Shown here: positions 1 to 59,970 of the stretch, one piece after another
How the letters are laid out: each line of letters starts with the position of its first letter
How positions within the stretch are numbered: the first letter of the stretch is position 1
DNA from: a virus
Lineage: Duplodnaviria; Caudoviricetes
Direction: 5' to 3' (one strand)
IMG/VR virus record: IMGVR_UViG_3300044953_000493
Coordinates: 1 to 59,970 of that record
Length of the DNA stretch: 59,970 bases
The notes under the pieces: model-generated
Databases searched by the model: none
Seen by the model: the letters and a program-made list of their open reading frames with translations, nothing else
What the model was told of the DNA's origin: nothing
Position numbers and translations under genes: made by a program

Positions 1-130
1 TTGCAGTTTGAACATCTTTAAATCCAAGTCCATGAATAGTTCCTTTTGGGTTTTCATCAGTGTATAAATCAGAGTGTTTTTTAGATCTTGCTGGTTGTCC
101 AGGTTTTCTTGGAATTCTTGGGTTATTCAT
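1..130 (-). CDS. hypothetical phage protein, 3' part outside window (MNNPRIPRKPGQPARSKKHSDLYTDENPKGTIHGLGFKDVQTA...)
   Basis: ATG at 130 overlaps the stop of the upstream ORF (ATGA); frame is open to the window edge; not in the ORF track because truncated. Confidence 0.75.
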   Translation of the reverse strand, partial: MNNPRIPRKPGQPARSKKHSDLYTDENPKGTIHGLGFKDVQTA

Positions 131-282
131 TCAACTGATTTGGATTTAGTTTCTTCACCTCTTGCTCTTTTTTTTCTTCCTGCACAATGAGCACGTTGAG
201 AAAATCCTTTTGGATTGGAGCAATCAATACTCTTTTTATATTTATTAGTCCACTCTTCTCTAAACTGTTTAAAAGTTTTCAT
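127..282 (-). CDS. small late hypothetical protein (MKTFKQFREEW...), possible internal head protein
   Basis: Likely start is the ATG at 282 rather than 342; MKxFxQFxxE N-terminus is typical of small late proteins of T4-like phages. Confidence 0.65.
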   Translation of the reverse strand: MKTFKQFREEWTNKYKKSIDCSNPKGFSQRAHCAGRKKRARGEETKSKSVE

Positions 283-697
283 TTTTAGATTGTTGTTTAA
301 GTATTTTAGATAGTTGTGCTGTTGAACCAACAAAAAGTGCATTGGTTACATTTGTTGGTCCTTTTGATTTTCCTTCATCAATATCCTTCAGTTTCTTTTG
401 AAGTTCCATTAGTTTATCAGTTGCATCTGCAACATTTTTAATTAATTGTCCAGCAACTTCATATGCTCTTGGCATTTCACTTTCTTGAGCAAGTTCAAGA
501 ATACCATTGATTGCCTCTTGACCTTTTTCAATTAGAGAATATAAGTTCCCTCTTGTGTACTCATAATCTTTTTTGATATCATCAACGGAGGATGATATTT
601 TTTCAATTTTTTTTTCATTAGTTTCAACTTGTTTAGATACTATCTCACTAGTGATTTCGAAGGTATTATCTAAACTTTCAAATTTTTTTTTTGCCAT
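269..697 (-). CDS. gp16: terminase small subunit
   Basis: DYEYTRGNLYSLIEKGQEAI...PRAYEVAGQLIK...NALFVGST motifs; position after gp15; likely start MAKKK at 697. Confidence 0.92.
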   Translation of the reverse strand: MAKKKFESLDNTFEITSEIVSKQVETNEKKIEKISSSVDDIKKDYEYTRGNLYSLIEKGQEAINGILELAQESEMPRAYEVAGQLIKNVADATDKLMELQKKLKDIDEGKSKGPTNVTNALFVGSTAQLSKILKQQSKNENF

Positions 698-701
698 TTT
701 T

Positions 702-1703
702 TCATTGTATAAAACCACTAAATCCAAAATTGTCACCTTCTTCTATTAATAAGTTATCTGATTGCGTAATTGATTTTACTTTTTCTCCTCTCAAGTGTGT
801 TGTAATTTGTGTATCATCTTTTCCTCTTTCTACTGTTAAGACATTACCATTTTTAGATTTTACATATACTTCTTCACCTTCAATTTCCAAGTATGTATTT
901 ACAGCAATTCCATTTGCATTTTCAACATTTATTATTATATCAGTAATTGATACATCTTTTGAGACTGTTGTAAGAACATTACCAGTATAATTTTTTATAG
1001 CTCTTGGAGTTGCAGTATAAACAACCTCTCTTTTTGTATTTGTAATGTCTGTACCTGTAAGGTAGCTGATTTTTGATGTTTTGATGATATCTTTTGTTGC
1101 ACTTAAAACTGGTCCGAACAGATATGTTTTTGCAGTAAATCTTAATGTATATAAAAGAACTCTTCTTGTGGAAAAGTCACCTTCATAGTCATCTTGCATT
1201 GTAATATTTTCTAGAACAATAGGTATATCTTTTTTTTCCTCAATAGAATCAACTAAAGAAACTGTTAGATTATATGATGGTTGAAAATAAGGTAAAATTT
1301 GCTCTACAATCTGCAAAACATCATCATTTAATTTTGACATCACAGACAATTCAAATTGCATATTATATGGTACTGGCATATACATTTTTTTTGTCTCAGT
1401 TCCAGTATTTGAATCCTTTGCAATAAATGTTTGAGTTGTAGTTAACTTTCGAGATGAGTCGTAGGTTAGACCAGTAAATTCAAAAGACATTCTAGGCAGG
1501 GTAATTGCTATTGACTTATCTAAATCAGGAGATTGTTGCAATCTTGCTAGAAATTTTTCAGTTGGTCCATATCCAAGAGGAACTTTTATAGTGCTTATTA
1601 CATCACCTGAAGAATTTGTATGTTTAATTGAAATATTATTAAACAGAGTTCCAAAAGATATAATTGTTTTTCTTAAAATTTCGTTGTAAAAATATTCAAA
1701 CAT
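702..1703 (-). CDS. gp15: tail sheath stabilizer / tail completion protein
   Basis: MFEYFYNEILRKTIISFGTLFNNI, LPRMSFE, QIVEQILPYFQP; synteny gp13-14-15-16. Confidence 0.93.
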   Translation of the reverse strand: MFEYFYNEILRKTIISFGTLFNNISIKHTNSSGDVISTIKVPLGYGPTEKFLARLQQSPDLDKSIAITLPRMSFEFTGLTYDSSRKLTTTQTFIAKDSNTGTETKKMYMPVPYNMQFELSVMSKLNDDVLQIVEQILPYFQPSYNLTVSLVDSIEEKKDIPIVLENITMQDDYEGDFSTRRVLLYTLRFTAKTYLFGPVLSATKDIIKTSKISYLTGTDITNTKREVVYTATPRAIKNYTGNVLTTVSKDVSITDIIINVENANGIAVNTYLEIEGEEVYVKSKNGNVLTVERGKDDTQITTHLRGEKVKSITQSDNLLIEEGDNFGFSGFIQ

Positions 1704-1748
1704 TTTTAGATACCTATTGTAATATTACTTAAACTCAATAAACATTAT

Positions 1749-3203
1749 TTATGGAATACCGAATGGATTATTTTCACTAAAATCTATGAGTAAATCTGCC
1801 TCTGTTTCAATTGAAGAATTGTCAGCAAATCCGTCGTTGTTTGGATTTGTATCCACGGTTCTTAATTGATAAGATGCACTTGATGCTGCTCCAACAATAT
1901 TTTCTCCAATTGTAAATTGGCCAGAAACATTAGAAACTTCTAAAATATTAGTTGAGGAATTCCAAGTTCTTACTATTGCAGTTGTTCCACTTAATGAACC
2001 GGTAACTGTTTCGTTAAATGTGAAACTTCCAGATGATGACATTGATGGATTACCAATTACTATAGATGGAGCAACACTATATCCTAAACCAGCATTAGTA
2101 ATTCTAATTGCAGTTATAGTTCCTGCCGCACTCACTATTGCAGTTGCTGCTGCAGAAACAGTAGAAACACCAACATTAAATATTTGATTCGTAAATGTCA
2201 CTTTTGGTGTTGTTGAATAACCAGAACCGCCATTTGTCACGGTAACAATACCGACGATATTATTACCTATTGTAGCCACTGCTGCTGCTCCTGATCCTCC
2301 CCCACCAATAAATCTAACTCCAGGATTACTGGTGTATCCTGCACCAGGGTTTATAATTTGAACACTTTGTACTGATCGTGCATTTGAATTTACATTATCT
2401 GTGCATACAACTATTCCACCTATCATAGTTGCGGTAGCAATTCCAGTTATTCCTCCTGCAGGAGCAGATGAGATTCCAACAGTTGGTATTGATGTATACC
2501 CACCACCTCTATTTGAAACCGTAATAAATCTAATACCACCAAAAGTAACTATACCAACAACAGCAGTTGCCGTAATACCAACTCCAACTAAAGTAAGAAT
2601 TTGAGTTTGTTCAATGATAGGATCAATTCCAACGAGTCTATCGTCTATATTTCCTTTTGATTTATCTCCAATTAAAATATTGTCTATTTCATCAACATCT
2701 GTATTAATAACTTCATCTTCATATCTAAATAATTCACATTTTAAAGAATATACATAATTTTTTTGAAGTTGATAAAAAGGTTTTTCGTGCTCTACAAATT
2801 TTATTTCAAATAATCTGTTTCCTAATGGAAAATATATTAAATCACCTTCTTTTGGTCTTGTTGAAAGTTTAATGTTTGGTTTATTTTTAATCAACGGTGA
2901 AATATAAGTTTTAAATCTTTCTTGAGATATAATTAAAACTATTTCTTGAGATGATTGAATTCCAAATTTTGTTAATAATGTGGTATTTTCTGCATATCCC
3001 TCATAGTTTTCTACATACGCTTCTAATGGGTATGCATCAACAAATTCCGATTGAATTACCTCCTTTATAATAGTTTTCTCGGTCATATATTTTCTTGGTA
3101 AGTAATAAACTTCAATACCATACATTCTTAACTGTTCGTTAATTAAGTCTTGTATTAGATTTTGTTCGGTATTAGAACCTTGAAGAAAAAATGGATTTAG
3201 CAT
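1749..3203 (-). CDS. gp14: neck protein with Gly-rich inserted repeats
   Basis: EQNLIQDLINEQLRMYG, RPKEGDLIYFPL, C-terminal DFSENNPFG. Confidence 0.93.
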   Translation of the reverse strand: MLNPFFLQGSNTEQNLIQDLINEQLRMYGIEVYYLPRKYMTEKTIIKEVIQSEFVDAYPLEAYVENYEGYAENTTLLTKFGIQSSQEIVLIISQERFKTYISPLIKNKPNIKLSTRPKEGDLIYFPLGNRLFEIKFVEHEKPFYQLQKNYVYSLKCELFRYEDEVINTDVDEIDNILIGDKSKGNIDDRLVGIDPIIEQTQILTLVGVGITATAVVGIVTFGGIRFITVSNRGGGYTSIPTVGISSAPAGGITGIATATMIGGIVVCTDNVNSNARSVQSVQIINPGAGYTSNPGVRFIGGGGSGAAAVATIGNNIVGIVTVTNGGSGYSTTPKVTFTNQIFNVGVSTVSAAATAIVSAAGTITAIRITNAGLGYSVAPSIVIGNPSMSSSGSFTFNETVTGSLSGTTAIVRTWNSSTNILEVSNVSGQFTIGENIVGAASSASYQLRTVDTNPNNDGFADNSSIETEADLLIDFSENNPFGIP

Positions 3204-4048
3204 TATCCAATCATATCCATAGGAGGAAGTTCATAAGTATTTGTCATTTTTTCTATAATAGTATCTAATTCTTTTTGAGCATCATCGTATATTTGCCTTC
3301 CATTCAATTCTATTCCACCAGGAAGTTTTACTCCTTGAAATTTAATTAAATTTTGTCCCCATTGCCTCTTAATTAACGAAGTTAGATATGGTTTCAAAAA
3401 TGAATCATTCCAAATTCGACTATAATCGTTTGGATCTAAAGTACTAAAACAATCAATAATTAAATAATTTCCAACACCAACAGATCCCCAATCAATATCT
3501 AGATATAATCTATCTTGTCTCTTGTTAAATCTGATTTGTTTTTGAGGATTTAAAAGAAAATCAAGATCTTCAAGATATGTCTTGACCATTGCATAACTCA
3601 ATAATTCAGTTGTTCCCCAATAATAAATATCATTTAAAAATAATTGATATTTAACACTAAACATATTATGAGTAATGGTATTTGAACCATCAAATTTAAA
3701 AATTCTATTTACTCCGATTATATTTGGTGGTACTTGTAAGTAATTACTATTTTCAGTATATGTAAATGTTGTTGCAGTTCCTACAATATTTGTTGTTGCC
3801 GATGTGGTTGCAAGTCCAACTACAGAGTTATTTCCTGTAGCTCTTCCTCTATTAATATCGTTTTGAGTTACCAGATATTTAAAATAAGCCTGATAAACTC
3901 CATCAAAATGACGTTCTTGAAATAATTGTATTGCATCATCAACTAAATCATCAATTTGCTCATCTGCAACATTAATTTCAAGCACTGGCGCACCTAACTT
4001 TCTTTTACAATAATCTATTAATTCTTGTCGATTAGTTGGTTGTGCCAT
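3203..4048 (-). CDS. gp13: neck protein
   Basis: RQELIDYCKRKLGAPVLEINV, QWGQNLIKFQGVKLPGG. Confidence 0.94.
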   Translation of the reverse strand: MAQPTNRQELIDYCKRKLGAPVLEINVADEQIDDLVDDAIQLFQERHFDGVYQAYFKYLVTQNDINRGRATGNNSVVGLATTSATTNIVGTATTFTYTENSNYLQVPPNIIGVNRIFKFDGSNTITHNMFSVKYQLFLNDIYYWGTTELLSYAMVKTYLEDLDFLLNPQKQIRFNKRQDRLYLDIDWGSVGVGNYLIIDCFSTLDPNDYSRIWNDSFLKPYLTSLIKRQWGQNLIKFQGVKLPGGIELNGRQIYDDAQKELDTIIEKMTNTYELPPMDMIG

Positions 4049-4069
4049 TTATTCTCACTACTTTTTAAA

Positions 4070-4077
4070 TATTTATA
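4070..4077 (-). promoter_or_regulatory. T4-type late promoter TATAAATA upstream of gp13
   Basis: Exact match about 20 nt before the start; (A/C)TAAATA variants also precede gp15 (~1746), gp8 (~13379), 15393..16553 (16573-16580), 19265..20824 (~20847), gp25 (~35460) and 58783..58986 (59020-59027). Confidence 0.8.
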
Positions 4078-4092
4078 GTTATAAACTAATCT

Positions 4093-4317
4093 TTAAGATT
4101 TTTCAATTAAATTACGCAGTAATAATTTAATTTCATCTAAATCATTTTTTATATGAGAAACATCATCTTCAAGATTTTTTATTTTTTCATTTTCATTTGT
4201 TTTTATGTTTCGTCTATTTAAATATTCTTGATACTCTATCATATTTGTATTAATAATTGAATTTGTTTTAGAGTCTCTTAAAAGGTGAGAATGACCTTCA
4301 ACTTTTATATAATTCAT
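4093..4317 (-). CDS. conserved small coiled-coil hypothetical protein
   Basis: IKVEGHSHLLRDSKTNSIIN N-terminus; usual position upstream of gp13 in cyanomyoviruses. Confidence 0.8.
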   Translation of the reverse strand: MNYIKVEGHSHLLRDSKTNSIINTNMIEYQEYLNRRNIKTNENEKIKNLEDDVSHIKNDLDEIKLLLRNLIEKS

Positions 4318-4318
4318 A

Positions 4319-7300
4319 TTATGCTAATGCAATTACTCTTAAATCCTTAAATCTTGGAACATAAACTTGATTTGTAGATGTCATAATAATTTTAATTCGA
4401 TAAGATCTAAATGCAGGTAATTGATCTGCAGTAAATGTATATTCACTAAATGGGACATCGTTTTGTGAAAATCCAGAAATTGATGTTAATGGAACAAATG
4501 TATCTGGGTGTCCATTGTTGTTTTGAACATCGATTACTTGTCCTCTGCTATTAAGATTTTCATATCCAGGAAATGGAATAAAAATAGGATTAAAGTTTTC
4601 ATTTTCACTGATTGCATAAAATGCACGAATATCAGAATAAAGATTATTATATGCATTGAGTAATATTTTAATCGATGTTCCTGGATTTTCTAAAGTAATT
4701 TCCTTCGAAAGATACTGAAATGCAGTTGGATCATCAAATATACTATTAACTCTTGAATCTTCTGCATAATTTGTAATTAAACTATTAACTCGATTTGAAG
4801 TTAATATTACACTTACTCTTTGAGTATCGATAACTGGACTTAATCTACTATCAATTGTATTTAAAAATACTCTTAAATTCATTGATTTATTGCCTGGAAG
4901 TGTAGAAAGGTATTGAGTTTCATTCACTTTCGATGCGATTATTCTTGGACTATCAAGATAATTTACTTGATTTAATGTAATATTATCAAATCCAGTATCA
5001 ATAAATGGTATTTCATTTCCACTAATACTGGATGCAGTTATTGTTCTAATTTCTGAACTCAGTGATGTTCCAGTTATGGTAACATTTTGTACCATTGGAG
5101 TAATAATTTCAAATGGCATATTTTGTGATGCTTTTACATTATATCCTCCTGCAGATTTTGTCTGATTCAAATAAAGAATGGGATATCCAGATGATGTACT
5201 TCTTGCTGTTCCAGTATTCGATGAAGTATCTAATTTGATTGTATAAGAATCAAATGTAATTGAATTTGCTGTAGTTATATCTGATAAATTATGAGTCTTA
5301 TTTATTCTTCTTAGAGAAACTCCAGCCAATTCATACTTATAAACTGGAGTTCCAGTTACGTAGTTAATTGGATTTGAACCTCTTATAATTTTACCACCAA
5401 TGGAACCAGTAAAAGTTGATGTATATGAAATAATTTCATTTCCAATTAAAATATATCCTACATTTGTTGTTCCTACACCAACATTTTCAAAAATTGAAAA
5501 TGAAGAAGAATCATCAACAAGAATTGCTGATGTGGAATCTGAAGTATAGTCTGATGTTAATTTTGTTGGTTTAACATCGGAAATTGCTCCAGAAATTGAT
5601 ACCAGATTTGTGTTTGAATACATTCCATGATTTTTATGATTTACCACGATACTTAATCCATCACTTACTACATCAATAGTAGAAATTAAAACATTTCCCC
5701 CATAAGCAGAATTTAAAGTTGTCTTAACTCCAGAGTTATTAATGTATTGAACAATTTTACCGGCACCAGTTATAAAATCTCCTTGAACATTATCAAGAAT
5801 TAATTGATCGACTCCTATAATATTACTAACAGAAAATCTTGCATTTTGTCCAATTGTAAGGCTACCAATCGTTGTAATTCCAAGAACATCACCAACTTGA
5901 TATCCAGATCCACCAGAAACAATTGTAACTCCTGTAGATACAACTGAACCATTTGATATTGTTATATTTGCCGTTGCTCCTTTTCCATTTCCGGTTATTG
6001 TGTCTAAATTTACGGAACTGTACGTAGCAGATCCTGATGATGGAGTATAACCAATACCAGCATTAATTATGCTTAATGTACCTGTTGATATTCCTGCACT
6101 TCCAACATAATTACCAGTTGCATTACTTCCTAATTGAAGGATAGTATTTCCAAAAGTTAACCCACTATCTTGTACCGTTGTTCCCAATCCTACTCTAATT
6201 TTTCTTGAATTTAATTTCAAAGAATCTGGAAGTAAAGTTGAGATCTGTTTATTTCCTTCTGTTAATTCTGGACTATAAAATTCTACAGAACCAGATTGAA
6301 TGAAATCAGCTCTATAAAGTGTGAATTTTAAATCTTCCCACTGACTTGATTCCCAAGTAGAAGCATTTTGAGATTTAAATAGAGAACCTAAAGTTGGTTG
6401 ATTTGAAATAAATGTCTGAGTTAAAAGATCATTTTCACCAATTCTACAAATATAAACACTATATTTTGTAGAATTTGATGCAAGACAAACACAATATTCT
6501 TGACCACCCTCAAGATATACTGGTGCCTTAAATACAAATGATGTCGCAACAGATCCATCATTAGATGTAGAAATTTGATTGGGTTCTAATATAATTTCTG
6601 AAAAAGGAAGAATTTTTGTTGTTGGAAACCCTCCCTGCATAGTCCTAATCTGGAAAGTTACAGGAATATCTACATCATCTTTCGAGTTAAAAAATACATC
6701 ACATCTTGTTAGAAATACTCCTGTAGGATCTTCCACTAAAAATGATTGTGCAAGAGGATCATACCAACCAACGATACGCTCTGAAGTATTTCCACCAATT
6801 GTTTGTGTAGAGATTACTTGTGATCCAGTTGTTCTTGAAACTGCTCTATTTTCAAATTCTTGTTTATTTTGAATTCTTGAATTTCTTACAGAAATGATAT
6901 TCTCTTGAACTGTTTCTAAAGTTCCACTTGAAATAAATCCTTCTTCAGCAATTGTTGTTGCTACATTTTGATCATTTGAATCGTTATTAATTATTGTAAA
7001 AACTTTTGATCCAGTTTCAAATTTTGGATGAATATCGATATTTGGGTTTGGTATGTTAAAACTTCCGATCAAAGTTGCAGATGCATCTGAAATTAATCTT
7101 ACATTTGTGATTAATGCCTGAGCACCACTTGTACTTCCCTTAAGAATCATTCCATCTTCAACTCTTCCACTAAATTGTCCTTGAGGTTCATTTGATAGTG
7201 AAAAAGTATCAACATTCAAGATAGTAGAAGTTGATGAGTATGTTCCCTGAAGAATTTGGTTTGTATATGGATTTGAAGAAAATGTAGTAGTTGCTACATC

Positions 7301-10300
7301 ATATGGTCCTTCTTTATGATTTTGTTGGGCAACTCTAAACGTTATTCTAGGCTTTGTATTATCTTCATTTGATCCAAGTCCAGTATTCGTAACTGTTCCA
7401 ACAACAGTCTCTCCAATTTGAAAAACTCCAGAAATCATATTAATCTCTAAAAGTTTTGGAACACAGTATTTTGTTACATTAACTCCATCAAAAAACGCAT
7501 ATAATTGAGTAAATGGTTTAAGTTTTTTGCATAAAAATTGTATATTTCTAGATCTCATAAAAGAAATTAAATTTCTACTTACAACACGATCTCCAACAGA
7601 AGTTCTATCAAATTGTTCAGTAACAATAGTTCTATTTCCAGTTCTAGTTTGTACTCCAGTATCTGTTATTGTTCTTAAAGTCTCTTCAACTATTGTATTT
7701 GTAGTTATTTCAACCCAAGCTGCTGGACCACCAACTCCACCATTTGGCCAACCACCCCTACCAACTGTATTGGATGAACTCTCTGTTCTTGTTCTAGTTC
7801 CTTGTGTAATATCTTGTCCAGTCCAATTTGTTTGCCAAGAATTCCATATTGTTGGTGAAAATCCTGTCTGTGGATCCACATTTAGAGTTCTACTTGCTTT
7901 AGAAAGAGTTTCTGCATAATCTCCTTCAGTATTAATTATTTTTGCTTCGAGTCTTGTAGTGTCTACCCAAGTATCAGATGAGGGAGTAAGTTCTAAAGTT
8001 CCTTGCCAAAAACTAATTAAAAACGGAGTTACACTTTCAGCTCTTGTTGCAAAGGTTTGTTTAAACCACTCTCTTTCTGCATAATCTAAAGTAATAATAT
8101 CTGAAGATTTTCGAATATTGACTCCTTCTGGTGGTGAAAATTGAAGATCGGCAATTGGATCAACATTAATTGCAGGACCTGTAATTAAATCTACAGAATT
8201 TGTATAATGTTGAGGTCTTAATTCTTTGTTTTTTAAATCAATACTGTTTTTGTAAGGAACTGCATCTTCCTGTGCAAGAAGAGAAGTAAAATTGTCTACA
8301 AAAAATCCAGATTTAAATCTATTTAAACCATTCGAATCTGGAACAAAAAGTCCTGCAGTATTTGTTTCTAATAATGAAAGAGAAGTATAATATTCTAATT
8401 TTTTAATACGATCTTCAAGTTGTTTAATATCAACCATTCGATATCTTTTATAATCTAAAAATTCTATAGAAGATTGTGAAACTTTGTATAAATATGGCGG
8501 CAAAAATATAGAAGCAACTTCTATTGCATCATCGACTGATACTGGTTTTTCTGGTCTTTCTGCAGGAGTACCATATTTAACTTGAAATTTACCATCCTTT
8601 GAAAGATAAATTCTATCTATTCTTCCTAAGTAAAAAGAAAATGTCGCAACGATTGATTCATCTGAGGCAAGAATATTTGCTGCAGAATTTCCAGATGAAC
8701 TAAAATTTCTTCCATAAAATTCTAATGGAGATCTAGAGTTTTCAGAAACAGTATATGATGAAGTTCTTGGGCGAATATCAATAATATCTGAATTTGAAAT
8801 AGTGTTTACGTTCTGTATTTCTTTGTCATAATCAAAAGTATCATATGAATTTACTGTTGTAATATCTCCGTCATCTGAAGATTGATAATAACCACTTTGA
8901 AAATAAATCTTTAATTTTTTAGTTGGTTCATCGGAATCTGGTTTTCTAGTTATTGAACCATAATCATAGAATGTTCCTTTTTGTCCGGTAAAAAAAGTAT
9001 AATTAGATGATATATTAAAACTATTAATATTTAATGATATTACGATTGCACTAATATTTGACTCTTGAAATATTAATGTTTCTCCTTCTTTAAATGTATT
9101 TTGATTCTTATATACAAATGAAATTTGAGTGCTTGTTAATTTTTCTGCACAAATTGCAATCGCACCACTTGTTTGCCCTATGATTTTTTCCCCAATAATC
9201 AATTCAGAAGTTGTAGTGGATGGGCTTGTGATTGAAAATAAAGTAGCAGTTGGTGCTGATGGATCTGTTGTATCTAATGATTCATAAATTGAATAAATCT
9301 CAATAATGTCTGGAACATTTAAGCAAATATTTTCATCTTGAACTCTAGTGCCATAGGGGTAATTACCATAAGTTAAACCATCATTGATAGTGGTTCCACC
9401 AATTCCAGAATAATTATATTTTGATTTATTTACAATTACACTACTCACTCTATTTTTAAGTTTTAATTTTGCTTTTGGTTTTATTTTAGTTAATGTTGTA
9501 ATCAGTGTGGCACCAGTATTGTTTGATCCAAGATTATAAATTTGAAGTTGTGTTGATCCACTTGTAAATGAAAATTTATCAGATGTCAAAACTTCTGTAG
9601 ATCCATCGGATCTAATTAAAGAATATCTCTCATCATCAAATGGTAAAAAGGTTTCATTAGACCCAGCAACAGCGACTGTTGAAAGTTGATTATTTAAGAT
9701 ATTAACAGTATAAGATTTTCTAATTGTTAAACTTGCATTTGTCAAGTCTACAGATGATATATTATTTTTTGGTAGTTTTGTGTAAAGCGTATTATCTGTA
9801 GAATTTTCTAAATTTGTGGTTAAAACTTGTAAATCAGTTACTGATAGTGTTGATGTTGGTAATTTTCCTTGAACAACTCCAGTAACAGTAGTAACACCAG
9901 CAATTGTAATTGTAGTTGATCCAACACTAACAACTTTTGCAAAAACTGAATTTGATAATGAAGTATCACTATATGAAATTAAATTATCCTTTTTAACAAT
10001 ATTTTCTGGAAATAATACATTTGGACTTTTAACTATACTGATATCAGAAGATAAAGGTGAAATCGTAGCAATTCCAACAAAAAATTTTGACGATTGAATT
10101 GTATCGGCAGTAAATGTAGATCCAGAACCAATAATACCATAAACAGATTTAACATCAGAAATTCCATATGATGTAATTGCTGTTGCCACTCTTCCATTTG
10201 GAATTCCATTAATTGTAAGTGATTCATTTGTTACAAATTCTCCCGTTTTTTCATAAACTTTTAATAATGAAGAATTTGAAACAGATTCTTTTAAAAAAGC

Positions 10301-11797
10301 AGTGGCTCCACTGTTGTTTCCTTTGATGAATATTGGAATAGTAAGAGTGATTGGTTCATTTAAACTAATTTCAGTAATTGTTTGAATGTCATATAATGAA
10401 ATATACCACTGATTAGTATTTGAATTTGAAGTATCATATGATCCAGATTTTAATTTAAAGTCATAAACTCTTGCTAACCCAATCTCTTTTCCTGGAGCAG
10501 TTATTTGTGAAATGCCAACTCTTTCATTCCTCAGACTCAATACATAAGTATTTCCAATTCCAATTACAGGAGATCCATAAACTCTATTCAGAATTAAAGT
10601 TGGACCAGTGTTATAATTAATTGCTTGATTTTCTAAAGTTTTTGTGGTTCTTGGTTTTGGTACATCTAAAAATGTTGGGCTAATAGTTTCAATTTCATAA
10701 CCACGAACAAATGCTTTGCCCGGAGAAATTTGATAAACTGCTAAATCATCAGTAGGAACTGATCCACCATAAGTAAATTGTCCAACATTAAAAATACCAC
10801 GATTTCCTAATTGATCATTTAAAGATTCTTTAACTGATACATCAAAGGGAGATACATAATAGTCACCAGATTCTGCATAAGTTCTTCTTGCAAGTTCGTT
10901 TGCTAAGTTATTATATTCGGTATTAATTTTTTGTGACTTTAAAATTCCATCACTAACAGAGGCAAGTTCTACAAAATTATTATCATTAAAATCATTTAAA
11001 CTTTTTTTAAAAAGAGATACTGATATTTTAAATCTATCTGCACCAGGAGCAGAATAATTATTAAATCCTTGAGAATTATCATTTAAGTCTTCATCAATGT
11101 CTGATGTTACAATTTCTTCATTTACTAACAACCCAATTCTATAATTTGGAGTATTACTATATTGATCTAAAATTAAAGTTTCTTTTGCTACTCTTACAAA
11201 TTGACCGCGAACAAAATAAACTCCCTCAGTGATAGTGAATGAAGATCCAACAGAAGTTGCATTGTTTGCGAGAGTAATCGCAAAAGTTTGCCCTGTTTGA
11301 ATTAAACCATTTCCTAAAAGTCCAGAAGATATTGTTAATCCGGCAAGAAGTCCTTCTCCATCTGAAAAAGTTTTTGTCGAGTTATCTTGAGTGTTTGAAG
11401 AAAGATAATTTACATATAAAGTTAAATTTCCTCTTTCAGAATTTGCTGCAAAAAGTACGTTTTCAACAATAGCAGTTACACCAGAAGTTTGTCCTGTAAT
11501 TTTTGTTCCAACCAACTGAGAAATATATGCCTCAACAGGAACACCTAAGTAAGTATTATTTAATTCAACTGCATAATATAGTGAATTATATCCTGTATTT
11601 CCTGGAATAACTTTTGCACCCTCTTTGAAAAAATGCTGCCCAAACTTTTCAATCTGATTTTGTAGAATTGATTGTAAAGTTGTAAGCTCTCTTGCCTGTA
11701 CAGGATATCCCGGTTTAAATAAAACTTTGGAATAATTGTTGTCAGAATTAAAGTCGTCAAAGTATGGAAATACGTTAAGATTAGTTTGTTGAGGCAT
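4319..11797 (-). CDS. large virion structural protein, VrlC/DUF4815-like
   Basis: NLNVFPYFDDF...FKPGYPVQARELTTLQSILQNQIE N-terminus, DPLAQSF, C-terminal PRFKDLRVIALA; 2492 aa. Confidence 0.88.
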   Translation of the reverse strand: MPQQTNLNVFPYFDDFNSDNNYSKVLFKPGYPVQARELTTLQSILQNQIEKFGQHFFKEGAKVIPGNTGYNSLYYAVELNNTYLGVPVEAYISQLVGTKITGQTSGVTAIVENVLFAANSERGNLTLYVNYLSSNTQDNSTKTFSDGEGLLAGLTISSGLLGNGLIQTGQTFAITLANNATSVGSSFTITEGVYFVRGQFVRVAKETLILDQYSNTPNYRIGLLVNEEIVTSDIDEDLNDNSQGFNNYSAPGADRFKISVSLFKKSLNDFNDNNFVELASVSDGILKSQKINTEYNNLANELARRTYAESGDYYVSPFDVSVKESLNDQLGNRGIFNVGQFTYGGSVPTDDLAVYQISPGKAFVRGYEIETISPTFLDVPKPRTTKTLENQAINYNTGPTLILNRVYGSPVIGIGNTYVLSLRNERVGISQITAPGKEIGLARVYDFKLKSGSYDTSNSNTNQWYISLYDIQTITEISLNEPITLTIPIFIKGNNSGATAFLKESVSNSSLLKVYEKTGEFVTNESLTINGIPNGRVATAITSYGISDVKSVYGIIGSGSTFTADTIQSSKFFVGIATISPLSSDISIVKSPNVLFPENIVKKDNLISYSDTSLSNSVFAKVVSVGSTTITIAGVTTVTGVVQGKLPTSTLSVTDLQVLTTNLENSTDNTLYTKLPKNNISSVDLTNASLTIRKSYTVNILNNQLSTVAVAGSNETFLPFDDERYSLIRSDGSTEVLTSDKFSFTSGSTQLQIYNLGSNNTGATLITTLTKIKPKAKLKLKNRVSSVIVNKSKYNYSGIGGTTINDGLTYGNYPYGTRVQDENICLNVPDIIEIYSIYESLDTTDPSAPTATLFSITSPSTTTSELIIGEKIIGQTSGAIAICAEKLTSTQISFVYKNQNTFKEGETLIFQESNISAIVISLNINSFNISSNYTFFTGQKGTFYDYGSITRKPDSDEPTKKLKIYFQSGYYQSSDDGDITTVNSYDTFDYDKEIQNVNTISNSDIIDIRPRTSSYTVSENSRSPLEFYGRNFSSSGNSAANILASDESIVATFSFYLGRIDRIYLSKDGKFQVKYGTPAERPEKPVSVDDAIEVASIFLPPYLYKVSQSSIEFLDYKRYRMVDIKQLEDRIKKLEYYTSLSLLETNTAGLFVPDSNGLNRFKSGFFVDNFTSLLAQEDAVPYKNSIDLKNKELRPQHYTNSVDLITGPAINVDPIADLQFSPPEGVNIRKSSDIITLDYAEREWFKQTFATRAESVTPFLISFWQGTLELTPSSDTWVDTTRLEAKIINTEGDYAETLSKASRTLNVDPQTGFSPTIWNSWQTNWTGQDITQGTRTRTESSSNTVGRGGWPNGGVGGPAAWVEITTNTIVEETLRTITDTGVQTRTGNRTIVTEQFDRTSVGDRVVSRNLISFMRSRNIQFLCKKLKPFTQLYAFFDGVNVTKYCVPKLLEINMISGVFQIGETVVGTVTNTGLGSNEDNTKPRITFRVAQQNHKEGPYDVATTTFSSNPYTNQILQGTYSSTSTILNVDTFSLSNEPQGQFSGRVEDGMILKGSTSGAQALITNVRLISDASATLIGSFNIPNPNIDIHPKFETGSKVFTIINNDSNDQNVATTIAEEGFISSGTLETVQENIISVRNSRIQNKQEFENRAVSRTTGSQVISTQTIGGNTSERIVGWYDPLAQSFLVEDPTGVFLTRCDVFFNSKDDVDIPVTFQIRTMQGGFPTTKILPFSEIILEPNQISTSNDGSVATSFVFKAPVYLEGGQEYCVCLASNSTKYSVYICRIGENDLLTQTFISNQPTLGSLFKSQNASTWESSQWEDLKFTLYRADFIQSGSVEFYSPELTEGNKQISTLLPDSLKLNSRKIRVGLGTTVQDSGLTFGNTILQLGSNATGNYVGSAGISTGTLSIINAGIGYTPSSGSATYSSVNLDTITGNGKGATANITISNGSVVSTGVTIVSGGSGYQVGDVLGITTIGSLTIGQNARFSVSNIIGVDQLILDNVQGDFITGAGKIVQYINNSGVKTTLNSAYGGNVLISTIDVVSDGLSIVVNHKNHGMYSNTNLVSISGAISDVKPTKLTSDYTSDSTSAILVDDSSSFSIFENVGVGTTNVGYILIGNEIISYTSTFTGSIGGKIIRGSNPINYVTGTPVYKYELAGVSLRRINKTHNLSDITTANSITFDSYTIKLDTSSNTGTARSTSSGYPILYLNQTKSAGGYNVKASQNMPFEIITPMVQNVTITGTSLSSEIRTITASSISGNEIPFIDTGFDNITLNQVNYLDSPRIIASKVNETQYLSTLPGNKSMNLRVFLNTIDSRLSPVIDTQRVSVILTSNRVNSLITNYAEDSRVNSIFDDPTAFQYLSKEITLENPGTSIKILLNAYNNLYSDIRAFYAISENENFNPIFIPFPGYENLNSRGQVIDVQNNNGHPDTFVPLTSISGFSQNDVPFSEYTFTADQLPAFRSYRIKIIMTSTNQVYVPRFKDLRVIALA

Positions 11798-11803
11798 AAT
11801 TTC

Positions 11804-13360
11804 TTAGAATTGCAAAATAACTTTGATATCTTCTTTTTGGTTTGATGATCTAGTAATTGATGGCCTATTATCAACATAAATTATATTTCCGGAATATTTT
11901 TTAACTTCCGGATTTGCTAAACCATTTGTAAAAGATTGACCTAAGTAATATGTTCTATTATTTATTGTAGTAGAAATACCCGTAAATGATGTATTAATCG
12001 AAAGAGTTGTTGTACCATTACTTGGTACAATAGATAAACTTCCTCCATTAGATGGAGAATTTGTAAAAAGATTTAAATTGAATCCATATGCTGGAGTGGT
12101 TTGTGCTGTTCCAACAGTATTAAATCCAGAAACAGATCTATCCTGCCAATATTTTAAAACTCCGGTTGTCTGATCATAATTTATAACTTTTCCGGCAGCA
12201 GTAACACCAGTTCCAATTGTTTGTGTAATAAAACTATCTTCTACAAAAGTTGCTGAACTATATCCGATTCCCGTCAATCTTAGTGCATACACTGCACTTG
12301 CCTTATCCAATGACATAATTTGTGTAGATCCAAACGATTTTGGATTTTGAACAATTCCAATTCTTGCAATTTGATTTCCTGTTATAAAATCTGGATTTTC
12401 AATATCATTTTCAATTCTTGAATATAAAAGAACATTAATTGAACCGAGTTCTCGATAAATGTCATATCCGTGACCTCCTTGAGGTGATATAATCACATCA
12501 AAAGTAGGTCTTGTAGTTCCAGTTGGAAATCCACCAGAAACTAAATCAACATTTCCATAAGTATATCCAGAACCTTGATTTGATACTGTAATCGACTGAA
12601 CTTTTTGATCATTATCAACTACAATTGTGCATTCTGCTCCACTGCCATCACCTTTAATTGGAACTTTTGTATAAGTTCTATTTGCTGTACCTAAACCAAC
12701 TCCTCTGTTTGTAATCGTTATAATCTTAAGAGATCCATCCACTGCATTATTTCGAACTGTTGCACTTTCAGAACTTGTTTCCCAGTCCGATGGAACTGGT
12801 ATAAAATCGGTAGATTCAAATTTTATGATCTCACTAGGTTTGATTGTATAAAGATATTTCCACATGTAATCATCGCCAGAAGATCCTGCAGATCTTGGTT
12901 CTAAATCTGTAAATTTTGGTTCATCTAATGATGGTTTTCCTGTGGGATTATCTGGATTAATTCCATTATGTAAGCAAATATAAACTTGATAATTACTATT
13001 AATTACATAATAATTCGCAGAATATAAATTAGTTGCTCCAGATATTGGAGCTGTATTTGAACTACTATAGTCGTGACGATACATATCATAAACAATTCCA
13101 GAAGACCAAAATCTTTTTTGAATTACTAATCGAACATCACTCGCATTAATTTTTTTTAATGCAATCATTGTATCCCAATAATTGTTTTCCTCATTAAAGT
13201 TATCTTTTGGTGAAGGAGGACTTACATTCCAATCTGACTGAAAATCTGTTGGATTTGGAAGAGCAATAAAAGTGTAATAAGAGTTTGTTCCGGTACTTAT
13301 TCCAGAAACAAAATTCTTTGCATTTAATATTCTAATTTGATCAGTTATAATTGCAGCCAT
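11804..13360 (-). CDS. gp8: baseplate wedge subunit
   Basis: MAAIITDQIRILNAKNF, YDMYRHDY, WKYLYTI, C-terminal SGNIIYVDNR...QKEDIKVILQF. Confidence 0.92.
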   Translation of the reverse strand: MAAIITDQIRILNAKNFVSGISTGTNSYYTFIALPNPTDFQSDWNVSPPSPKDNFNEENNYWDTMIALKKINASDVRLVIQKRFWSSGIVYDMYRHDYSSSNTAPISGATNLYSANYYVINSNYQVYICLHNGINPDNPTGKPSLDEPKFTDLEPRSAGSSGDDYMWKYLYTIKPSEIIKFESTDFIPVPSDWETSSESATVRNNAVDGSLKIITITNRGVGLGTANRTYTKVPIKGDGSGAECTIVVDNDQKVQSITVSNQGSGYTYGNVDLVSGGFPTGTTRPTFDVIISPQGGHGYDIYRELGSINVLLYSRIENDIENPDFITGNQIARIGIVQNPKSFGSTQIMSLDKASAVYALRLTGIGYSSATFVEDSFITQTIGTGVTAAGKVINYDQTTGVLKYWQDRSVSGFNTVGTAQTTPAYGFNLNLFTNSPSNGGSLSIVPSNGTTTLSINTSFTGISTTINNRTYYLGQSFTNGLANPEVKKYSGNIIYVDNRPSITRSSNQKEDIKVILQF

Positions 13361-13377
13361 TTGACAGAGTTTTTTAT

Positions 13378-13920
13378 CTATTTATTGTAAACACCTCTTG
13401 GAAATACCTGTCCACTTACAGGTCTTCTTCCTGATAACCATCCAGGTATTGTTCCTGTAATGACAGAACTAAGATTTAAATTACCAACATTTATACCTCC
13501 AATTGAAGTTTCAATATTAATAACAGAAGTTAAATTTAAAATATTAATTATTCCTTTCATATTACTATGATATTGGCAGATATAGTAATATGTTCCTGTA
13601 CTTATTCCTGCTGTATACCAAGTAATTGTTCCAGATTGTGTCCCATTGTTAGTTATTCCAGTAGTAACTGAAGATCCAATTCCAGTATCTGCCGCAGTTT
13701 TAATCCAAAATGGATGCCCAGACGCATTAACGTTGAGAACAACTTTATCACCTTTTATGACTGTAAATGTTGGATTTGAACCTGAAATGTTACCAGAAAA
13801 AGAATATGCACTTGCACCATTATTGACAACTGTTGCGGTAATTGTTTTGCCAGTAGATGGTGCTGTACTAGCAAATCCGACAATAGCAGTCGTTAAAGTT
13901 GGAAAAATAAAATCTGCCAT
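13378..13920 (-). CDS. virion-cluster protein with a cupredoxin-like domain
   Basis: GHPF...GTYYYICQYHSNMKGIINI gives an H...C-x2-H-x2-M type-1 copper ligand pattern. Confidence 0.6.
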   Translation of the reverse strand: MADFIFPTLTTAIVGFASTAPSTGKTITATVVNNGASAYSFSGNISGSNPTFTVIKGDKVVLNVNASGHPFWIKTAADTGIGSSVTTGITNNGTQSGTITWYTAGISTGTYYYICQYHSNMKGIINILNLTSVINIETSIGGINVGNLNLSSVITGTIPGWLSGRRPVSGQVFPRGVYNK

Positions 13921-15386
13921 TAGGTTGTTCTTGCACAGAATAGAATTCCACGAGTTCTTGTAGTTTGATTATAAGCTCCAGTAATAACTGTATAAACTTC
14001 AGATCCACTGATTGTAACTGTATCTCCTTGCTGAATATTTGCAGATGGTGACCCATAATCAAAGTCAATCAATACAAAATCATCAGGAATATAATATGGA
14101 CATGGAACTAACTTACTACAGATTGGGATTCCTTTAATTACAGAATTAAAGTTTGAGGCTTCTGGAAGAATATCTAAAGAATTGTAACCACCAGTATTAC
14201 GACTTTGATTTCTCATATAAATTGTATTATAATATGTATAAGTTGTTTGCGGAAAAGATAATGAAGCATACTCATCAGATTTTTCTTTATCAACAGAACC
14301 ACTATAACCACTTCGTAACCCGGCATATCCAAATTCAGCAGCACGTTTTGATGGATTATAATTAGAATCTTCTGATTCCCCTGAAATAAAAGTTTTAAAT
14401 CTTAATGTTGGGTAATTATTACTATCAACATTAATGTAAGTTAACCCACTTAAAAATAAATTATCATAATCCCATATGGTAGAGATATAATTGTGAAGTA
14501 TAAAAGTTGTGAAAGTATTGTCAGTCAAAATAAGAGATGAAAGTGTTGGTTGCTTAAAAGATAAGACTGCAAATTTTGGATCTATTCCTGATCTATAAAC
14601 ATTTAAGTCTAATCGATAAGAATTTGAAGATGCTACACTATTATAACTTTCTCCATGGTAAAAACTAGAATGAGATGATTGATTTATATTAAAATATACA
14701 CCTTGAGTAGGATTATGAGGAGTGTCTAATAACACATTTCCTGCAAATCTATTTGGATATCCATGAGTTTTATCATTGTTGTAATTATTATTATTTGAAG
14801 GATGAAAACCAGATCCAACATGGAATACTAAATTAGTATTACTAGTCATCTGAAATCCTCTATAAGTATCTCCAAATTTCTTATTTGGTTGAATTGTATG
14901 TCGTAAAACTCCCCAAGGATAAGATGATCCTGCAGTCACATCTTTATCATAAAAAGCAGTTGTTGTTCCATAACCAACAGGAGATGCTCCACCATCAACA
15001 AGAACAGTAATACCAATTGCGACAGCACCATTTGCAGTACCACCAATATTTGCTGCTGATAGTGTTACATACTCTCCACTTGTATATCCATATCCAGGAC
15101 GATTGACCGTAATTCGATTTACACTTCCATTAGAATTACCTCTATCAACATTAAAACTTGCACCAGTTCCAATTCCAGTAGTAGTTACTGGAAAAACATC
15201 ATAGTAAACTGAATTATAAATTCCTGTTCCACTTCCACCACCACTATAAGTGCTGATACCAGTTACAATACCAGTTTTGGTTTCACCGTGAAAACCTAAC
15301 CAAGTGAATGCCTCTTCTAACTGATAAATTACATCAGTTCTTGCCCAACCTATATTTTTTGTAATTGTAGTAGTTGTGATAGCCAT
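13920..15386 (-). CDS. putative virion structural protein
   Basis: 488-aa Gly/Thr/Ser-rich ORF within the baseplate cluster, with a PGYGY-type repeat. Confidence 0.7.
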   Translation of the reverse strand: MAITTTTITKNIGWARTDVIYQLEEAFTWLGFHGETKTGIVTGISTYSGGGSGTGIYNSVYYDVFPVTTTGIGTGASFNVDRGNSNGSVNRITVNRPGYGYTSGEYVTLSAANIGGTANGAVAIGITVLVDGGASPVGYGTTTAFYDKDVTAGSSYPWGVLRHTIQPNKKFGDTYRGFQMTSNTNLVFHVGSGFHPSNNNNYNNDKTHGYPNRFAGNVLLDTPHNPTQGVYFNINQSSHSSFYHGESYNSVASSNSYRLDLNVYRSGIDPKFAVLSFKQPTLSSLILTDNTFTTFILHNYISTIWDYDNLFLSGLTYINVDSNNYPTLRFKTFISGESEDSNYNPSKRAAEFGYAGLRSGYSGSVDKEKSDEYASLSFPQTTYTYYNTIYMRNQSRNTGGYNSLDILPEASNFNSVIKGIPICSKLVPCPYYIPDDFVLIDFDYGSPSANIQQGDTVTISGSEVYTVITGAYNQTTRTRGILFCARTT

Positions 15387-15392
15387 TAGTCC

Positions 15393-16553
15393 TTATGCCT
15401 CCAGTTGAAGAATAGTTAGATTTGCTGTAATTGATTGTGTAGAACCAGAAAGATTCGTAATTGCTGCATAAATTGTGGTTGAAGGAGTAGAATCTAAATT
15501 TCCTCCCGTTACAAAAGGGGAAATGATTTGAGTTGTTGATACACCTGTAGTAACAACTTCAGCAATCACTCCACTTCCAGGTGTTGGGTCAATTCCTTGA
15601 CTTCTGGAAGCATCATTTGCTCTAGATGTACTATCAGTATATAGTCTTAACCAACCTGCAGTAGAAAGACCAACCTTCATCAGTGCATAAGATTTGAACC
15701 CAGTAATGTTTGTATTACCAATTCCATTATTTGCGATAGATGTAGTTACTCCAGAAACGATTGTTCTTGATTGTAGAGAACCACCAGATGCAACAACAGT
15801 AGCAATACCAGAATTAAATGTGACATCAAGACCAGTTCCAAAATTAATTGTAGATGCAGATCCAATAATTGAATTATCATCACGAATTGCAACACCAGTT
15901 CCTACTGCCGTTACATTCAAAAGAGCACTCCCATCAATTGCAGGAAGTGGACCAGTAAGTTGTCCCGCATTTAACGCTCCATAAAAGCTTGTGGCAGATA
16001 CAATACCAGAAATAAATGCATTTCCAGAAGAAGTAATAATACCACCAATAGTTACATTTGTGCTTATAGCGACAGTAGTAGCATAAATGCTTAATGATGT
16101 AGGACTTTCTATTACTGGAGTTCCAGAAGATCCTATAAGATTAAGTTCTCCAGAAACTGTTAATGCACTTGTTGGATTTGTAGTTCCGATTCCAACATTT
16201 GATAGTGTATGAATACCTGCTGATGTTGTAACCCACTGCGATGAACCACCTCCACCATCACCAGTTGCAGTAATCGTTACATTACCTGTAGATTGATTAA
16301 GTGAAATACCAGATCCGGCAGCAAGAGAAGTTACAATACCCGTTAGTGAAGAACCAGAACCACTAAAACTTGATGCAGTAACAACACCAGAAATATTAGC
16401 TCCAAAAGAAGTAATAATACCACCAATAGTTACATTTGTGCTTATAGCGACAGTAGTAGCATAAATGCTTAATGATGTAGGACTTTCTATTACTGGAGAT
16501 CCAGAAGATCCTATAAGATTAAGTTCTTTTATACCAAAACTTTTATTTGCCAT
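15393..16553 (-). CDS. short-fibre-like structural protein with internal repeats
   Basis: NVGIGTTNP and TASSFSGSGSSLTG fibre motifs; late promoter at 16573-16580. Confidence 0.75.
   Translation of the reverse strand: MANKSFGIKELNLIGSSGSPVIESPTSLSIYATTVAISTNVTIGGIITSFGANISGVVTASSFSGSGSSLTGIVTSLAAGSGISLNQSTGNVTITATGDGGGGSSQWVTTSAGIHTLSNVGIGTTNPTSALTVSGELNLIGSSGTPVIESPTSLSIYATTVAISTNVTIGGIITSSGNAFISGIVSATSFYGALNAGQLTGPLPAIDGSALLNVTAVGTGVAIRDDNSIIGSASTINFGTGLDVTFNSGIATVVASGGSLQSRTIVSGVTTSIANNGIGNTNITGFKSYALMKVGLSTAGWLRLYTDSTSRANDASRSQGIDPTPGSGVIAEVVTTGVSTTQIISPFVTGGNLDSTPSTTIYAAITNLSGSTQSITANLTILQLEA
16028..16527. repeat. ~122-bp direct repeat (16028-16149 and 16406-16527) within the fibre-like gene
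   Basis: Copies offset by 378 nt with 1 mismatch; both encode ELNLIGSSGxPVIESPTSLSIYATTVAISTNVTIGGIITS. Confidence 0.9.
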
Positions 16554-16575
16554 TACCTATAACACTTTTATGTAT

Positions 16576-19263
16576 TTATAATCGGTATTTAATTACAACT
16601 CCACTTATTTTTAATCCCCCAGAAATTATCATTATATTGTCAATATTGTCAAGAGGTTCATTTCCTGTTAAGGCATCCCATATGACTATTGGAGAGCCTC
16701 CCTCTAAACTATTCACATTAGCCCAATTGGCATCGTTTGCTGTAACAGATTCAGTACCAGTATAAAATTGATTTGTATTCGCAATTCCAACAGAATTTTT
16801 TAACCAATTTCGGACATCCAGCCAAGTCCAATTTCTATTATATTGCAATTTAGTCGCTATAAGTCCTGTAGCCACTGGACAAGCAGAACTTGTTCCAGAA
16901 AATTTTCTATCATAGGAAACTAGTGAAGATCCTGGGTAAGTATCTGCTCTTCTATATCCCGAGGCAATACCTCGTGCGCTTAGAGTTCCGTCTGCAGGTG
17001 CATAACAATCAATCTCATTACCCATATCACTGTAATCTACTTTTCTTTCTTTTCCACTAGAATCAAAAGCATCATCAAGAGCACCAATATTAATTACAGG
17101 ATAAACAATATTTCCATCTGTATTAATAAATTTACCAAGTTGTTGGGGGAATCCTCTACGATTTGTTGAATTATATGCTTCTAGTCCAAATTCAAAGTGT
17201 GTTGCTTGATCAAAACTTGATGTTGAACCAAAACCAATGATGGTGTATCTATTATTAATTCCAATATGAATATCAATTTGACTTGGAGCATTTTCATAAA
17301 AAACTGCTTCATATAATATACCAGGTGATCCTAGTGTACCTGTTGTACTATTGTTTCCCTCATACCTTATTCGATAAGTTCTATTTGGGGGAGATCCCTC
17401 AGTACCATAATACAATCTCTGACAAGAATTGTCAGCAGCAGAAATCATAATTTTACGAAATGGGGGGTTACTAAAAGATAAAAAAGAAAAATCAATTGAT
17501 CCCCCACCAAAAGTAATATAAGTATTGGTTCCTGGATAAACTGTATTTGTAGTGAGCCCAATAAATTCCACATTAAATGGTAAAGTTAATTCCCAATATC
17601 CATCATCATTGGTTCCAAAGGTAGGTGTTGTTGATGCTATTCCTGTGAATCCTCCTAAAAGACTGTTTGATATAGTCGTTACAGTTCCAATACCAGAACT
17701 GGTGGTGATTCTTTTTGAAGTATTATCAGCTGCAGAAAAAGAAGCTGTTCCAGAAAGTTGTGTGCTGGTTGATGATATTCCTGTGAATCCAGTGTCGATG
17801 GGTGAATAAGACCAAAAATTATTGAAATCTGGGTGCGTTGATGAAACTTGTTTTTGATTACCATTTCCTGCAGCAACGATGAAAATTACACCCGCATTTA
17901 TAAGTTCCTCACCTGCAGATAGATACGCATTAGGTAAAAGCTCACCTTTCATTCTATTACCATCACCATAATTTCCAACATATTTCATAAAACCAGGTAA
18001 CGTTGTTACATTGTATTCCGTCCCCACTGCTAGATTAGTTGCATTGAGTCCTACTCTATAAAAATAACATCCTGTTGTTCTATGGGAATTTGAACGATAT
18101 CCCCAACTATTACTACTTATTGTTGGATCTTTTGTTCCATAAATTGGATTTATTGGTTTATATAAATGAAACAGTTTCATTATATTAAAGTATTGTTCAA
18201 TATCGGATCCATTATTTCCGATAACATTGATAAACCACTTATTGCAATTAAATGCCCAGCCTTGGGTTCTTCCATAAGTATTCGCAGCACAATCAGTTCC
18301 ATGATCCGAGTTGTTAGTTGGTATAGCCGTATTACTACCAAGACAAGAATCTCGTGTATAATTTGTAGTTACTTGAACTGTTCCTATGGTAGAAAATTCA
18401 ACAGATCTCTGAGATGAATTTCCCCACCAAGATCTTGCAACATCCTCAACAGGAACTTTTGTTCCATCCCAACGAGTTGTTAATCTTGTACCAGGAGAAG
18501 CTTCAAACCATTGTGGATCTATGTAATAAGGGGCATCTAAAACTAAATCTAAAAGATCGCAAGTTCCACTTGTTGAAGAGGCTGAAAATCCCGACTTTAA
18601 TAAGTTTCCTCCAACATAATTTGTTGGGCCCTTTCCAGTTGCATTGCTTTGGAATTCCACATGACCAAACCAACAACCATTATCGCCAACAATAACATCC
18701 ACATTAGATCCATCACCATAGTACTGAATTTTATTGTTTATAATTTGATTTGATCCAGTTGATAGTCCAGTATACCAGGGATCTGCTTTATCTACGCATC
18801 TTAAGAGTTGATAACCACCTCTATTAAGATCCGAACTATTGGGTGATCCGGGTAGTTGATCATTATCTGACCAATTTCTATATTGTTTTGTTGCTGTATC
18901 ATAACGAAAATTTCTAATCGCACCGAACTCCAATTCCTCTGGTGGTGCTTTATATTTTTGTGGATAACTTTCAAAATTCTCATGAACATATAAAACTTTT
19001 GGATGATTGCGAAGTTCAGTCGCTTCCTCATCATTTAAAAGATAAACTGCTCTTGTTGAACTATGTTCTTTTAAATCAACACATTCAATAGAATTTTTAG
19101 GAATCTTATCTTCAAGAGTCCCATCTCTGAGTAATACTTCATGGATATATTCCCAGTCTTCTGGAGAATGACATCCAACCGCATACAATTTTTTTGCACC
19201 GGATTCTGTTGGATACTCTACGGCTTCTAATCCATATGTCTTAGGATTTGTAAATTTTTTCAT
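16576..19263 (-). CDS. subtilisin-family (S8) serine protease
   Basis: Catalytic motifs in order: VIVGDNG (Asp), DHGTDCA (His), VAAGNGN (oxyanion Asn), FSGTSSACP (Ser); N-terminal propeptide-like region. Confidence 0.85.
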   Translation of the reverse strand: MKKFTNPKTYGLEAVEYPTESGAKKLYAVGCHSPEDWEYIHEVLLRDGTLEDKIPKNSIECVDLKEHSSTRAVYLLNDEEATELRNHPKVLYVHENFESYPQKYKAPPEELEFGAIRNFRYDTATKQYRNWSDNDQLPGSPNSSDLNRGGYQLLRCVDKADPWYTGLSTGSNQIINNKIQYYGDGSNVDVIVGDNGCWFGHVEFQSNATGKGPTNYVGGNLLKSGFSASSTSGTCDLLDLVLDAPYYIDPQWFEASPGTRLTTRWDGTKVPVEDVARSWWGNSSQRSVEFSTIGTVQVTTNYTRDSCLGSNTAIPTNNSDHGTDCAANTYGRTQGWAFNCNKWFINVIGNNGSDIEQYFNIMKLFHLYKPINPIYGTKDPTISSNSWGYRSNSHRTTGCYFYRVGLNATNLAVGTEYNVTTLPGFMKYVGNYGDGNRMKGELLPNAYLSAGEELINAGVIFIVAAGNGNQKQVSSTHPDFNNFWSYSPIDTGFTGISSTSTQLSGTASFSAADNTSKRITTSSGIGTVTTISNSLLGGFTGIASTTPTFGTNDDGYWELTLPFNVEFIGLTTNTVYPGTNTYITFGGGSIDFSFLSFSNPPFRKIMISAADNSCQRLYYGTEGSPPNRTYRIRYEGNNSTTGTLGSPGILYEAVFYENAPSQIDIHIGINNRYTIIGFGSTSSFDQATHFEFGLEAYNSTNRRGFPQQLGKFINTDGNIVYPVINIGALDDAFDSSGKERKVDYSDMGNEIDCYAPADGTLSARGIASGYRRADTYPGSSLVSYDRKFSGTSSACPVATGLIATKLQYNRNWTWLDVRNWLKNSVGIANTNQFYTGTESVTANDANWANVNSLEGGSPIVIWDALTGNEPLDNIDNIMIISGGLKISGVVIKYRL

Positions 19264-19264
19264 T

Positions 19265-20824
19265 TTACAACATTGCCCCCCTTAAAAATCTACAAGTAAT
19301 TATACCACTAATTCCAGTCTCTGGAGTAAGTTGCAACTTACAAACTCCTGCAGAAATTGTTGCTCCAACAGAAACAATAATTGCAGGTTCATACATTACA
19401 CCATATTCTTGAGCAAAAGCAAAAGTTTGGTTCTGCATAATAAGAACTTTTTGTGCTTGAATATGAGTTCCATATTCAACATGCAAAGTATACTCTGCTA
19501 CTTTAAAATCAGTTTGTGATATTGTAAAAGCATCAATATCTGTAGTAATTCCAGCAGAAGCAATAAACGTACCAATGCCAGTTTTTAAACCATATCTCTC
19601 AACTTGAAGTGGAGATTGTGGATTTGTAGTTCCGATTCCAACATTAGAAAGTGTATGAATACCTGCTGCCGTAGTTACAAATTGAGAAGATCCAGCACCA
19701 CCAGTTGCAGTAATCGTTACATTACCTGTGGATGGATTAAGTGAAATACCAGATCCGGCAGTAAGAGAAGTTACAATACCCGTTAGTGAAGAACCAGAAC
19801 CACTAAAACTTGATGCAGTCACCACACCAGTAACTCTTGCATTACCAGAAACTGTTAATGCACTTGTTGGATTTGTAGTTCCGATTCCAACATTAGAAAG
19901 TGTATGAATACCTGCTGCCGTAGTTACAAATTGAGAAGATCCAGCACCACCAGTTGCAGTAATCGTTACATTACCTGTGGATGGATTAAGTGAAATACCA
20001 GATCCGGCAGTAAGAGAAGTTACAATACCCGTTAGTGAAGAACCAGAACCACTAAAACTTGATGCAGTCACCACACCAGTAACTCTTGCATTACCAGAAA
20101 CTGTTAATGCACTTGTTGGATTTGTAGTTCCGATTCCAACATTAGAAAGTGTATGAATACCTGCTGCAGTTGTAACCCACTGCGATAGTGCAGTGATAAT
20201 ACCAACATTAAATGGTGCAGCATCAACCCAATATGCATCTCCACCAATACCTAATGAAACCTCATCGTAATAGACAAAGATTTTTCCATAGTCAATATGA
20301 TAAAATAAATTGCCATTTCCAGTCAATGCTGGAAAAGTACTTCCAATTCCAATCGTTCCACTTCTACCTTCAAAGAAGATAGTCGCAATACCAGAAGCAA
20401 AAGAAACACTTAAGTTTGTTCCAAAATCTATAGTTCCTGCAGTTCCAACCGCAGAACCATCATCTTTAATTATAATTCCATTATTACTACTAACAACATT
20501 AATGAGAGCAGAACCATCAATTGCTGGAAGTGAACCAGTAAGCTGCCCCGCATTTAACGTTCCATAAAAACTCGTAGCAGATACGACACCAGAAACCGTT
20601 AATGCACTTGTTGGATTTGTGGTTCCGATTCCAACGTTTCTTAATATATTAATACCAGCATTTGTGGTATTCCAAACAGGTGCGGATAAAGTTGTTGTGC
20701 TTCCTGCCCCAAGATAAGTATATACTTCAAGAAAGTTGTCATTAATAATACCACCAGCGGCTCGAAGAGTATCACCTGTCCCATCATTAGCCTTTGCTCC
20801 TGTGTTTATTGCTACTCTTGCCAT
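19265..20824 (-). CDS. baseplate-attached fibre-like protein with T4 gp9/gp10-type N-terminus
   Basis: INTGAKANDGTGDTLRAAGGIINDNFLEVY; four NVGIGTTNP motifs. Confidence 0.8.
   Translation of the reverse strand: MARVAINTGAKANDGTGDTLRAAGGIINDNFLEVYTYLGAGSTTTLSAPVWNTTNAGINILRNVGIGTTNPTSALTVSGVVSATSFYGTLNAGQLTGSLPAIDGSALINVVSSNNGIIIKDDGSAVGTAGTIDFGTNLSVSFASGIATIFFEGRSGTIGIGSTFPALTGNGNLFYHIDYGKIFVYYDEVSLGIGGDAYWVDAAPFNVGIITALSQWVTTAAGIHTLSNVGIGTTNPTSALTVSGNARVTGVVTASSFSGSGSSLTGIVTSLTAGSGISLNPSTGNVTITATGGAGSSQFVTTAAGIHTLSNVGIGTTNPTSALTVSGNARVTGVVTASSFSGSGSSLTGIVTSLTAGSGISLNPSTGNVTITATGGAGSSQFVTTAAGIHTLSNVGIGTTNPQSPLQVERYGLKTGIGTFIASAGITTDIDAFTISQTDFKVAEYTLHVEYGTHIQAQKVLIMQNQTFAFAQEYGVMYEPAIIVSVGATISAGVCKLQLTPETGISGIITCRFLRGAML
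19620..20167. repeat. 249-bp (83-codon) tandem repeat, about 2.2 copies
   Basis: Unit starts at 19621, 19870 and 20119; copies appear identical. Confidence 0.92.
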
Positions 20825-20849
20825 TATGGGTGTTTTAGTTTAGAAGTAT

Positions 20850-23800
20850 TTAGATTACATAATTTTTAAATTTAAAAGGATTTGTTCTTTGAACAATTGC
20901 TGAAGTTGTAATTCCTCCAACTCCTCTATCACCATAAAAATTAAATTCATTCTCTTCATTTCTTGCGGTTAATTCAATTTTACCCCAACTAAAGTTTCCA
21001 AAGTAATTTGATGCTATGATGTCTCCAGAATAACCACCGCCAGAATCAGTTCTAAGAGAGTCGAAAGTAAAAATAGTTGAATCAAATCGAATATTTGTAT
21101 TGTCAAATGTAAAAGTAGAAATTCCACTAATTCTTGCAAAAACTCTTCTTATTGTAGTGGTTGCAGAACCAACTGTTGCGATTCCAATCATAGTATTTGC
21201 AACACTTACATTACTTACACTTTCTACTTGATAAACATTATCTACAAAATTAGTTCCAATTCCTATAATATTATTACTATTGTCTCTTGATTTTATTGAT
21301 GTCTTTGCAAAACCAACATTTGAACTGTGAATTAAGAAGTAATCACCAGTTCCAATTCCACTAACTGTAATTGCAGTTCCAACTACAGAAGTATCTCTTA
21401 AGTATGAAGCAGTTGGAATAAAAAAATCAAATATCACTTGATCAATTGAAGAAACTGTAGTGGTTCCAAATCCAACAATTACACCAGAATCACCACTATA
21501 AGTATTAACAGAGTCTGATTCTAAAATTAAAGTTGGAGATTCAATTAATACCTGTGGAACAGAAGTAGATATATATCCACTTCCTTCAAATGTAACTGCA
21601 ATATCTGTTATTGTTCCATTAGTCATAGTTGCGGATGCAAGAGCAGTATTTTGTGCTGCTGTCGTTCCGAATCCAATTGGTTGAGAAATTGATACTGTTG
21701 GTGTAATTGTATATCCAACTCCACCATCACTAATTACAATAGAAGTAACAGTTCCTCCAGAAGAAACTATAGAAGTTGCAGTTGCTCCTACTCTATTGTC
21801 TTGAGAAATTAATGTAATATTTTTTTGGAAAGTTAAAGATGCATCATTTTCATTAATCGGATTGAAAAATGGACGAATATTATCCACATAAATGATTGTA
21901 GATCCAATACCAACCGATTTGATTAGATATGCTGTTGGATATATTAACGGTTCATATAAAATTCTATTTTTTCCAATTATTTGTGCATTAATAATTTTGT
22001 CTTCAGTTTGTCTACACCAGACAACAGGCCTTAATAAATTAGAATTACTAGTATTCCCTGGTCCAAAATATGGTAAAGTATCAACTGTGTCTGTGGATGT
22101 AATTCTAGTAACAGTTCTTTCATCTTCTTGAAAAAATGCAGATTGTTTGAGATAGGCATCATATCCAATAGTTAATTCATCTCCTTCTTTCACTGTTTCT
22201 AAAATGTTTCTGCTAATAACATCAATAGAACCACTTCCTTTATAAAAAAGTATTTTTGATGTATCTCCAGATTTTGGTGCTTCTGTAAATGTGATAACAC
22301 TTCCACCATTAAAAATATATCCATCTCCAGGAATTTGTAAAATGTCATTAATAAAGATTAATAAAACATCTTGAACGTTTATTGGTGAACCTAATGAAGG
22401 ACGAATTGAAATAAGACTTCCAGAGTCCAAAATCGGAAATTGTGTTCGTGAACCATCAAATAATGCATCATAATTATCAAGAACTTTTAATTCTCCAATT
22501 GACCATCCAGAAAACTTATCGCTGTTTGTTTTTTCTATTGAAAGTTGAAATTCTCTAAAAGAAGCAGATCCTGTAGTAGGAATTCCTGCTGTTCCACCAA
22601 TTGCAACAGTTAAAATTTGCTCCTGCTCATAACCATAACCAAGATTTACAAGTTCAAAATCAATTACACTTGATCCTTGTCCTACTATAATATTTGCAAC
22701 AGCATTAACACCACTTCCAGAGACTGAAGAATTGCTATAAATTAATGGTATTTCTGAATATGAAAGTGGTGGATCGATAATTACCTCTGGTGGATTAGTA
22801 GAAGTATAACCTGTTCCCGGATTTGTAATTGCAATACTTACAATATTTCCAGTATTTACTGAAGCTATGCCAATATATTGTATGCTTGGAGTTCCTGTTG
22901 ATGAAGTTGTGACACCTACTCGAACATTTGTTTGTATTCCAGATCTATATCCAGAACCACTATTTCCGATACTGATTGCAGAAATAGTTCCAGCAATAGA
23001 AATAGTAACAGTTGCCCCAGCAGAAACAAGTGGTTGATATCCAAAACCTCCTGTGGATCCAACAGATACGATAATTCCACCTCTGGGTAATTTTGAAGTG
23101 TTTACATCATAAATTGCTGATACACCAGTTCCTGTAAAACTAATACTTGTGATTCCTGAATTTTCTAATAATGTATAATTTGAATTTGATCCAGGGCCTT
23201 GAAAAATATCATTAATTAGAATGACTGAATTTTCATTACCAATTCCTGTAACATTAGATTTATTGGAAGTAAGAGTAAAAGATTTTTTATCACCATTAAA
23301 GTTTTGAGAGATGTCATCAAAAATATAATTTTTAGAATATGCCTCATCACTCGAATTTGGAGTTCCAGATCTTAAGAACACTCTTCCTTGAAAAGATGAA
23401 GATACTGATATTTCAGTCCAATCTCTTTCATCTGAATCATTTGTAGGTAAACTTACTGGAATATTTCCATATGGAGCTTCAGAGAAATTAAGAGTGTTAT
23501 TTACAATATTATAATTTCCAATCACTTTAGTAACCAAAGATCCTGCTAAATGTCCAACAACTGTTGTTCCTAAACGTGGTCTTTTTAGAAGAAATGCATT
23601 TGTAGATCCAATTCCTACACGATCAATTCTCATAATTTCATCATTAATTTTGATTAAATCTCCACCAAAAAAGGAGGTGATTCCGGTAAAATATGCAATG
23701 TCTTCTGATATTAATAAATGTTTAGACAATAAGGAAGTGACTGATGTTGATACGATAGGAGATTGAATTAAATTATCAAGAGCAATAATAACTTTTTCAT

Positions 23801-26800
23801 TTTGATTGATCGCATTAAATGTGTGAAAAGAACCAATACCAACAGAAGTAAAATTTAAAACTTCCGGAGTTGATTTTAATGCATTTTTAGCACTAGATGC
23901 TAATTTAATTAAATTATTACTTACCTTTACAGCGTAAACTGTTGCTGGTAATTTATCAGTAATTCCAATTCCAACAAAACTAGTCGATGCAATTCCAATT
24001 GCTTGAGTTGATCCCGCACCAGTATTTGAATAAATAAATTCTTCTCCGGTTACCATAAAGTGATTTGGTATCTTTATCGTATTGTTTAATATGTCAACGA
24101 TTAAAGGATCACTTCCATTAAAATTTCTTCTAAATATATCATCAGTTTTGTGCTGTAAGTTAAAGTCTCTTTTTATAAGAGTTTCCGTTCCCTCATATAT
24201 ATTGCTATTGGTGACTATTGAAGAGTTTGTTAGATCAATTTTCGTAATATCACTCGCTTCATCTGCAATTTGTAATGCATTCATAAAAGATTTGACTTGA
24301 ACTTCAATATTTGGATTTGGAGTAAAAGTAATTTTTGTATGTGTGTCTGTTCTAGATACACCAACTGTTCCAAGTCCAGATGCAGTTTCTATGTTTGCAA
24401 ATTCAGTAATAAAGGTGTCCGTAGAATTATGAAAAACCAAAACTTCAGATAATTGATGATGGTTATTAACTGAATCTGATACTTGAACTAAAAAATGAGC
24501 ACAATCATAGTCAAAATTGTCACTATTAATATTAGTATAATGGCCGATTGGAGTTGCAATTGGTGATGTAGATGATGCAATTGATGTTGTTCTTGCCTCC
24601 AATAAAGAGTATTTCATATCGAAAGTTCCTACACCAGTATATGATGTGTTCGCAATAGATATTTTTAATGTATTGCAAGTAACTGCTAATCCAGTATTTG
24701 GAATAAAATCTACAATTAAATTTGAACCTGAAAAATATGAATGATATGTTCCTAAACCAGAACTTGAATATGGAGACATAGAATTACTTGTCAATTGTCC
24801 ATATTCTAAAAATTGAATATTTGATCCATCATGAATAATATTTAACTCATCAAATTCATATTGTCCATTACTTCCAGTAACTTCGACTAAAACTTTTGAT
24901 GAGGTGTATGTATTAGCAACGCTTACAATAGTGCAAGTAGATCCGAGAGAAGCTGAAGAAACGCTTGTTCCTACAACATCTACAATTCCACCATAATTAG
25001 CACTACTGATACCAGATAAAATACCTTTTACATTATATGAAATAATAGAAATGTTATAGTTGTTAACAATATATTTTATTGGATAAAATTGTAATATTCC
25101 ATCTTTTCCCTGAATGGTAAAATCGAAAGAACCCAAATCATTAACACTATAAACTTTTGCATATTGGTTTAAAAATCCTGTTGTGTCGTCATGTAAAAGT
25201 GTAACAAATTCACATTGTCTTTCATCAGTATATCTTCGATCTTTTACATAAATTAAATATTTTTGAACTCTTGCATCTGATAATTTAAATGTATGAATGT
25301 CTCCATAACGAGTTGCTCTTGGATTACTGTTAAATTGTGAACTTATGTCATCAATAGAAAGAACTCTATTTCCTACAGATTCTTCGTAGTCTGTGAGAAT
25401 TCGACTTGAAAATATAATTTCATCAGAAAATGATGAATTTCCAATCTGTAAATAATTTTCTTTTACTAAATCAAAATCATGAACGCAATTTAAATTTACT
25501 TCACTAACAATAATATTTGTAACTTCAACAGATGTTAAATTTGTAGGAATTCTTACCACTAGTGAATTTTTATTTGTCTCTGAAAGAGATGATTCTAATT
25601 GATAATCAGCAAATTTCCTAAATCCTGAAGTATGATTTAAAGTACTTACAACATCATTCCAAGTATCATAGTCGATTTTTGATTTTATTGAATAAGAAAA
25701 ATTTTGATAGTAAAAACTATCTTGTATTTTTTGTAAATTGTCATTTAAGAATCCTGAATTAAATTTCCACCCGCGTTTAACTTTAGATGTTGATCCAGTT
25801 TTAAAAAAAGAATCTCTTCTTTCGACAGAAGTTATATTTCCTTGAGTTTTTGAAGTAAAACCTTCTATACTAAAATTAGTATAAAAATTATCCTTTGAAC
25901 TTACTATAAGTAAATTATTTTTTTGATCCCAATTTTCAACCGTTCCTGTGGAAGAATTTGAATTTATTGTTTCACCAGTTAAAAAATTGTTTTTAGATAA
26001 AATCGGATTGAATATTGGAAAATGTTTCTGAGGAATAATTCTTCCTGATGAATTAGTTGAGTCATAGTCTCCAGGAATTTCAGATGAACCGAGAAATTCA
26101 GAAAGACTATAACTTACTGATCCAATTCCACCTAAGTTTGGAGTCACAGAAGTGAGTGTGAATAAATTATAATTATAATCTTTAGAATTATATCCTCTTC
26201 CGATCGATCCGATTCCAATACTTATGTTTTCAATTAAAACTTTATCATTAACCTGAAATGGAAATGAGTTTGCCGTGCTGAATCCAACTGATAAAGTTAC
26301 AGTTACAATCTTAGTAAAATTGTTAAATGTAATAGAACTAATACCAACACCATTTGTATTTTCTGTTGGAAGAATGATTGGTAGAGAATTATTAATTCCA
26401 AATGTATTTTTTAAAATCGTAACTTGAGTATCTCCTAAAGAATATCTTAAATCAACTTCTGGAATAACATTTTTTGTTTTATTGTCAATGACAATTAATT
26501 TTGGTGCGGATCTATATCCCTTTCCTGCCGAAGAAATTCCAATTGATAAAAATGATGATAAAGGATCTACTTTTATAATTTGTGGAAAATACACAGTAGG
26601 CCTAACTGTATTGTCTGAAGAAAAATCAAACCCAATATCAGATATTTTTGTTTTTTTAATTTTTCCAATGCTAGAGCTAAAAACTTCTACAATCGCATTT
26701 GTTCCAAATGCACTGGTAATTGTTGCAACTCCCGGTAATGAATAATAATTTTTTCCTTTATTTCGTATTTTAAATTCTGCAATCGGTCCAAATGCTGAAG

Positions 26801-29800
26801 ATGATGATGTTTCATATGTTATAGATGAAGTTAAGGATGTATATGAAACAGATTCTGGAGATTGTATTAAATTATAAGTAAAAGAACTTGGTGTTGTAAC
26901 AGAAATATTGTATTCTCCATTATATTCACTATTTTCAATTTGAAGTTCATTATAGTCTTTGACTAAAGTATCAATGACAACTTCTCTTTTTATTTGCGGA
27001 GTATTATTATCATATATTGGAATAAGATTGTAATATAATTTTTCTGGAGTATTTTCATTTACATTCAATACTATTTTTGCAGTTGTAGTTACACCAATTA
27101 TTCCTGTTTTTTGAACTTCAAAAATATTAGAAGTTTTTGAAGTATTAAATTCTTCAATAAAATTGCAATCTTTATAGAATTTAAATTGAAATGCTGGATA
27201 TAACGTAGATTGATTTACATATGATAATGAAGAATCTGAGAGATTAAATGTTATACTAGAATTTTTATATAACTTAATTGCCGGATTAACTGGAGATAAA
27301 GTGCCATTTGACGCACTAGTGATTTCAACAATTTCTGGAATCAAACTTGTTGCACTGTAGTAAGTGTTTGAAAGTTTAAAAGTATCACTATCTACAATCA
27401 CTACATAATAAATTTGATTATTTTGAAGTCCTCCAGATGGAGAACTTGAAATGTGAATAATTTTTTGTCCGTTAAGAAATCCGTGATTAACGATACTAAT
27501 AGTGTTTGTAGATGTATTTACTCCTGCAGAGATAAAATCTTTAGAATTAATAACCACTCTTCTATTATGATCATTATATTTCACAGAAAATGTTGTACTA
27601 ATAGACGGATTTATTGAAATAAAAACAGAATCTTCTGTTGTTAAACCGTGAGTTTGTGAGGTAGAAACTGTGACTAAATTTCTAGAAATTTTTCCAGTAA
27701 TTGAATCATAATTTGTTTTAAAACTATGATGTGTTCCCGTTCCAATTCCTGTAAAAAAAAGAGTGCTTAATCCATTTGTTGTAGAAGCAATTCCAACAAA
27801 AACTCCTGTAGATCCTAATCCAACCTTTACTGTCGAAATACCGATTAAGTCTTGCGATATTTTTGCAACAAAAACTTGAGATTGATTTGTAAGAGTAACA
27901 GACGTAGAAATACCATTTGTAGAAACGCCGATTGGAGATCCGATATTTGGAGAGTATGTCAGTATGTCTCCAGTTTCTAATTTATGATTCGGAAGATAAA
28001 TTGTCTTTGTTGGAATGAAAATCTGAGTTATTCCTGCTCCAGGATTTGATAATGTAAGAGTAGTTCCAATTCCAACTCCGGCAGTGGTTCCAAGCCCAAC
28101 AGAATCTAAAGGATTAAAGTATATTTGACGATTTAATTTATAATCATATGAAGTGGTGATTCCAGTAATAATTTTTAATTTTTTTGGGTTTTCATATAAA
28201 ATTTCCGTTGCAGTATGTGAAACACCAACTGTATTGTCAATTTGTCTTAAAACTCTAATTCTTGAATTGAAAGAATCGATATTTAATATTTTTATTCTTT
28301 CTGTTGATATTGTAAAAATATCGTTTTCACGGATATTTGTTGGACTTAAATTTCCTGTAACATAAAAATAAGTAACGATTCCAGTTGCACCAACAGTACC
28401 AACTCCCATGTTAAGTGAAAGAGTAGATGTTGTAACATTGATATTATATGAACTTAATTGTAAAGATGTTGATGTTGTGTTTAATCCAGAAATACTAATT
28501 ACATCATTATTATTTAAATTATGAGGATTTTCTGTATATATTGTAAAAGAATTTTTTTCTTCACCAGATAAAAACTCTGCATTACTAATTGTACTCGTTG
28601 CAGTGCTAACTAGAGTTACAGATTTTCCTTTTATTCTAGAAACTTTTGCATCAGCACCACTCCCATTTGTATCACTATTATCGAATACGATAGAATCATT
28701 TATTTTATAACCATCTCCACCACTATCAATTCCAACACTTTCAATTGATCCTGGCATTGCAAATTCAACATCAACCGTTTGATTTAAGTTATTTGGAGTT
28801 GATAAGTATGGATATGATGCAGTTTTATTAATAATGTTGTAAGGAGTTGTAAACCTCAACCAAGATGTTTCGTTTATATTAAAATCATCTTGATTTGATG
28901 CAACCTTGAAATTAAATTCATTTGGAATTGATTTAAAGTTATTTCCAATTAGATATGGAAATACTGGTCTTCTATAATTTTTAAAAGGACCTGAATTATC
29001 AACAGAAATATTATTAATAGTTGCAAAATATGCATACGTTCCATTAGGATATTCTGGAGTAACGCAGAATCTTCCATTATTTTCATCAAGAACTGTTTCA
29101 TCACTTTTTTTAGAGCATACATAATCTTCTACAAAAAAACCAAGTGGGAAATTTGGTCTTTGTTGTGAGGAATTTAATTCGTATCCAGATTTCATAGGAG
29201 AAACTATTCCTCCTTGTCTGGTTATGTACCCATAAGGACCATAAATTGGGTTTCCATCATAAGCCCAACCAATAATAGGAGAATGTTTTGAGTTTAATTG
29301 TTCTTCATTATTAACCTTTATGAGATCTGGACTCCCATATAAAATTTCTCCGTTTTGGTTTACAGAATAAATTATTTCTCTTAGTTTTCTTGGGGCATAT
29401 AAATGAGAATATTCTAATTGATAATTTTTGTTTATTCCATTAGATAAAATTCCATCATCATTAGAGATATTATTAAAATATTTTTCAAATAAGTTTACTC
29501 TCCAGGTTTGTATTTTGGAATCAAATTTACAGGAGGATCCTGGAGATGTAATAGAGATAAAGGTTGATTTTTGAGAATATCCAATTCCACTATTAATAAT
29601 TTTAACTGAAGTTATAGATCCATTTTGAACTATTGGAGTTATGGATGCACCAGATCCACTTCCAGTAATAAAAATATTTGGAGTAGAATAGTTTATACCA
29701 GATTTATTAATAATTACATCAACAATTTTTCCATTTTGAATAATTGGAGTTAATTGTGCATTTGATCCACTATCTAATATTATATTTGGTTGACGATTAT

Positions 29801-32800
29801 AGTTTAATATTTCTGAAGATCCATATCCAATTCCATTGTCTGATAAATGTACGGAAGTAATTTGACCTCTAAATATTGGTTTAATTATTGATTTAAAAGT
29901 TTCAGATCCTACTGAAGAAATTCCAACATCTCCAACAATTTCAACATTAATTTCCGGATAATTAAAAATATGTGTTCCAGATCCAGTGGAATTGAAAATA
30001 ACAAATTGCTTTGTTCGATAATATAAATCTTGATTTGTAGATCCTATACCTACTTGAGATAATCTAAATTTATTGTTATCAACTGTTGTGACATAATAAG
30101 AAGTGTTTGTTGTGAGACCACTAATTAAAGTTCCATCAACATTGTAAGTTACAATTTCTCCTGACTTATAATCATGATTTTCAATTTCAACGATACTTAA
30201 AGCAGTGTTAATTCCTGATGATAATACGGTTCTTTTTTTATTTTCATATCCACTTCCAGTATCGATAATGTTGATTGAACCAACTACTGATTTTTTGTTA
30301 TATGATTGAAAAGTATGATTTCCAACTCCGTATGACGATAAAACAACAGTATTAATTCCAGAAACCGCATCGTCTAATGTTTTGTGTAGTTTAATTACAT
30401 GTGGAGAAATTGTAGATACGTAGTATGAAGAATCTGTCGAAAGACCTCCAACTCCAGTTTGTCCATATGTTCTATAGAGGACTCTTTCAGAATTTTGAAA
30501 TTTATGATAGGTTCCAAATCCAATTGTTGAGACTGTACTTCCAATTCCTACAAAAGCAGATTTACTCTCAGAGTTAAATGATGTTTCGTGATCAATCAGT
30601 TTCATATTGACACTGGCACTTGCACCAAAACCATTTCCACCAGTTATGTTTATAATTGGAGTGCTTTGATAGTCAAATCCAGAATCAATAATTCTAATCT
30701 CAGATAAAAATCCTTTTACTGCACAATATCCAGTAGCTCCATATCCAACAGCATCGGATATGATCAAGGTTGGAGGAGTAATTATATCGTATCCAAATCC
30801 TGGTGAGATTACATCGATATTTTTAAGTTTTCCATAATAAACTAAATCAGATGACTTATAATTTAATATTTCAACACCATTAATTAATATTCCAGTGAAT
30901 CCAGGGTTAGTTGGATATATATTTCCATCGTTGATTGGAGGACATACTTCTCTTAATAATTTTTGAGGAAGAAGTGTTTTCGATTTAAAATCATAAAGTT
31001 CTATTTTATTGTCAGATACCGTTGTTGAATCACTTACATATTCAAAATTTGAATAATATATACTATCTTTACTCTTTGCAAATTGAATATTGTTTTGATC
31101 GATTCTTTTAACATAATAAATTCCCTCATCAAAAAGAGAATTTGTAGGAGTAGGAGGAGTATAATAAACAATATCTCCAGTGTAAAATCCGTGATCTCTT
31201 GTAGAAGTTATATTAAATATGTTAGTTGATCCGATTCCAGATGAAGGAAAAGTTCCAGAAAATATTATAGACTTATTGTATAAATTTAAAGGTTGATTAT
31301 AATATGATGGTAAAGATGGAGAAGCAACTAATAATTTTTCATTTAATTTATATAAGTTTTGAACATTTGAATTTATATTTGATAAGTTTTGAAAAGTATC
31401 TGATTTTGTTTTTAATAAATTTCTTCTTATAATATATTGATCTTTTGAAAGAATTCCCTGACCAGAAATTGAAAACGATGTAGAAGAAATTATATTTGTA
31501 ATTGTTGATACTTTTTCACTTCCACTGAAATTTAAAATCTTAATTGAATCTCCGATTTTAAAAATATGTGGAGTCTTAACAACAATATTGTAAGTATAAT
31601 CAAATGTATTTTGTAAAATTATTGAATCAATTTCAATTTCGTAGGATGATGCAATATTTAAAAACCAGTTATTAAAGAGATAATCATCAACATCAACTCC
31701 AAGAGTTTTTATTTGTGCGGTATCTCCGACATGATAATATCGAGTGTTGTCTTCGATTGAACATGATTTAATAACAGAATTAATTCTTACTTTAATTAAT
31801 TCGTTCGATACTTTTGCATATGCATAAGTATTAATTCCAACTTCAGATTTATCTTTAATAGTTTTTAGTATTTCAGAACAATCAAAAAATTGTGTGAATG
31901 ATTTGTTTGAATATGATATCACTCCCACAGTATTATCATCGTAAATTACTGAAAGATTTCCACTTTGTGGAAATCCGATTGTAGAATCTACTGATAATGT
32001 TGTAGTTCCTGTAGAAACAGACTCAATTAATCTTGTTTTTGAATGAACCGAAAAATTACCATATATTGCACCTCTTACTCTAATATCGCGGCTGTAATTA
32101 GAATCTAAACTTAATTTATAGTAAGTTTTTCCTATTCCAGAATTTATAATCTCTACATTTGTAATTGGTGCATATGCTTTTGAAATATCATGATATTCGT
32201 CTTGAAATAATGTTGCTTTTATCAAATTTAAGGGATTCCCTTCAATACTTTCTACAACTAAATCGTCTGTAATTTGATAATTTGCATCTGATGATCGAAA
32301 CAAATAATCTTTAGGACGAATAATAACTGCTCTTTCTCCATACAGTGCATTAAATAAAATTTTAAATGACTCGTCAGTTCCTTTACTTAAATAAAAATCT
32401 TTTGCTTGTTTAATAAAGAGAGATTGATTGATATTTGAATTCAAAGTTCGGTTTTCAAGTCCTGGTAGTAATTGATATTTGATTTTAAGTAAAAATTCTT
32501 TTAAAAATAAAGAACTTAAGTTTTTAATTACTGATCCTGAGGCATGTTCTGCTACCTCACTTTCTGCAAAAACTAATTGATCTGGATGATTTTGTTTCGT
32601 AAGTGATGTAACTCCAGAAAATCCTCTAATACATCCAGTAAAAGAATTTGGTGTTTTTTTTGTATATGCGATAATTTCGTCATCAATTTGCAAAATTCCG
32701 TAAGAATCTGGAAATCCCTCTGTTGCCGTATTACTTAAATCTACAATAATTTCCGTATCAAAAAAAGAAATACTTGATTTAAGAATCGTTGAGTCTGCTT

Positions 32801-32987
32801 GTTTAGTTATTTCATCAACATTGATATATCTATCAATATTTTGAATTAAATCTGCAGGAGCTCCTTTAAACTCTTGAGAAACATAATATTGTGATAAAAA
32901 TTCAGAAATTAACGGAAATTCTTCTATTACATAATTTGGAAGTTGATTTTTAACAATATTGTTAAATTGAATTCTTTTTTCTTTCAT
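20850..32987 (-). CDS. gp7: baseplate wedge initiator, very large (4045 aa), with a YHYH-like domain
   Basis: FYLSKGTDESFKILFNALY, QDSFYYQNFSYSIKS...HTSGF, HSPIIGWAYDGNPIYGPYGY; follows gp6. Confidence 0.88.
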   Translation of the reverse strand: MKEKRIQFNNIVKNQLPNYVIEEFPLISEFLSQYYVSQEFKGAPADLIQNIDRYINVDEITKQADSTILKSSISFFDTEIIVDLSNTATEGFPDSYGILQIDDEIIAYTKKTPNSFTGCIRGFSGVTSLTKQNHPDQLVFAESEVAEHASGSVIKNLSSLFLKEFLLKIKYQLLPGLENRTLNSNINQSLFIKQAKDFYLSKGTDESFKILFNALYGERAVIIRPKDYLFRSSDANYQITDDLVVESIEGNPLNLIKATLFQDEYHDISKAYAPITNVEIINSGIGKTYYKLSLDSNYSRDIRVRGAIYGNFSVHSKTRLIESVSTGTTTLSVDSTIGFPQSGNLSVIYDDNTVGVISYSNKSFTQFFDCSEILKTIKDKSEVGINTYAYAKVSNELIKVRINSVIKSCSIEDNTRYYHVGDTAQIKTLGVDVDDYLFNNWFLNIASSYEIEIDSIILQNTFDYTYNIVVKTPHIFKIGDSIKILNFSGSEKVSTITNIISSTSFSISGQGILSKDQYIIRRNLLKTKSDTFQNLSNINSNVQNLYKLNEKLLVASPSLPSYYNQPLNLYNKSIIFSGTFPSSGIGSTNIFNITSTRDHGFYTGDIVYYTPPTPTNSLFDEGIYYVKRIDQNNIQFAKSKDSIYYSNFEYVSDSTTVSDNKIELYDFKSKTLLPQKLLREVCPPINDGNIYPTNPGFTGILINGVEILNYKSSDLVYYGKLKNIDVISPGFGYDIITPPTLIISDAVGYGATGYCAVKGFLSEIRIIDSGFDYQSTPIINITGGNGFGASASVNMKLIDHETSFNSESKSAFVGIGSTVSTIGFGTYHKFQNSERVLYRTYGQTGVGGLSTDSSYYVSTISPHVIKLHKTLDDAVSGINTVVLSSYGVGNHTFQSYNKKSVVGSINIIDTGSGYENKKRTVLSSGINTALSIVEIENHDYKSGEIVTYNVDGTLISGLTTNTSYYVTTVDNNKFRLSQVGIGSTNQDLYYRTKQFVIFNSTGSGTHIFNYPEINVEIVGDVGISSVGSETFKSIIKPIFRGQITSVHLSDNGIGYGSSEILNYNRQPNIILDSGSNAQLTPIIQNGKIVDVIINKSGINYSTPNIFITGSGSGASITPIVQNGSITSVKIINSGIGYSQKSTFISITSPGSSCKFDSKIQTWRVNLFEKYFNNISNDDGILSNGINKNYQLEYSHLYAPRKLREIIYSVNQNGEILYGSPDLIKVNNEEQLNSKHSPIIGWAYDGNPIYGPYGYITRQGGIVSPMKSGYELNSSQQRPNFPLGFFVEDYVCSKKSDETVLDENNGRFCVTPEYPNGTYAYFATINNISVDNSGPFKNYRRPVFPYLIGNNFKSIPNEFNFKVASNQDDFNINETSWLRFTTPYNIINKTASYPYLSTPNNLNQTVDVEFAMPGSIESVGIDSGGDGYKINDSIVFDNSDTNGSGADAKVSRIKGKSVTLVSTATSTISNAEFLSGEEKNSFTIYTENPHNLNNNDVISISGLNTTSTSLQLSSYNINVTTSTLSLNMGVGTVGATGIVTYFYVTGNLSPTNIRENDIFTISTERIKILNIDSFNSRIRVLRQIDNTVGVSHTATEILYENPKKLKIITGITTSYDYKLNRQIYFNPLDSVGLGTTAGVGIGTTLTLSNPGAGITQIFIPTKTIYLPNHKLETGDILTYSPNIGSPIGVSTNGISTSVTLTNQSQVFVAKISQDLIGISTVKVGLGSTGVFVGIASTTNGLSTLFFTGIGTGTHHSFKTNYDSITGKISRNLVTVSTSQTHGLTTEDSVFISINPSISTTFSVKYNDHNRRVVINSKDFISAGVNTSTNTISIVNHGFLNGQKIIHISSSPSGGLQNNQIYYVVIVDSDTFKLSNTYYSATSLIPEIVEITSASNGTLSPVNPAIKLYKNSSITFNLSDSSLSYVNQSTLYPAFQFKFYKDCNFIEEFNTSKTSNIFEVQKTGIIGVTTTAKIVLNVNENTPEKLYYNLIPIYDNNTPQIKREVVIDTLVKDYNELQIENSEYNGEYNISVTTPSSFTYNLIQSPESVSYTSLTSSITYETSSSSAFGPIAEFKIRNKGKNYYSLPGVATITSAFGTNAIVEVFSSSIGKIKKTKISDIGFDFSSDNTVRPTVYFPQIIKVDPLSSFLSIGISSAGKGYRSAPKLIVIDNKTKNVIPEVDLRYSLGDTQVTILKNTFGINNSLPIILPTENTNGVGISSITFNNFTKIVTVTLSVGFSTANSFPFQVNDKVLIENISIGIGSIGRGYNSKDYNYNLFTLTSVTPNLGGIGSVSYSLSEFLGSSEIPGDYDSTNSSGRIIPQKHFPIFNPILSKNNFLTGETINSNSSTGTVENWDQKNNLLIVSSKDNFYTNFSIEGFTSKTQGNITSVERRDSFFKTGSTSKVKRGWKFNSGFLNDNLQKIQDSFYYQNFSYSIKSKIDYDTWNDVVSTLNHTSGFRKFADYQLESSLSETNKNSLVVRIPTNLTSVEVTNIIVSEVNLNCVHDFDLVKENYLQIGNSSFSDEIIFSSRILTDYEESVGNRVLSIDDISSQFNSNPRATRYGDIHTFKLSDARVQKYLIYVKDRRYTDERQCEFVTLLHDDTTGFLNQYAKVYSVNDLGSFDFTIQGKDGILQFYPIKYIVNNYNISIISYNVKGILSGISSANYGGIVDVVGTSVSSASLGSTCTIVSVANTYTSSKVLVEVTGSNGQYEFDELNIIHDGSNIQFLEYGQLTSNSMSPYSSSGLGTYHSYFSGSNLIVDFIPNTGLAVTCNTLKISIANTSYTGVGTFDMKYSLLEARTTSIASSTSPIATPIGHYTNINSDNFDYDCAHFLVQVSDSVNNHHQLSEVLVFHNSTDTFITEFANIETASGLGTVGVSRTDTHTKITFTPNPNIEVQVKSFMNALQIADEASDITKIDLTNSSIVTNSNIYEGTETLIKRDFNLQHKTDDIFRRNFNGSDPLIVDILNNTIKIPNHFMVTGEEFIYSNTGAGSTQAIGIASTSFVGIGITDKLPATVYAVKVSNNLIKLASSAKNALKSTPEVLNFTSVGIGSFHTFNAINQNEKVIIALDNLIQSPIVSTSVTSLLSKHLLISEDIAYFTGITSFFGGDLIKINDEIMRIDRVGIGSTNAFLLKRPRLGTTVVGHLAGSLVTKVIGNYNIVNNTLNFSEAPYGNIPVSLPTNDSDERDWTEISVSSSFQGRVFLRSGTPNSSDEAYSKNYIFDDISQNFNGDKKSFTLTSNKSNVTGIGNENSVILINDIFQGPGSNSNYTLLENSGITSISFTGTGVSAIYDVNTSKLPRGGIIVSVGSTGGFGYQPLVSAGATVTISIAGTISAISIGNSGSGYRSGIQTNVRVGVTTSSTGTPSIQYIGIASVNTGNIVSIAITNPGTGYTSTNPPEVIIDPPLSYSEIPLIYSNSSVSGSGVNAVANIIVGQGSSVIDFELVNLGYGYEQEQILTVAIGGTAGIPTTGSASFREFQLSIEKTNSDKFSGWSIGELKVLDNYDALFDGSRTQFPILDSGSLISIRPSLGSPINVQDVLLIFINDILQIPGDGYIFNGGSVITFTEAPKSGDTSKILFYKGSGSIDVISRNILETVKEGDELTIGYDAYLKQSAFFQEDERTVTRITSTDTVDTLPYFGPGNTSNSNLLRPVVWCRQTEDKIINAQIIGKNRILYEPLIYPTAYLIKSVGIGSTIIYVDNIRPFFNPINENDASLTFQKNITLISQDNRVGATATSIVSSGGTVTSIVISDGGVGYTITPTVSISQPIGFGTTAAQNTALASATMTNGTITDIAVTFEGSGYISTSVPQVLIESPTLILESDSVNTYSGDSGVIVGFGTTTVSSIDQVIFDFFIPTASYLRDTSVVGTAITVSGIGTGDYFLIHSSNVGFAKTSIKSRDNSNNIIGIGTNFVDNVYQVESVSNVSVANTMIGIATVGSATTTIRRVFARISGISTFTFDNTNIRFDSTIFTFDSLRTDSGGGYSGDIIASNYFGNFSWGKIELTARNEENEFNFYGDRGVGGITTSAIVQRTNPFKFKNYVI

Positions 32988-32995
32988 TTTTATGC

Positions 32996-35029
32996 TTAAT
33001 ATAAATTCCTGCTATTAGAACTACTAGAACTTGAAGTTAGATTATAGTTTGATGTTCCAGAACTTGAAGTTACATTAGAGTTTGACGTTGATGAATCTAA
33101 ACCAGATGCTCTTACCAAATTCCCATTACTATAACTTGAAGATACAATATAGTTTAATGCTGATGGATCTAAACCAGATGAAATTTTATCAATTACCATT
33201 TCAAATATACTGTTACTGATATCTAGTTGCAAATATAAATCCTGCACTCCTATTACATCATTTGAATGTGGAGTTGCTGAAATTTGTATTATTGGTTGGC
33301 CGTCTTTAATTTTTGCAGATGTAATATTAATTGGATTTAATGTAATAATTCCCTTCATATAATTAATTCTTCCAATTCCTTTTTTTACAATTGTTGGATT
33401 TAAAGAAGATACGTTAGGAAGTGTAAAAATAAATATCGATCCAGTATTTCGATTGGTATCTGGAATATCAGACATATAAACCTCTTCAGAAATTCCAAAT
33501 ATTTTAAATGCTGTTGATTTAATATTATATCCTTTCATACTATTAATATGAAATTCATTTCCAAATCCAATTGAATATTCAGCAAAAGAATTTAAAACTA
33601 CTCGTAAGTCTCTTCTCATTTGAATTATTGTAATATTTGATGTTACTGAATCGTGACTATCATCAATAATTTTTAAAAATTTACTATATTTAAATCTAGC
33701 ACCATATTTGTTAAGTTCTGATGACTCTGCATATTTAAGAGCATTTGATTGAATTATACTTGATACACTGGATGAACTTGGTGCTAAATTTGAATTATAA
33801 TAAATTTTTGAAATTACCTCTAGATATAGGTACTTTAAATCTAAAATTTCTGGAACAATTCCTGCAACTGCATATTGCTTCAACATCATTTTGATATTTT
33901 CTTTAATTAAATTAGGTATAAAATCACCGGTTCTTGGTTTAATACTAATAAAAACTTTTCCATACTGTGGAGGAATGAGTTCTTCTCCACCAAATACAGA
34001 AATTGACTCAGTTTCTGGATAAATTTTTGCAGGAATTAACGTTTCATAATCATTTGAGGTAAGTGCTCGATTTTGCGTTGCATAAATTCTAGGAGCAAAT
34101 TTACGAATCGATTCCACTGGTTCAATAGATTCTCCACCAGAAGATATTAATCCTGTTGAGAGTAAAGAAATTCCTGAAGTTACATTATATGTAATTGAAT
34201 TTCGAGTATATGAAAGTCTTCCCGAAAATGTAAATTGACTGATTCCATTTCCACTATCACCATTTGATGTGATATATGAAACCTGAATATAATTTCCATC
34301 TTTTAGTGCTTTTCCAAAAACACCGTCACCAAATATTAATTCATATCTTTCATCTTCAATTTCTTGAATATAATAAACCTCAGATTCTGAATTTACATTA
34401 AATAAACTATTTTGAAGATTATATTTAACTGATATTGTAGAAGTTTGATTTGGTTTCACAATAACAGAAATTAAATCAGTATCAATTCCAGAGTTTGGAA
34501 GAATATACTTTTGATTTGGATTTCTAGGATTATATATAAAATCATTTGTTAATAAAACTCCTTCATAAATTTGAATTTCATCGAATGATGCAATATTGTT
34601 AACAACTGGTACAGTAATATCTTCAAGTATTGAAAATACAAATGATTGATTACCGAAAGATCCTGAAGTACTTGCAATTGGGCCCTTATGTAAAGTAAGT
34701 GATACTGGAGGTGGAGTAATGTTTGAGTTATCTACAAAAAAACTGATTGTTGATGTTGCTGCCTTTCTTGATTTTGGAACATATCCAATATTTCTTGCAA
34801 GAGAAACAACATTTTCTCTGAGTGTTGCACTATCAATAAAAACTTCATTTGCAACCATATTTGCATTATATGAAGTAATATAGGTATTATATGCCAAAAC
34901 ATCAAGAATTGTTGATAGATTAGATCCCTCAAAGTCATAATCCGTAAAATTAGAATTTGACTTTAAATAATTTTTAAGAGTTGTTTTAATCTGATCAAAA
35001 TCCAGATTTGTAAAATTGACTAATGGCAT
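32996..35029 (-). CDS. gp6: baseplate wedge subunit
   Basis: LDFDQIKTTLK...FTDYDFEGS...LAYNTY, QNRALTSNDY. Confidence 0.95.
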   Translation of the reverse strand: MPLVNFTNLDFDQIKTTLKNYLKSNSNFTDYDFEGSNLSTILDVLAYNTYITSYNANMVANEVFIDSATLRENVVSLARNIGYVPKSRKAATSTISFFVDNSNITPPPVSLTLHKGPIASTSGSFGNQSFVFSILEDITVPVVNNIASFDEIQIYEGVLLTNDFIYNPRNPNQKYILPNSGIDTDLISVIVKPNQTSTISVKYNLQNSLFNVNSESEVYYIQEIEDERYELIFGDGVFGKALKDGNYIQVSYITSNGDSGNGISQFTFSGRLSYTRNSITYNVTSGISLLSTGLISSGGESIEPVESIRKFAPRIYATQNRALTSNDYETLIPAKIYPETESISVFGGEELIPPQYGKVFISIKPRTGDFIPNLIKENIKMMLKQYAVAGIVPEILDLKYLYLEVISKIYYNSNLAPSSSSVSSIIQSNALKYAESSELNKYGARFKYSKFLKIIDDSHDSVTSNITIIQMRRDLRVVLNSFAEYSIGFGNEFHINSMKGYNIKSTAFKIFGISEEVYMSDIPDTNRNTGSIFIFTLPNVSSLNPTIVKKGIGRINYMKGIITLNPINITSAKIKDGQPIIQISATPHSNDVIGVQDLYLQLDISNSIFEMVIDKISSGLDPSALNYIVSSSYSNGNLVRASGLDSSTSNSNVTSSSGTSNYNLTSSSSSSNSRNLY

Positions 35030-35037
35030 TTACCTAA

Positions 35038-35439
35038 TTACCGAGTAGGTTGCAGAACAAATTCAAGTTGCTGTGGCAACACATCAGCACCAATAATTCG
35101 ATATTGAATCAAAACATCAAATGTTGTATTATCATAATCAGGAGTTGTCTGAACATCAATTAATTCAACTCGTGGTTCATAGTTTGTAATTGAATTTCTT
35201 ATTTCATTTTTAATAATTGATGCGGAAATTTCATCTATATTTTCAAAAAGAGAATCTGAAATTCGAGATCCAAAATCTGAGTCAAAAAATTTCTCTCCTG
35301 GAAGAGTAAATACAATATTACGAATTGAACGAGCAATTGCATTCTCATTTTTCAAAGCAATTAGATCTAGATTCAGGGGATTTACCTGAAAAGACATGCT
35401 AATGTCTTTAAAACCTTGACTAATTCGCTCTAAAGGCAT
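35038..35439 (-). CDS. gp25: baseplate wedge / sheath nucleation protein
   Basis: AIARSIRNIVFTLPGEKFFDSDFGS...YEPRV. Confidence 0.94.
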   Translation of the reverse strand: MPLERISQGFKDISMSFQVNPLNLDLIALKNENAIARSIRNIVFTLPGEKFFDSDFGSRISDSLFENIDEISASIIKNEIRNSITNYEPRVELIDVQTTPDYDNTTFDVLIQYRIIGADVLPQQLEFVLQPTR

Positions 35440-35458
35440 TTAATACTCTAAATCTATC

Positions 35459-35707
35459 TTATTTATTACAGTTTTTTGACTCATAAAGAGGCTCTGTTCC
35501 ATATTCCCAATCATCATAATCTTCATCGTTACGAATTTTTTTGTGAAGTTCATTTTGAGTCAAAAAATCGTGTTTTTTTGGCGTTAAATTGTCATTTGCA
35601 ATTTCACGAAGCATTTTTGGAGGTGTTACTGAATAATCTGTGATTAATTTTGTAGTTCCCCACATTTTTTTCATGTAATTTTGATCTCTATCCGAAGGTT
35701 TTCCCAT
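35459..35707 (-). CDS. conserved cyanophage-type hypothetical protein
   Basis: WGTTKLITDY motif; usual position upstream of gp25. Confidence 0.75.
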   Translation of the reverse strand: MGKPSDRDQNYMKKMWGTTKLITDYSVTPPKMLREIANDNLTPKKHDFLTQNELHKKIRNDEDYDDWEYGTEPLYESKNCNK

Positions 35708-36209
35708 TTTTTTGCTCCTGATTGGTTAAAACAGAACTTTTTACGGGGTTTTTATCCCGTTTTTTAATAATATCATAGTCATCTTTTAATATTTCTTTGA
35801 GATAATTATTATCCCACATATCATAGTAAGATGTTTTTGCTAGATCTTCTCGAAATTTACGTAATTTTTGAGTTGGTTGCCCCAAAATCAAATTATATTT
35901 ACCATTATTTGTTTGAATTCCATTAATGAATGTGTCATATTTACTACAATCTTCAAAAAATTTCCATTTATCGTATTTCAAATTGCAAACATCAACCCAT
36001 TTACAAACTTCATTTAGATTAAATTCGTCTTCAATGATATATATCACCACATCCATACCCTCAATGGGTTCTATGGCGTTTGCAGAGCACTCTACGATGC
36101 GATATTTTGACTTTGATGCAAAGGGACAAATTGCAAATCCATTTAATTCTTGTCTTATTTTAGATACTTTATGTATCCAATTAAAAATGTGTTTTTCTTT
36201 CTCAGTCAT
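35688..36209 (-). CDS. hypothetical protein (CPFA motif, DUF1415-like)
   Basis: Likely start MTEKEK at 36209; GFAICPFA. Confidence 0.6.
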   Translation of the reverse strand: MTEKEKHIFNWIHKVSKIRQELNGFAICPFASKSKYRIVECSANAIEPIEGMDVVIYIIEDEFNLNEVCKWVDVCNLKYDKWKFFEDCSKYDTFINGIQTNNGKYNLILGQPTQKLRKFREDLAKTSYYDMWDNNYLKEILKDDYDIIKKRDKNPVKSSVLTNQEQKNGKTFG

Positions 36210-36381
36210 AAAAAAAGAGTGTTTGTTTCTATTTAAGCACTTCAATATTTTGAAGATTGTGTACAAATTTCTATGTTTTTTGTTTTTCGGTTTTTTTCAA
36301 GACGAGAAACGACGGGCGGCTTGGCGTCGGCGTTTTTGGTAATTAATGATAAAAACATATAAAAACATATAAAAACATAAA

Positions 36382-36405
36382 AAGGTACTTAAATTTAAGT
36401 ACCTT
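36382..36405 (-). terminator. perfect 24-bp palindrome AAGGTACTTAAATTTAAGTACCTT, probable terminator or protein-binding site
   Basis: Lies just after the stop at 36412; followed on the minus strand by T runs (three AAAAACATAT/A decamers at 36351-36380). Confidence 0.6.
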
Positions 36406-36411
36406 GAAAGA

Positions 36412-36555
36412 TTATTTACCTTGCCCTCTAAGAGGTTTTCGTGCATTATTTCTGCTAGTTGCAGAATATTTTGTGTGTTTCCCATTTCCCTGTCGAGTAT
36501 TTTTGGGATGAGATTCAACTTCTCCTGATCCGATCAGTGATTTACGATTTGACAT
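36412..36555 (-). CDS. small basic conserved hypothetical protein (MSNRKSLIGSGEVESHPKNTRQGNGKHTKYSATSRNNARKPLRGQGK)
   Basis: 47-aa ORF read manually, below the track cutoff; resembles a small protein at this position in cyanomyoviruses. Confidence 0.75.
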   Translation of the reverse strand: MSNRKSLIGSGEVESHPKNTRQGNGKHTKYSATSRNNARKPLRGQGK

Positions 36556-36572
36556 ATAAGATTACTTTGATA

Positions 36573-37343
36573 TCAAATAATTCTCATTTTTTCGTGTCCA
36601 ACACGAATTCTTGGATCGCACCAAATTTGAAAACCTTTTTCCATTGCATCAAGACAAAATGAGACATCCTCGCCACACATGTCCTGAACCGCACCAGATT
36701 CAAAAACTTGCATCTTTGGGGCAAACCAAGGGTACTCAAGACTTTCAAATACACCTTTTTTAATTAGTACCCAACCAAATCCAGTATAATCAACTGTAAA
36801 AGGCTTACGACGTTTTGAGATACTTTCTACAGTTTCATGATTCATGACACCACCATTTTTGCGGAAGTCATCTTCTTCTAACCAATGTGCGACAGATGTT
36901 GTTTGCCCATCTTCTGTTACATACCAACCACCTACAATTTCCTTTTCTTCACCTTCTTCATTCAATGCCATATCACAAAGTTGCCAGAATTTTTTTGTGT
37001 CAAAGACAATATCCGAGTCAATCCACAATTGATAATCGTAAGTTAATTTACCATCCCAGGGAATTTGTTTTGGTCCGCGTAATACATTTGCACCTAAACA
37101 TTTACAACGTGCAAAGTTTACCATTGATGAGTAATCTTGTGAGATTTGAATATTCATTCCATTTTGTACAATGTCAAAACAAAGTTGTACAAATGCCTTG
37201 AGAAAAATAAAAGAACATCCACGACCTGGAAGACAAAAAACAATTGACTTACCTTTCATTCGTTCTTTAATCGCATCATAATTCCAATCTTCTGTTGATG
37301 ATGCTCTTGGTGCCGCAGCTTTAACAGTGAATCCTTTTGCCAT
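36573..37343 (-). CDS. GT-A fold glycosyltransferase-like protein
   Basis: WIDSDIVF (DxD), GFGWVLIKKGVFE, GEDVSFC, VGH. Confidence 0.7.
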   Translation of the reverse strand: MAKGFTVKAAAPRASSTEDWNYDAIKERMKGKSIVFCLPGRGCSFIFLKAFVQLCFDIVQNGMNIQISQDYSSMVNFARCKCLGANVLRGPKQIPWDGKLTYDYQLWIDSDIVFDTKKFWQLCDMALNEEGEEKEIVGGWYVTEDGQTTSVAHWLEEDDFRKNGGVMNHETVESISKRRKPFTVDYTGFGWVLIKKGVFESLEYPWFAPKMQVFESGAVQDMCGEDVSFCLDAMEKGFQIWCDPRIRVGHEKMRII

Positions 37344-37394
37344 AAAAATTTAATTCTCCCTTCATTTTAATTTTAACAGTTTATATATGTCTTG

Positions 37395-37595
37395 TCAATG
37401 AGAAGAATTTAATAACACTTCTCGATTTAAATATAGTTCTTCATATGACAAATCTTGAAGACTATAATCAGTTTGAATCAGACTTATCATTCCTCTTATA
37501 GTATTCCATGTTATATGAAAATCTTCCTCTTTAACTGAGTGAAATAAACATTTATTTTTTGCATATATGTGATATATTTTTTCGGTATTGTGCAT
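37395..37595 (-). CDS. hypothetical protein
   Basis: KIYHIYAKNKCL...LSYEEL; in operon context. Confidence 0.7.
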   Translation of the reverse strand: MHNTEKIYHIYAKNKCLFHSVKEEDFHITWNTIRGMISLIQTDYSLQDLSYEELYLNREVLLNSSH

Positions 37596-37626
37596 TATTT
37601 TTTTCTGGAAAATTTTTTTTATGATT

Positions 37627-37770
37627 TTATTTCACAACAATATTATATATCATGACTAATAAAAATCCAAGAGGAATGAATATTGTTTGTTTTGGATAGC
37701 GAATCATCCATCCAGCAAGCACAACTCTAAAGAAGTTCCAGTATGGTTTTCTTTTGCGAGAGTAATACAT
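37627..37770 (-). CDS. small putative membrane protein (MYYSRKRKPYWNFF...)
   Basis: Hydrophobic C-terminus; CTAAATA late promoter at 37806-37812. Confidence 0.55.
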   Translation of the reverse strand: MYYSRKRKPYWNFFRVVLAGWMIRYPKQTIFIPLGFLLVMIYNIVVK

Positions 37771-37917
37771 CTTATTTTTTTCTGGGGGATTTTTTTTCTG
37801 TGTGATATTTAGAGATCGATTTGTCACCTCTGTAGGTTAGGGTAGTGATGCGTTTTTATATAAGCAACGCCGCCCACAAAGGCATCAACGAACCGCATAA
37901 ACACTGCCAGAACACTG

Positions 37918-37947
37918 ATTATAACACATAAGCACTCATGATGTCAA
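37918..37947 (-). promoter_or_regulatory. sigma70-type promoter TTGACA-N18-TATAAT
   Basis: Exact hexamers, with TG upstream of the -10. Confidence 0.7.
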
Positions 37948-37999
37948 TTTTCGTGAGATTGTCTCTCAAGTATCACATTTTGAGTTTGAGGTTGATTGT

Positions 38000-38284
38000 T
38001 CATAACTCAAGTGCCCCCAGTTTCTGAAACTCGGAAGGAATCAGCTTCTTTGCAATACGCTTACCGTTAATCTCAAAAGTATAACGAAACTGGCCCTTTA
38101 CAGTTTTAGAAACTTTCGTTCGAAGGCAGATGTCAAGAGGATAACAAATCTTACTTGGAAAAAAGTGCTCGCAAACACCATCTAGGCGACCGGTTAAAAA
38201 ATGAAGTTTGTTGCGTTGTTGAAAATTTTCCATTGCAATCTCTTCTGAGAGTTGAATGGAATCGAAGAGTTGTTGAGTGTTCAT
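38000..38284 (-). CDS. hypothetical early protein
   Basis: ORF directly behind 26-bp element copy 1; true start may be a downstream ATG. Confidence 0.65.
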   Translation of the reverse strand: MNTQQLFDSIQLSEEIAMENFQQRNKLHFLTGRLDGVCEHFFPSKICYPLDICLRTKVSKTVKGQFRYTFEINGKRIAKKLIPSEFQKLGALEL

Positions 38285-38319
38285 ACTATAGAGACAGTTT
38301 CAGTGGCTCAGTAAGATTA

Positions 38320-38529
38320 TTAAAGACTCTCAAGAACTTCACGATAATCAATGAATTTAATACACCAACCGGTTGCAGATGTGATCTCTTCAATTAGATC
38401 ATCTTCGTCACATGCTTCCCAGATCTGTCCTAAAGTTTCATTCACAATTTCTTCTTGAAGTTGAGAAGAAATTGTACCAAAAGAATCCTCAAAATCAAAC
38501 TCAATGTTAGTAACTTGAAATTGCATCAT
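38320..38529 (-). CDS. acidic hypothetical early protein
   Basis: VTNIEFDF...DDLIEEITSATGWCI. Confidence 0.75.
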   Translation of the reverse strand: MMQFQVTNIEFDFEDSFGTISSQLQEEIVNETLGQIWEACDEDDLIEEITSATGWCIKFIDYREVLESL

Positions 38530-38789
38530 TTGCCTAATAAACCTCTCTCACGCAATTCTCTATCAATACAATCGAAGATTTCACTATAAAGGTAATCATA
38601 ATCTTCCTCGATGCTGTTGAGAACTTCGAATGCAACTTCACGATTCACAGGTATCTTGATTTGCACTTTATAAGTGCAGACATCATCATTGGTGAAGATA
38701 AACGCAGCACAGGGAGCATCTTCCCCCTGATACTCAATTAACTGATTCACGCGATCGCGAAGATTTGCCAGAGTGTTGTTAGTTGTCAT
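38526..38789 (-). CDS. hypothetical early protein
   Basis: QGEDAPCAAFIFT; ATGA overlap with the next gene. Confidence 0.75.
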   Translation of the reverse strand: MTTNNTLANLRDRVNQLIEYQGEDAPCAAFIFTNDDVCTYKVQIKIPVNREVAFEVLNSIEEDYDYLYSEIFDCIDRELRERGLLGK

Positions 38790-38824
38790 TTGCCAGAGTG
38801 TTGTTAGTTGTCATTGGATTTGTA

Positions 38825-39139
38825 TCATGCCAGACGCATTCCTGAGAAGAAAGGAATCGTGCCGTGATTCATGTTAACAAACCACTTACCTTTACGTTGG
38901 AAAATACCTTCATGAGGCAATCCAAAGGCACTCAGAATAGCATTGAGACGTGATTTGGTAGTCTGAGACTGCCAACCACCATCGAACAATTCGATCCAAG
39001 TTTCACCAATTCGAGCAATTAAATTACCATGCAAAAATACATCCACAACATTCGAACATGCAATCACTTCGGTATTAGCAACTTTGAGATCTTTGCCTGC
39101 TTTGATAGCAGCAATCATTTGAGATTCGATCTTACGCAT
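38825..39139 (-). CDS. conserved phage hypothetical protein (MRKIESQM...TTKSRLNA)
   Basis: VFLHGNLIA, GGWQSQTTKSRLNAIL; behind element copy 2. Confidence 0.8.
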   Translation of the reverse strand: MRKIESQMIAAIKAGKDLKVANTEVIACSNVVDVFLHGNLIARIGETWIELFDGGWQSQTTKSRLNAILSAFGLPHEGIFQRKGKWFVNMNHGTIPFFSGMRLA

Positions 39140-39237
39140 GTTGGTTGATTGGTTGTTCATACTATAGGAACAGTTTCAGGGGCCCAGTACTATGACTGAA
39201 AGGCACTCAAAGTTGAGACAGAATGAAAGTATTCACC

Positions 39238-39315
39238 TGGTGGGGACAGTCGGACTCGAACCGACAAAGTTAAAGTTGGCGCGCCAGCTTCAACCAATTC
39301 CGCCAAGGTGCCCCC
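39238..39315 (-). ncRNA. tRNA-like RNA with acceptor stem, T-arm and encoded CCA but no canonical anticodon arm
   Basis: GGGGGCA/TGTCCCC 7-bp stem, GTCGG-TTCGAGT-CCGAC T-arm, A-CCA end; central GGTTGAAGCTGG-CGCG-CCAACTTTAACT hairpin. Confidence 0.7.
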
Positions 39316-39389
39316 ATGTGCCAGATGATCGCTGGGAGCATGAAATCAAACTCCCACTATCGGGACACTTTCGGGGGCCCTATTAGTAT

Positions 39390-39800
39390 AAAGAACCTTA
39401 TATGGCCTTAAATTTATAGATACTAAAAAACCTTCGAATTACATCGATAATTTCAAAAGCACACAAGAAACTATTATCGGAATCCGAATTTTTTATATAA
39501 GATCTTATTAAAGTAAACTCACTCTTTATATATTTCCAAGTTGTTGAGACTTGACGATTTTATTGCGCCGGAGACCGCGTTCTAACTCCCTCTTTTTATA
39601 ACAAAAGTTTAAGTTTAATGATACCACGATGTATCACTCAACTCATTTGAATTTTAGAATCATTCAGTCTGAGTAACTTAATACTTATCATACAGGGAGT
39701 TCTTTTTATCCACTGTTAGAAGACTTATCTCACCGGGCAAAGCCGTCTGTTGTGCTCCTATGGGAAAGAACTATATAAACATTAAGCTTAAGTTTCTTTT
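39390..39800 (-). ncRNA. candidate ~410-nt structured non-coding RNA
   Basis: No ORF of 60 aa or more; TATAAATA at 39818-39825; terminal complementarity and several internal helices. Confidence 0.55.
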
Positions 39801-39817
39801 CTGTGATTCTACGATTC

Positions 39818-39825
39818 TATTTATA
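39818..39825 (-). promoter_or_regulatory. late promoter TATAAATA pointing into the ORF-free segment
   Basis: Exact T4 late consensus just downstream of the stop at 39830. Confidence 0.7.
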
Positions 39826-39829
39826 CAAT

Positions 39830-40003
39830 TTACCATCTTTCAGGCCGACTGAGATCCTCAATATATGCCTCACAATTTTCTGCAGGTTCTAATTCAAATA
39901 ACTTTTCCCAGTCTAATTGATGTGGATCAAAATCATTCAAAACATTAAGTTCTAATGTCACTCTATATCTTTGTTTTTGGGCTTGAGAATACGCAACAGA
40001 CAT
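39830..40003 (-). CDS. conserved hypothetical protein (MSVAYSQAQKQRYRVTLEL...DFDPHQLDW)
   Basis: Likely start at 40003; TTGACA-N17-TATCAT promoter at 40032-40060. Confidence 0.75.
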   Translation of the reverse strand: MSVAYSQAQKQRYRVTLELNVLNDFDPHQLDWEKLFELEPAENCEAYIEDLSRPERW

Positions 40004-40149
40004 AATTGATGCTCCATTGATGTATGAGAACATGATAAGATATCTTGAGTTAATTGTCAAGCATCCTTAAAGATATTTATGAAATTTTTGTGTTTTTGAA
40101 TGTGACTGTGAAATTTTGTAATTCTGGTGTCATGAGTTTTTCTGAGGCA

Positions 40150-40178
40150 TTGACATTTCAGCGAGTTTATGATATTAT
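40150..40178 (+). promoter_or_regulatory. plus-strand sigma70-type promoter TTGACA-N17-TATTAT with extended -10 TG
   Basis: Near-perfect consensus, opposite to all genes and divergent from the promoter at 40032-40060. Confidence 0.65.
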
Positions 40179-40201
40179 GCGCGCAAAGATCACAAGAACT
40201 C

Positions 40202-40298
40202 AAGACATTTATAATACATTAAATCACTCAAGAACGCATAAGACATTTATAATACATTAAATCACTCAAGAACGCATAAGACATTTATAGTGCATTAA
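40202..40298. repeat. 38-bp tandem repeat, about 2.5 copies
   Basis: AAGACATTTATAATACATTAAATCACTCAAGAACGCAT at 40202 and 40240, partial at 40278. Confidence 0.9.
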
Positions 40299-40412
40299 TT
40301 CTCAATAATATCACCTAATTGATTCTCAATAATCAAACTTATTGAGAATGAGATTAACAACTCTTTTATATTAAATAATATATTAAAAAATAATATCATA
40401 TCAAAACAATAT

Positions 40413-40442
40413 AAAAAAGAGAGGAATTTTGATTTCCTCTCT
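40413..40442 (-). terminator. intrinsic terminator
   Basis: AGAGAGGAA/TTCCTCTCT stem followed by a T run on the minus strand. Confidence 0.7.
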
Positions 40443-40500
40443 ATGATAAACAATCTCTTCAATGAAAATATAATGTTTATACTATAAAGTTTGACTCCAC

Positions 40501-40743
40501 TTAATAAGTTGAAATCCAGTCCAAATCTGCTAAATGATCTGCTACATCTTCCTTGAGATTGTTAAGATCAATCAATACATTCTCGATTGTAGATGATGTC
40601 CAACCGATTACAAATGGAGGATTATCATCACACTTTGCATCATCATGATAGTTCACTGATTTGCACTTTACAAGTACATCTTGCAGTGATTCAATGATAC
40701 AATCAAAACGATGTTGAATGTTCAAACGATGTTGAATGTTCAT
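40501..40743 (-). CDS. hypothetical early protein
   Basis: 80-aa ORF; PFVIGWTSST resembles PYAVGYSRTA in 45909..46106. Confidence 0.65.
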   Translation of the reverse strand: MNIQHRLNIQHRFDCIIESLQDVLVKCKSVNYHDDAKCDDNPPFVIGWTSSTIENVLIDLNNLKEDVADHLADLDWISTY

Positions 40744-40812
40744 TTGAATTTCAGATGAAGAATTGAGTGTAAGACATGAGAGGTAACGATCATTGGTTTG
40801 TGTAAATACTTA

Positions 40813-41115
40813 TCAACTTGGCACATTCTCATCCAAAAGTTCAGGATAATCATTTTCAATTTCAGTAATCAGTTGTGCGTCAGTATATCCGGAAAGATTA
40901 TCTTCTAAATAATATCCTACAATACGCATCAAATCTTTAATGTCCATATCATCTAATATACTATCAATATCAGTATATGAGGAACAATCGAAAAAATTTT
41001 CTTCTAAATAATCTCCTACAATACGCATCAAATCTTTAATGTCCATATCATCTAATATACGATCAATATAAGCATCAAGAATTGTTTGTCGATTGAAATG
41101 AGTGTGTGTGTTCAT
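40813..41115 (-). CDS. acidic hypothetical protein with an internal duplication
   Basis: Likely start MNTHTH at 41115; ILDDMDIKDLMRIVG occurs twice (offset 99 nt). Confidence 0.7.
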   Translation of the reverse strand: MNTHTHFNRQTILDAYIDRILDDMDIKDLMRIVGDYLEENFFDCSSYTDIDSILDDMDIKDLMRIVGYYLEDNLSGYTDAQLITEIENDYPELLDENVPS

Positions 41116-41143
41116 GATTGAAAAAGTTGTTGATTGTTTTGAT

Positions 41144-41311
41144 TTATCGAGAAGGAAAGTTTGTACAAATAGCATCACAAATAATCCGAGTGAGATCATT
41201 CATTTGATCGGGATATTTATTCTTCCAAGTATCATAAAAGAAACTTTCAACTATACATTCAACATCATTCATTAACTGTTCACGAGCAGTTAACATATCA
41301 AGTTTGTTCAT
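41144..41311 (-). CDS. small hypothetical protein (MNKLDMLTAREQLMNDVECIVE...)
   Basis: 55-aa ORF read manually; first gene behind element copy 4. Confidence 0.7.
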   Translation of the reverse strand: MNKLDMLTAREQLMNDVECIVESFFYDTWKNKYPDQMNDLTRIICDAICTNFPSR

Positions 41312-41446
41312 TGTTTTTGAATTGAAAGAGTTGTTGATTGTTTTGATACTATAGGGACACTTTCAGGGGCCCAAAGAAAAAGAAGATTTAAGAGACAAAT
41401 AATCAAATATATTCATCTAGGCATAAACCTTCATAAAACTCATTCT

Positions 41447-41866
41447 CTAGGGACATTTATTTGCATATAAATAACCTCCAGACCAATCTGCTCTGCGCAG
41501 TAGTTCTTCTCTTGAATAATCATCTAAAAGATTGTAACGAACACCTTTTGCAGGTGCATGATATGATGCAGGTTTGAAACAATCACCAGTAATCATATTC
41601 ACAAACATATGAACTGATTTTGAACCACCAAAATTTGATATGTGAAAAATTCTGAAATATTTTTTACCTTTTTCAAATACATATTCATCAACACCTTCAC
41701 CTTCAGATAAGGCATCAATTTGTTGTTGATGATATTCAACATTTTTTCCCTTTTCAATCAAGTTTCGATGCGATTGAATTGCATAAGTTTGATAACGAAT
41801 ACGTAAAACCTCACAAAGAAGTTTTACATATTTCAAAACAGTTTGAGATTGTGTAGTTTGAGTCAT
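41447..41866 (-). CDS. conserved phage hypothetical protein
   Basis: SVHMFV...TGDCFKPASYHAPAKGVRYNL...ADWSGGYLY, a widespread myovirus early family. Confidence 0.8.
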   Translation of the reverse strand: MTQTTQSQTVLKYVKLLCEVLRIRYQTYAIQSHRNLIEKGKNVEYHQQQIDALSEGEGVDEYVFEKGKKYFRIFHISNFGGSKSVHMFVNMITGDCFKPASYHAPAKGVRYNLLDDYSREELLRRADWSGGYLYANKCP

Positions 41867-42148
41867 AATCAGCGGCCAAAATCAACGGGAATGAATAACC
41901 AAATAGCACGATCTGTGCCCATTGTAAATTGATTATCCCAGATAAAATGCGTTGCTTCCTGATTACTCAGATTGCAATGATTCATCAGATGATTGACTGC
42001 TTCCTTGAAGGATGTAAAGCGAAAAGTGTTGTTCATTTGAGTTTCAGTTTGAGTGATTGAAGCACTTGTTTGCGAGATTTAAGTTTTCCTTTACAAATTC
42101 CTTTTGTATTCTTTTGTTTTCCAGAGTTGTGTTGCCAGTTTGGTGTTC

Positions 42149-42403
42149 TCATCGTGAATAACTCTTTGCGATTTGTTTCATAACATTACGTGCCGATAAC
42201 ATAAACTGATAGGGAGTCGATAACATAAACTGATAGGGAGTCACATTTTTAGAATCATAAGAGTCGTTGAAGATGTTCGCAAAAACATCAGTTTGATTAA
42301 AAGTGTTCACAATCAGAGCACAAGCATCATAGAGTGCTGCCTTGTGCTCCTCTTCAGACTTGAAAGAAAATTCAGCCATTGAGGAAAAACGATTGGAGTT
42401 CAT
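42149..42403 (-). CDS. hypothetical early protein
   Basis: Behind element copy 5; TPYQFMLS duplicated. Confidence 0.65.
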   Translation of the reverse strand: MNSNRFSSMAEFSFKSEEEHKAALYDACALIVNTFNQTDVFANIFNDSYDSKNVTPYQFMLSTPYQFMLSARNVMKQIAKSYSR

Positions 42404-42441
42404 ACTCTTGAGACACTTTCAGGGGCCCAGTTTTCATAAAC

Positions 42442-43290
42442 TTAAGATAAAGCATTCAACAGCGGATTGATAGTCTCAGTGTACGCGGTGACTGTGACAC
42501 GATTCTCAATTCTGCGAGTGCAAATATTGTAATACTTTTCATCAATCTCAAAACCAATATAGTTTCTGTTGGTTTCAATGCAACAAACAGCAGTTGTTCC
42601 TGCTCCCATAAAAGGATCTAGAACCAAATCACCTTCATTACTCCAGGAGAGAATGTGATCTTTTGCAAGTGCCTCTGGAAAAATAGCAGGATGCTCAAAT
42701 GCCGCATCATCTTTTGATGAATAATTCTTTCCTGTGTTATATTTCCAGATATTATTACGTGGACTAAACTCTGGAATAGGTTTAATGTTGCGTTCAACCA
42801 AAGATCCATCTTTGGCACGAATCGTACCTTTACCAAAGTGAGTATAACCTACCCAACGATTTTGCTTGTCACAGAGCAGATTTGCAGTCTTTGGTTTTGT
42901 TTTTTTAGAAAGGACAAACATATACTCAAATACTTGAGAATACCTGTTACCATCTCTACGAGCAGGAAATGGACTACCATTTTTTTCATAGATCATGGTA
43001 TCATGCAAAACAAATCCAAGATTCATAAAATGTAGTGCTTGGCGAAAAGAACTACCAGTTTCGCTAGATTTAATTACAGCATCTCCCACAACCCAAACAA
43101 CAACTCCACCAACTTTCATGACTCGATAGAGTTGTTGTGCTACTTTCTTAAATGATTCATAATTCCATGAAGAACTGTTATTATAGGAACGAAGATCGTC
43201 ATAAGGAGGAGAAGTAACGCACAAGTCGATCACTTCATTCTCCAGAGTCTTCATTCCATCAATGCAATTTGAAAGAATGATTTGATTCAT
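42442..43290 (-). CDS. DNA amino-methyltransferase, beta class (N4-C or N6-A)
   Basis: N-terminal motif IV TSPPY, HPAIFP, C-terminal motif I VLDPFMGAGTT, YIGFEID. Confidence 0.93.
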   Translation of the reverse strand: MNQIILSNCIDGMKTLENEVIDLCVTSPPYDDLRSYNNSSSWNYESFKKVAQQLYRVMKVGGVVVWVVGDAVIKSSETGSSFRQALHFMNLGFVLHDTMIYEKNGSPFPARRDGNRYSQVFEYMFVLSKKTKPKTANLLCDKQNRWVGYTHFGKGTIRAKDGSLVERNIKPIPEFSPRNNIWKYNTGKNYSSKDDAAFEHPAIFPEALAKDHILSWSNEGDLVLDPFMGAGTTAVCCIETNRNYIGFEIDEKYYNICTRRIENRVTVTAYTETINPLLNALS

Positions 43291-43940
43291 GCTGCAGGTT
43301 CAAACTGAAGATATTTACCGTTGCGATTGGGAAGACGAAAGTTCCCCCATGCAACTTGTTCCTTGACTTTATCATAATCATTCACAGAAATCAAGAGTAT
43401 AGTGCGAGAATTGGATTTAGTTGCACTACCACGACGAATCAAATTAAGATTATCAAAAACACCAATAAAGATCTCATCAATCAAATTAACATGTCCCGAA
43501 ATAACTTGAAATACATTAGCATTTTCATTGATACCATATTTGATGCCAATGAAATCAATTAAATCATCCTCTTTTTTTGAAGCATGAGTAGAACCAGTCC
43601 AAGAATTTCTTCCACTGGTTCCTTTAATTTCCCAAATTACACCTTCAATCGTTACATCTCCAAAAGAAGTACGATATTTTTTGACATTAAACTTATCGGC
43701 AAGAGCACAGGTAAGAACAGACTCAAGAATACGTCCAAGATAAACAAAAACTTCATTACGATCCTCTGAACCAAGTTCAGAAAATTTGATTTGATCAGTA
43801 TCAATGACTTTTTTTGCAAGTTCACGATTAAGATTGCGAAAAATCGGACAATAACGAATGTCTTTATTCAATTCTTTAAGAATTGATTTTACAATCCTAG
43901 AATCAGCAAAGAAGTCACGAATGTCAGTAGAAAGAGTCAT
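43287..43940 (-). CDS. putative PD-(D/E)xK restriction-like endonuclease
   Basis: E...GDVTIEGVIWEIK pattern; ATGA overlap with the methyltransferase. Confidence 0.5.
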   Translation of the reverse strand: MTLSTDIRDFFADSRIVKSILKELNKDIRYCPIFRNLNRELAKKVIDTDQIKFSELGSEDRNEVFVYLGRILESVLTCALADKFNVKKYRTSFGDVTIEGVIWEIKGTSGRNSWTGSTHASKKEDDLIDFIGIKYGINENANVFQVISGHVNLIDEIFIGVFDNLNLIRRGSATKSNSRTILLISVNDYDKVKEQVAWGNFRLPNRNGKYLQFEPAA

Positions 43941-43983
43941 GAGTGAAAACTGAGTATGAGTTAAAGCTAAATGGTATTTGGCA

Positions 43984-44181
43984 TCAGGGGGAAATCACTA
44001 TGCCACTTTGCAAACTGAACTTTTTATGTTGCTTAATATATGCACGTGCCTGTGACACAGTGTTGATAACATCAAGTTGTTGGCCATTGTGTATAATAAT
44101 GTATCCTGAGTTTCCATAAGAAATTGCTGCATAGGTGTCCTTATACATTTTGAATCCTTTTTTCATCGCCCCATTCATCAT
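43984..44181 (-). CDS. hypothetical protein
   Basis: YAAISYGNSGYIIIHNGQQL. Confidence 0.7.
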   Translation of the reverse strand: MMNGAMKKGFKMYKDTYAAISYGNSGYIIIHNGQQLDVINTVSQARAYIKQHKKFSLQSGIVISP

Positions 44182-44224
44182 AGCAGTCAGGAAAGAAAGG
44201 CATTCTTCATCCTCATAAGATAGT

Positions 44225-44446
44225 TCATTTGATTATAACATCCGTATGAGGATTGTAAGTGCATTTCCAACTGAAACCATCGTCACCAGTGCTCATTCTC
44301 TCACTCCAAACACCGCCATTCGCAAAGCATTCTGCCTTGTCGTGGTGATACTCTGAACTGTAAAGAAAAAGAACACCAATCACAATACCAATCACTAATA
44401 GTGTTGAAAGAATGCTAGAAATTCGTTGTTGAGTTTGATAGTTCAT
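44225..44446 (-). CDS. small membrane protein with a Cys pair
   Basis: One transmembrane segment, then C...GGVW...C. Confidence 0.6.
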   Translation of the reverse strand: MNYQTQQRISSILSTLLVIGIVIGVLFLYSSEYHHDKAECFANGGVWSERMSTGDDGFSWKCTYNPHTDVIIK

Positions 44447-44673
44447 AAAACCTCCCATTCAGTTTCCCAGTGGCAATCGTTGCTGACATTGACGAAAACT
44501 CTCGAGATATTGGTAATCAAATTTTTTTGCTTCTGCAAAGTAATCCGTCTCATATTGATTATCGTAACCAGTAAGAAAAAAATCTTCTGGATCAGGATCA
44601 CAGTATAACCTTTTAAACTCCATAGAAGTTTAGAGAGACAATTTAGTTCAAAAGTGTTAAAATCAATCATAAT

Positions 44674-45852
44674 TCATCTTTTAATGGTAGAAATTGCAGG
44701 TTGTCCATCACGAAATACCGTATCAACAACTGCCTGCACTTTGCGTGAGGTACTGATACCAACATTGTCATACACAGGTACACAAACCAGACCAAACTTT
44801 TTGGTTTCGTCACCCAAACGAATCACTCGTCCAATGCTCTGACTGAATCCAATGTAGTCCATATTTCGCATAAACAATACTGCTTCCAATCCAGACACAT
44901 TGATACCCTCAGACAGAATGCTATGATGTATCACAACGAAACGCTTACTGCTATTCTTACCCCAAGCATTGAGAGTATCGAAGAATACTTCACGATTCAC
45001 TTTTTTACCATCAATGATTGCACCAGTCTTGGCAGTGATATACATCCAAGAGTAATCAAGTTCTTGTAATCGAGCACAGAAATTTGATTGAGACACAAGG
45101 CCCATAATCTGCTTGGTAGAGCGAGCACAAATCAAAATCTTATTGAGATTCTGATCATAAATCGTTTCCATCAGATTGTCAGCATCACGTTGAAAAATCA
45201 TCTGACGATCTGAAATCATAGGTAGTTGCTTGATGACAACTTTAGGAGGTAATATGTAACCCTGTTTGACTAACTCAGGAGCAGGAACTTGACAAATAAC
45301 CTGATCATAAACCTCAGAAAGATTCATTCCTGGTTTAGATATTGTGTTGGAATGTTTCGGCGTTGCAGTAAAGAAATAACAACGATTCGCATAAGCACTG
45401 AAGTGTTCAGTTGCAGGAAAAAAGTGACTCTGAACGCTGTTATGTGCCTCGTCAAAGTAGATCGTATTCACATCAATCTCGGCATTCACCAGACGCGAAA
45501 GAGAGTGATAGGTAGTGAATAATAACTTATGATGAGATTTATGACTCTCTACCCAAGCACGAATTTCTGTGGATCGAGTAGATGATTGATGATGAGTTTC
45601 ACCGCTGTGAATGTGAAATACTTGTGCATGAGTGATAAACTCTAAAAACTCACTGGATAACTGTTCTGCAAGCAAAATACGCGGTGCCACAATCACAATC
45701 GTCTGTGGAGTTTCTGATTGAAACTCTCTGATACAATCTGTAATCATTGTGAGAGTTTTACCGCCACCAGTTGGTACAATCAACTGACCTCTATTGTGTT
45801 TCTGCATGGCATCAACACCACGAATCTGATGAGGACGCAGTTGAATGTTCAT
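44674..45852 (-). CDS. superfamily 2 helicase (type III restriction Res-like / DEAH)
   Basis: LRPHQ, PTGGGKT, DEAH, TATP, LSEGINV, QSIGRVIR; likely start MNIQL at 45852. Confidence 0.9.
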   Translation of the reverse strand: MNIQLRPHQIRGVDAMQKHNRGQLIVPTGGGKTLTMITDCIREFQSETPQTIVIVAPRILLAEQLSSEFLEFITHAQVFHIHSGETHHQSSTRSTEIRAWVESHKSHHKLLFTTYHSLSRLVNAEIDVNTIYFDEAHNSVQSHFFPATEHFSAYANRCYFFTATPKHSNTISKPGMNLSEVYDQVICQVPAPELVKQGYILPPKVVIKQLPMISDRQMIFQRDADNLMETIYDQNLNKILICARSTKQIMGLVSQSNFCARLQELDYSWMYITAKTGAIIDGKKVNREVFFDTLNAWGKNSSKRFVVIHHSILSEGINVSGLEAVLFMRNMDYIGFSQSIGRVIRLGDETKKFGLVCVPVYDNVGISTSRKVQAVVDTVFRDGQPAISTIKR

Positions 45853-45908
45853 TGTGTTGTGATTCATACTATAAGAACACTTTTGAGGGCCCAGAGTTGA
45901 TTCAATCT

Positions 45909-46106
45909 TCACGAGTTCGAATAACTTAAGATCTTAATTTGTTCTCGAATCTGAAGCATTGCGGTACGACTATATCCTACTGCATAAGGATAAGATAGTT
46001 CTGTCAGTGTAGATTTAGAATCTACATTGTTGCACACATTAATTGCACTCTCAAGTCCCTCAATTAGAGTCTCCAGAGTTGTAATCGGAACATTCACAGT
46101 TTTCAT
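45909..46106 (-). CDS. hypothetical early protein
   Basis: Single ORF bracketed by element copies 7 and 6. Confidence 0.75.
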   Translation of the reverse strand: MKTVNVPITTLETLIEGLESAINVCNNVDSKSTLTELSYPYAVGYSRTAMLQIREQIKILSYSNS

Positions 46107-46158
46107 AATTTTAGAGTGATTATACTATAGGGACACTTTCAAGGGCCTAGAAAAAAGA

Positions 46159-46737
46159 TTAGGGTTGATAATATGATGCGTCTCTTTCTTTACCTCTGAT
46201 AATATCCCCATGAAGTTTTTTACCTGCTCTTATCATTCTCTTTTTTTCGTCTCTAGTATATTCATTTTTAGTTGTTCTTTCAATCCTTCCTTCACCTTTT
46301 GGTTTTTTTGGTTTCCTTTTTGATAGGATTTCAGTTGCTTGTTTTTCTAATTTTTCTAAATCTTTTGGTTTTGGTTGTTGAACTGTTGGTACAGATTCAC
46401 CTGCTTTTCGTGCAGCAATTCTTGCTAATGCTGCTTTTTTTCTTTCTTCTTTTGCTGCCGCAGCTGCTGCTGCTTTTACATCAGTAGAACCACGCTCTTG
46501 TTCTGGTTGTTGAACTCTTGTTTCTGTTGAACGTGTAGTGCCAATATCAGAGCGTGGTTTATATGGTTTTGCAGGCAATCTTGTACCTCCTGGCCCTCTT
46601 CTTGTTCTTCTTCTTTCAGGGTCAGTTTTTCTTCTTTCTGGAGCAATTCTTCCCCCTTCACCTGTACGAATAATCTGTGCCCCAGACATAAAAGAGGCAT
46701 CATATGCTTCTAAACAGAATTGAGAAAAAGACTTCAT
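46159..46737 (-). CDS. basic late protein, possible internal head protein
   Basis: MKSFSQFCLEA N-terminus; AATAAATA late-type promoter at ~46759-46766; Lys/Arg-rich. Confidence 0.65.
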   Translation of the reverse strand: MKSFSQFCLEAYDASFMSGAQIIRTGEGGRIAPERRKTDPERRRTRRGPGGTRLPAKPYKPRSDIGTTRSTETRVQQPEQERGSTDVKAAAAAAAKEERKKAALARIAARKAGESVPTVQQPKPKDLEKLEKQATEILSKRKPKKPKGEGRIERTTKNEYTRDEKKRMIRAGKKLHGDIIRGKERDASYYQP

Positions 46738-46757
46738 TTTTAGATTTTATTTTTTTA

Positions 46758-46967
46758 TTATTTATTCTCTTCATCTAATTTGTCTTGAGTTACTTTACTG
46801 CCTCTTGATACAAGATCATTTTCATAAAAATAAGCAACTCGATCACGTCTTGCTTGAAGAAGAAGATTATATTCTTCTTGTTGTTGTTTCGTAAATTGAA
46901 AATTTTGTTTTCTCCAGGATACTTCGAGTTCACGAAGATGTGGAAGAACATTTAGAGTGTCAGTCAT
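46758..46967 (-). CDS. hypothetical protein
   Basis: WRKQNFQFTKQQQEEY...ARRDRV. Confidence 0.75.
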   Translation of the reverse strand: MTDTLNVLPHLRELEVSWRKQNFQFTKQQQEEYNLLLQARRDRVAYFYENDLVSRGSKVTQDKLDEENK

Positions 46968-47098
46968 TTACTTGTTGAGAGGTGATTTATAGAAGGATTT
47001 GAATACTGAAACTAAAATAATGAAGGTTGAGATGACACCAACGAAACCCAAATAGGTAACGGCATCACCAGTGAAGTTCAAGGTTGCGGGATTCATAA

Positions 47099-47230
47099 TC
47101 AATAATCAATGTTGGATTTAAGATATTCATTGATATCGAAATTTTCATCTTGTTCGATAGACTCATTCATTTCTTCAACAAAATCAAAAGAAGAAAATTC
47201 TTCAATCGAAAGATCATCAAAATCGTCCAT
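47099..47230 (-). CDS. 43-aa highly acidic protein
   Basis: MDDFDDLSIEEFSSFDFVEEMNESIEQDENFDINEYLKSNIDY; first gene behind element copy 8. Confidence 0.7.
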   Translation of the reverse strand: MDDFDDLSIEEFSSFDFVEEMNESIEQDENFDINEYLKSNIDY

Positions 47231-47288
47231 TTTGAATTCCAAGGTTAATGTTTTCATAATAAGAACACTTTCAGGGGCCCAAACTTAT

Positions 47289-47477
47289 TCATTTATAACT
47301 TTCCTTAAAAAGTCTTATTTGATTCCAATCTTTTTTATAAACTAAAACACAAATATCAGCAGCACGATGTGTTCCTACCGAGGTACATACACTTACATAT
47401 TCATCACAAACGAATCGAATTTCTCCGATCCATTCTTTATATTGAACAAAAACACCCTCGGAAAATATTGATTTCAT
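47289..47477 (-). CDS. hypothetical protein
   Basis: GEIRFVCDEYVSVC; SH3-like size. Confidence 0.7.
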   Translation of the reverse strand: MKSIFSEGVFVQYKEWIGEIRFVCDEYVSVCTSVGTHRAADICVLVYKKDWNQIRLFKESYK

Positions 47478-47628
47478 GAAATTAAAGTTTATTTTTTTTC
47501 AATAAAACTTTTCAGTTGTTGAATTTCACCTTCATATTCACGAATTTTTTTCTCAAGATATTCAATTCGAGTTTGATGTTGTTCACGAAGTTTTTGAAAC
47601 GTTTCATTTAGATTCATTACATTACAAC

Positions 47629-47871
47629 TCATGTCAAAAATGCCTCGACAACTTTAGATTCAGTTTCTTTCAAGAGAATAAATCTTGGTGCCTTTATGAT
47701 ATTTTCACGCAAATCTGTGTAGTATTTCTCATAGAAGTTATGATTGTCCTTCTCAGTAATCAAATCAAAACACTCATTATCATCTTCTGCGATAACATTC
47801 CAAAGTCCACCATACTCACTAATAGGATAAGGACAATAATGTTGAACGATGTAAAGAAACTTTTGCGTCAT
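47629..47871 (-). CDS. hypothetical protein
   Basis: SEYGGLWNVIAEDDNEC. Confidence 0.75.
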   Translation of the reverse strand: MTQKFLYIVQHYCPYPISEYGGLWNVIAEDDNECFDLITEKDNHNFYEKYYTDLRENIIKAPRFILLKETESKVVEAFLT

Positions 47872-48468
47872 TTATTTATTTGTTTACCTCATTATTATAG
47901 AAGTTCTCATCACTCTCGTCAAGTATGTTGTCACTTGCAACAAATAAGAAGCTCCATCCAATTATAATCAGAGCACCAATCGAAAGAGTAATAAAAAAAA
48001 TCATGAAGTAAATCCATGTGAAATTGCTTGTGAAATAATTTCAACGTAAGAATGTGAACGCAAAGGAATGTTACGTTCGATTAGATAATCCTCGGCATCT
48101 TCTGCCAGGGATTCTATTTCTTCGTGAGAGAGATAATCGAGATCAATCATTTTTTGTCAAGAATGAATTCTTGTAATATGTAGTCACAAGTGACTTGATA
48201 TTTTGCTGCTTGTTCTTCAATTTTTTTCCAATAAGCATCATTTTCATGCTCACAAAACAAATCAAGAATAGATTCTGACAGGTAATTTTCTTCGTTCATT
48301 TAGAATAACGGCAATTTGAATGTGATTGAGAAAGTTCAGCACATACTTTATCATAAGCATTGAATAATTTTTTATCTCTATGAATTAGAAAAGAATTCCA
48401 TACAAGAATTGCAATTACTGCAAGAAAGATGTAAGTGGTTTTCATAATTAACTCCTATGCTTATGAAA

Positions 48469-48494
48469 GAGTTTCGAAAATGTTTTCGAAACTC
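48469..48494. terminator. 12-bp inverted repeat GAGTTTCGAAAA/TTTTCGAAACTC
   Basis: Immediately after the stop at 48500; no clear T tail. Confidence 0.45.
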
Positions 48495-48499
48495 GATCT

Positions 48500-48916
48500 T
48501 CATACAACTTTTTTAAGTGCTTCACAGGGTATTTTAGTCAGTTCAGGTTTTTTTAACTTATTAAATTGATACATATTGTAGCATACCCATTCATCTTTTT
48601 TTGTAAATACATAAGCATATTCTTCTCCATCAGACAAATACTCTTGAAGAGAATTATCTAAATGAGGAGGACAATCTTCACCACGAGCAGAATAATAGAG
48701 TGGGCCAGTTATAGACAGAGTTTCATTTTGCCAACCAGTATTTGTCCACAAAGAACTAATGTCACCACCATCAATTAGTTCAGAAACTTTATTACGAGTG
48801 CTGAAATGTTCTTTGAGTTTGACACCATTGTGCTCAGGATAACCGTCATAATGACAATATATTGAGAGAATGGAACCATTCTCGAGTTCAAGACCGATGC
48901 GTGAGCGAGTTGCCAT
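48500..48916 (-). CDS. conserved phage early protein
   Basis: MATRSRIG...SIYCHYDGYP...EEYAYVF; behind element copy 9. Confidence 0.85.
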   Translation of the reverse strand: MATRSRIGLELENGSILSIYCHYDGYPEHNGVKLKEHFSTRNKVSELIDGGDISSLWTNTGWQNETLSITGPLYYSARGEDCPPHLDNSLQEYLSDGEEYAYVFTKKDEWVCYNMYQFNKLKKPELTKIPCEALKKVV

Positions 48917-48964
48917 TTGAGTGTTGTTTCTACACTATAAGGACACTTTCAGGGGCCCAAAAAA

Positions 48965-49114
48965 TTATTTTTCTAATGAAATATCTCCTTTACCTTTTAA
49001 TGATTTTACAAAAAGTTCTGTAAATCTTTCTTGTTTTTTTGGATGCACTGATTGTGGATAACCTGTAATTGCCTCTCTTAAATAATTCAGTTCTTTTCTT
49101 TCTTCTTCAGTCAT
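48965..49114 (-). CDS. small hypothetical protein (MTEEERKELNYLREAI...QERFTELFVKSL)
   Basis: 49-aa ORF read manually. Confidence 0.65.
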   Translation of the reverse strand: MTEEERKELNYLREAITGYPQSVHPKKQERFTELFVKSLKGKGDISLEK

Positions 49115-49565
49115 TTTGATTTTGTGTTGAAATACTAACATTATTTAGACTTTTACAATTCTTTTTCGTTTCTTTCCAGTTTTTTAAGTCTTGTTCTTGA
49201 TACTCTATGTAAAGTGCATTATGAATATCCATAAGATCATCAATCCAAAATGCCTCTGGATAAACACCCAAAGTATTCATTAATCCTCTATGAGAGGTTC
49301 CTTCTTTTTCTGCCTTACAGATAAGATAACAAAGTGCTTCCACTGCCTTATACTTATCTTCGACAGAAAGCATATGATACCATCCTACAGATGTCTCAAT
49401 ACTTTTCTGATGTGCTTTTGCAAGATCTTCTCTCATTTTTATCATTTCTGGTGAATTCAGAGACTCTAACAAAGTATGTTTCTCTGATTGTTCTTTCTGA
49501 AACTTGGGAGAATCAATCAGTTCTCCTGTGAAAACTTCGTTAAAACCAAATGATTCATTCATCAA
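49107..49565 (-). CDS. hypothetical protein
   Basis: 152-aa ORF overlapping its neighbours in an operon. Confidence 0.7.
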   Translation of the reverse strand: MMNESFGFNEVFTGELIDSPKFQKEQSEKHTLLESLNSPEMIKMREDLAKAHQKSIETSVGWYHMLSVEDKYKAVEALCYLICKAEKEGTSHRGLMNTLGVYPEAFWIDDLMDIHNALYIEYQEQDLKNWKETKKNCKSLNNVSISTQNQND

Positions 49566-49770
49566 ATGCTTCTCCCTCTTGTTTTTTTATCATTCCTTCA
49601 ACCTTATCCAGAAACTTATCAGTTTGAATTAGTTGATCCAATTTTGCAATCATATCTGCAATCACACAAGAAACATAAGGAGGTTCTTGACGTGCAGAAT
49701 ATGAAAGTGCATTTCTCAAATAACCCTCTGCCTCTTTTACACTTTCTTCCACAGATTTAGATAAAGCCAT
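49555..49770 (-). CDS. hypothetical protein
   Basis: MALSKSVEESVKEAEGYLRNALSYSARQE. Confidence 0.75.
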   Translation of the reverse strand: MALSKSVEESVKEAEGYLRNALSYSARQEPPYVSCVIADMIAKLDQLIQTDKFLDKVEGMIKKQEGEAFDE

Positions 49771-50234
49771 TACGATTCCTCCACTTTACGAATCAAATAA
49801 GAATCTTTAGTTAATTCTACCCATTCTACATTATCACCAGGAGTAAGGTTTGCTGCATTTAATAAGTCTTCGGGAAGAATAATGTAATACTCACCATCTG
49901 CCTCTTTCTCTACTGGTAATAACCACTTAATTATCTTATCTTCTTTTTCTGATTCTGAAAACATCCAATCATTTTCATCAGTCATATCATCATAAATATT
50001 CTCCTCAACATTTTCTTGAGTTTCTGTATTAAATTTTTCATAACCTTTCAGAAGATTGAAAAGTCTTTTTGATTTTTGATAATGTATCTGATGGTGCTCT
50101 ACATTTTCTGCAACATTTTCTATGATTGTATCATAGATTTTCTCGGCACTGATATTTTCTTCACTTATTGCATCGTGCAGAAATCCCTCAAGTTGTTCAA
50201 GTGTATGTTCTGCGTGATTGAAATGAATGGTCAT
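49770..50234 (-). CDS. protein with a C-terminal AbrB/MazE/SpoVT-like domain
   Basis: GEYYIILPEDLLNAANLTPGDNVEW. Confidence 0.6.
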   Translation of the reverse strand: MTIHFNHAEHTLEQLEGFLHDAISEENISAEKIYDTIIENVAENVEHHQIHYQKSKRLFNLLKGYEKFNTETQENVEENIYDDMTDENDWMFSESEKEDKIIKWLLPVEKEADGEYYIILPEDLLNAANLTPGDNVEWVELTKDSYLIRKVEES

Positions 50235-50431
50235 TTGTTGTCACCGATAATAAAATTTTCAAGAGTTTGCATTTTACTTTTAAGCATTTCAATATCAACT
50301 TCAAGTTCGTACAACATATTATTTATTCCTATATTTTCCTCTTCAAGTTTTGCGAGTCTTTTTTCAAGAGAAGGTTTATAGCACTCATTTTTCATCATAT
50401 GTTGTAATTCAACTTTCTTATGATAGGACAT
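50231..50431 (-). CDS. coiled-coil hypothetical protein
   Basis: LEEENIGINNMLYEL. Confidence 0.7.
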   Translation of the reverse strand: MSYHKKVELQHMMKNECYKPSLEKRLAKLEEENIGINNMLYELEVDIEMLKSKMQTLENFIIGDNK

Positions 50432-50464
50432 TTATTTGAATTTGGCAAGTGTCTTATATCGGTT

Positions 50465-50662
50465 TTAGATCTGATTATTGATAGGTTCAATTCCAAGACT
50501 TGCAATCACTTCTTGTTGTTTCATAAAAAGTTTAAGTATACCTTTAAGTGCATTGCGAAGTTCTTCAATATCATCACACTCATCTATTTCTCTTACCTGA
50601 ACATGATATTGAAAAAGTTTAGATGTATTTGTAAGAACAATATCGTCGGGGTGAATATTCAT
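50465..50662 (-). CDS. small helical hypothetical protein, possibly NblA-like
   Basis: Size and pattern (LT..SKLF...REIDEC..IEELR..LK..LKL.MKQQEV) resemble phage NblA-like proteins; unverified. Confidence 0.4.
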   Translation of the reverse strand: MNIHPDDIVLTNTSKLFQYHVQVREIDECDDIEELRNALKGILKLFMKQQEVIASLGIEPINNQI

Positions 50663-50692
50663 ATGATTCAGAGTTTTAGTATATTTAGGTTT

Positions 50693-51151
50693 TTACCAAT
50701 TCATTAAATTAAAAATATAAGAAAGTCCCCAGTCTAATGTATGATGAGGAATATCATATAATTTATCAAAAAGTATTGTTCGTGCCTTAAGTATTCTTTT
50801 TTTACCGATTGCATTAAGATTACAAACAGAGGCAATCATAAACTCTTCGTAATCTTCTTGTTTTTGTTGTTTAAATCCAGAAATATAAAGTTCTCTTATT
50901 TCTTTCATAATCTTTTTGGTTTCTGGTGCAAATGTAATCACCTCATCACCTAATAAAATAGTTTGAGTTTTCATACATTTCATTGAGAACTTCATTGCTG
51001 TTCTGGTATCTTCTAATGAAAGTGCATCAGAGTTTTGATTTCTGTGCATATGTTGTATCACACCATTTGTGCATTCTATTAGTCTCAAAAGAGCAAGTTT
51101 ATCTTGTTCTTCATCAGGCAATGAGTCAAATATGGTTTTCCAATCTTTCAT
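50693..51151 (-). CDS. hypothetical protein
   Basis: 152-aa ORF in an operon. Confidence 0.75.
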   Translation of the reverse strand: MKDWKTIFDSLPDEEQDKLALLRLIECTNGVIQHMHRNQNSDALSLEDTRTAMKFSMKCMKTQTILLGDEVITFAPETKKIMKEIRELYISGFKQQKQEDYEEFMIASVCNLNAIGKKRILKARTILFDKLYDIPHHTLDWGLSYIFNLMNW

Positions 51152-51152
51152 T

Positions 51153-51539
51153 TTACCCTAAAAGTTTTTTAAGTTTTTCTAAATTTTGAATCCACCACGG
51201 TGAATTTGTTTCTGGAAATTTATATTCTTCAAAATACTTTGCATTTGGACCACATCTACCACTTTCTAATCTTTCAATAAAACAAAAGTTTATCTGCTCC
51301 TTACCAGTCACGACAGAAACTTTATTTTTAATTTGAGGACAGGTGCATTCGTCGTATATTGCCGATCTATAAAGAATAAATGATTTATAGTGCTTACAAT
51401 CTTTACAATAAACATCACTTTCGGCATAATCCGTCTGGAAATTAAATTCCATATTTTTGATCATCAGTCTGTCCTCAAAGTCCAATGTTGAATATAAGTA
51501 AGCCAAGGTTCTTCTTTTTGTTTCATTGTCGCATACCAA
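51153..51539 (-). CDS. Cys-rich (CxxC) hypothetical protein
   Basis: YCKDCKHY...C...ER...CGPNAKYFE. Confidence 0.65.
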   Translation of the reverse strand: MVCDNETKRRTLAYLYSTLDFEDRLMIKNMEFNFQTDYAESDVYCKDCKHYKSFILYRSAIYDECTCPQIKNKVSVVTGKEQINFCFIERLESGRCGPNAKYFEEYKFPETNSPWWIQNLEKLKKLLG

Positions 51540-51630
51540 TGCCGTCCGAACTCATCCAGAGCATCAAGATGATGAACTCCATGAGTGTCAATTGCGCGAG
51601 TAATATGTTGAAATGTTTTTGGTTTAGTCA

Positions 51631-51867
51631 TCAAGCAACTCCATAAGCTTCAAGAATTGCACGAGCAACAGTAATCGCAAGATCTTTGTTCCCGATGCTC
51701 ATATCTTCACGAGCACTACCTTCACAGGAAGTAATGAAGACACCATCATCATCGGCAATGAGTTCTACACGATAGGATTGTTTTTCGGCAACATTTTCAA
51801 GAGTGAAAACATCAATCTTGCTACGAAGAATATCAGTATCAGGAAGAGAAGTGTAAAAATTAGACAT
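51631..51867 (-). CDS. hypothetical protein
   Basis: Likely start MSNFYTS with an upstream GGAGG. Confidence 0.65.
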   Translation of the reverse strand: MSNFYTSLPDTDILRSKIDVFTLENVAEKQSYRVELIADDDGVFITSCEGSAREDMSIGNKDLAITVARAILEAYGVA

Positions 51868-51942
51868 TAGTTTGCCTCCAAAGTTTGTTTTTGAACATAA
51901 CGATTGTCTGTTGAAGTTATTCACTGAATGATGTTAACATGG

Positions 51943-52116
51943 TTATTCTACTTTACAATCTGGATGCCACACTTTAAGTTGTTTACAATACTCTTGTTTT
52001 GCAGTTTGTTTATCATATGCATCAAACAGTTTGTCATCACGTTGAGTGAGAAATGCATTCCAACCAAGTATAGCTATGAAAGCAAGAAAAATGTAAGTAG
52101 TGTTTGTGAATTTCAT
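51943..52116 (-). CDS. small membrane protein (MKFTNTTYIFLAFIAILGWNAFL...CKQLKVWHPDC)
   Basis: 57-aa ORF read manually; the overlapping plus-strand ORF is its shadow. Confidence 0.7.
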   Translation of the reverse strand: MKFTNTTYIFLAFIAILGWNAFLTQRDDKLFDAYDKQTAKQEYCKQLKVWHPDCKVE

Positions 52117-52122
52117 TGTAAA

Positions 52123-52299
52123 TTAAGATAACTTTTTATGCAGCATGATTGCAAGTCTATCATTGAAATGTTTCTCAATATCATTCCTTATTTGTTGCCA
52201 TTCATCAGATGATTCAAATTTGGCAATCTCATCATCAATCTTGCTACGAAGAATGTCAAGAAAAGTAATTTGTTGTTCAGTAGGATTGAGAGTAGTCAT
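52123..52299 (-). CDS. small hypothetical protein (MTTLNPTEQQITFLDILRSKIDD...)
   Basis: 58-aa ORF directly behind the promoter at 52323-52378. Confidence 0.65.
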   Translation of the reverse strand: MTTLNPTEQQITFLDILRSKIDDEIAKFESSDEWQQIRNDIEKHFNDRLAIMLHKKLS

Positions 52300-52609
52300 T
52301 GAGTTTGTTTGTATATGAGAGTATTATAGGGCAAAACCACTCCCTTATGAGAAGTAGTGTGCCGGTTCGTCAAATGTCTTTTTACTTGTTTTTTCGATAA
52401 ACGCAGTTTATTCAGAATCCTGATATTATTCTACATTCATGAATAATTCAAGGTATTGATTTCTCGGTGTTTAACAATTTCCTCAAAACATTCACCTAAA
52501 GTTTCACAATATCCAGAGAACTTATCAATATTCTCTGGTCCATCTTCCAGAGCCCAGATGTAATTTTTAGTCTCTGTTTGTTCTATTTCAATTTTCATAG
52601 TAATTTACC

Positions 52610-53044
52610 TCAAATTTTATAATCAACATTGTGAAGAATTTCTTCAGTCATTGCCTCCACTTCTTCATCAGTATAATTTGGATTATCAGGATCTTGAAGA
52701 CGTGAAAGTTTAGCAGACAAATCACGAATCTTTGAAATTAAGTTCCAGTTTTCTTTTTCTAATTCTATTTCACGACGATTTAAATTGTACTCCTTTATGA
52801 CTTTCTTCATCAATTCTGAACTTCTAAAGTCATTAAAAGCCAAAGAACAAGCACCAGACATAATACTTTGTTCATTATGTCCGATAAAAAGAAGAAACTT
52901 CTCAAATGCTCTGAACATTTGAGTTGCTGTCAAATCATTACAATCAAACTCATATACAAAGTTTTCATTTGGAAGAAAATCATCAGTATTTTTGAAGTCA
53001 GAAGTTGCTTCATATTTTAGAGTTGCTTTGGCAGTATAAGTCAT
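52610..53044 (-). CDS. hypothetical protein
   Basis: 144-aa ORF; PDNPNYTDEE. Confidence 0.75.
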   Translation of the reverse strand: MTYTAKATLKYEATSDFKNTDDFLPNENFVYEFDCNDLTATQMFRAFEKFLLFIGHNEQSIMSGACSLAFNDFRSSELMKKVIKEYNLNRREIELEKENWNLISKIRDLSAKLSRLQDPDNPNYTDEEVEAMTEEILHNVDYKI

Positions 53045-53223
53045 GAAAAATCCTCATCATCAAAAGTAAAGTATTCGTGAAGAGACTCCATTACCTGCTC
53101 TTCAATATAATCACAGATAACTTCTTTACTTGGGTTTTCATTATGCTTAAAGGCACGAGAATAGCCTCTTTTTACACCTTGTTCAACTGCCATCTCTATG
53201 ATAACACGAATTTTCGGTTTCAT
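53041..53223 (-). CDS. hypothetical protein
   Basis: AVEQGVKRGYSRAFKHNENP. Confidence 0.75.
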   Translation of the reverse strand: MKPKIRVIIEMAVEQGVKRGYSRAFKHNENPSKEVICDYIEEQVMESLHEYFTFDDEDFS

Positions 53224-53303
53224 TTGTATTATGAATTTACCCTCTTATTATAGGGCATTGATTTGAATTTGGAAAGAGGCTTGTGCCAGTTCCTAAAGTA
53301 TTC

Positions 53304-53489
53304 TTATCTTCTTTTCTTTCTATCAATCACTTCTACAGATTTACAATATGGAGATTGAATCCATCGAGAATAAACTTCATCATACCATTCCACAATTTCT
53401 ACCTTACCACTTTCCATATGCAGTTTATACTTATGTCGATCATAAGACTTATCAGAAGTTTGTGTAAAAAATTTAGGTAATCCAGTCAT
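53304..53489 (-). CDS. hypothetical protein
   Basis: FTQTSDKSYDRHKYKL. Confidence 0.75.
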   Translation of the reverse strand: MTGLPKFFTQTSDKSYDRHKYKLHMESGKVEIVEWYDEVYSRWIQSPYCKSVEVIDRKKRR

Positions 53490-53692
53490 AAAGATGCTAA
53501 TTCCTCTGCAAGTTGTAATAAATCAGATTTGTCTAATACTACCAAATCATTTTGTGCATTATAAGATGTAACTTGTTCTGCAACAAGTTTGAGAACCGAT
53601 GATAATAGTTGTTCTTCTGTCATATTCTCATCAGAATTACGAATACTCCAAACAGAATTTATAAAATTTTGTGCTCTTTCAGTCATTATCAT
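53486..53692 (-). CDS. hypothetical protein
   Basis: 68-aa ORF behind a class-2 promoter. Confidence 0.7.
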   Translation of the reverse strand: MIMTERAQNFINSVWSIRNSDENMTEEQLLSSVLKLVAEQVTSYNAQNDLVVLDKSDLLQLAEELASL

Positions 53693-53802
53693 TCTCTTTT
53701 GTGTTTGAATTCAATTGGATTAGACATTGATTTTTTACTTTTATAGTATAAAGCACCTCAACTCAAAAGTCAAGGTGCTTGTGGACTGTTTATGAAGTGT
53801 CT

Positions 53803-53970
53803 TTAGGTAATTAAGAGTCTTCTACAAATTCGTTTGCAAACTTGTGCAGTATCATTACACTCTGTAAGACACTCAAAATAATCATTTACCTCATTGTTTT
53901 CTGTTTCTCGAAGACGACTTTCATTTTGATATGAAAATGCAAGTTCATTGAATGAAATTAAATTGTGCAT
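53803..53970 (-). CDS. small Cys-rich protein (MHNLISFNEL...DYFECLTEC...CKRIC)
   Basis: 55-aa ORF read manually; AGGAG ribosome-binding site. Confidence 0.7.
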   Translation of the reverse strand: MHNLISFNELAFSYQNESRLRETENNEVNDYFECLTECNDTAQVCKRICRRLLIT

Positions 53971-54121
53971 AATACTCTCCTAAAGTAAATGAAATTTTTT
54001 AACGAAACCTTTTTTAGTTCATAGGCATCTTAAATTCTAATTATATTTATGAGGATATCAACACATTCTTCATATAAATTCATTTACTTTCTGTTGAATT
54101 TTTTCTATGATTTTTTCATAT

Positions 54122-54723
54122 TTTCTGATTGATAATCTTTTTAAAATGGAATTTATCATCCAAAAGGGATGATGAATGAACATCCATTTTGCTCTTTGAA
54201 GATTGACGATTATCAGTTTGAAAGATATTTATTTATTTTTTGGATTTTCTTTTGGTTTTTCCAAATCCTTTTTTTCTTTTAATTCTACCTCCACCGTTTC
54301 TTCGGTAATTTCTTCTTCAGTTGGAAAAGTAACTCCAGTTTGCTCAAGATACTCAATTGCACCTTGAACTTTAAGTGACATATCACGTTTTAAATTTAAT
54401 TGTGATGTCAGTGCATTAATATCTGCATTGAGTTGTTTTTGTTGTTCAACTAATTGTGAAAAGTGTTTTTGTGCTTCAGTCATAGTACGTAAATGTTTTC
54501 AAGATGATTATAGAAAATAAAAGTTTAAATGTCAAGAGCTCCAAGGAATTCCTGATGCTCTTGTGGGTGCTTTTTATTCTTCAATTAAATATTTTATATT
54601 TTTTTGTTATGAATTAATTTTATTTCTGATTGATAATCTTTTTGAAATGGGATTTGTTAGCCAAAAAGGATGATGAATGAACATCCATTTTGCTCTTTGA
54701 AGATTGACAATCATTAGTTTGAA
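54122..54723. repeat. ~101-bp diverged direct repeat (54122-54222 and 54623-54723)
   Basis: Offset 501 nt; 9 mismatches counted by eye; flanks ORF 54229..54483 and its promoter. Confidence 0.88.
54229..54483 (-). CDS. coiled-coil hypothetical protein, paralogue of 58783..58986
   Basis: LKVQGAIEYL versus LKLQGIVEYL; perfect TTGACA-N17-TATAAT at 54507-54535. Confidence 0.75.
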   Translation of the reverse strand: MTEAQKHFSQLVEQQKQLNADINALTSQLNLKRDMSLKVQGAIEYLEQTGVTFPTEEEITEETVEVELKEKKDLEKPKENPKNK

Positions 54724-54816
54724 GGAGAGTCCAACATAGATTGCAACATTTTCGTCAATCACCATCAAATAAAAAATAATTAAAAATGGTATGAAGAAAA
54801 GATAATAGACTAACAT
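54607..54816 (-). CDS. small membrane protein, C-terminus probably replaced
   Basis: Hydrophobic N-terminus; 3' half duplicated downstream. Confidence 0.6.
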   Translation of the reverse strand: MLVYYLFFIPFLIIFYLMVIDENVAIYVGLSFKLMIVNLQRAKWMFIHHPFWLTNPISKRLSIRNKINS

Positions 54817-54838
54817 TTTCTTACTAAAAATGAAGAGG

Positions 54839-55039
54839 TTAATTACTATTTAAGAGATTCCAATGCTCATCTTCTGTTTCAGACACCCAGAAATCGTGAT
54901 TTCCTGATATTGAACTTACAAAAAGTTTACCATTTTTCTTCTCTTTTACTTTACAAGAATGCAAACAACGCATTTCATTTACAAAGTATTCTGATGCCTC
55001 AGAAGATCTTGGTTTGACATAGATAAATTCTGATTTCAT
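54839..55039 (-). CDS. hypothetical protein
   Basis: YVKPRS...LHSC...LFVSSISG...FWV...DEHW. Confidence 0.75.
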   Translation of the reverse strand: MKSEFIYVKPRSSEASEYFVNEMRCLHSCKVKEKKNGKLFVSSISGNHDFWVSETEDEHWNLLNSN

Positions 55040-55116
55040 TGAAAGTTTGTGACTTTGTGACTATTATAATAAAAAAGGGAGTCAATGAAGACTCCCTTGT
55101 GACAGTATTAAAGGTG

Positions 55117-56289
55117 TCAGGGTTGAGAAAGAGTTAGACAATCACCATCAGGGTCAAACTTGATGTTTTTGCCGTATACATCGACAAGACCCTCTTCGGT
55201 AGGACGACCTTTATCTTTAGGATTTGGTTTGGTATATTGACCCATGAATCCAGCAAGTTTCACAGGAAAATTTTCCTCATCCAAAGAACTTGACTGTCCA
55301 TCACCAACAATGTTATTGGCAAATTGTACAAACAATTCCTTTATATCATTGAAATCTTGAATATAATCCTTACGGAATTCTTCAAGATCATCAACACGAT
55401 TAGGAGAATAACCAATAATCCATGCAGGAATTCCTAGACGCGTAGCATGTGCAATACAACGAGCCCAAGTTGATTTGTTATCACCATTCCCTGCACAATA
55501 AATGATGCAACCTTGCTCAATCAACTCTTTGTCAGTGCGCTCTTCAATACCTTGCTTAGCAAATCCATGATTCTTAATGAATCCATTCAAAGTATTGTCC
55601 CCATGACCAGTGGAGTTGTAAGTACGGAAGTTAGGAAATACCTGACAGGTATTGTAGCAAGAATTTTTGATGCGTCGACGAACTTTTGCAGTCTTATCAG
55701 AAGCAATCAAATCAACAAAACTGTCGATAGAAGATTGATCAGAAGGAACAACACCTGCATCAACAGCGTTGCAGACTTCTTTTTGATAATCGCGCCAAGT
55801 CTGACTCAGTTGCGGATTGCTGTGGTGATTTGATTGGTTGCGAGCAACAATCTCCCAGTAGCGACTTTCGAAGTGATAAATATCGAATAAATAGCATTCC
55901 TGCCCAATACGATCAAGGGCTTCCCTACGATTATATCCAGCGAGACCTTTCAATTTAACTTTGCTAGCATCAGAATCATCAAAACATGTGATAGGTGGCG
56001 TTGCGTCACAACGATAACCAACGGTTTCGTAGTTATTTGTCAGGTTATTAACATGATCCGAATCATTATTTTTATCACGCGGTTGCTCCGATTCATCGTA
56101 TCGAATAAAATTAATAGGAATCAGATAACGACCCAGATGCTTAGATCCTTGATAATCCATCGGAGGAGCTTGTTTAATACTTTGTCGAAGAATTTGCTCA
56201 TCCAATCCCAGAGGATTGCTACAAGTCTTCAGTATTTTTGCCCAAACCATCAAGGTCTCGACGGAAACATAGTGTGTTTTTGGTTGCAT
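55117..56289 (-). CDS. hypothetical protein with a ParB/Srx-like N-terminal motif
   Basis: PPITCF...LAGYNRREAL resembles the ParB-N G-x-x-R motif; likely start MQPKT at 56289. Confidence 0.55.
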   Translation of the reverse strand: MQPKTHYVSVETLMVWAKILKTCSNPLGLDEQILRQSIKQAPPMDYQGSKHLGRYLIPINFIRYDESEQPRDKNNDSDHVNNLTNNYETVGYRCDATPPITCFDDSDASKVKLKGLAGYNRREALDRIGQECYLFDIYHFESRYWEIVARNQSNHHSNPQLSQTWRDYQKEVCNAVDAGVVPSDQSSIDSFVDLIASDKTAKVRRRIKNSCYNTCQVFPNFRTYNSTGHGDNTLNGFIKNHGFAKQGIEERTDKELIEQGCIIYCAGNGDNKSTWARCIAHATRLGIPAWIIGYSPNRVDDLEEFRKDYIQDFNDIKELFVQFANNIVGDGQSSSLDEENFPVKLAGFMGQYTKPNPKDKGRPTEEGLVDVYGKNIKFDPDGDCLTLSQP

Positions 56290-56447
56290 TGAAGTTACAT
56301 AAAGTAAAGTTTCAAAGTGACTCAACAAAAGAACTAAGTTCTCTTTGTTTGAATCAAGGGTATCATACAAGAATTTAGAACTCTCGTCAACCCTCTGGTG
56401 AGAAGTAATTGTCTCTCACATTACTAGAACACTTTAAGGGGCCCAAA

Positions 56448-56939
56448 TTAAATTGTCAAGGCCTCATCAGAAATCAGTCTGTCACCAAGCACTTTAATCA
56501 TCAAATTCAATGAAATCTGTTGAGGCCTTTGTTTCCATCCATACCAGCGACTTTTCTTTCCTTGAGAATGTGGTGGTATCTTACCCACAGAATAATATTG
56601 CCCTTCTGTGATATCATAAATCCTTTCACCATTCTGTAACCACCAGTGCTTTTCTTGACGATAATCATTTGCACTCATTGGTTGTAACAAATCTGTATTC
56701 ATCAAATAATAAAGTGCTTGTGAGGCATGATAACAATGTCCATACATTGAATTTGTCTTAATATCTTTTGAATATAATAACTTCTTATGACTTAATAAAT
56801 CTGATGTCAGATTTCTTTCAATCAACCCAATTACCAAACAAATATTTCTTTCATTATAATCATAAGGTTCAAAGATTAACTTACGAGTCTGATAGATTTC
56901 TTTGTTTTTGTATCGGTGTCTTAAAAGTATTTTAGCCAT
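56448..56939 (-). CDS. hypothetical protein with a possible Cys-His-Asp (transglutaminase/papain-like) triad
   Basis: GHCYHASQAL...HWWL...IYDIT. Confidence 0.55.
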   Translation of the reverse strand: MAKILLRHRYKNKEIYQTRKLIFEPYDYNERNICLVIGLIERNLTSDLLSHKKLLYSKDIKTNSMYGHCYHASQALYYLMNTDLLQPMSANDYRQEKHWWLQNGERIYDITEGQYYSVGKIPPHSQGKKSRWYGWKQRPQQISLNLMIKVLGDRLISDEALTI

Positions 56940-57121
56940 TTCTTATCAACCCCCATAAGGATCATTATAAAGAATTATGAAATACTCGTCAACTTTTCAC
57001 TATCACATGATGATTCAGGAGTGTCAAGTTGACAAAAAGTATAACATTAAGTAGGACAACTCTGTCAGGGTTAAAGATAAATTAAATTTAATAGTATCTA
57101 AAACAACTTAGATTTTTCTTT

Positions 57122-57505
57122 TTATAATTTTTGACTTTGTATGATTTTATCAATAATTTGTAATGGACATTCAGTAATATCGTCCATGTGTCCAACCAAT
57201 TTGTAATCGTAAAATTCATTTCGATATAAATGTGATATGTCTTTTTTTGATTTAAATTTATTATTGAATTTATTTAATCCAATAACTAACATATGTTTAT
57301 CAATTAATTTAATCATTCTAATACTCCCATTTATTTTTAAATCATTTGGTTTTTTAAAATACAAATGCATTCTATATTCCGAATTATTGTTTATTCTTTT
57401 AAACTTACATCTTTGAATAATATCAGGAACTAATTGAATTAATTCATTATGTTCGTAAATTGTGTCTATATCTAAAACCAGTAAATCACTATCAGTGATT
57501 ATTAA
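57122..57505 (-). pseudogene. N-terminally truncated primase-polymerase (AEP)-like fragment
   Basis: Frame is open upstream of the track ATG: IITDSDLLVLDIDT...RMHLYFKKP; no start codon before the DxD motif. Confidence 0.4.
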
Positions 57506-58062
57506 TCAAAATATTGAACTTTGTGATAGAACAAAGTTCTATCGGAAGGTGCCCCATAAGCAGTATTCCAAGTAATTGATGTATATCCATAATTCTCATC
57601 ATTTACCGCTGAATCTGTTATTGCAGAGTCAAACCTCATAGAAGATGATCCAAAATTAAATGTAACATTTCCAATATATAACCCAACTGGGTAATCTTCA
57701 TTACTTCTCCAGGTAGTATTTAATGTGCCATCTTGATAATAGTACAAGTGGTTGCCATGATATCCTTCCCAATTATTAACATCATAACTGAGAATTATAT
57801 TAAAGGTTTTAGGACTATAAAAAGAACCTGGAGTGATAGTATTTCCATACAAAAAATCGTAGTTCGATGTATAATATCCTTCCCCAAAAATATAAGAGGT
57901 AAACTGAAAAGCACTGCTTCCATGAAAATCACCAATAGAAATTGTTCCATATGAAGGAACATCCCCAGCACCATAATATTCATTAATACCAATTGGAGCA
58001 GATCCTCCAAATTCATTTTGAATGTCTAAAAGACTAATTGGACCACTACTTTGAAGTGCCAT
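57502..58062 (-). CDS. tail fibre tip adhesin-like protein
   Basis: MALQSSGPISLLDIQNEFGG...INEYY...GTISIGDFHG N-terminal module; aromatic-rich C-terminus; downstream of the fibre gene. Confidence 0.65.
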   Translation of the reverse strand: MALQSSGPISLLDIQNEFGGSAPIGINEYYGAGDVPSYGTISIGDFHGSSAFQFTSYIFGEGYYTSNYDFLYGNTITPGSFYSPKTFNIILSYDVNNWEGYHGNHLYYYQDGTLNTTWRSNEDYPVGLYIGNVTFNFGSSSMRFDSAITDSAVNDENYGYTSITWNTAYGAPSDRTLFYHKVQYFD

Positions 58063-58074
58063 TTTAAATATACG

Positions 58075-58398
58075 TTAATTCCAAGGAAAATTTGGAGCAT
58101 GTACTAAATTTTTATTATATTCAATTTGTTTCATAAGGTTTTCATTAAGTTTTTCATAATTAACATTTTCTTTTATCCAATTTGTAACTTGAGATTCTGT
58201 TAATTGTTCAAAAGGAATAAATCCTTCAGAATTGACTGGTATTTCTAAACTAATACTAGATGAAATTGAAGTTGGCACGTTTCTGGTTAAATCAAGTGCA
58301 GTATAAGTCCAAGAAATACTGTAAATTACATCTTCTAAATTATCTGTATTTTTTTTGAGAAGATTTTCAATTTTCCATGAGTATTTAATATTATTCAT
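58075..58398 (-). CDS. tail fibre accessory protein
   Basis: YSWKI...FIPFEQLTESQVTNWI...PW; paralogue of 58400..58786. Confidence 0.65.
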   Translation of the reverse strand: MNNIKYSWKIENLLKKNTDNLEDVIYSISWTYTALDLTRNVPTSISSSISLEIPVNSEGFIPFEQLTESQVTNWIKENVNYEKLNENLMKQIEYNKNLVHAPNFPWN

Positions 58399-58399
58399 T

Positions 58400-58786
58400 T
58401 TAATTATTCTCCATTGTAGGGATTGGTGGATTTGAAGTTAATTCTTCTTCGGGTTGCCAAGGAAATCCAGAAGTAACTTCAACTCCAGGATTTCTTTTTT
58501 CTTCTATTTGTTTTTCAATTTGTTGATTGACATGTTCATCATAAGATCTAATCACAACTTCTTGAATCCAACTAAGAATTATTTCTTCGGTCAAATCTTC
58601 ATAATTGACAAAATTATCAGGATCAACACTTGAAAGTTCAAATGGAGTTGCACCATTAAAAGTTCCAGTATTTCCATCCTCATCAGTTCCGATTTTTTTC
58701 CAATGAGTTTGAACTATAATATTTTTAAGTTTAATGTCTGAAGAATCTTTTTTCTTTAAACTTGTGAGTTGCCAGGTGTAAATCAT
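58400..58786 (-). CDS. tail fibre accessory protein
   Basis: YTWQL...GATPF...FVNYEDLTEEIILSWI...FPW. Confidence 0.7.
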   Translation of the reverse strand: MIYTWQLTSLKKKDSSDIKLKNIIVQTHWKKIGTDEDGNTGTFNGATPFELSSVDPDNFVNYEDLTEEIILSWIQEVVIRSYDEHVNQQIEKQIEEKRNPGVEVTSGFPWQPEEELTSNPPIPTMENN

Positions 58787-58986
58787 TTTTCTACTCCTTT
58801 AGGAAGTTCTACTTGTTCGTTTGCTTCTGCTTTAATACCATTTGCAGAAAGATATTCTACAATTCCCTGCAATTTTAAAAATTGTTCTTTTTTAATTGTA
58901 AGAACATTTGAAAGTTCTTGAATCTCATTTGAAAGATTTTTTTGACTTTCAAGAAATTGCTTAAGATGTGTTTCGTGATCAATCAT
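58783..58986 (-). CDS. coiled-coil hypothetical protein
   Basis: Late promoter TATAAATA at 59020-59027. Confidence 0.7.
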   Translation of the reverse strand: MIDHETHLKQFLESQKNLSNEIQELSNVLTIKKEQFLKLQGIVEYLSANGIKAEANEQVELPKGVEK

Positions 58987-59035
58987 AATTTTTCAATTGA
59001 TTAATTTGTTGCTTGAGATTATTTATATCTCTTTG

Positions 59036-59968
59036 TCACTTAAGATTATTTATAATGAGTTTTAATTCTGCGATTTCGGAAGTTTGTGATTCGATCATTG
59101 CTTGTTGCTCTTTCACAGCTTCAACTAAGACTGAAACCATTTTCGAATAATCAATTGATTTGACAGTTTCATGCTCATCAATTTCAGCAGTTCCGCGTTC
59201 AGTTTCCATAACCAATTCTGGAATAACTAATTCAACTTCTTGAGCAATCAAACCATAAGAATGTTTTCCTGACTCAATCCAATCAAATGTTACGCCTCTA
59301 AGATTTTTGACAAGTTCAACAGCATTAGTGATAGTTTCAACATTCTTTTTAAGTTTTGCATCTGAATATGCGGTGACGTTGCCGCTAAAGGTCGCATTGC
59401 CACTGTAGTCAATATATGCTCGCTCTTCTCCATCACCTCTTCGGAATATAGCAAGATATCCGCCACCTGTGTTTTGAAAGTATAAGTTTCCTGAGTGCCA
59501 TTGAATCTTGTTATATTCGCCTGTCCAGCCGCCACCATGAGCTGAGTAAAGCATGTATCCTGCATTAATATAGATATTATTACTGTTAATAGTGTTTACC
59601 CTACTAGTGCCATTCGGATCTAAATAATACCCAGAGTCATTGGCGTCGTAGATGAACGGCGTAGACAAGTAGGAACTAAGGCTAATAATACGAGCAGTAA
59701 AATCACCATTCTCATCTCTTGCAACAATAGCTGATGCAGTATTTGCTGAAGTAGCATTAGAGGTAACAGTAAATGTAGCACCACTATTTCCATTATAAGT
59801 TGTAGAACCGGAAATACCATTTCCAGATGTATTCAAAGTTAATGTACCTAAGTTAGATCCTAATGAAACACCAGAAATCGTTGAATTATTTAATGCACTA
59901 TTTGGAATTGAACTTAGAGATGCTCCAGAACCACTATGAGCACCACTAAAAGTAGTAGCAGTAATAAC
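59036..59968 (-). CDS. tail fibre C-terminus with an S74 intramolecular chaperone (5' part outside window)
   Basis: TAYSDAKLKKNV...LRGVTFDW...GLIAQEVE...LVEAVKE; frame is open to the window end. Confidence 0.9.
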   Translation of the reverse strand, partial: VITATTFSGAHSGSGASLSSIPNSALNNSTISGVSLGSNLGTLTLNTSGNGISGSTTYNGNSGATFTVTSNATSANTASAIVARDENGDFTARIISLSSYLSTPFIYDANDSGYYLDPNGTSRVNTINSNNIYINAGYMLYSAHGGGWTGEYNKIQWHSGNLYFQNTGGGYLAIFRRGDGEERAYIDYSGNATFSGNVTAYSDAKLKKNVETITNAVELVKNLRGVTFDWIESGKHSYGLIAQEVELVIPELVMETERGTAEIDEHETVKSIDYSKMVSVLVEAVKEQQAMIESQTSEIAELKLIINNLK

Positions 59969-59970
59969 GC

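What the first reader, a model, noticed from the sequence alone, without database searches (positions are those of the whole stretch)
39238..39355. tRNA mimic lacking an anticodon loop, with its own early promoter
Seen (minus strand): GGGGGCA-CCTTGGCGGAATT-GGTTGAAGCTGG-CGCG-CCAACTTTAACT-TT-GTCGGTTCGAGTCCGAC-TGTCCCC-A-CCA. The acceptor stem, T-arm and CCA are intact and a Leu-like TGGCGGAATTGGT is present. The anticodon arm is replaced by a 12-bp hairpin (one mismatch) capped by a tetraloop. A GGGAG/CTCCC leader hairpin precedes it and 26-bp elements flank it on both sides. A well-paired replacement helix argues against random decay. Inference: a non-decoding RNA processed like a tRNA, such as a decoy for tRNA-targeting defence toxins (CCA-modifying or nuclease), a synthetase or RNase P sponge, or a mimic of the tmRNA tRNA-like domain.
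Basis: partly seen in the sequence, partly recalled or inferred. Interest (0 to 1): 0.75.

Follow-up and report, generated by a model that had tools for sequence, protein, structure and literature searches.

The report
Anticodon-less tRNA-Leu derivative in cyanophage cassette
A freshwater T4-like cyanophage carries, behind its own promoter-like repeat, a 78-base RNA gene that keeps the two ends of a leucine tRNA but has a plain hairpin where the anticodon should be; it is a one-off found in no relative, so it is more likely a young remodelled tRNA remnant than a proven new tool.

Summary
On the minus strand, 39315..39238 is a 78-nt element. It has a 7-bp acceptor stem, A73, an encoded CCA, a perfect T-arm and a Leu-type D-loop word. 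In place of the D-stem and anticodon arm it has an 11-pair hairpin with one mismatch and a tetraloop. ARAGORN and Rfam do not call it a tRNA.

It is tRNA-Leu-derived: its 3' third is 28/29 identical to annotated phage tRNA-Leu genes.

The flanking "26-bp elements" are two of about 10 copies of a promoter-like repeat in a T4-like cyanomyovirus. The two nearest relatives at this locus lack exactly the 195-bp promoter-to-promoter unit. A third population carries 142 other bases in place of the 95 that hold the element.

No homologue turned up in the pattern scans of IMG/VR, JGI metagenomes and GTDB genomes, or in a covariance-model search of 44 related records. Covariation therefore cannot be tested. 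Helix stability is only marginally better than shuffles.

Best reading (0.5): a recently shuffled, remodelled tRNA-Leu remnant that is probably transcribed and matured like a tRNA but cannot decode. A selected mimic, perhaps leucine-accepting, stays open (about 0.3). Interest is moderate.

The parts
39356..39380 (-). Upstream copy of the promoter-like repeat (GGGCCCCCGAAAGTGTCCCGATAGT). The -10-like hexamer is GATAGT, where the relatives have TATAGT.
   Evidence: motif family; same copy in L007/L008, but there followed directly by the gp96-like gene.
39316..39355 (-). 40-nt leader. It holds the hairpin GGGAG(39355-39351)/CTCCC(39338-39334), then AGCGATCATCTGGCACAT, with U at -1 before G1.
39238..39315 (-). 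78-nt tRNA-Leu-derived element. Acceptor 5' strand 39309-39315; single-stranded D-loop-like stretch 39296-39308; helix 5' strand 39284-39295; tetraloop CGCG 39280-39283; helix 3' strand 39268-39279; linker 39266-39267; T-arm 39249-39265; acceptor 3' strand 39242-39248; A73 at 39241; CCA 39238-39240.
   Evidence: structure; not called a tRNA; tRNA-Leu likeness.
39233..39327 (-). 95-nt swapped module (12 nt + element + 5 nt). Its ends CATCTGG / CCAGGTG can pair, joining the leader to the CCA and trailer. Another population has 142 other letters here.
   Evidence: joint 39232->39328 in run X6; loose ends at 39232 and 39328/39330 in X1 and X2; pairing in the 171-nt fold.
39186..39237 (-). Trailer between the CCA and the next promoter copy. 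No intrinsic terminator.
39161..39185 (-). Downstream copy of the promoter-like repeat (GGGCCCCTGAAACTGTTCCTATAGT), which serves the gp96-like gene.
38825..39160 (-). Kyanoviridae Gp96-family gene. The real start is probably Met8 at 39139.
   Evidence: PF23790, E 9.6e-39, residues 8-110; many relatives align from residue 8.
39381..39829 (-). About 450 nt without an ORF upstream of the cassette. It is nearly identical in L007/L008 and anchors the comparison.
   Evidence: no Rfam or GenBank-phage match.

Best explanation
The element is a remodelled derivative of a leucine tRNA gene. It is carried as the cargo of one promoter-to-promoter shuffling unit in a hyperplastic region of a freshwater T4-like cyanomyovirus.

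Shown:
- Both ends (acceptor stem, T-arm, A73, CCA, Leu-type D-loop word) are tRNA-Leu-like.
- The D-stem, anticodon arm and variable arm are replaced by one hairpin, so there is no anticodon.
- The 195-bp unit bounded by two copies of a repeated promoter-like motif is absent from the two nearest relatives at this locus.
- A third population holds different cargo in the same leader/trailer frame.

Inferred:
- The unit moved in (or out) by recombination between promoter repeats, as described for PeSL cassettes of T4-type phages.
- It is transcribed from the upstream repeat, cut by host RNase P before G1 and trimmed to the encoded CCA, giving a stable 78-nt RNA that cannot read a codon.
- Because it is a singleton with no conserved relatives, I take it to be a young evolutionary by-product. 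It is made and matured like a tRNA simply because it kept the signals, and carries no demonstrated selected role.
For: - Structure and non-decoding nature.
- tRNA-Leu origin: the 3' third is 28/29 identical to the GAP32 tRNA-Leu. 24 of the 40 listed rows are annotated tRNA-Leu, 4 are tRNA-Tyr and 12 are unannotated. The alignment shows an identical 17-nt T-arm, an acceptor stem that differs at 5:68 and 6:67 with pairing kept, and the shared D-loop word.
- Host virus: Kyano_Gp96, gp25, gp6 and T4 neck protein.
- Promoter-like repeat: 9 matches against 0 expected, 10 copies, each ahead of an ORF. The same motif precedes a genuine tRNA-Leu(UAA) in L008.
- Indel of exactly one unit: 2 of the 2 relatives that share the near-identical upstream 450 nt lack it.
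- Cargo polymorphism.
- Not an assembly artefact: separate contigs of runs X1 and X2 cover the element with 0 differences, at the same depth as the flank. These runs may, however, be the source samples.
- Singleton status: no homologue in the 80 gp96-anchored loci. In 44 related records the only covariance-model hit is an ordinary tRNA-Leu. In 95 loci with the Leu D-loop the next best score is 36.1 bits against 111.1 for the element itself. Pattern scans of IMG/VR, JGI metagenomes and GTDB genomes also found none.
Against: - All the changes relative to a tRNA-Leu lie in the central 43 nt, while the 12-bp acceptor/T stack, T-loop, A73 and CCA are flawless. That pattern would also fit selection on a minihelix.
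- The replacement helix has about the length of a stacked D-stem plus anticodon stem.
- The element is the majority allele in two lake runs (depth 6.3 against 3.1 in X1; 168.8 against 44.2 in X2).
- No expression data exist either way. The one RNA run laid had 0 contigs on the stretch.
- The direction of the event (gain or loss) and the ancestor tRNA are unknown.
- The upstream -10-like hexamer has G where the relatives have T, so promoter strength is uncertain.
Confidence: 0.5

Rival explanations
1. It is a selected, non-decoding tRNA mimic. The RNA is matured like a tRNA and folds into an L-like shape: an acceptor/T stack plus a 10-12 layer rod. It acts through its acceptor end. The most specific version is that it keeps bacterial leucine identity (A73, A14/A15, G18G19 analogues, canonical T-loop) and is charged or bound by LeuRS. 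It would then serve as a Leu donor outside the ribosome, a LeuRS/EF-Tu competitor, or a decoy for defence toxins that attack tRNA 3' ends.
For: - The acceptor/T minihelix, U-1, G1-C72 and ACCA are intact, and the element has its own promoter copy.
- The Leu D-loop word is aligned to real tRNA-Leu genes.
[quoted passage not shown] The same passages say tRNA-Leu variants lacking the anticodon arm and variable arm remain chargeable; this cites Larkin et al. 2002, which I did not read myself.
- Helix pair probabilities are 0.94-0.96.
- It is the majority allele in X1 and X2.
- Other viral contigs also hold tRNA-Leu-like genes with intact ends and reduced central arms, including a GACAA-loop pair of groups with covarying stems.
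Against: - It is a singleton, so no covariation test is possible.
- Helix stability is not clearly above shuffles (0.036 for the chosen sub-window, 0.33 for the core).
- In the predicted fold the G18G19 analogues (nt 21, 22) are paired, and three extra bases sit before the U8 analogue, so the elbow may not form.
- The nearest relatives do without it.
- A decoy for anticodon nucleases is impossible without the loop.
Confidence: 0.3
2. It is a silent pseudogene. The remnant is not transcribed to a stable RNA at all, and the flanking repeats matter only as recombination sites.
For: - The -10-like hexamer of the upstream copy is GATAGT instead of TATAGT.
- No RNA contigs lay on the stretch (weak, one run only).
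- There is no sigma-70 -35 box and no terminator.
Against: - A at position 2 and T at position 6 of the hexamer are kept. Other copies of the motif that sit ahead of ORFs are at least as divergent (AAGAGT, TATTAT).
- Read-through from upstream would still yield an RNase P substrate.
Confidence: 0.12
3. It is a miniature of the tmRNA tRNA-like domain that binds SmpB or enters stalled ribosomes.
For: The topology is that of the tmRNA tRNA-like domain as I recall it: acceptor, stem-less D-loop, a helix in place of the anticodon arm, then the T-arm (read).
Against: - There is no G3.U70; pair 3:70 is G-C and the only wobble is 5:68.
- There is no tag reading frame and there are no pseudoknots.
- ARAGORN calls no tmRNA, and no tmRNA family appears at E <= 10.
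- The D-loop word and A73 are Leu-type.
Confidence: 0.03
4. The stretch is really a small protein-coding cassette (a 23-codon ATG frame from 39342, or a 51-codon open frame ending at 39190) and the tRNA likeness is incidental. Alternatively it is a chimeric assembly.
For: Open frames exist. The alternative 142-nt cargo could be a small ORF (inference from 30 + 15 known letters only).
Against: - No protein shares three 5-residue words with the 51-residue frame (only proteins of 28-90 aa were searched).
- The 29-nt near-identity to tRNA-Leu genes plus a matching 5' acceptor strand is not expected by chance.
- Independent contigs reproduce the sequence.
Confidence: 0.05

Closest known systems
Phage-encoded tRNA-Leu genes (e.g. 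Cronobacter phage GAP32 tRNA-Leu, JN882285.1 301093-301180; tRNA-Leu(UAA) of relative G008)
   Same: Identical 17-nt T-arm, ACCA end and A73. The acceptor stem differs at two pairs with pairing kept. The TGGCG(G/A)AATTGGT D-loop word is shared.
   Different: No anticodon stem-loop, no long variable arm, and a D-stem reduced to 2 possible Watson-Crick pairs. There are 3 extra bases before the U8 analogue. It is 78 nt against 85-88 nt. It fails ARAGORN and Rfam.
PeSL mobile promoter cassettes of T4-type phages (Arbiol et al. 2010, PMC2839356: listing and start of abstract seen; Comeau et al. 2014, PMC4122927: passages read)
   Same: A conserved promoter-containing repeat is scattered through a hyperplastic region ahead of small ORFs. 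Indels and replacements between close relatives are bounded by the repeats.
   Different: The motif here has only a -10-like box, with no TTGACA-type -35 at 17 nt and no clear stem-loop part (a GGGCCC palindrome only). The cargo is an RNA gene. Puxty et al. 2015 (PMC4503421, passages read) saw few PeSLs in cyanophage S-PM2.
tmRNA tRNA-like domain
   Same: Order of parts: acceptor, unpaired D-loop, a long helix where the anticodon arm would be, a short linker, T-arm, CCA. This is recalled, and compared with the sequence.
   Different: No G3.U70, no mRNA part, Leu-type rather than Ala-type features, and not detected by ARAGORN or Rfam.
Engineered minimalist tRNA-Leu (Larkin et al. 2002, known to me only through passages of PMC9976931)
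   Same: A leucine tRNA body without the anticodon arm and variable arm that keeps A73 and the D/T-loop corner. Such constructs stay substrates of E. coli LeuRS.
   Different: Those are laboratory constructs with an intact D-arm. Here the D-stem is lost, and charging is untested.
T4 RNA C and RNA D (small stable RNAs from the T4 tRNA region; 'biological roles are unknown', PMC3014915, passage read)
   Same: Small non-tRNA RNAs encoded by a T4-type phage in association with tRNA genes, of unknown role.
   Different: I had no T4 sequence in hand, so no comparison was made. Here there is no tRNA cluster in the 60-kb window.
Reduced-anticodon-arm tRNA-Leu-like genes in other IMG/VR contigs (L139/L148, L105/L162/L110, L096/L168, L142)
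   Same: Leu-type D-loop, intact acceptor and T-arms, no ARAGORN call. They are solitary: ARAGORN found no tRNA in 11 of the 14 such loci checked.
   Different: Those keep the D-arm and still pass Rfam's tRNA threshold (33.9-43 bits). The window's element scores under 16 bits and has one long helix.

Membership tests
Canonical tRNA (Rfam RF00005 / ARAGORN) | 7-bp acceptor stem, discriminator, T-arm with GTTCRANNC-type loop | tested here: met
   Sequence; fold; 28/29 match to annotated tRNA-Leu genes.
Canonical tRNA (Rfam RF00005 / ARAGORN) | 5-bp anticodon stem with a 7-nt loop carrying an anticodon | tested here: not met
   ARAGORN finds 0 genes. No placement of a 17-nt arm pairs (sequence). 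The fold gives a tetraloop hairpin.
Canonical tRNA (Rfam RF00005 / ARAGORN) | D-arm (3-4 bp stem) directly after U8-N9 | tested here: not met
   Only G13-C29 and C14-G28 could pair, each with probability 0.0 in the ensemble. There are 3 extra bases before the U8 analogue.
Canonical tRNA (Rfam RF00005 / ARAGORN) | Score at or above the curated threshold | tested here: not met
   No match at gathering score. The best match in the tRNA clan is 15.1 bits against 47.
tmRNA | G3.U70 alanine identity pair | tested here: not met
   Pair 3:70 is G-C; the only wobble is 5:68.
tmRNA | Tag-peptide reading frame and pseudoknots between the two halves of the tRNA-like domain | tested here: not met
   Only a 28-nt hairpin lies between the halves. 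ARAGORN reports no tmRNA.
tmRNA | SmpB binding | not testable with these tools
   Needs a binding assay.
PeSL-type promoter cassette | Repeated promoter-bearing motif ahead of variable small genes in a hyperplastic region | tested here: met
   9 matches against 0 expected, all on one strand; 10 copies; the same motif occurs 4 times in L008.
PeSL-type promoter cassette | Insertions, deletions or replacements between close relatives bounded by the motif | tested here: met
   A 195-bp unit is absent from L007 and L008. L008 lacks or gains other units.
PeSL-type promoter cassette | Stem-loop (terminator) joined to a sigma-70 -35/-10 promoter | tested here: inconclusive
   Only a -10-like hexamer is present, with no -35 at 16-18 nt. 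The one terminator-like hairpin overlaps the -10 of this copy alone.
Leucine-accepting tRNA (bacterial LeuRS substrate) | A73; A14/A15; G18G19 free to meet the T-loop; U54-A58, U55 and C56 in the T-loop | tested here: inconclusive
   A73, the AA and GG of the D-loop word and the TTCGAGT loop are present. The GG is paired in the predicted fold, at 0.69 and 0.95. The identity rules come from PMC9976931.
Leucine-accepting tRNA (bacterial LeuRS substrate) | Aminoacylation by LeuRS | not testable with these tools
   Needs a charging assay.
YrlA / bacterial Y RNA tRNA-like module | Match to the Rfam family; closed acceptor continuing into a long Ro-binding stem | tested here: not met
   No such family appears at E <= 10. 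Only a 7-bp leader/trailer pairing is predicted.

The most novel reading that the evidence does not exclude
Phages repeatedly make non-decoding, leucine-type tRNA look-alikes, and this element is the most derived example. It would be promoter-driven, matured by RNase P, CCA-ended and still recognised by LeuRS, which ignores the anticodon. It would then act through its acceptor end. It could work as a leucine donor or as a competitor for synthetase or EF-Tu. It could also be a bait for host defence enzymes that modify or cut tRNA 3' ends. The GACAA-loop tRNA-Leu-like genes with covarying stems seen in unrelated viral contigs would belong to the same unrecognised class.
Probability: 0.15. Interest if true: 0.75.

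Novelty: new variant of a known kind. Interest (0 to 1): 0.4.

Why it matters
If it is only a remnant, it is still a clean snapshot. It shows a tRNA gene being carried, swapped and reshaped as cargo of a promoter-bounded cassette in a cyanophage, a group where such cassettes were thought to be rare.

If it is selected, it would be a natural counterpart of the laboratory 'minimalist tRNA-Leu'. It would also give a testable case of a virus using a tRNA body for something other than decoding, at a time when tRNA-targeting defence and phage counter-defence are being mapped.

The two coexisting alleles (tRNA-like cargo against 142-nt cargo) offer a ready-made natural comparison.

Tried and rejected
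**Searches for homologues (all negative)**
- megablast and blastn of the region against GenBank phages: no match.
- blastn-short against the 80 gp96-anchored loci: only one 13-nt word.
- Exact 28-mer of the 3' half in IMG/VR: 0.
- D-loop plus T-loop pattern in IMG/VR: 95 stretches, none with this architecture.
- T-arm pattern in IMG/VR: 20 stretches. 17 were ordinary tRNAs (Leu 6, Phe 5, Thr 4, Met 1, Gly 1) and 3 were uncalled.
- D-loop plus T-arm pattern in JGI metagenomes: 0.
- Single-sequence covariance model R1: in 44 related records the only hit was an ordinary tRNA-Leu(UAA). In 95 loci plus the window there were 143 hits at E <= 0.1, all ordinary or odd tRNAs at 36.1 bits or less.

**Searches for the cassette frame or the alternative cargo (all negative)**
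- 30-mer loose end of the other allele.
- Trailer 24-mer.
- Leader 28-mer.
- Trailer 31-mer with up to 3 mismatches, in 50 of the 80 related records. The other 30 were not searched.
- Anchor pattern in metagenomes.

**Search for a donor tRNA in GTDB genomes**
- The 3' 22-mer gave 0.
- My 5' pattern was badly designed. Its N{2,5} gap excludes the normal 1-nt spacing. It returned 44 stretches, of which 4 were tRNA-Leu of other lineages and 40 had no ARAGORN call and look like chance matches in coding sequence. It was uninformative.

**Other checks**
- Coding reading: no protein relative of the 51-residue frame (near lengths only).
This says nothing either way.
- Upstream 450-nt non-coding stretch: no Rfam match and no GenBank phage match.
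- Literature: searches (tRNA-like / phage / 'lacks an anticodon' / decoy / pseudo-tRNA) listed no paper describing such a phage element. That is two full-text searches, not proof that none is in print.

**Readings rejected**
- N4-type hairpin promoter or a single-subunit phage RNA polymerase promoter. The virus is T4-like and the motif carries a -10-like box.
- attP remnant. Both acceptor strands are present, and the phage type is lytic.

Full report
**1. What is in the sequence**

On the minus strand, 39315..39238 reads GGGGGCA-CCTTGGCGGAATT-GGTTGAAGCTGG-CGCG-CCAACTTTAACT-TT-GTCGG-TTCGAGT-CCGAC-TGTCCCC-A-CCA, 78 nt in all. The parts are:
- A 7-pair acceptor stem, one pair being G5.U68.
- A perfect 5-bp T-stem with a canonical T-loop.
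- An A discriminator and an encoded CCA.

Between these lies a 13-nt unpaired stretch holding the leucine-type D-loop word TGGCGGAATTGGT. After it comes a hairpin of 11 pairs (2 are G.U) with one C/A mismatch and a CGCG tetraloop.

RNAfold returns this structure as the minimum-energy fold. Helix pair probabilities are 0.94-0.96, against 0.0 for the residual D-stem pairs. No placement gives a 5-bp stem with a 7-nt loop.

ARAGORN finds no tRNA or tmRNA gene in the whole window. Rfam has nothing at gathering score. In permissive mode the best tRNA-clan match is tRNA-Sec at 15.1 bits, E 3.1.

The leader hairpin GGGAG/CTCCC and U at -1 are present.

**2. Is it more than chance?**

The tRNA-like ends are. 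Positions 50-78 match annotated tRNA-Leu genes of large phages at 28/29, E 4e-4 against 2.3 Gb. Of the 40 rows listed, 24 are tRNA-Leu, 4 are tRNA-Tyr and 12 are unannotated.

Aligned with the GAP32 tRNA-Leu, the 17-nt T-arm is identical. The acceptor stem differs at pairs 5:68 and 6:67 with pairing kept. The D-loop word is shared. The anticodon loop, half of its stem and most of the long variable arm have no counterpart. Three extra bases precede the U8 analogue.

The central helix, by contrast, is only marginally special. With 1000 dinucleotide shuffles, the fraction folding at least as well was:
- 0.036 for the hand-picked nt 21-48;
- 0.33 for the core nt 8-50;
- 0.075 for the whole element.

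In one search, 12 of 200 shuffles folded as well.

**3. Context**

The window is an IMG/VR viral contig, about 28% complete by CheckV. It carries the gp25 and gp6 baseplate proteins, a T4 neck protein and a Kyanoviridae Gp96-family gene. That makes it a T4-like cyanomyovirus. The runs that hold it are lake-water metagenomes.

The "26-bp flanking elements" are two of 9-10 minus-strand copies of GGGCCCCYGAAASTGTYCCKATAGT, against 0.00 expected. Each copy sits ahead of an ORF. TATAGT looks like a -10 box: A at position 2 and T at position 6 are kept in all variants seen. There is no -35 box at the usual distance and no terminator after the element. The ATGAAC that often follows the hexamer is part of the motif. 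The Gp96 family match and many relatives begin at Met8. Nothing I ran shows that the motif is an 'early' promoter.

**4. The key comparison**

Only two IMG/VR contigs share the roughly 450-nt non-coding stretch upstream, which is nearly identical. In both (L007, L008) the upstream motif copy is followed directly by the Gp96-like gene. The window has an extra 195 bp, exactly one motif-to-motif unit, holding the leader, the element, the trailer and a second motif copy.

L008 also shows that tRNA genes can be cargo of such units. It has a normal tRNA-Leu(UAA) about 70 nt behind the same motif.

Laying public contigs on the region showed the following:
- Runs X1 and X2 hold the element unchanged, at the depth of the flank. 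They may be the source samples.
- A freshwater-sediment run (X6) has a contig that joins 39232 to 39328 with 142 other letters in place of the 95 that hold the element. X6 has no depth at 39240-39311.
- The same alternative form is a minority in X1 and X2 (depth 3.1 against 6.3, and 44.2 against 168.8).

The swapped 95-nt module is the element plus 12 nt upstream and 5 nt downstream. Its ends CATCTGG/CCAGGTG pair in the fold of the 171-nt transcript.

This is the behaviour described for PeSL promoter cassettes in T4-type phages (PMC4122927, passages read; PMC2839356, listing and start of abstract only). Here, though, the motif lacks a clear stem-loop and a -35 box.

**5. Homologues**

I found none. 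The searches were:
- blastn-short against the 80 Gp96-anchored loci: one 13-nt word.
- ARAGORN on 51 of those 80 loci: two ordinary tRNAs.
- A covariance model of the element against 44 related records: one hit, an ordinary tRNA-Leu(UAA).
- The same model against 95 viral loci with the Leu D-loop: next best 36.1 bits, against 111.1 for the element itself.
- Pattern scans of IMG/VR, JGI metagenomes and GTDB genomes: nothing of this architecture.

**6. How it most likely works**

Shown: the element cannot decode, it derives from a leucine tRNA, and it is cassette cargo that is polymorphic in nature.

Inferred from established knowledge of bacterial tRNA maturation (recalled):
- G1-C72, U-1, a 12-bp acceptor/T stack, the T-loop and ACCA are the determinants for RNase P cleavage.
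- An encoded CCA allows exonucleolytic 3' trimming.
- Any transcript from the upstream motif, or read-through from upstream, should therefore yield a stable 78-nt CCA-ended RNA.

With no conservation and only marginal fold statistics, my best reading (0.5) is a young remodelled tRNA-Leu remnant. It is made and matured by default and has no demonstrated role.

**7. The main rival**

The main rival (0.3) is a selected mimic. In its favour:
- All the changes fall in the central 43 nt while the minihelix is flawless.
- The hairpin has about the length of a stacked D-stem plus anticodon stem.
- It is the majority allele in two runs.
- Bacterial LeuRS ignores the anticodon and the long variable arm, uses A73 and the D/T-loop corner, and still charges tRNA-Leu lacking both arms (PMC9976931, passages of the leucine identity section; the primary paper was not read).

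Against it:
- It is a singleton.
- The G18G19 analogues are paired in the predicted fold.
- The extra bases before U8 may disturb the corner.
- The nearest relatives lack it.

A tmRNA-like role is disfavoured: there is no G3.U70, no tag frame and no detection by either tool. A coding reading found no protein relative.

**8. Comparison with what is known, and novelty**

The closest things are phage tRNA-Leu genes, PeSL cassettes, the tmRNA tRNA-like domain (topology only), engineered minimalist tRNA-Leu, and the T4 RNAs C and D, whose roles are unknown (PMC3014915, passage read; not compared by sequence).

Other viral contigs hold tRNA-Leu-like genes with intact ends and reduced central arms. 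Those keep the D-arm and still pass Rfam's tRNA threshold. The window's element is more derived.

I rate it a new variant of a known kind (a tRNA-derived gene or pseudogene). Interest is 0.4: the anatomy is striking and the natural allele pair makes it testable, but a single unconserved copy in a fast-shuffling region is weak ground for a new function.

Supplementary files of the papers were not consulted. None bears directly on the claims made here.

Noticed in passing
L139 5180-5250, L148, L105 10473-10543, L162, L110 7598-7669 (IMG/VR loci): These are solitary tRNA-Leu-like genes with an intact acceptor and T-arm. Their anticodon arm is only 3-4 bp closed by the same GACAA pentaloop. The stems covary (AGGC/GCCT against CCC/GGG) and the acceptor stems differ. 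ARAGORN gives no call, and finds 0 tRNAs in 5 of 5 of these loci. Rfam's tRNA model gives 33.9-36.3 bits for the three scanned. This may be a conserved family of tRNA look-alikes that cannot decode in the normal way.
   Followed up: partly
L086, L092, L114, L125, L160, L166 (IMG/VR loci): tRNA-like genes with acceptor AGTCAGG/CCTGACT, the Leu D-loop word and a 29-nt central arm (GATAG...CTC-TAAG-GAG...CTATC) instead of a 17-nt anticodon arm. ARAGORN gives no call. In L092 the gene sits inside an array of 14 tRNA genes.
   Followed up: partly
window 39381-39829 (-): About 450 nt with no ORF of 34 aa or more on the minus strand, nearly identical in L007 and L008 although the neighbouring Gp96-like gene is only 75% identical. 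It begins just after a TATAAATA word (a T4 late-promoter-like sequence, recalled). It has no Rfam match and no GenBank phage match. It may be an unrecognised non-coding RNA or a regulatory region.
   Followed up: partly
window 38285-56450 (-), 10 copies; L008 15-40, 930-955, 1330-1355, 2975-3000: The promoter-like repeat GGGCCCCYGAAASTGTYCCKATAGT, often followed by ATGAAC, marks the starts of small ORFs. Gene content between copies differs between the window and L008: for example, window 40813-42148 is missing in L008. This suggests PeSL-like modular shuffling in a freshwater cyanomyovirus. One copy (45868-45892) lies inside the listed 412-aa helicase ORF, which suggests the real start is the ATG at 45867.
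   Followed up: partly
L008 41-925 and 1025-1100: A DUF6267 protein (PF19782, E 1.4e-81) containing a KIDG word lies directly upstream of the promoter plus tRNA-Leu(UAA) unit. The KIDG word resembles the nucleotidyl-transferase/ligase motif I (recalled). This 76-nt tRNA-Leu has no long variable arm.
   Followed up: no
window 20850-32987 (-) and 4319-11797 (-): Two giant ORFs of 4045 and 2492 aa lie in the structural region between the baseplate and neck genes. I did not examine them.
   Followed up: no
L139 12596-12660 and L096 9846-9916: Type II hammerhead ribozymes (Rfam RF02276, 46.7 and 44.8 bits) occur in two of the viral contigs that also carry odd tRNA-Leu-like genes.
   Followed up: no
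window 40202-40301 (+ coordinates): Three tandem copies of a 38-nt unit (two identical; 24 nt of the third are 88% identical) lie just upstream of a strong sigma-70-like promoter (TTGACA-17-TATCAT, 40060-40032, minus strand).
   Followed up: no

Follow-up and report, generated by a model that had tools for sequence, protein, structure and literature searches.

Background

GOLLD and ROOL are large orphan RNAs that are frequent in phages and are often encoded beside tRNA genes, a setting that is typical of them and not defining. Few environmental viruses have been studied as thoroughly as the T4-like cyanophages, for which, to our knowledge, the RNAs described so far comprise tRNAs, a small number of riboswitch-like motifs and antisense RNAs; we know of no virion-assembly or packaging RNA in this group. 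Non-coding RNAs of T4-like cyanophages named in the text of PMC9964418 are the CfrI antisense RNA, PhotoRC-II, wcaG and a glutamine riboswitch, which are described there as identified by Rfam search. The text of PMC10690425 reports 8,495 unnamed candidate structured RNAs from IMG/VR and names no cyanophage late RNA, the candidate list itself being supplementary; the RNA described here may be listed unnamed among those candidates. A full-text literature search turned up no report of a structured late RNA in cyanophages.

The window, by which the whole 59,970-nt stretch of viral DNA analysed here is meant, is an IMG/VR virus record with a CheckV completeness of 28%. A sequence-only reading had put forward the region at 39390-39825 as a possibly undescribed structured phage RNA. 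That proposal was borne out in the present analysis: the region is free of long or conserved ORFs, carries a late promoter word, has no match in Rfam and has covarying relatives. Judged from these comparisons, it is probably a stand-alone gene for an uncatalogued structured non-coding RNA family of freshwater T4-like cyanophages. The evidence from the window alone is only suggestive, and the feature is considered to exceed chance because it is conserved and covaries in relatives, not on account of the fold of the window by itself.

Origin and orientation of the window

A 1.3-kb stretch around the RNA locus matched 173 GenBank phage records, all titled Synechococcus phage, Cyanophage or Prochlorococcus phage; among the 30 matches listed, similarity was confined to the neighbouring 111-aa gene, which was assigned to the Pfam family 'Kyanoviridae Gp96' (E 9.6e-39). 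The remaining small neighbour genes were assigned to PHROGs of unknown function, and the large ORFs of the window were all on the minus strand. Based on the phage matches, the Gp96 family and the minus-strand ORFs, the window is by its sequence a fragment of a T4-like cyanophage (Kyanoviridae), and the RNA would accordingly be a minus-strand product. Two further features of the window were recorded in passing. A ~45-nt unit, caagacatttataatacattaaatcactcaagaacgcataa, was seen by eye to be repeated in tandem about two and a half times at 40195-40295, and a 128-aa ORF at 40813-41199 (minus strand) contained an internal duplication (ILDDMDIKDLMRIVG twice) with two stretches matching DUF7326.

Extent and layout of the predicted RNA

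An exact copy of the T4-type late promoter word TATAAATA, which we take to be the T4 late promoter, is present at 39818-39825 on the minus strand, as had been noted from the sequence. The predicted RNA runs from 39811 to 39424 on the minus strand (~388 nt), its 5' end being placed a few bases past the promoter and its 3' end at a U-run; the two ends, transcription itself and its late timing are all inferred from these sequence features. In the proposed mechanism, transcription by the late machinery of the phage would begin at TATAAATA, and the transcript would fold in three parts: a 5' rod, a core followed by an A-rich tail and a hairpin designated P4, and a 3' hairpin with a U-run. The same layout was common to the family, in the order TATAAATA, rod-like 5' domain, ~41-nt core, covarying hairpin P4, and 3' hairpin with U-rich tail. 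The promoter word was found as a single copy 100-233 nt 5' of the core in 22 of 22 relatives and 124-154 nt 5' of it in 12 of 12 others, and was also present in a divergent copy, L020; in the window and relatives alike an exact TATAAATA thus lies shortly 5' of the predicted start, as in a T4-type late unit. The 5' domain occurred in two forms, a long one in the window, L087, L094, L089 and L090 and a short one in all others, giving predicted transcripts of ~390 nt in the window and about 260-300 nt for the short form.

The folding check suggested by the sequence-only reading gave a mixed result: the minus strand of the region folded modestly beyond shuffled sequence (z -2.14; 4 of 100 shuffles as good), and the plus strand folded no better than shuffles (z -0.16).

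Distribution of relatives

Eighty loci encoding relatives of the Gp96-family gene were examined for the RNA. Two of them, L008 and L009, carried the RNA region at 96.8% identity over 476 nt, directly upstream of the Gp96-family gene, which was itself only 81.6% identical between the window and these loci. Exact-pattern scans with pieces of a G+C-rich stretch located the core in 34 IMG/VR contigs, a lower bound on the family size; the flanks of the family contigs were too divergent to align, with the exception of the promoter word and the core. A covariance model of the core and P4 identified L020 as a further divergent copy (17 bits, E 0.17), in which direct reading showed TATAAATA, a 5' rod, GGGGAGUU-N10-CUCCGUCGCAAUAAAA, a 3' hairpin and a U-rich tail; the model had no match in the other 77 Gp96-relative loci.

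The proposed Rfam check likewise returned no match to the RNA. Searches with cmscan against Rfam 15, whose families include GOLLD, ROOL, 6S, tmRNA, RNase P, group I introns and riboswitches, at gathering thresholds gave no matches in the whole window and none in the loci of 13 relatives (117,823 bases), and at E values up to 10 two weak matches were found in 38800-40400, both outside the RNA. No match to the core was obtained by blastn against 50,697 GenBank phage records. In the nearest isolates, S-CREM1 and DSL-LC02, no model match was found within 4 kb of the Gp96 homologue (best E 9.3 and 4.8, respectively). In DSL-LC02 (L181), which is a freshwater isolate, 858 nt without an annotated CDS lie upstream of the Gp96 homologue (4310-5167) and are unrelated to the RNA. 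Among 185,579 species genomes, one for each species, 54 stretches fitted the loosest pattern and none of the 54 had the rest of the core. Most of these loosest-pattern matches (L107-L158) belonged to a high-copy repeat of Dehalococcoidia, CCCTCTCCC...GGGAGAGGGAGTT..GCAAAGGTCTCC, present in up to 5 copies in 8 kb, and are chance matches.

The stretch was found in 18 DNA runs, 16 of them lake-water and 2 freshwater-sediment metagenomes, one possibly being the source of the window itself. In six RNA runs a small fraction of the words of the stretch was present. Four of these were examined: three (X19, X22 and X23, from three studies) each yielded one contig of 151-209 nt over the core (39550-39605) and over no other part of the RNA, with flanks resembling L089, L096 and L090 and not the window, and the fourth (X21) yielded no contig. 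These contigs are a weak hint that family members are transcribed, being short and shallow, showing neither ends nor strand, and coming from libraries of a kind that DNA can contaminate. Run X22 also contained contigs of 60-69 nt, at a depth of up to about 2,000, that matched 39891-39936, within a 76-aa gene, at less than 90% identity.

Conserved core and hairpin P4

The core of the window, AAGAGGGAGUUAGAACGCGGUCUCCGGCGCAAUAAAAUCGU (39594-39554, minus strand), consists of GGGAGUU, a 10-nt loop and CUCC, a possible 4-bp hairpin, followed by GGCGCAAUAAAAUCGU. Among 28 distinct aligned sequences, 32 columns of its ~41 nt were invariant, and the covariance-model score of the window core was 90.9 bits. 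The core is predicted to form a small GGAG/CUCC hairpin, followed by the A-rich tail and the variable P4; a local hairpin is favoured because L020 keeps GGAG and CUCC while its core loop differs. A pseudoknot inside the core, between the loop sequence CGCGG and a downstream GGCGC, was considered and rejected, the variable positions being uncorrelated across the 28 sequences. The motif GGGAGTT-N(6-16)-CTCC had two matches in the window against 0.05 expected (0 of 100 shuffles gave two), and among the other phage loci a second copy was found in L160 only.

P4 lies directly 3' of the core (39554-39536, minus strand) as UCAAGU/ACUUGG and corresponds to one of the helices listed in the sequence-only reading (39549-39553/39537-39541). 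Its sequence was variable between copies, and GAAA usually followed the hairpin, as it does in the window. Of 156 alignment cells, 92.3% were paired, with L092 and L095 out of register and scored as unpaired, and two-sided changes were present at 5 of 6 pairs, in 34 cells. The covariation score was reached by 0 of 500 shuffles, and sliding the partner by 1-3 columns reduced pairing to 25-62%; the shuffle control ignores the relatedness of the sequences, and this and the other covariation figures are accordingly strong hints and not probabilities. At one P4 position U-G was the most frequent pair (22 of 26 sequences); this pair would be a mismatch on the opposite strand, and it points to the minus strand for the RNA. 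Compensatory-looking pairs between the A-rich stretch before the core or the post-P4 motif and the U-rich 3' tail were seen by eye in L090, L092, L159, L089 and L166; the same pairing fails in L101, L167 and the window, and the U-rich tail overlaps possible downstream promoter elements.

The 5' domain

The outermost helix of the long-form 5' domain, P0, is predicted to form between the 5' leader (39798-39773, minus strand) and the stretch directly 3' of P1 (39694-39661). By duplex computation it reached -12.6 kcal/mol in the window (z -2.1) and -14.9 to -24.4 kcal/mol in the other four long-form copies (z -3.2 to -7.3); on direct reading, the P0 strands of L087 and L094 differed in sequence yet were complementary. 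P1 follows with eight pairs between AGUUCUUU (39772-39765) and AAAGAACU (39705-39698); it was 100% paired in 5 sequences, both sides were changed at 4 of 8 pairs, and the helix reads AAUUCUAU/AUAGAAUU in L089 and AACUUUAU/AUAAAGUU in L090. Within P1, five pairs between AGGAG (39759-39755) and CUUCU (39722-39718) make up Pa, which was also 100% paired with both sides changed at 3 of 5 pairs. The tip of the rod (39755-39724) is made up of a conserved GCACAACAG, a small CGG/CCG hairpin and a conserved CCGGUGAGAUAAG; the tip contained invariant columns, and its hairpin was 93.3% paired with two-sided changes at no pair. Together, P0, P1, Pa and the tip would form one long irregular rod with conserved internal loops.

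A CCCU bulge between P1 and P0 (39697-39694) was invariant in 5 of 5 long-form copies. In a constrained fold it may pair with AGGG of the core; both sides are invariant. Two lineage-specific hairpins (39674-39617), complementary in the window, were present in the window and L087 only and were absent or different in L094, L089 and L090.

Covariation was counted separately for the two forms. The long-form 5' domain was 98.9% paired with two-sided changes at 7 of 18 pairs, and 0 of 500 shuffles reached its score, a count made on 5 sequences from about four lineages with the window included. The tip of the short-form 5' domain, counted over four short helices, 12 pairs and 18 distinct rows, was 93.9% paired with two-sided changes at 6 of 12 pairs, and 0 of 500 shuffles reached its score on 4 of 5 measures. 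Sliding the partners by 1-3 columns in the three covariation counts (P4 included) lowered pairing to 23-62%. Covariation in the collected relatives, a check that the sequence-only reading had called for, was strong.

The ten complementarities that the same reading had listed all exist on the minus strand (six perfect, the others with 10 of 11, 7 of 12 and 6 of 7 pairs and one bulged), and they fared unevenly in the comparison with relatives. Besides P4, the helix at 39765-39772/39698-39705, which had been entered merely as a competitor, turned out to be P1 and to covary. The helix with which it was held to compete, 39694-39701/39584-39591, overlaps P1, and what remains of it is the CCCU bulge. 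Pairing of the two ends of the RNA, a main element of that proposal, was not upheld: its 3' partner (39390-39418) lies past the U-run, where it coincides in part with both a second late-like word and the next gene's leader, and in 2 of 5 long-form copies the 5' leader paired with the post-terminator stretch no better than shuffles, while with the post-P1 stretch it paired in 5 of 5. The helix 39751-39756/39458-39463 was likewise unsupported, direct reading showing that it is not kept in L087, L089 or L090. Three listed helices within 39619-39674 belong to the insert common only to the window and its 97%-identical relative L087, in which the two are identical. The proposed kissing loop, 39728-39736 with 39568-39574 (CCGGUGAGA with UCUCCGG), retains a G-U pair on an A to G change in L089 and loses a pair on a G to A change in L090, and its 5' partner is absent from the short-form copies. 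A helix proposed by RNAalifold, UUCUAAC/GUUAGAA, was rejected, as it is not kept in L089 or L090.

The 3' end

The 3' end of the predicted RNA in the window (39488-39425, minus strand) is terminator-like, an A+U-rich hairpin of -11.6 kcal/mol (39488-39433) being followed by the U-run GUUUUUU (39432-39425); this hairpin and U-run would end the transcript. Between 30 and 80 variable bases separate P4 from the 3' hairpin. By a loose rule, applied without a shuffle control, a 3' hairpin with a T-rich tail was present in 28 of 28 distinct sequences, and in 24 of 28 the hairpin lay 120-153 nt past the core. A stricter terminator scan, in which three G-C pairs were required, did not flag the 3' hairpin of the window. 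The second late-like word, CTATAAATT, is located beyond the U-run at 39419-39411. In L160 and L162-L170 a conserved inverted repeat, TGTGCCAGTTG..AA.TGGCACAAGACCCC, was observed directly past the U-rich tail.

The tRNA-like cassette

A 170-nt cassette (39355-39186, minus strand) lies between the RNA and the Gp96-family gene of the window and is absent from L008 and L009. Direct repeats of a 25-nt leader motif border it on either side (39380-39356 and 39185-39161). Its tRNA-like part (39315-39238) combines an acceptor stem of 7 bp with a T arm, whose loop is UUCGAGU, and an encoded CCA, and it has a long arm closed by a 4-nt terminal loop at the position of the anticodon arm. No tRNA or tmRNA was found in the window by ARAGORN, no minus-strand Rfam match was obtained at the tRNA-like part, and a comparison with the tRNA-Leu of L087 showed the two to be unrelated. 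The start of the cassette (39355-39335) holds the hairpin GGGAGUU-N10-CUCC, the same motif as in the RNA core, and beyond this common hairpin no similarity was found between cassette and RNA. The sequence-only reading had given weight to the adjacency of the RNA to a tRNA-like gene. This setting did not extend to the family: ARAGORN found a tRNA gene in 1 of 35 RNA loci, and the tRNA-like gene of the window is an insert missing in the closest relatives.

The leader motif, GGGCCCC.GAAA.TGT.CC.ATAGT, was observed just before the ATG of several small genes of the window (39356-39380, 39161-39185 and 41347-41373) and also in L089, L094 and L020. It coincides with the breakpoint between 97% and 82% identity to L008 and L009. 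Repeated regulatory cassettes have been described in the hyperplastic regions of T4-type phages, and by analogy the leader motif may act as a recombination cassette.

Neighbouring genes and alternative readings

The commonest neighbour of the RNA was a gene for a phrog_12516 protein (55-76 aa), which 26 of 35 loci carry within ~4 kb. The succession of promoter, conserved structured core, terminator-like hairpin and gene resembles that of a riboswitch, the flanking genes are all co-oriented with the RNA, and in L008, L009, L089 and L094 a gene begins shortly past the U-run. These features would suit a cis-acting 5' leader (riboswitch or attenuator) in which the core would be the sensor of a ligand or factor and the 3' hairpin plus U-run the expression platform that governs read-through into the next gene. 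Such a leader is nonetheless a rather improbable explanation of the locus. The downstream genes differ between loci: L008 and L009 have the Gp96-family gene there, L089 and L094 have other genes, and further loci have the phrog_12516 gene. This last gene is the immediate upstream neighbour of the RNA in the window, L087, L089, L094 and L163, and it lies on the downstream side in a dozen more. In several loci the interval from the RNA to the next gene contains, by eye, sigma-70-like promoters or repeat arrays, among them TTGACA-17-TATAAT/TAGAAT in L097 and L098, and in the window the 170-nt cassette separates the two. No competing anti-terminator was seen by eye, the terminator hairpin being set apart from the core by P4 and the 30-80 nt that follow it, and no Rfam riboswitch was matched. 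The varying downstream genes, the sigma-70-like promoters and the cassette favour a stand-alone unit over a riboswitch-like leader. The repeat arrays mentioned above (TTCATTCGTGATTAGATAAG.TTCGTAT), observed in L083-L085, L090, L096, L100 and L161, may be promoter or operator repeats.

Considerably less probable is an element that acts as DNA, either a recombination or regulatory cassette of a hypervariable small-gene region or a protein-binding site. A stretch of ~41 bp in which 32 columns are invariant while the flanks diverge would suit such an element, as would the mosaic breakpoint at this locus (identity to L008 and L009 is 96.8% across the RNA and 81.6% across the next gene) and the repeated leader motifs that flank the adjoining insertion. 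Against this, the covarying helices use G-U pairs that work on one strand only, the two strands fold differently, and the conserved promoter word and terminator-like end keep fixed positions.

A small protein gene, or the remains of one, is very hard to reconcile with the alignment. The sequence-only reading had stated that the region holds no ORF; this was correct for long or conserved ORFs, and not for a 33-aa GTG frame over the core at 39526-39627, the sole minus-strand ORF of at least 25 aa inside the region. One frame, and no other, can be read through the core in all copies, but 21 of 28 distinct sequences lack any ATG, GTG or TTG in it from the preceding stop up to the core, and the length of the hairpin past the core varies by non-multiples of three; no conserved ORF was found in the RNA unit among the 28 distinct sequences. 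An ordinary AT-rich spacer with chance complementarities, with which the unenriched promoter word (7 matches to TATAAATA in the window against 9.07 expected) and the modest fold score (z -2.14) would agree, is refuted by the conservation of the unit, with covariation, in 35 other contigs, and its probability is negligible.

Possible function

For the stand-alone RNA gene thus preferred, the role that we favour, at well below an even chance, is that of a trans-acting late RNA in which the core hairpin and tail would be the binding site for a conserved phage or host protein and the rod would serve as a scaffold. The near-invariance of ~41 nt amid freely covarying helices suggests direct recognition of the bases by a conserved partner, and the recurrence of the hairpin motif at the start of the tRNA-like cassette is what a reusable recognition module would produce. 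Action in trans by base-pairing with another RNA is less likely, and on balance unlikely, because no target was found. Mimicry of a host sequence or an antisense target was considered and rejected: in a BLAST search with the core, 61 genomes from the family of a Prochlorococcus-titled genome yielded nothing better than E 0.054, and recurring matches of 17-18 nt fell in different ORFs at the 6 places read, as expected of chance in G+C-rich genomes. No host gene copied by the RNA and no long antisense target were seen in the species-genome scan or in the 61-genome BLAST.

A bolder and doubtful extension of the protein-binding role is that the RNA represents a new class of late phage ribonucleoprotein, its core hairpin capturing, in the late phase of infection, a conserved factor of the host or the phage. 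Such a particle could serve as a decoy for the machinery of host transcription, translation or RNA decay, or the RNA could instead be a component of the assembly or packaging of T4-like cyanophage virions. Were this so, the hairpin on the tRNA-like cassette would mark a second RNA as cargo of the same partner.

A stand-alone late structured RNA would add a new player to the late infection of freshwater picocyanobacteria. The invariance of the core amid diverged flanks points to a tightly constrained partner, and the core hairpin could be used as bait. What is new here is the RNA family, which has no detectable relative in Rfam, GenBank phages or the 185,579 species genomes, as distinct from a demonstrated mechanism.

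Comparison with known systems

As functional analogies only, the rod-like domain with conserved internal loops is reminiscent of 6S RNA, and a late or assembly-linked phage RNA of the phi29 packaging RNA; the cyanophage late RNA differs from both in matching no Rfam family. It is like GOLLD and ROOL in being a phage-borne, stand-alone, structured, ORF-free RNA without known function, and unlike them in being smaller (about 260-390 nt), in having no Rfam match and in having a tRNA neighbour in 1 of 35 loci. The candidates reported in the text of PMC10690425 share with it their source, IMG/VR contigs, and the kind of evidence, covariation. The RNAs named in the text of PMC9964418 come from the same virus group and likewise are conserved RNA structures in intergenic DNA; whereas those are Rfam families or gene-tied antisense RNAs, the late RNA appears to have a promoter and a terminator-like end of its own and has varying neighbours.
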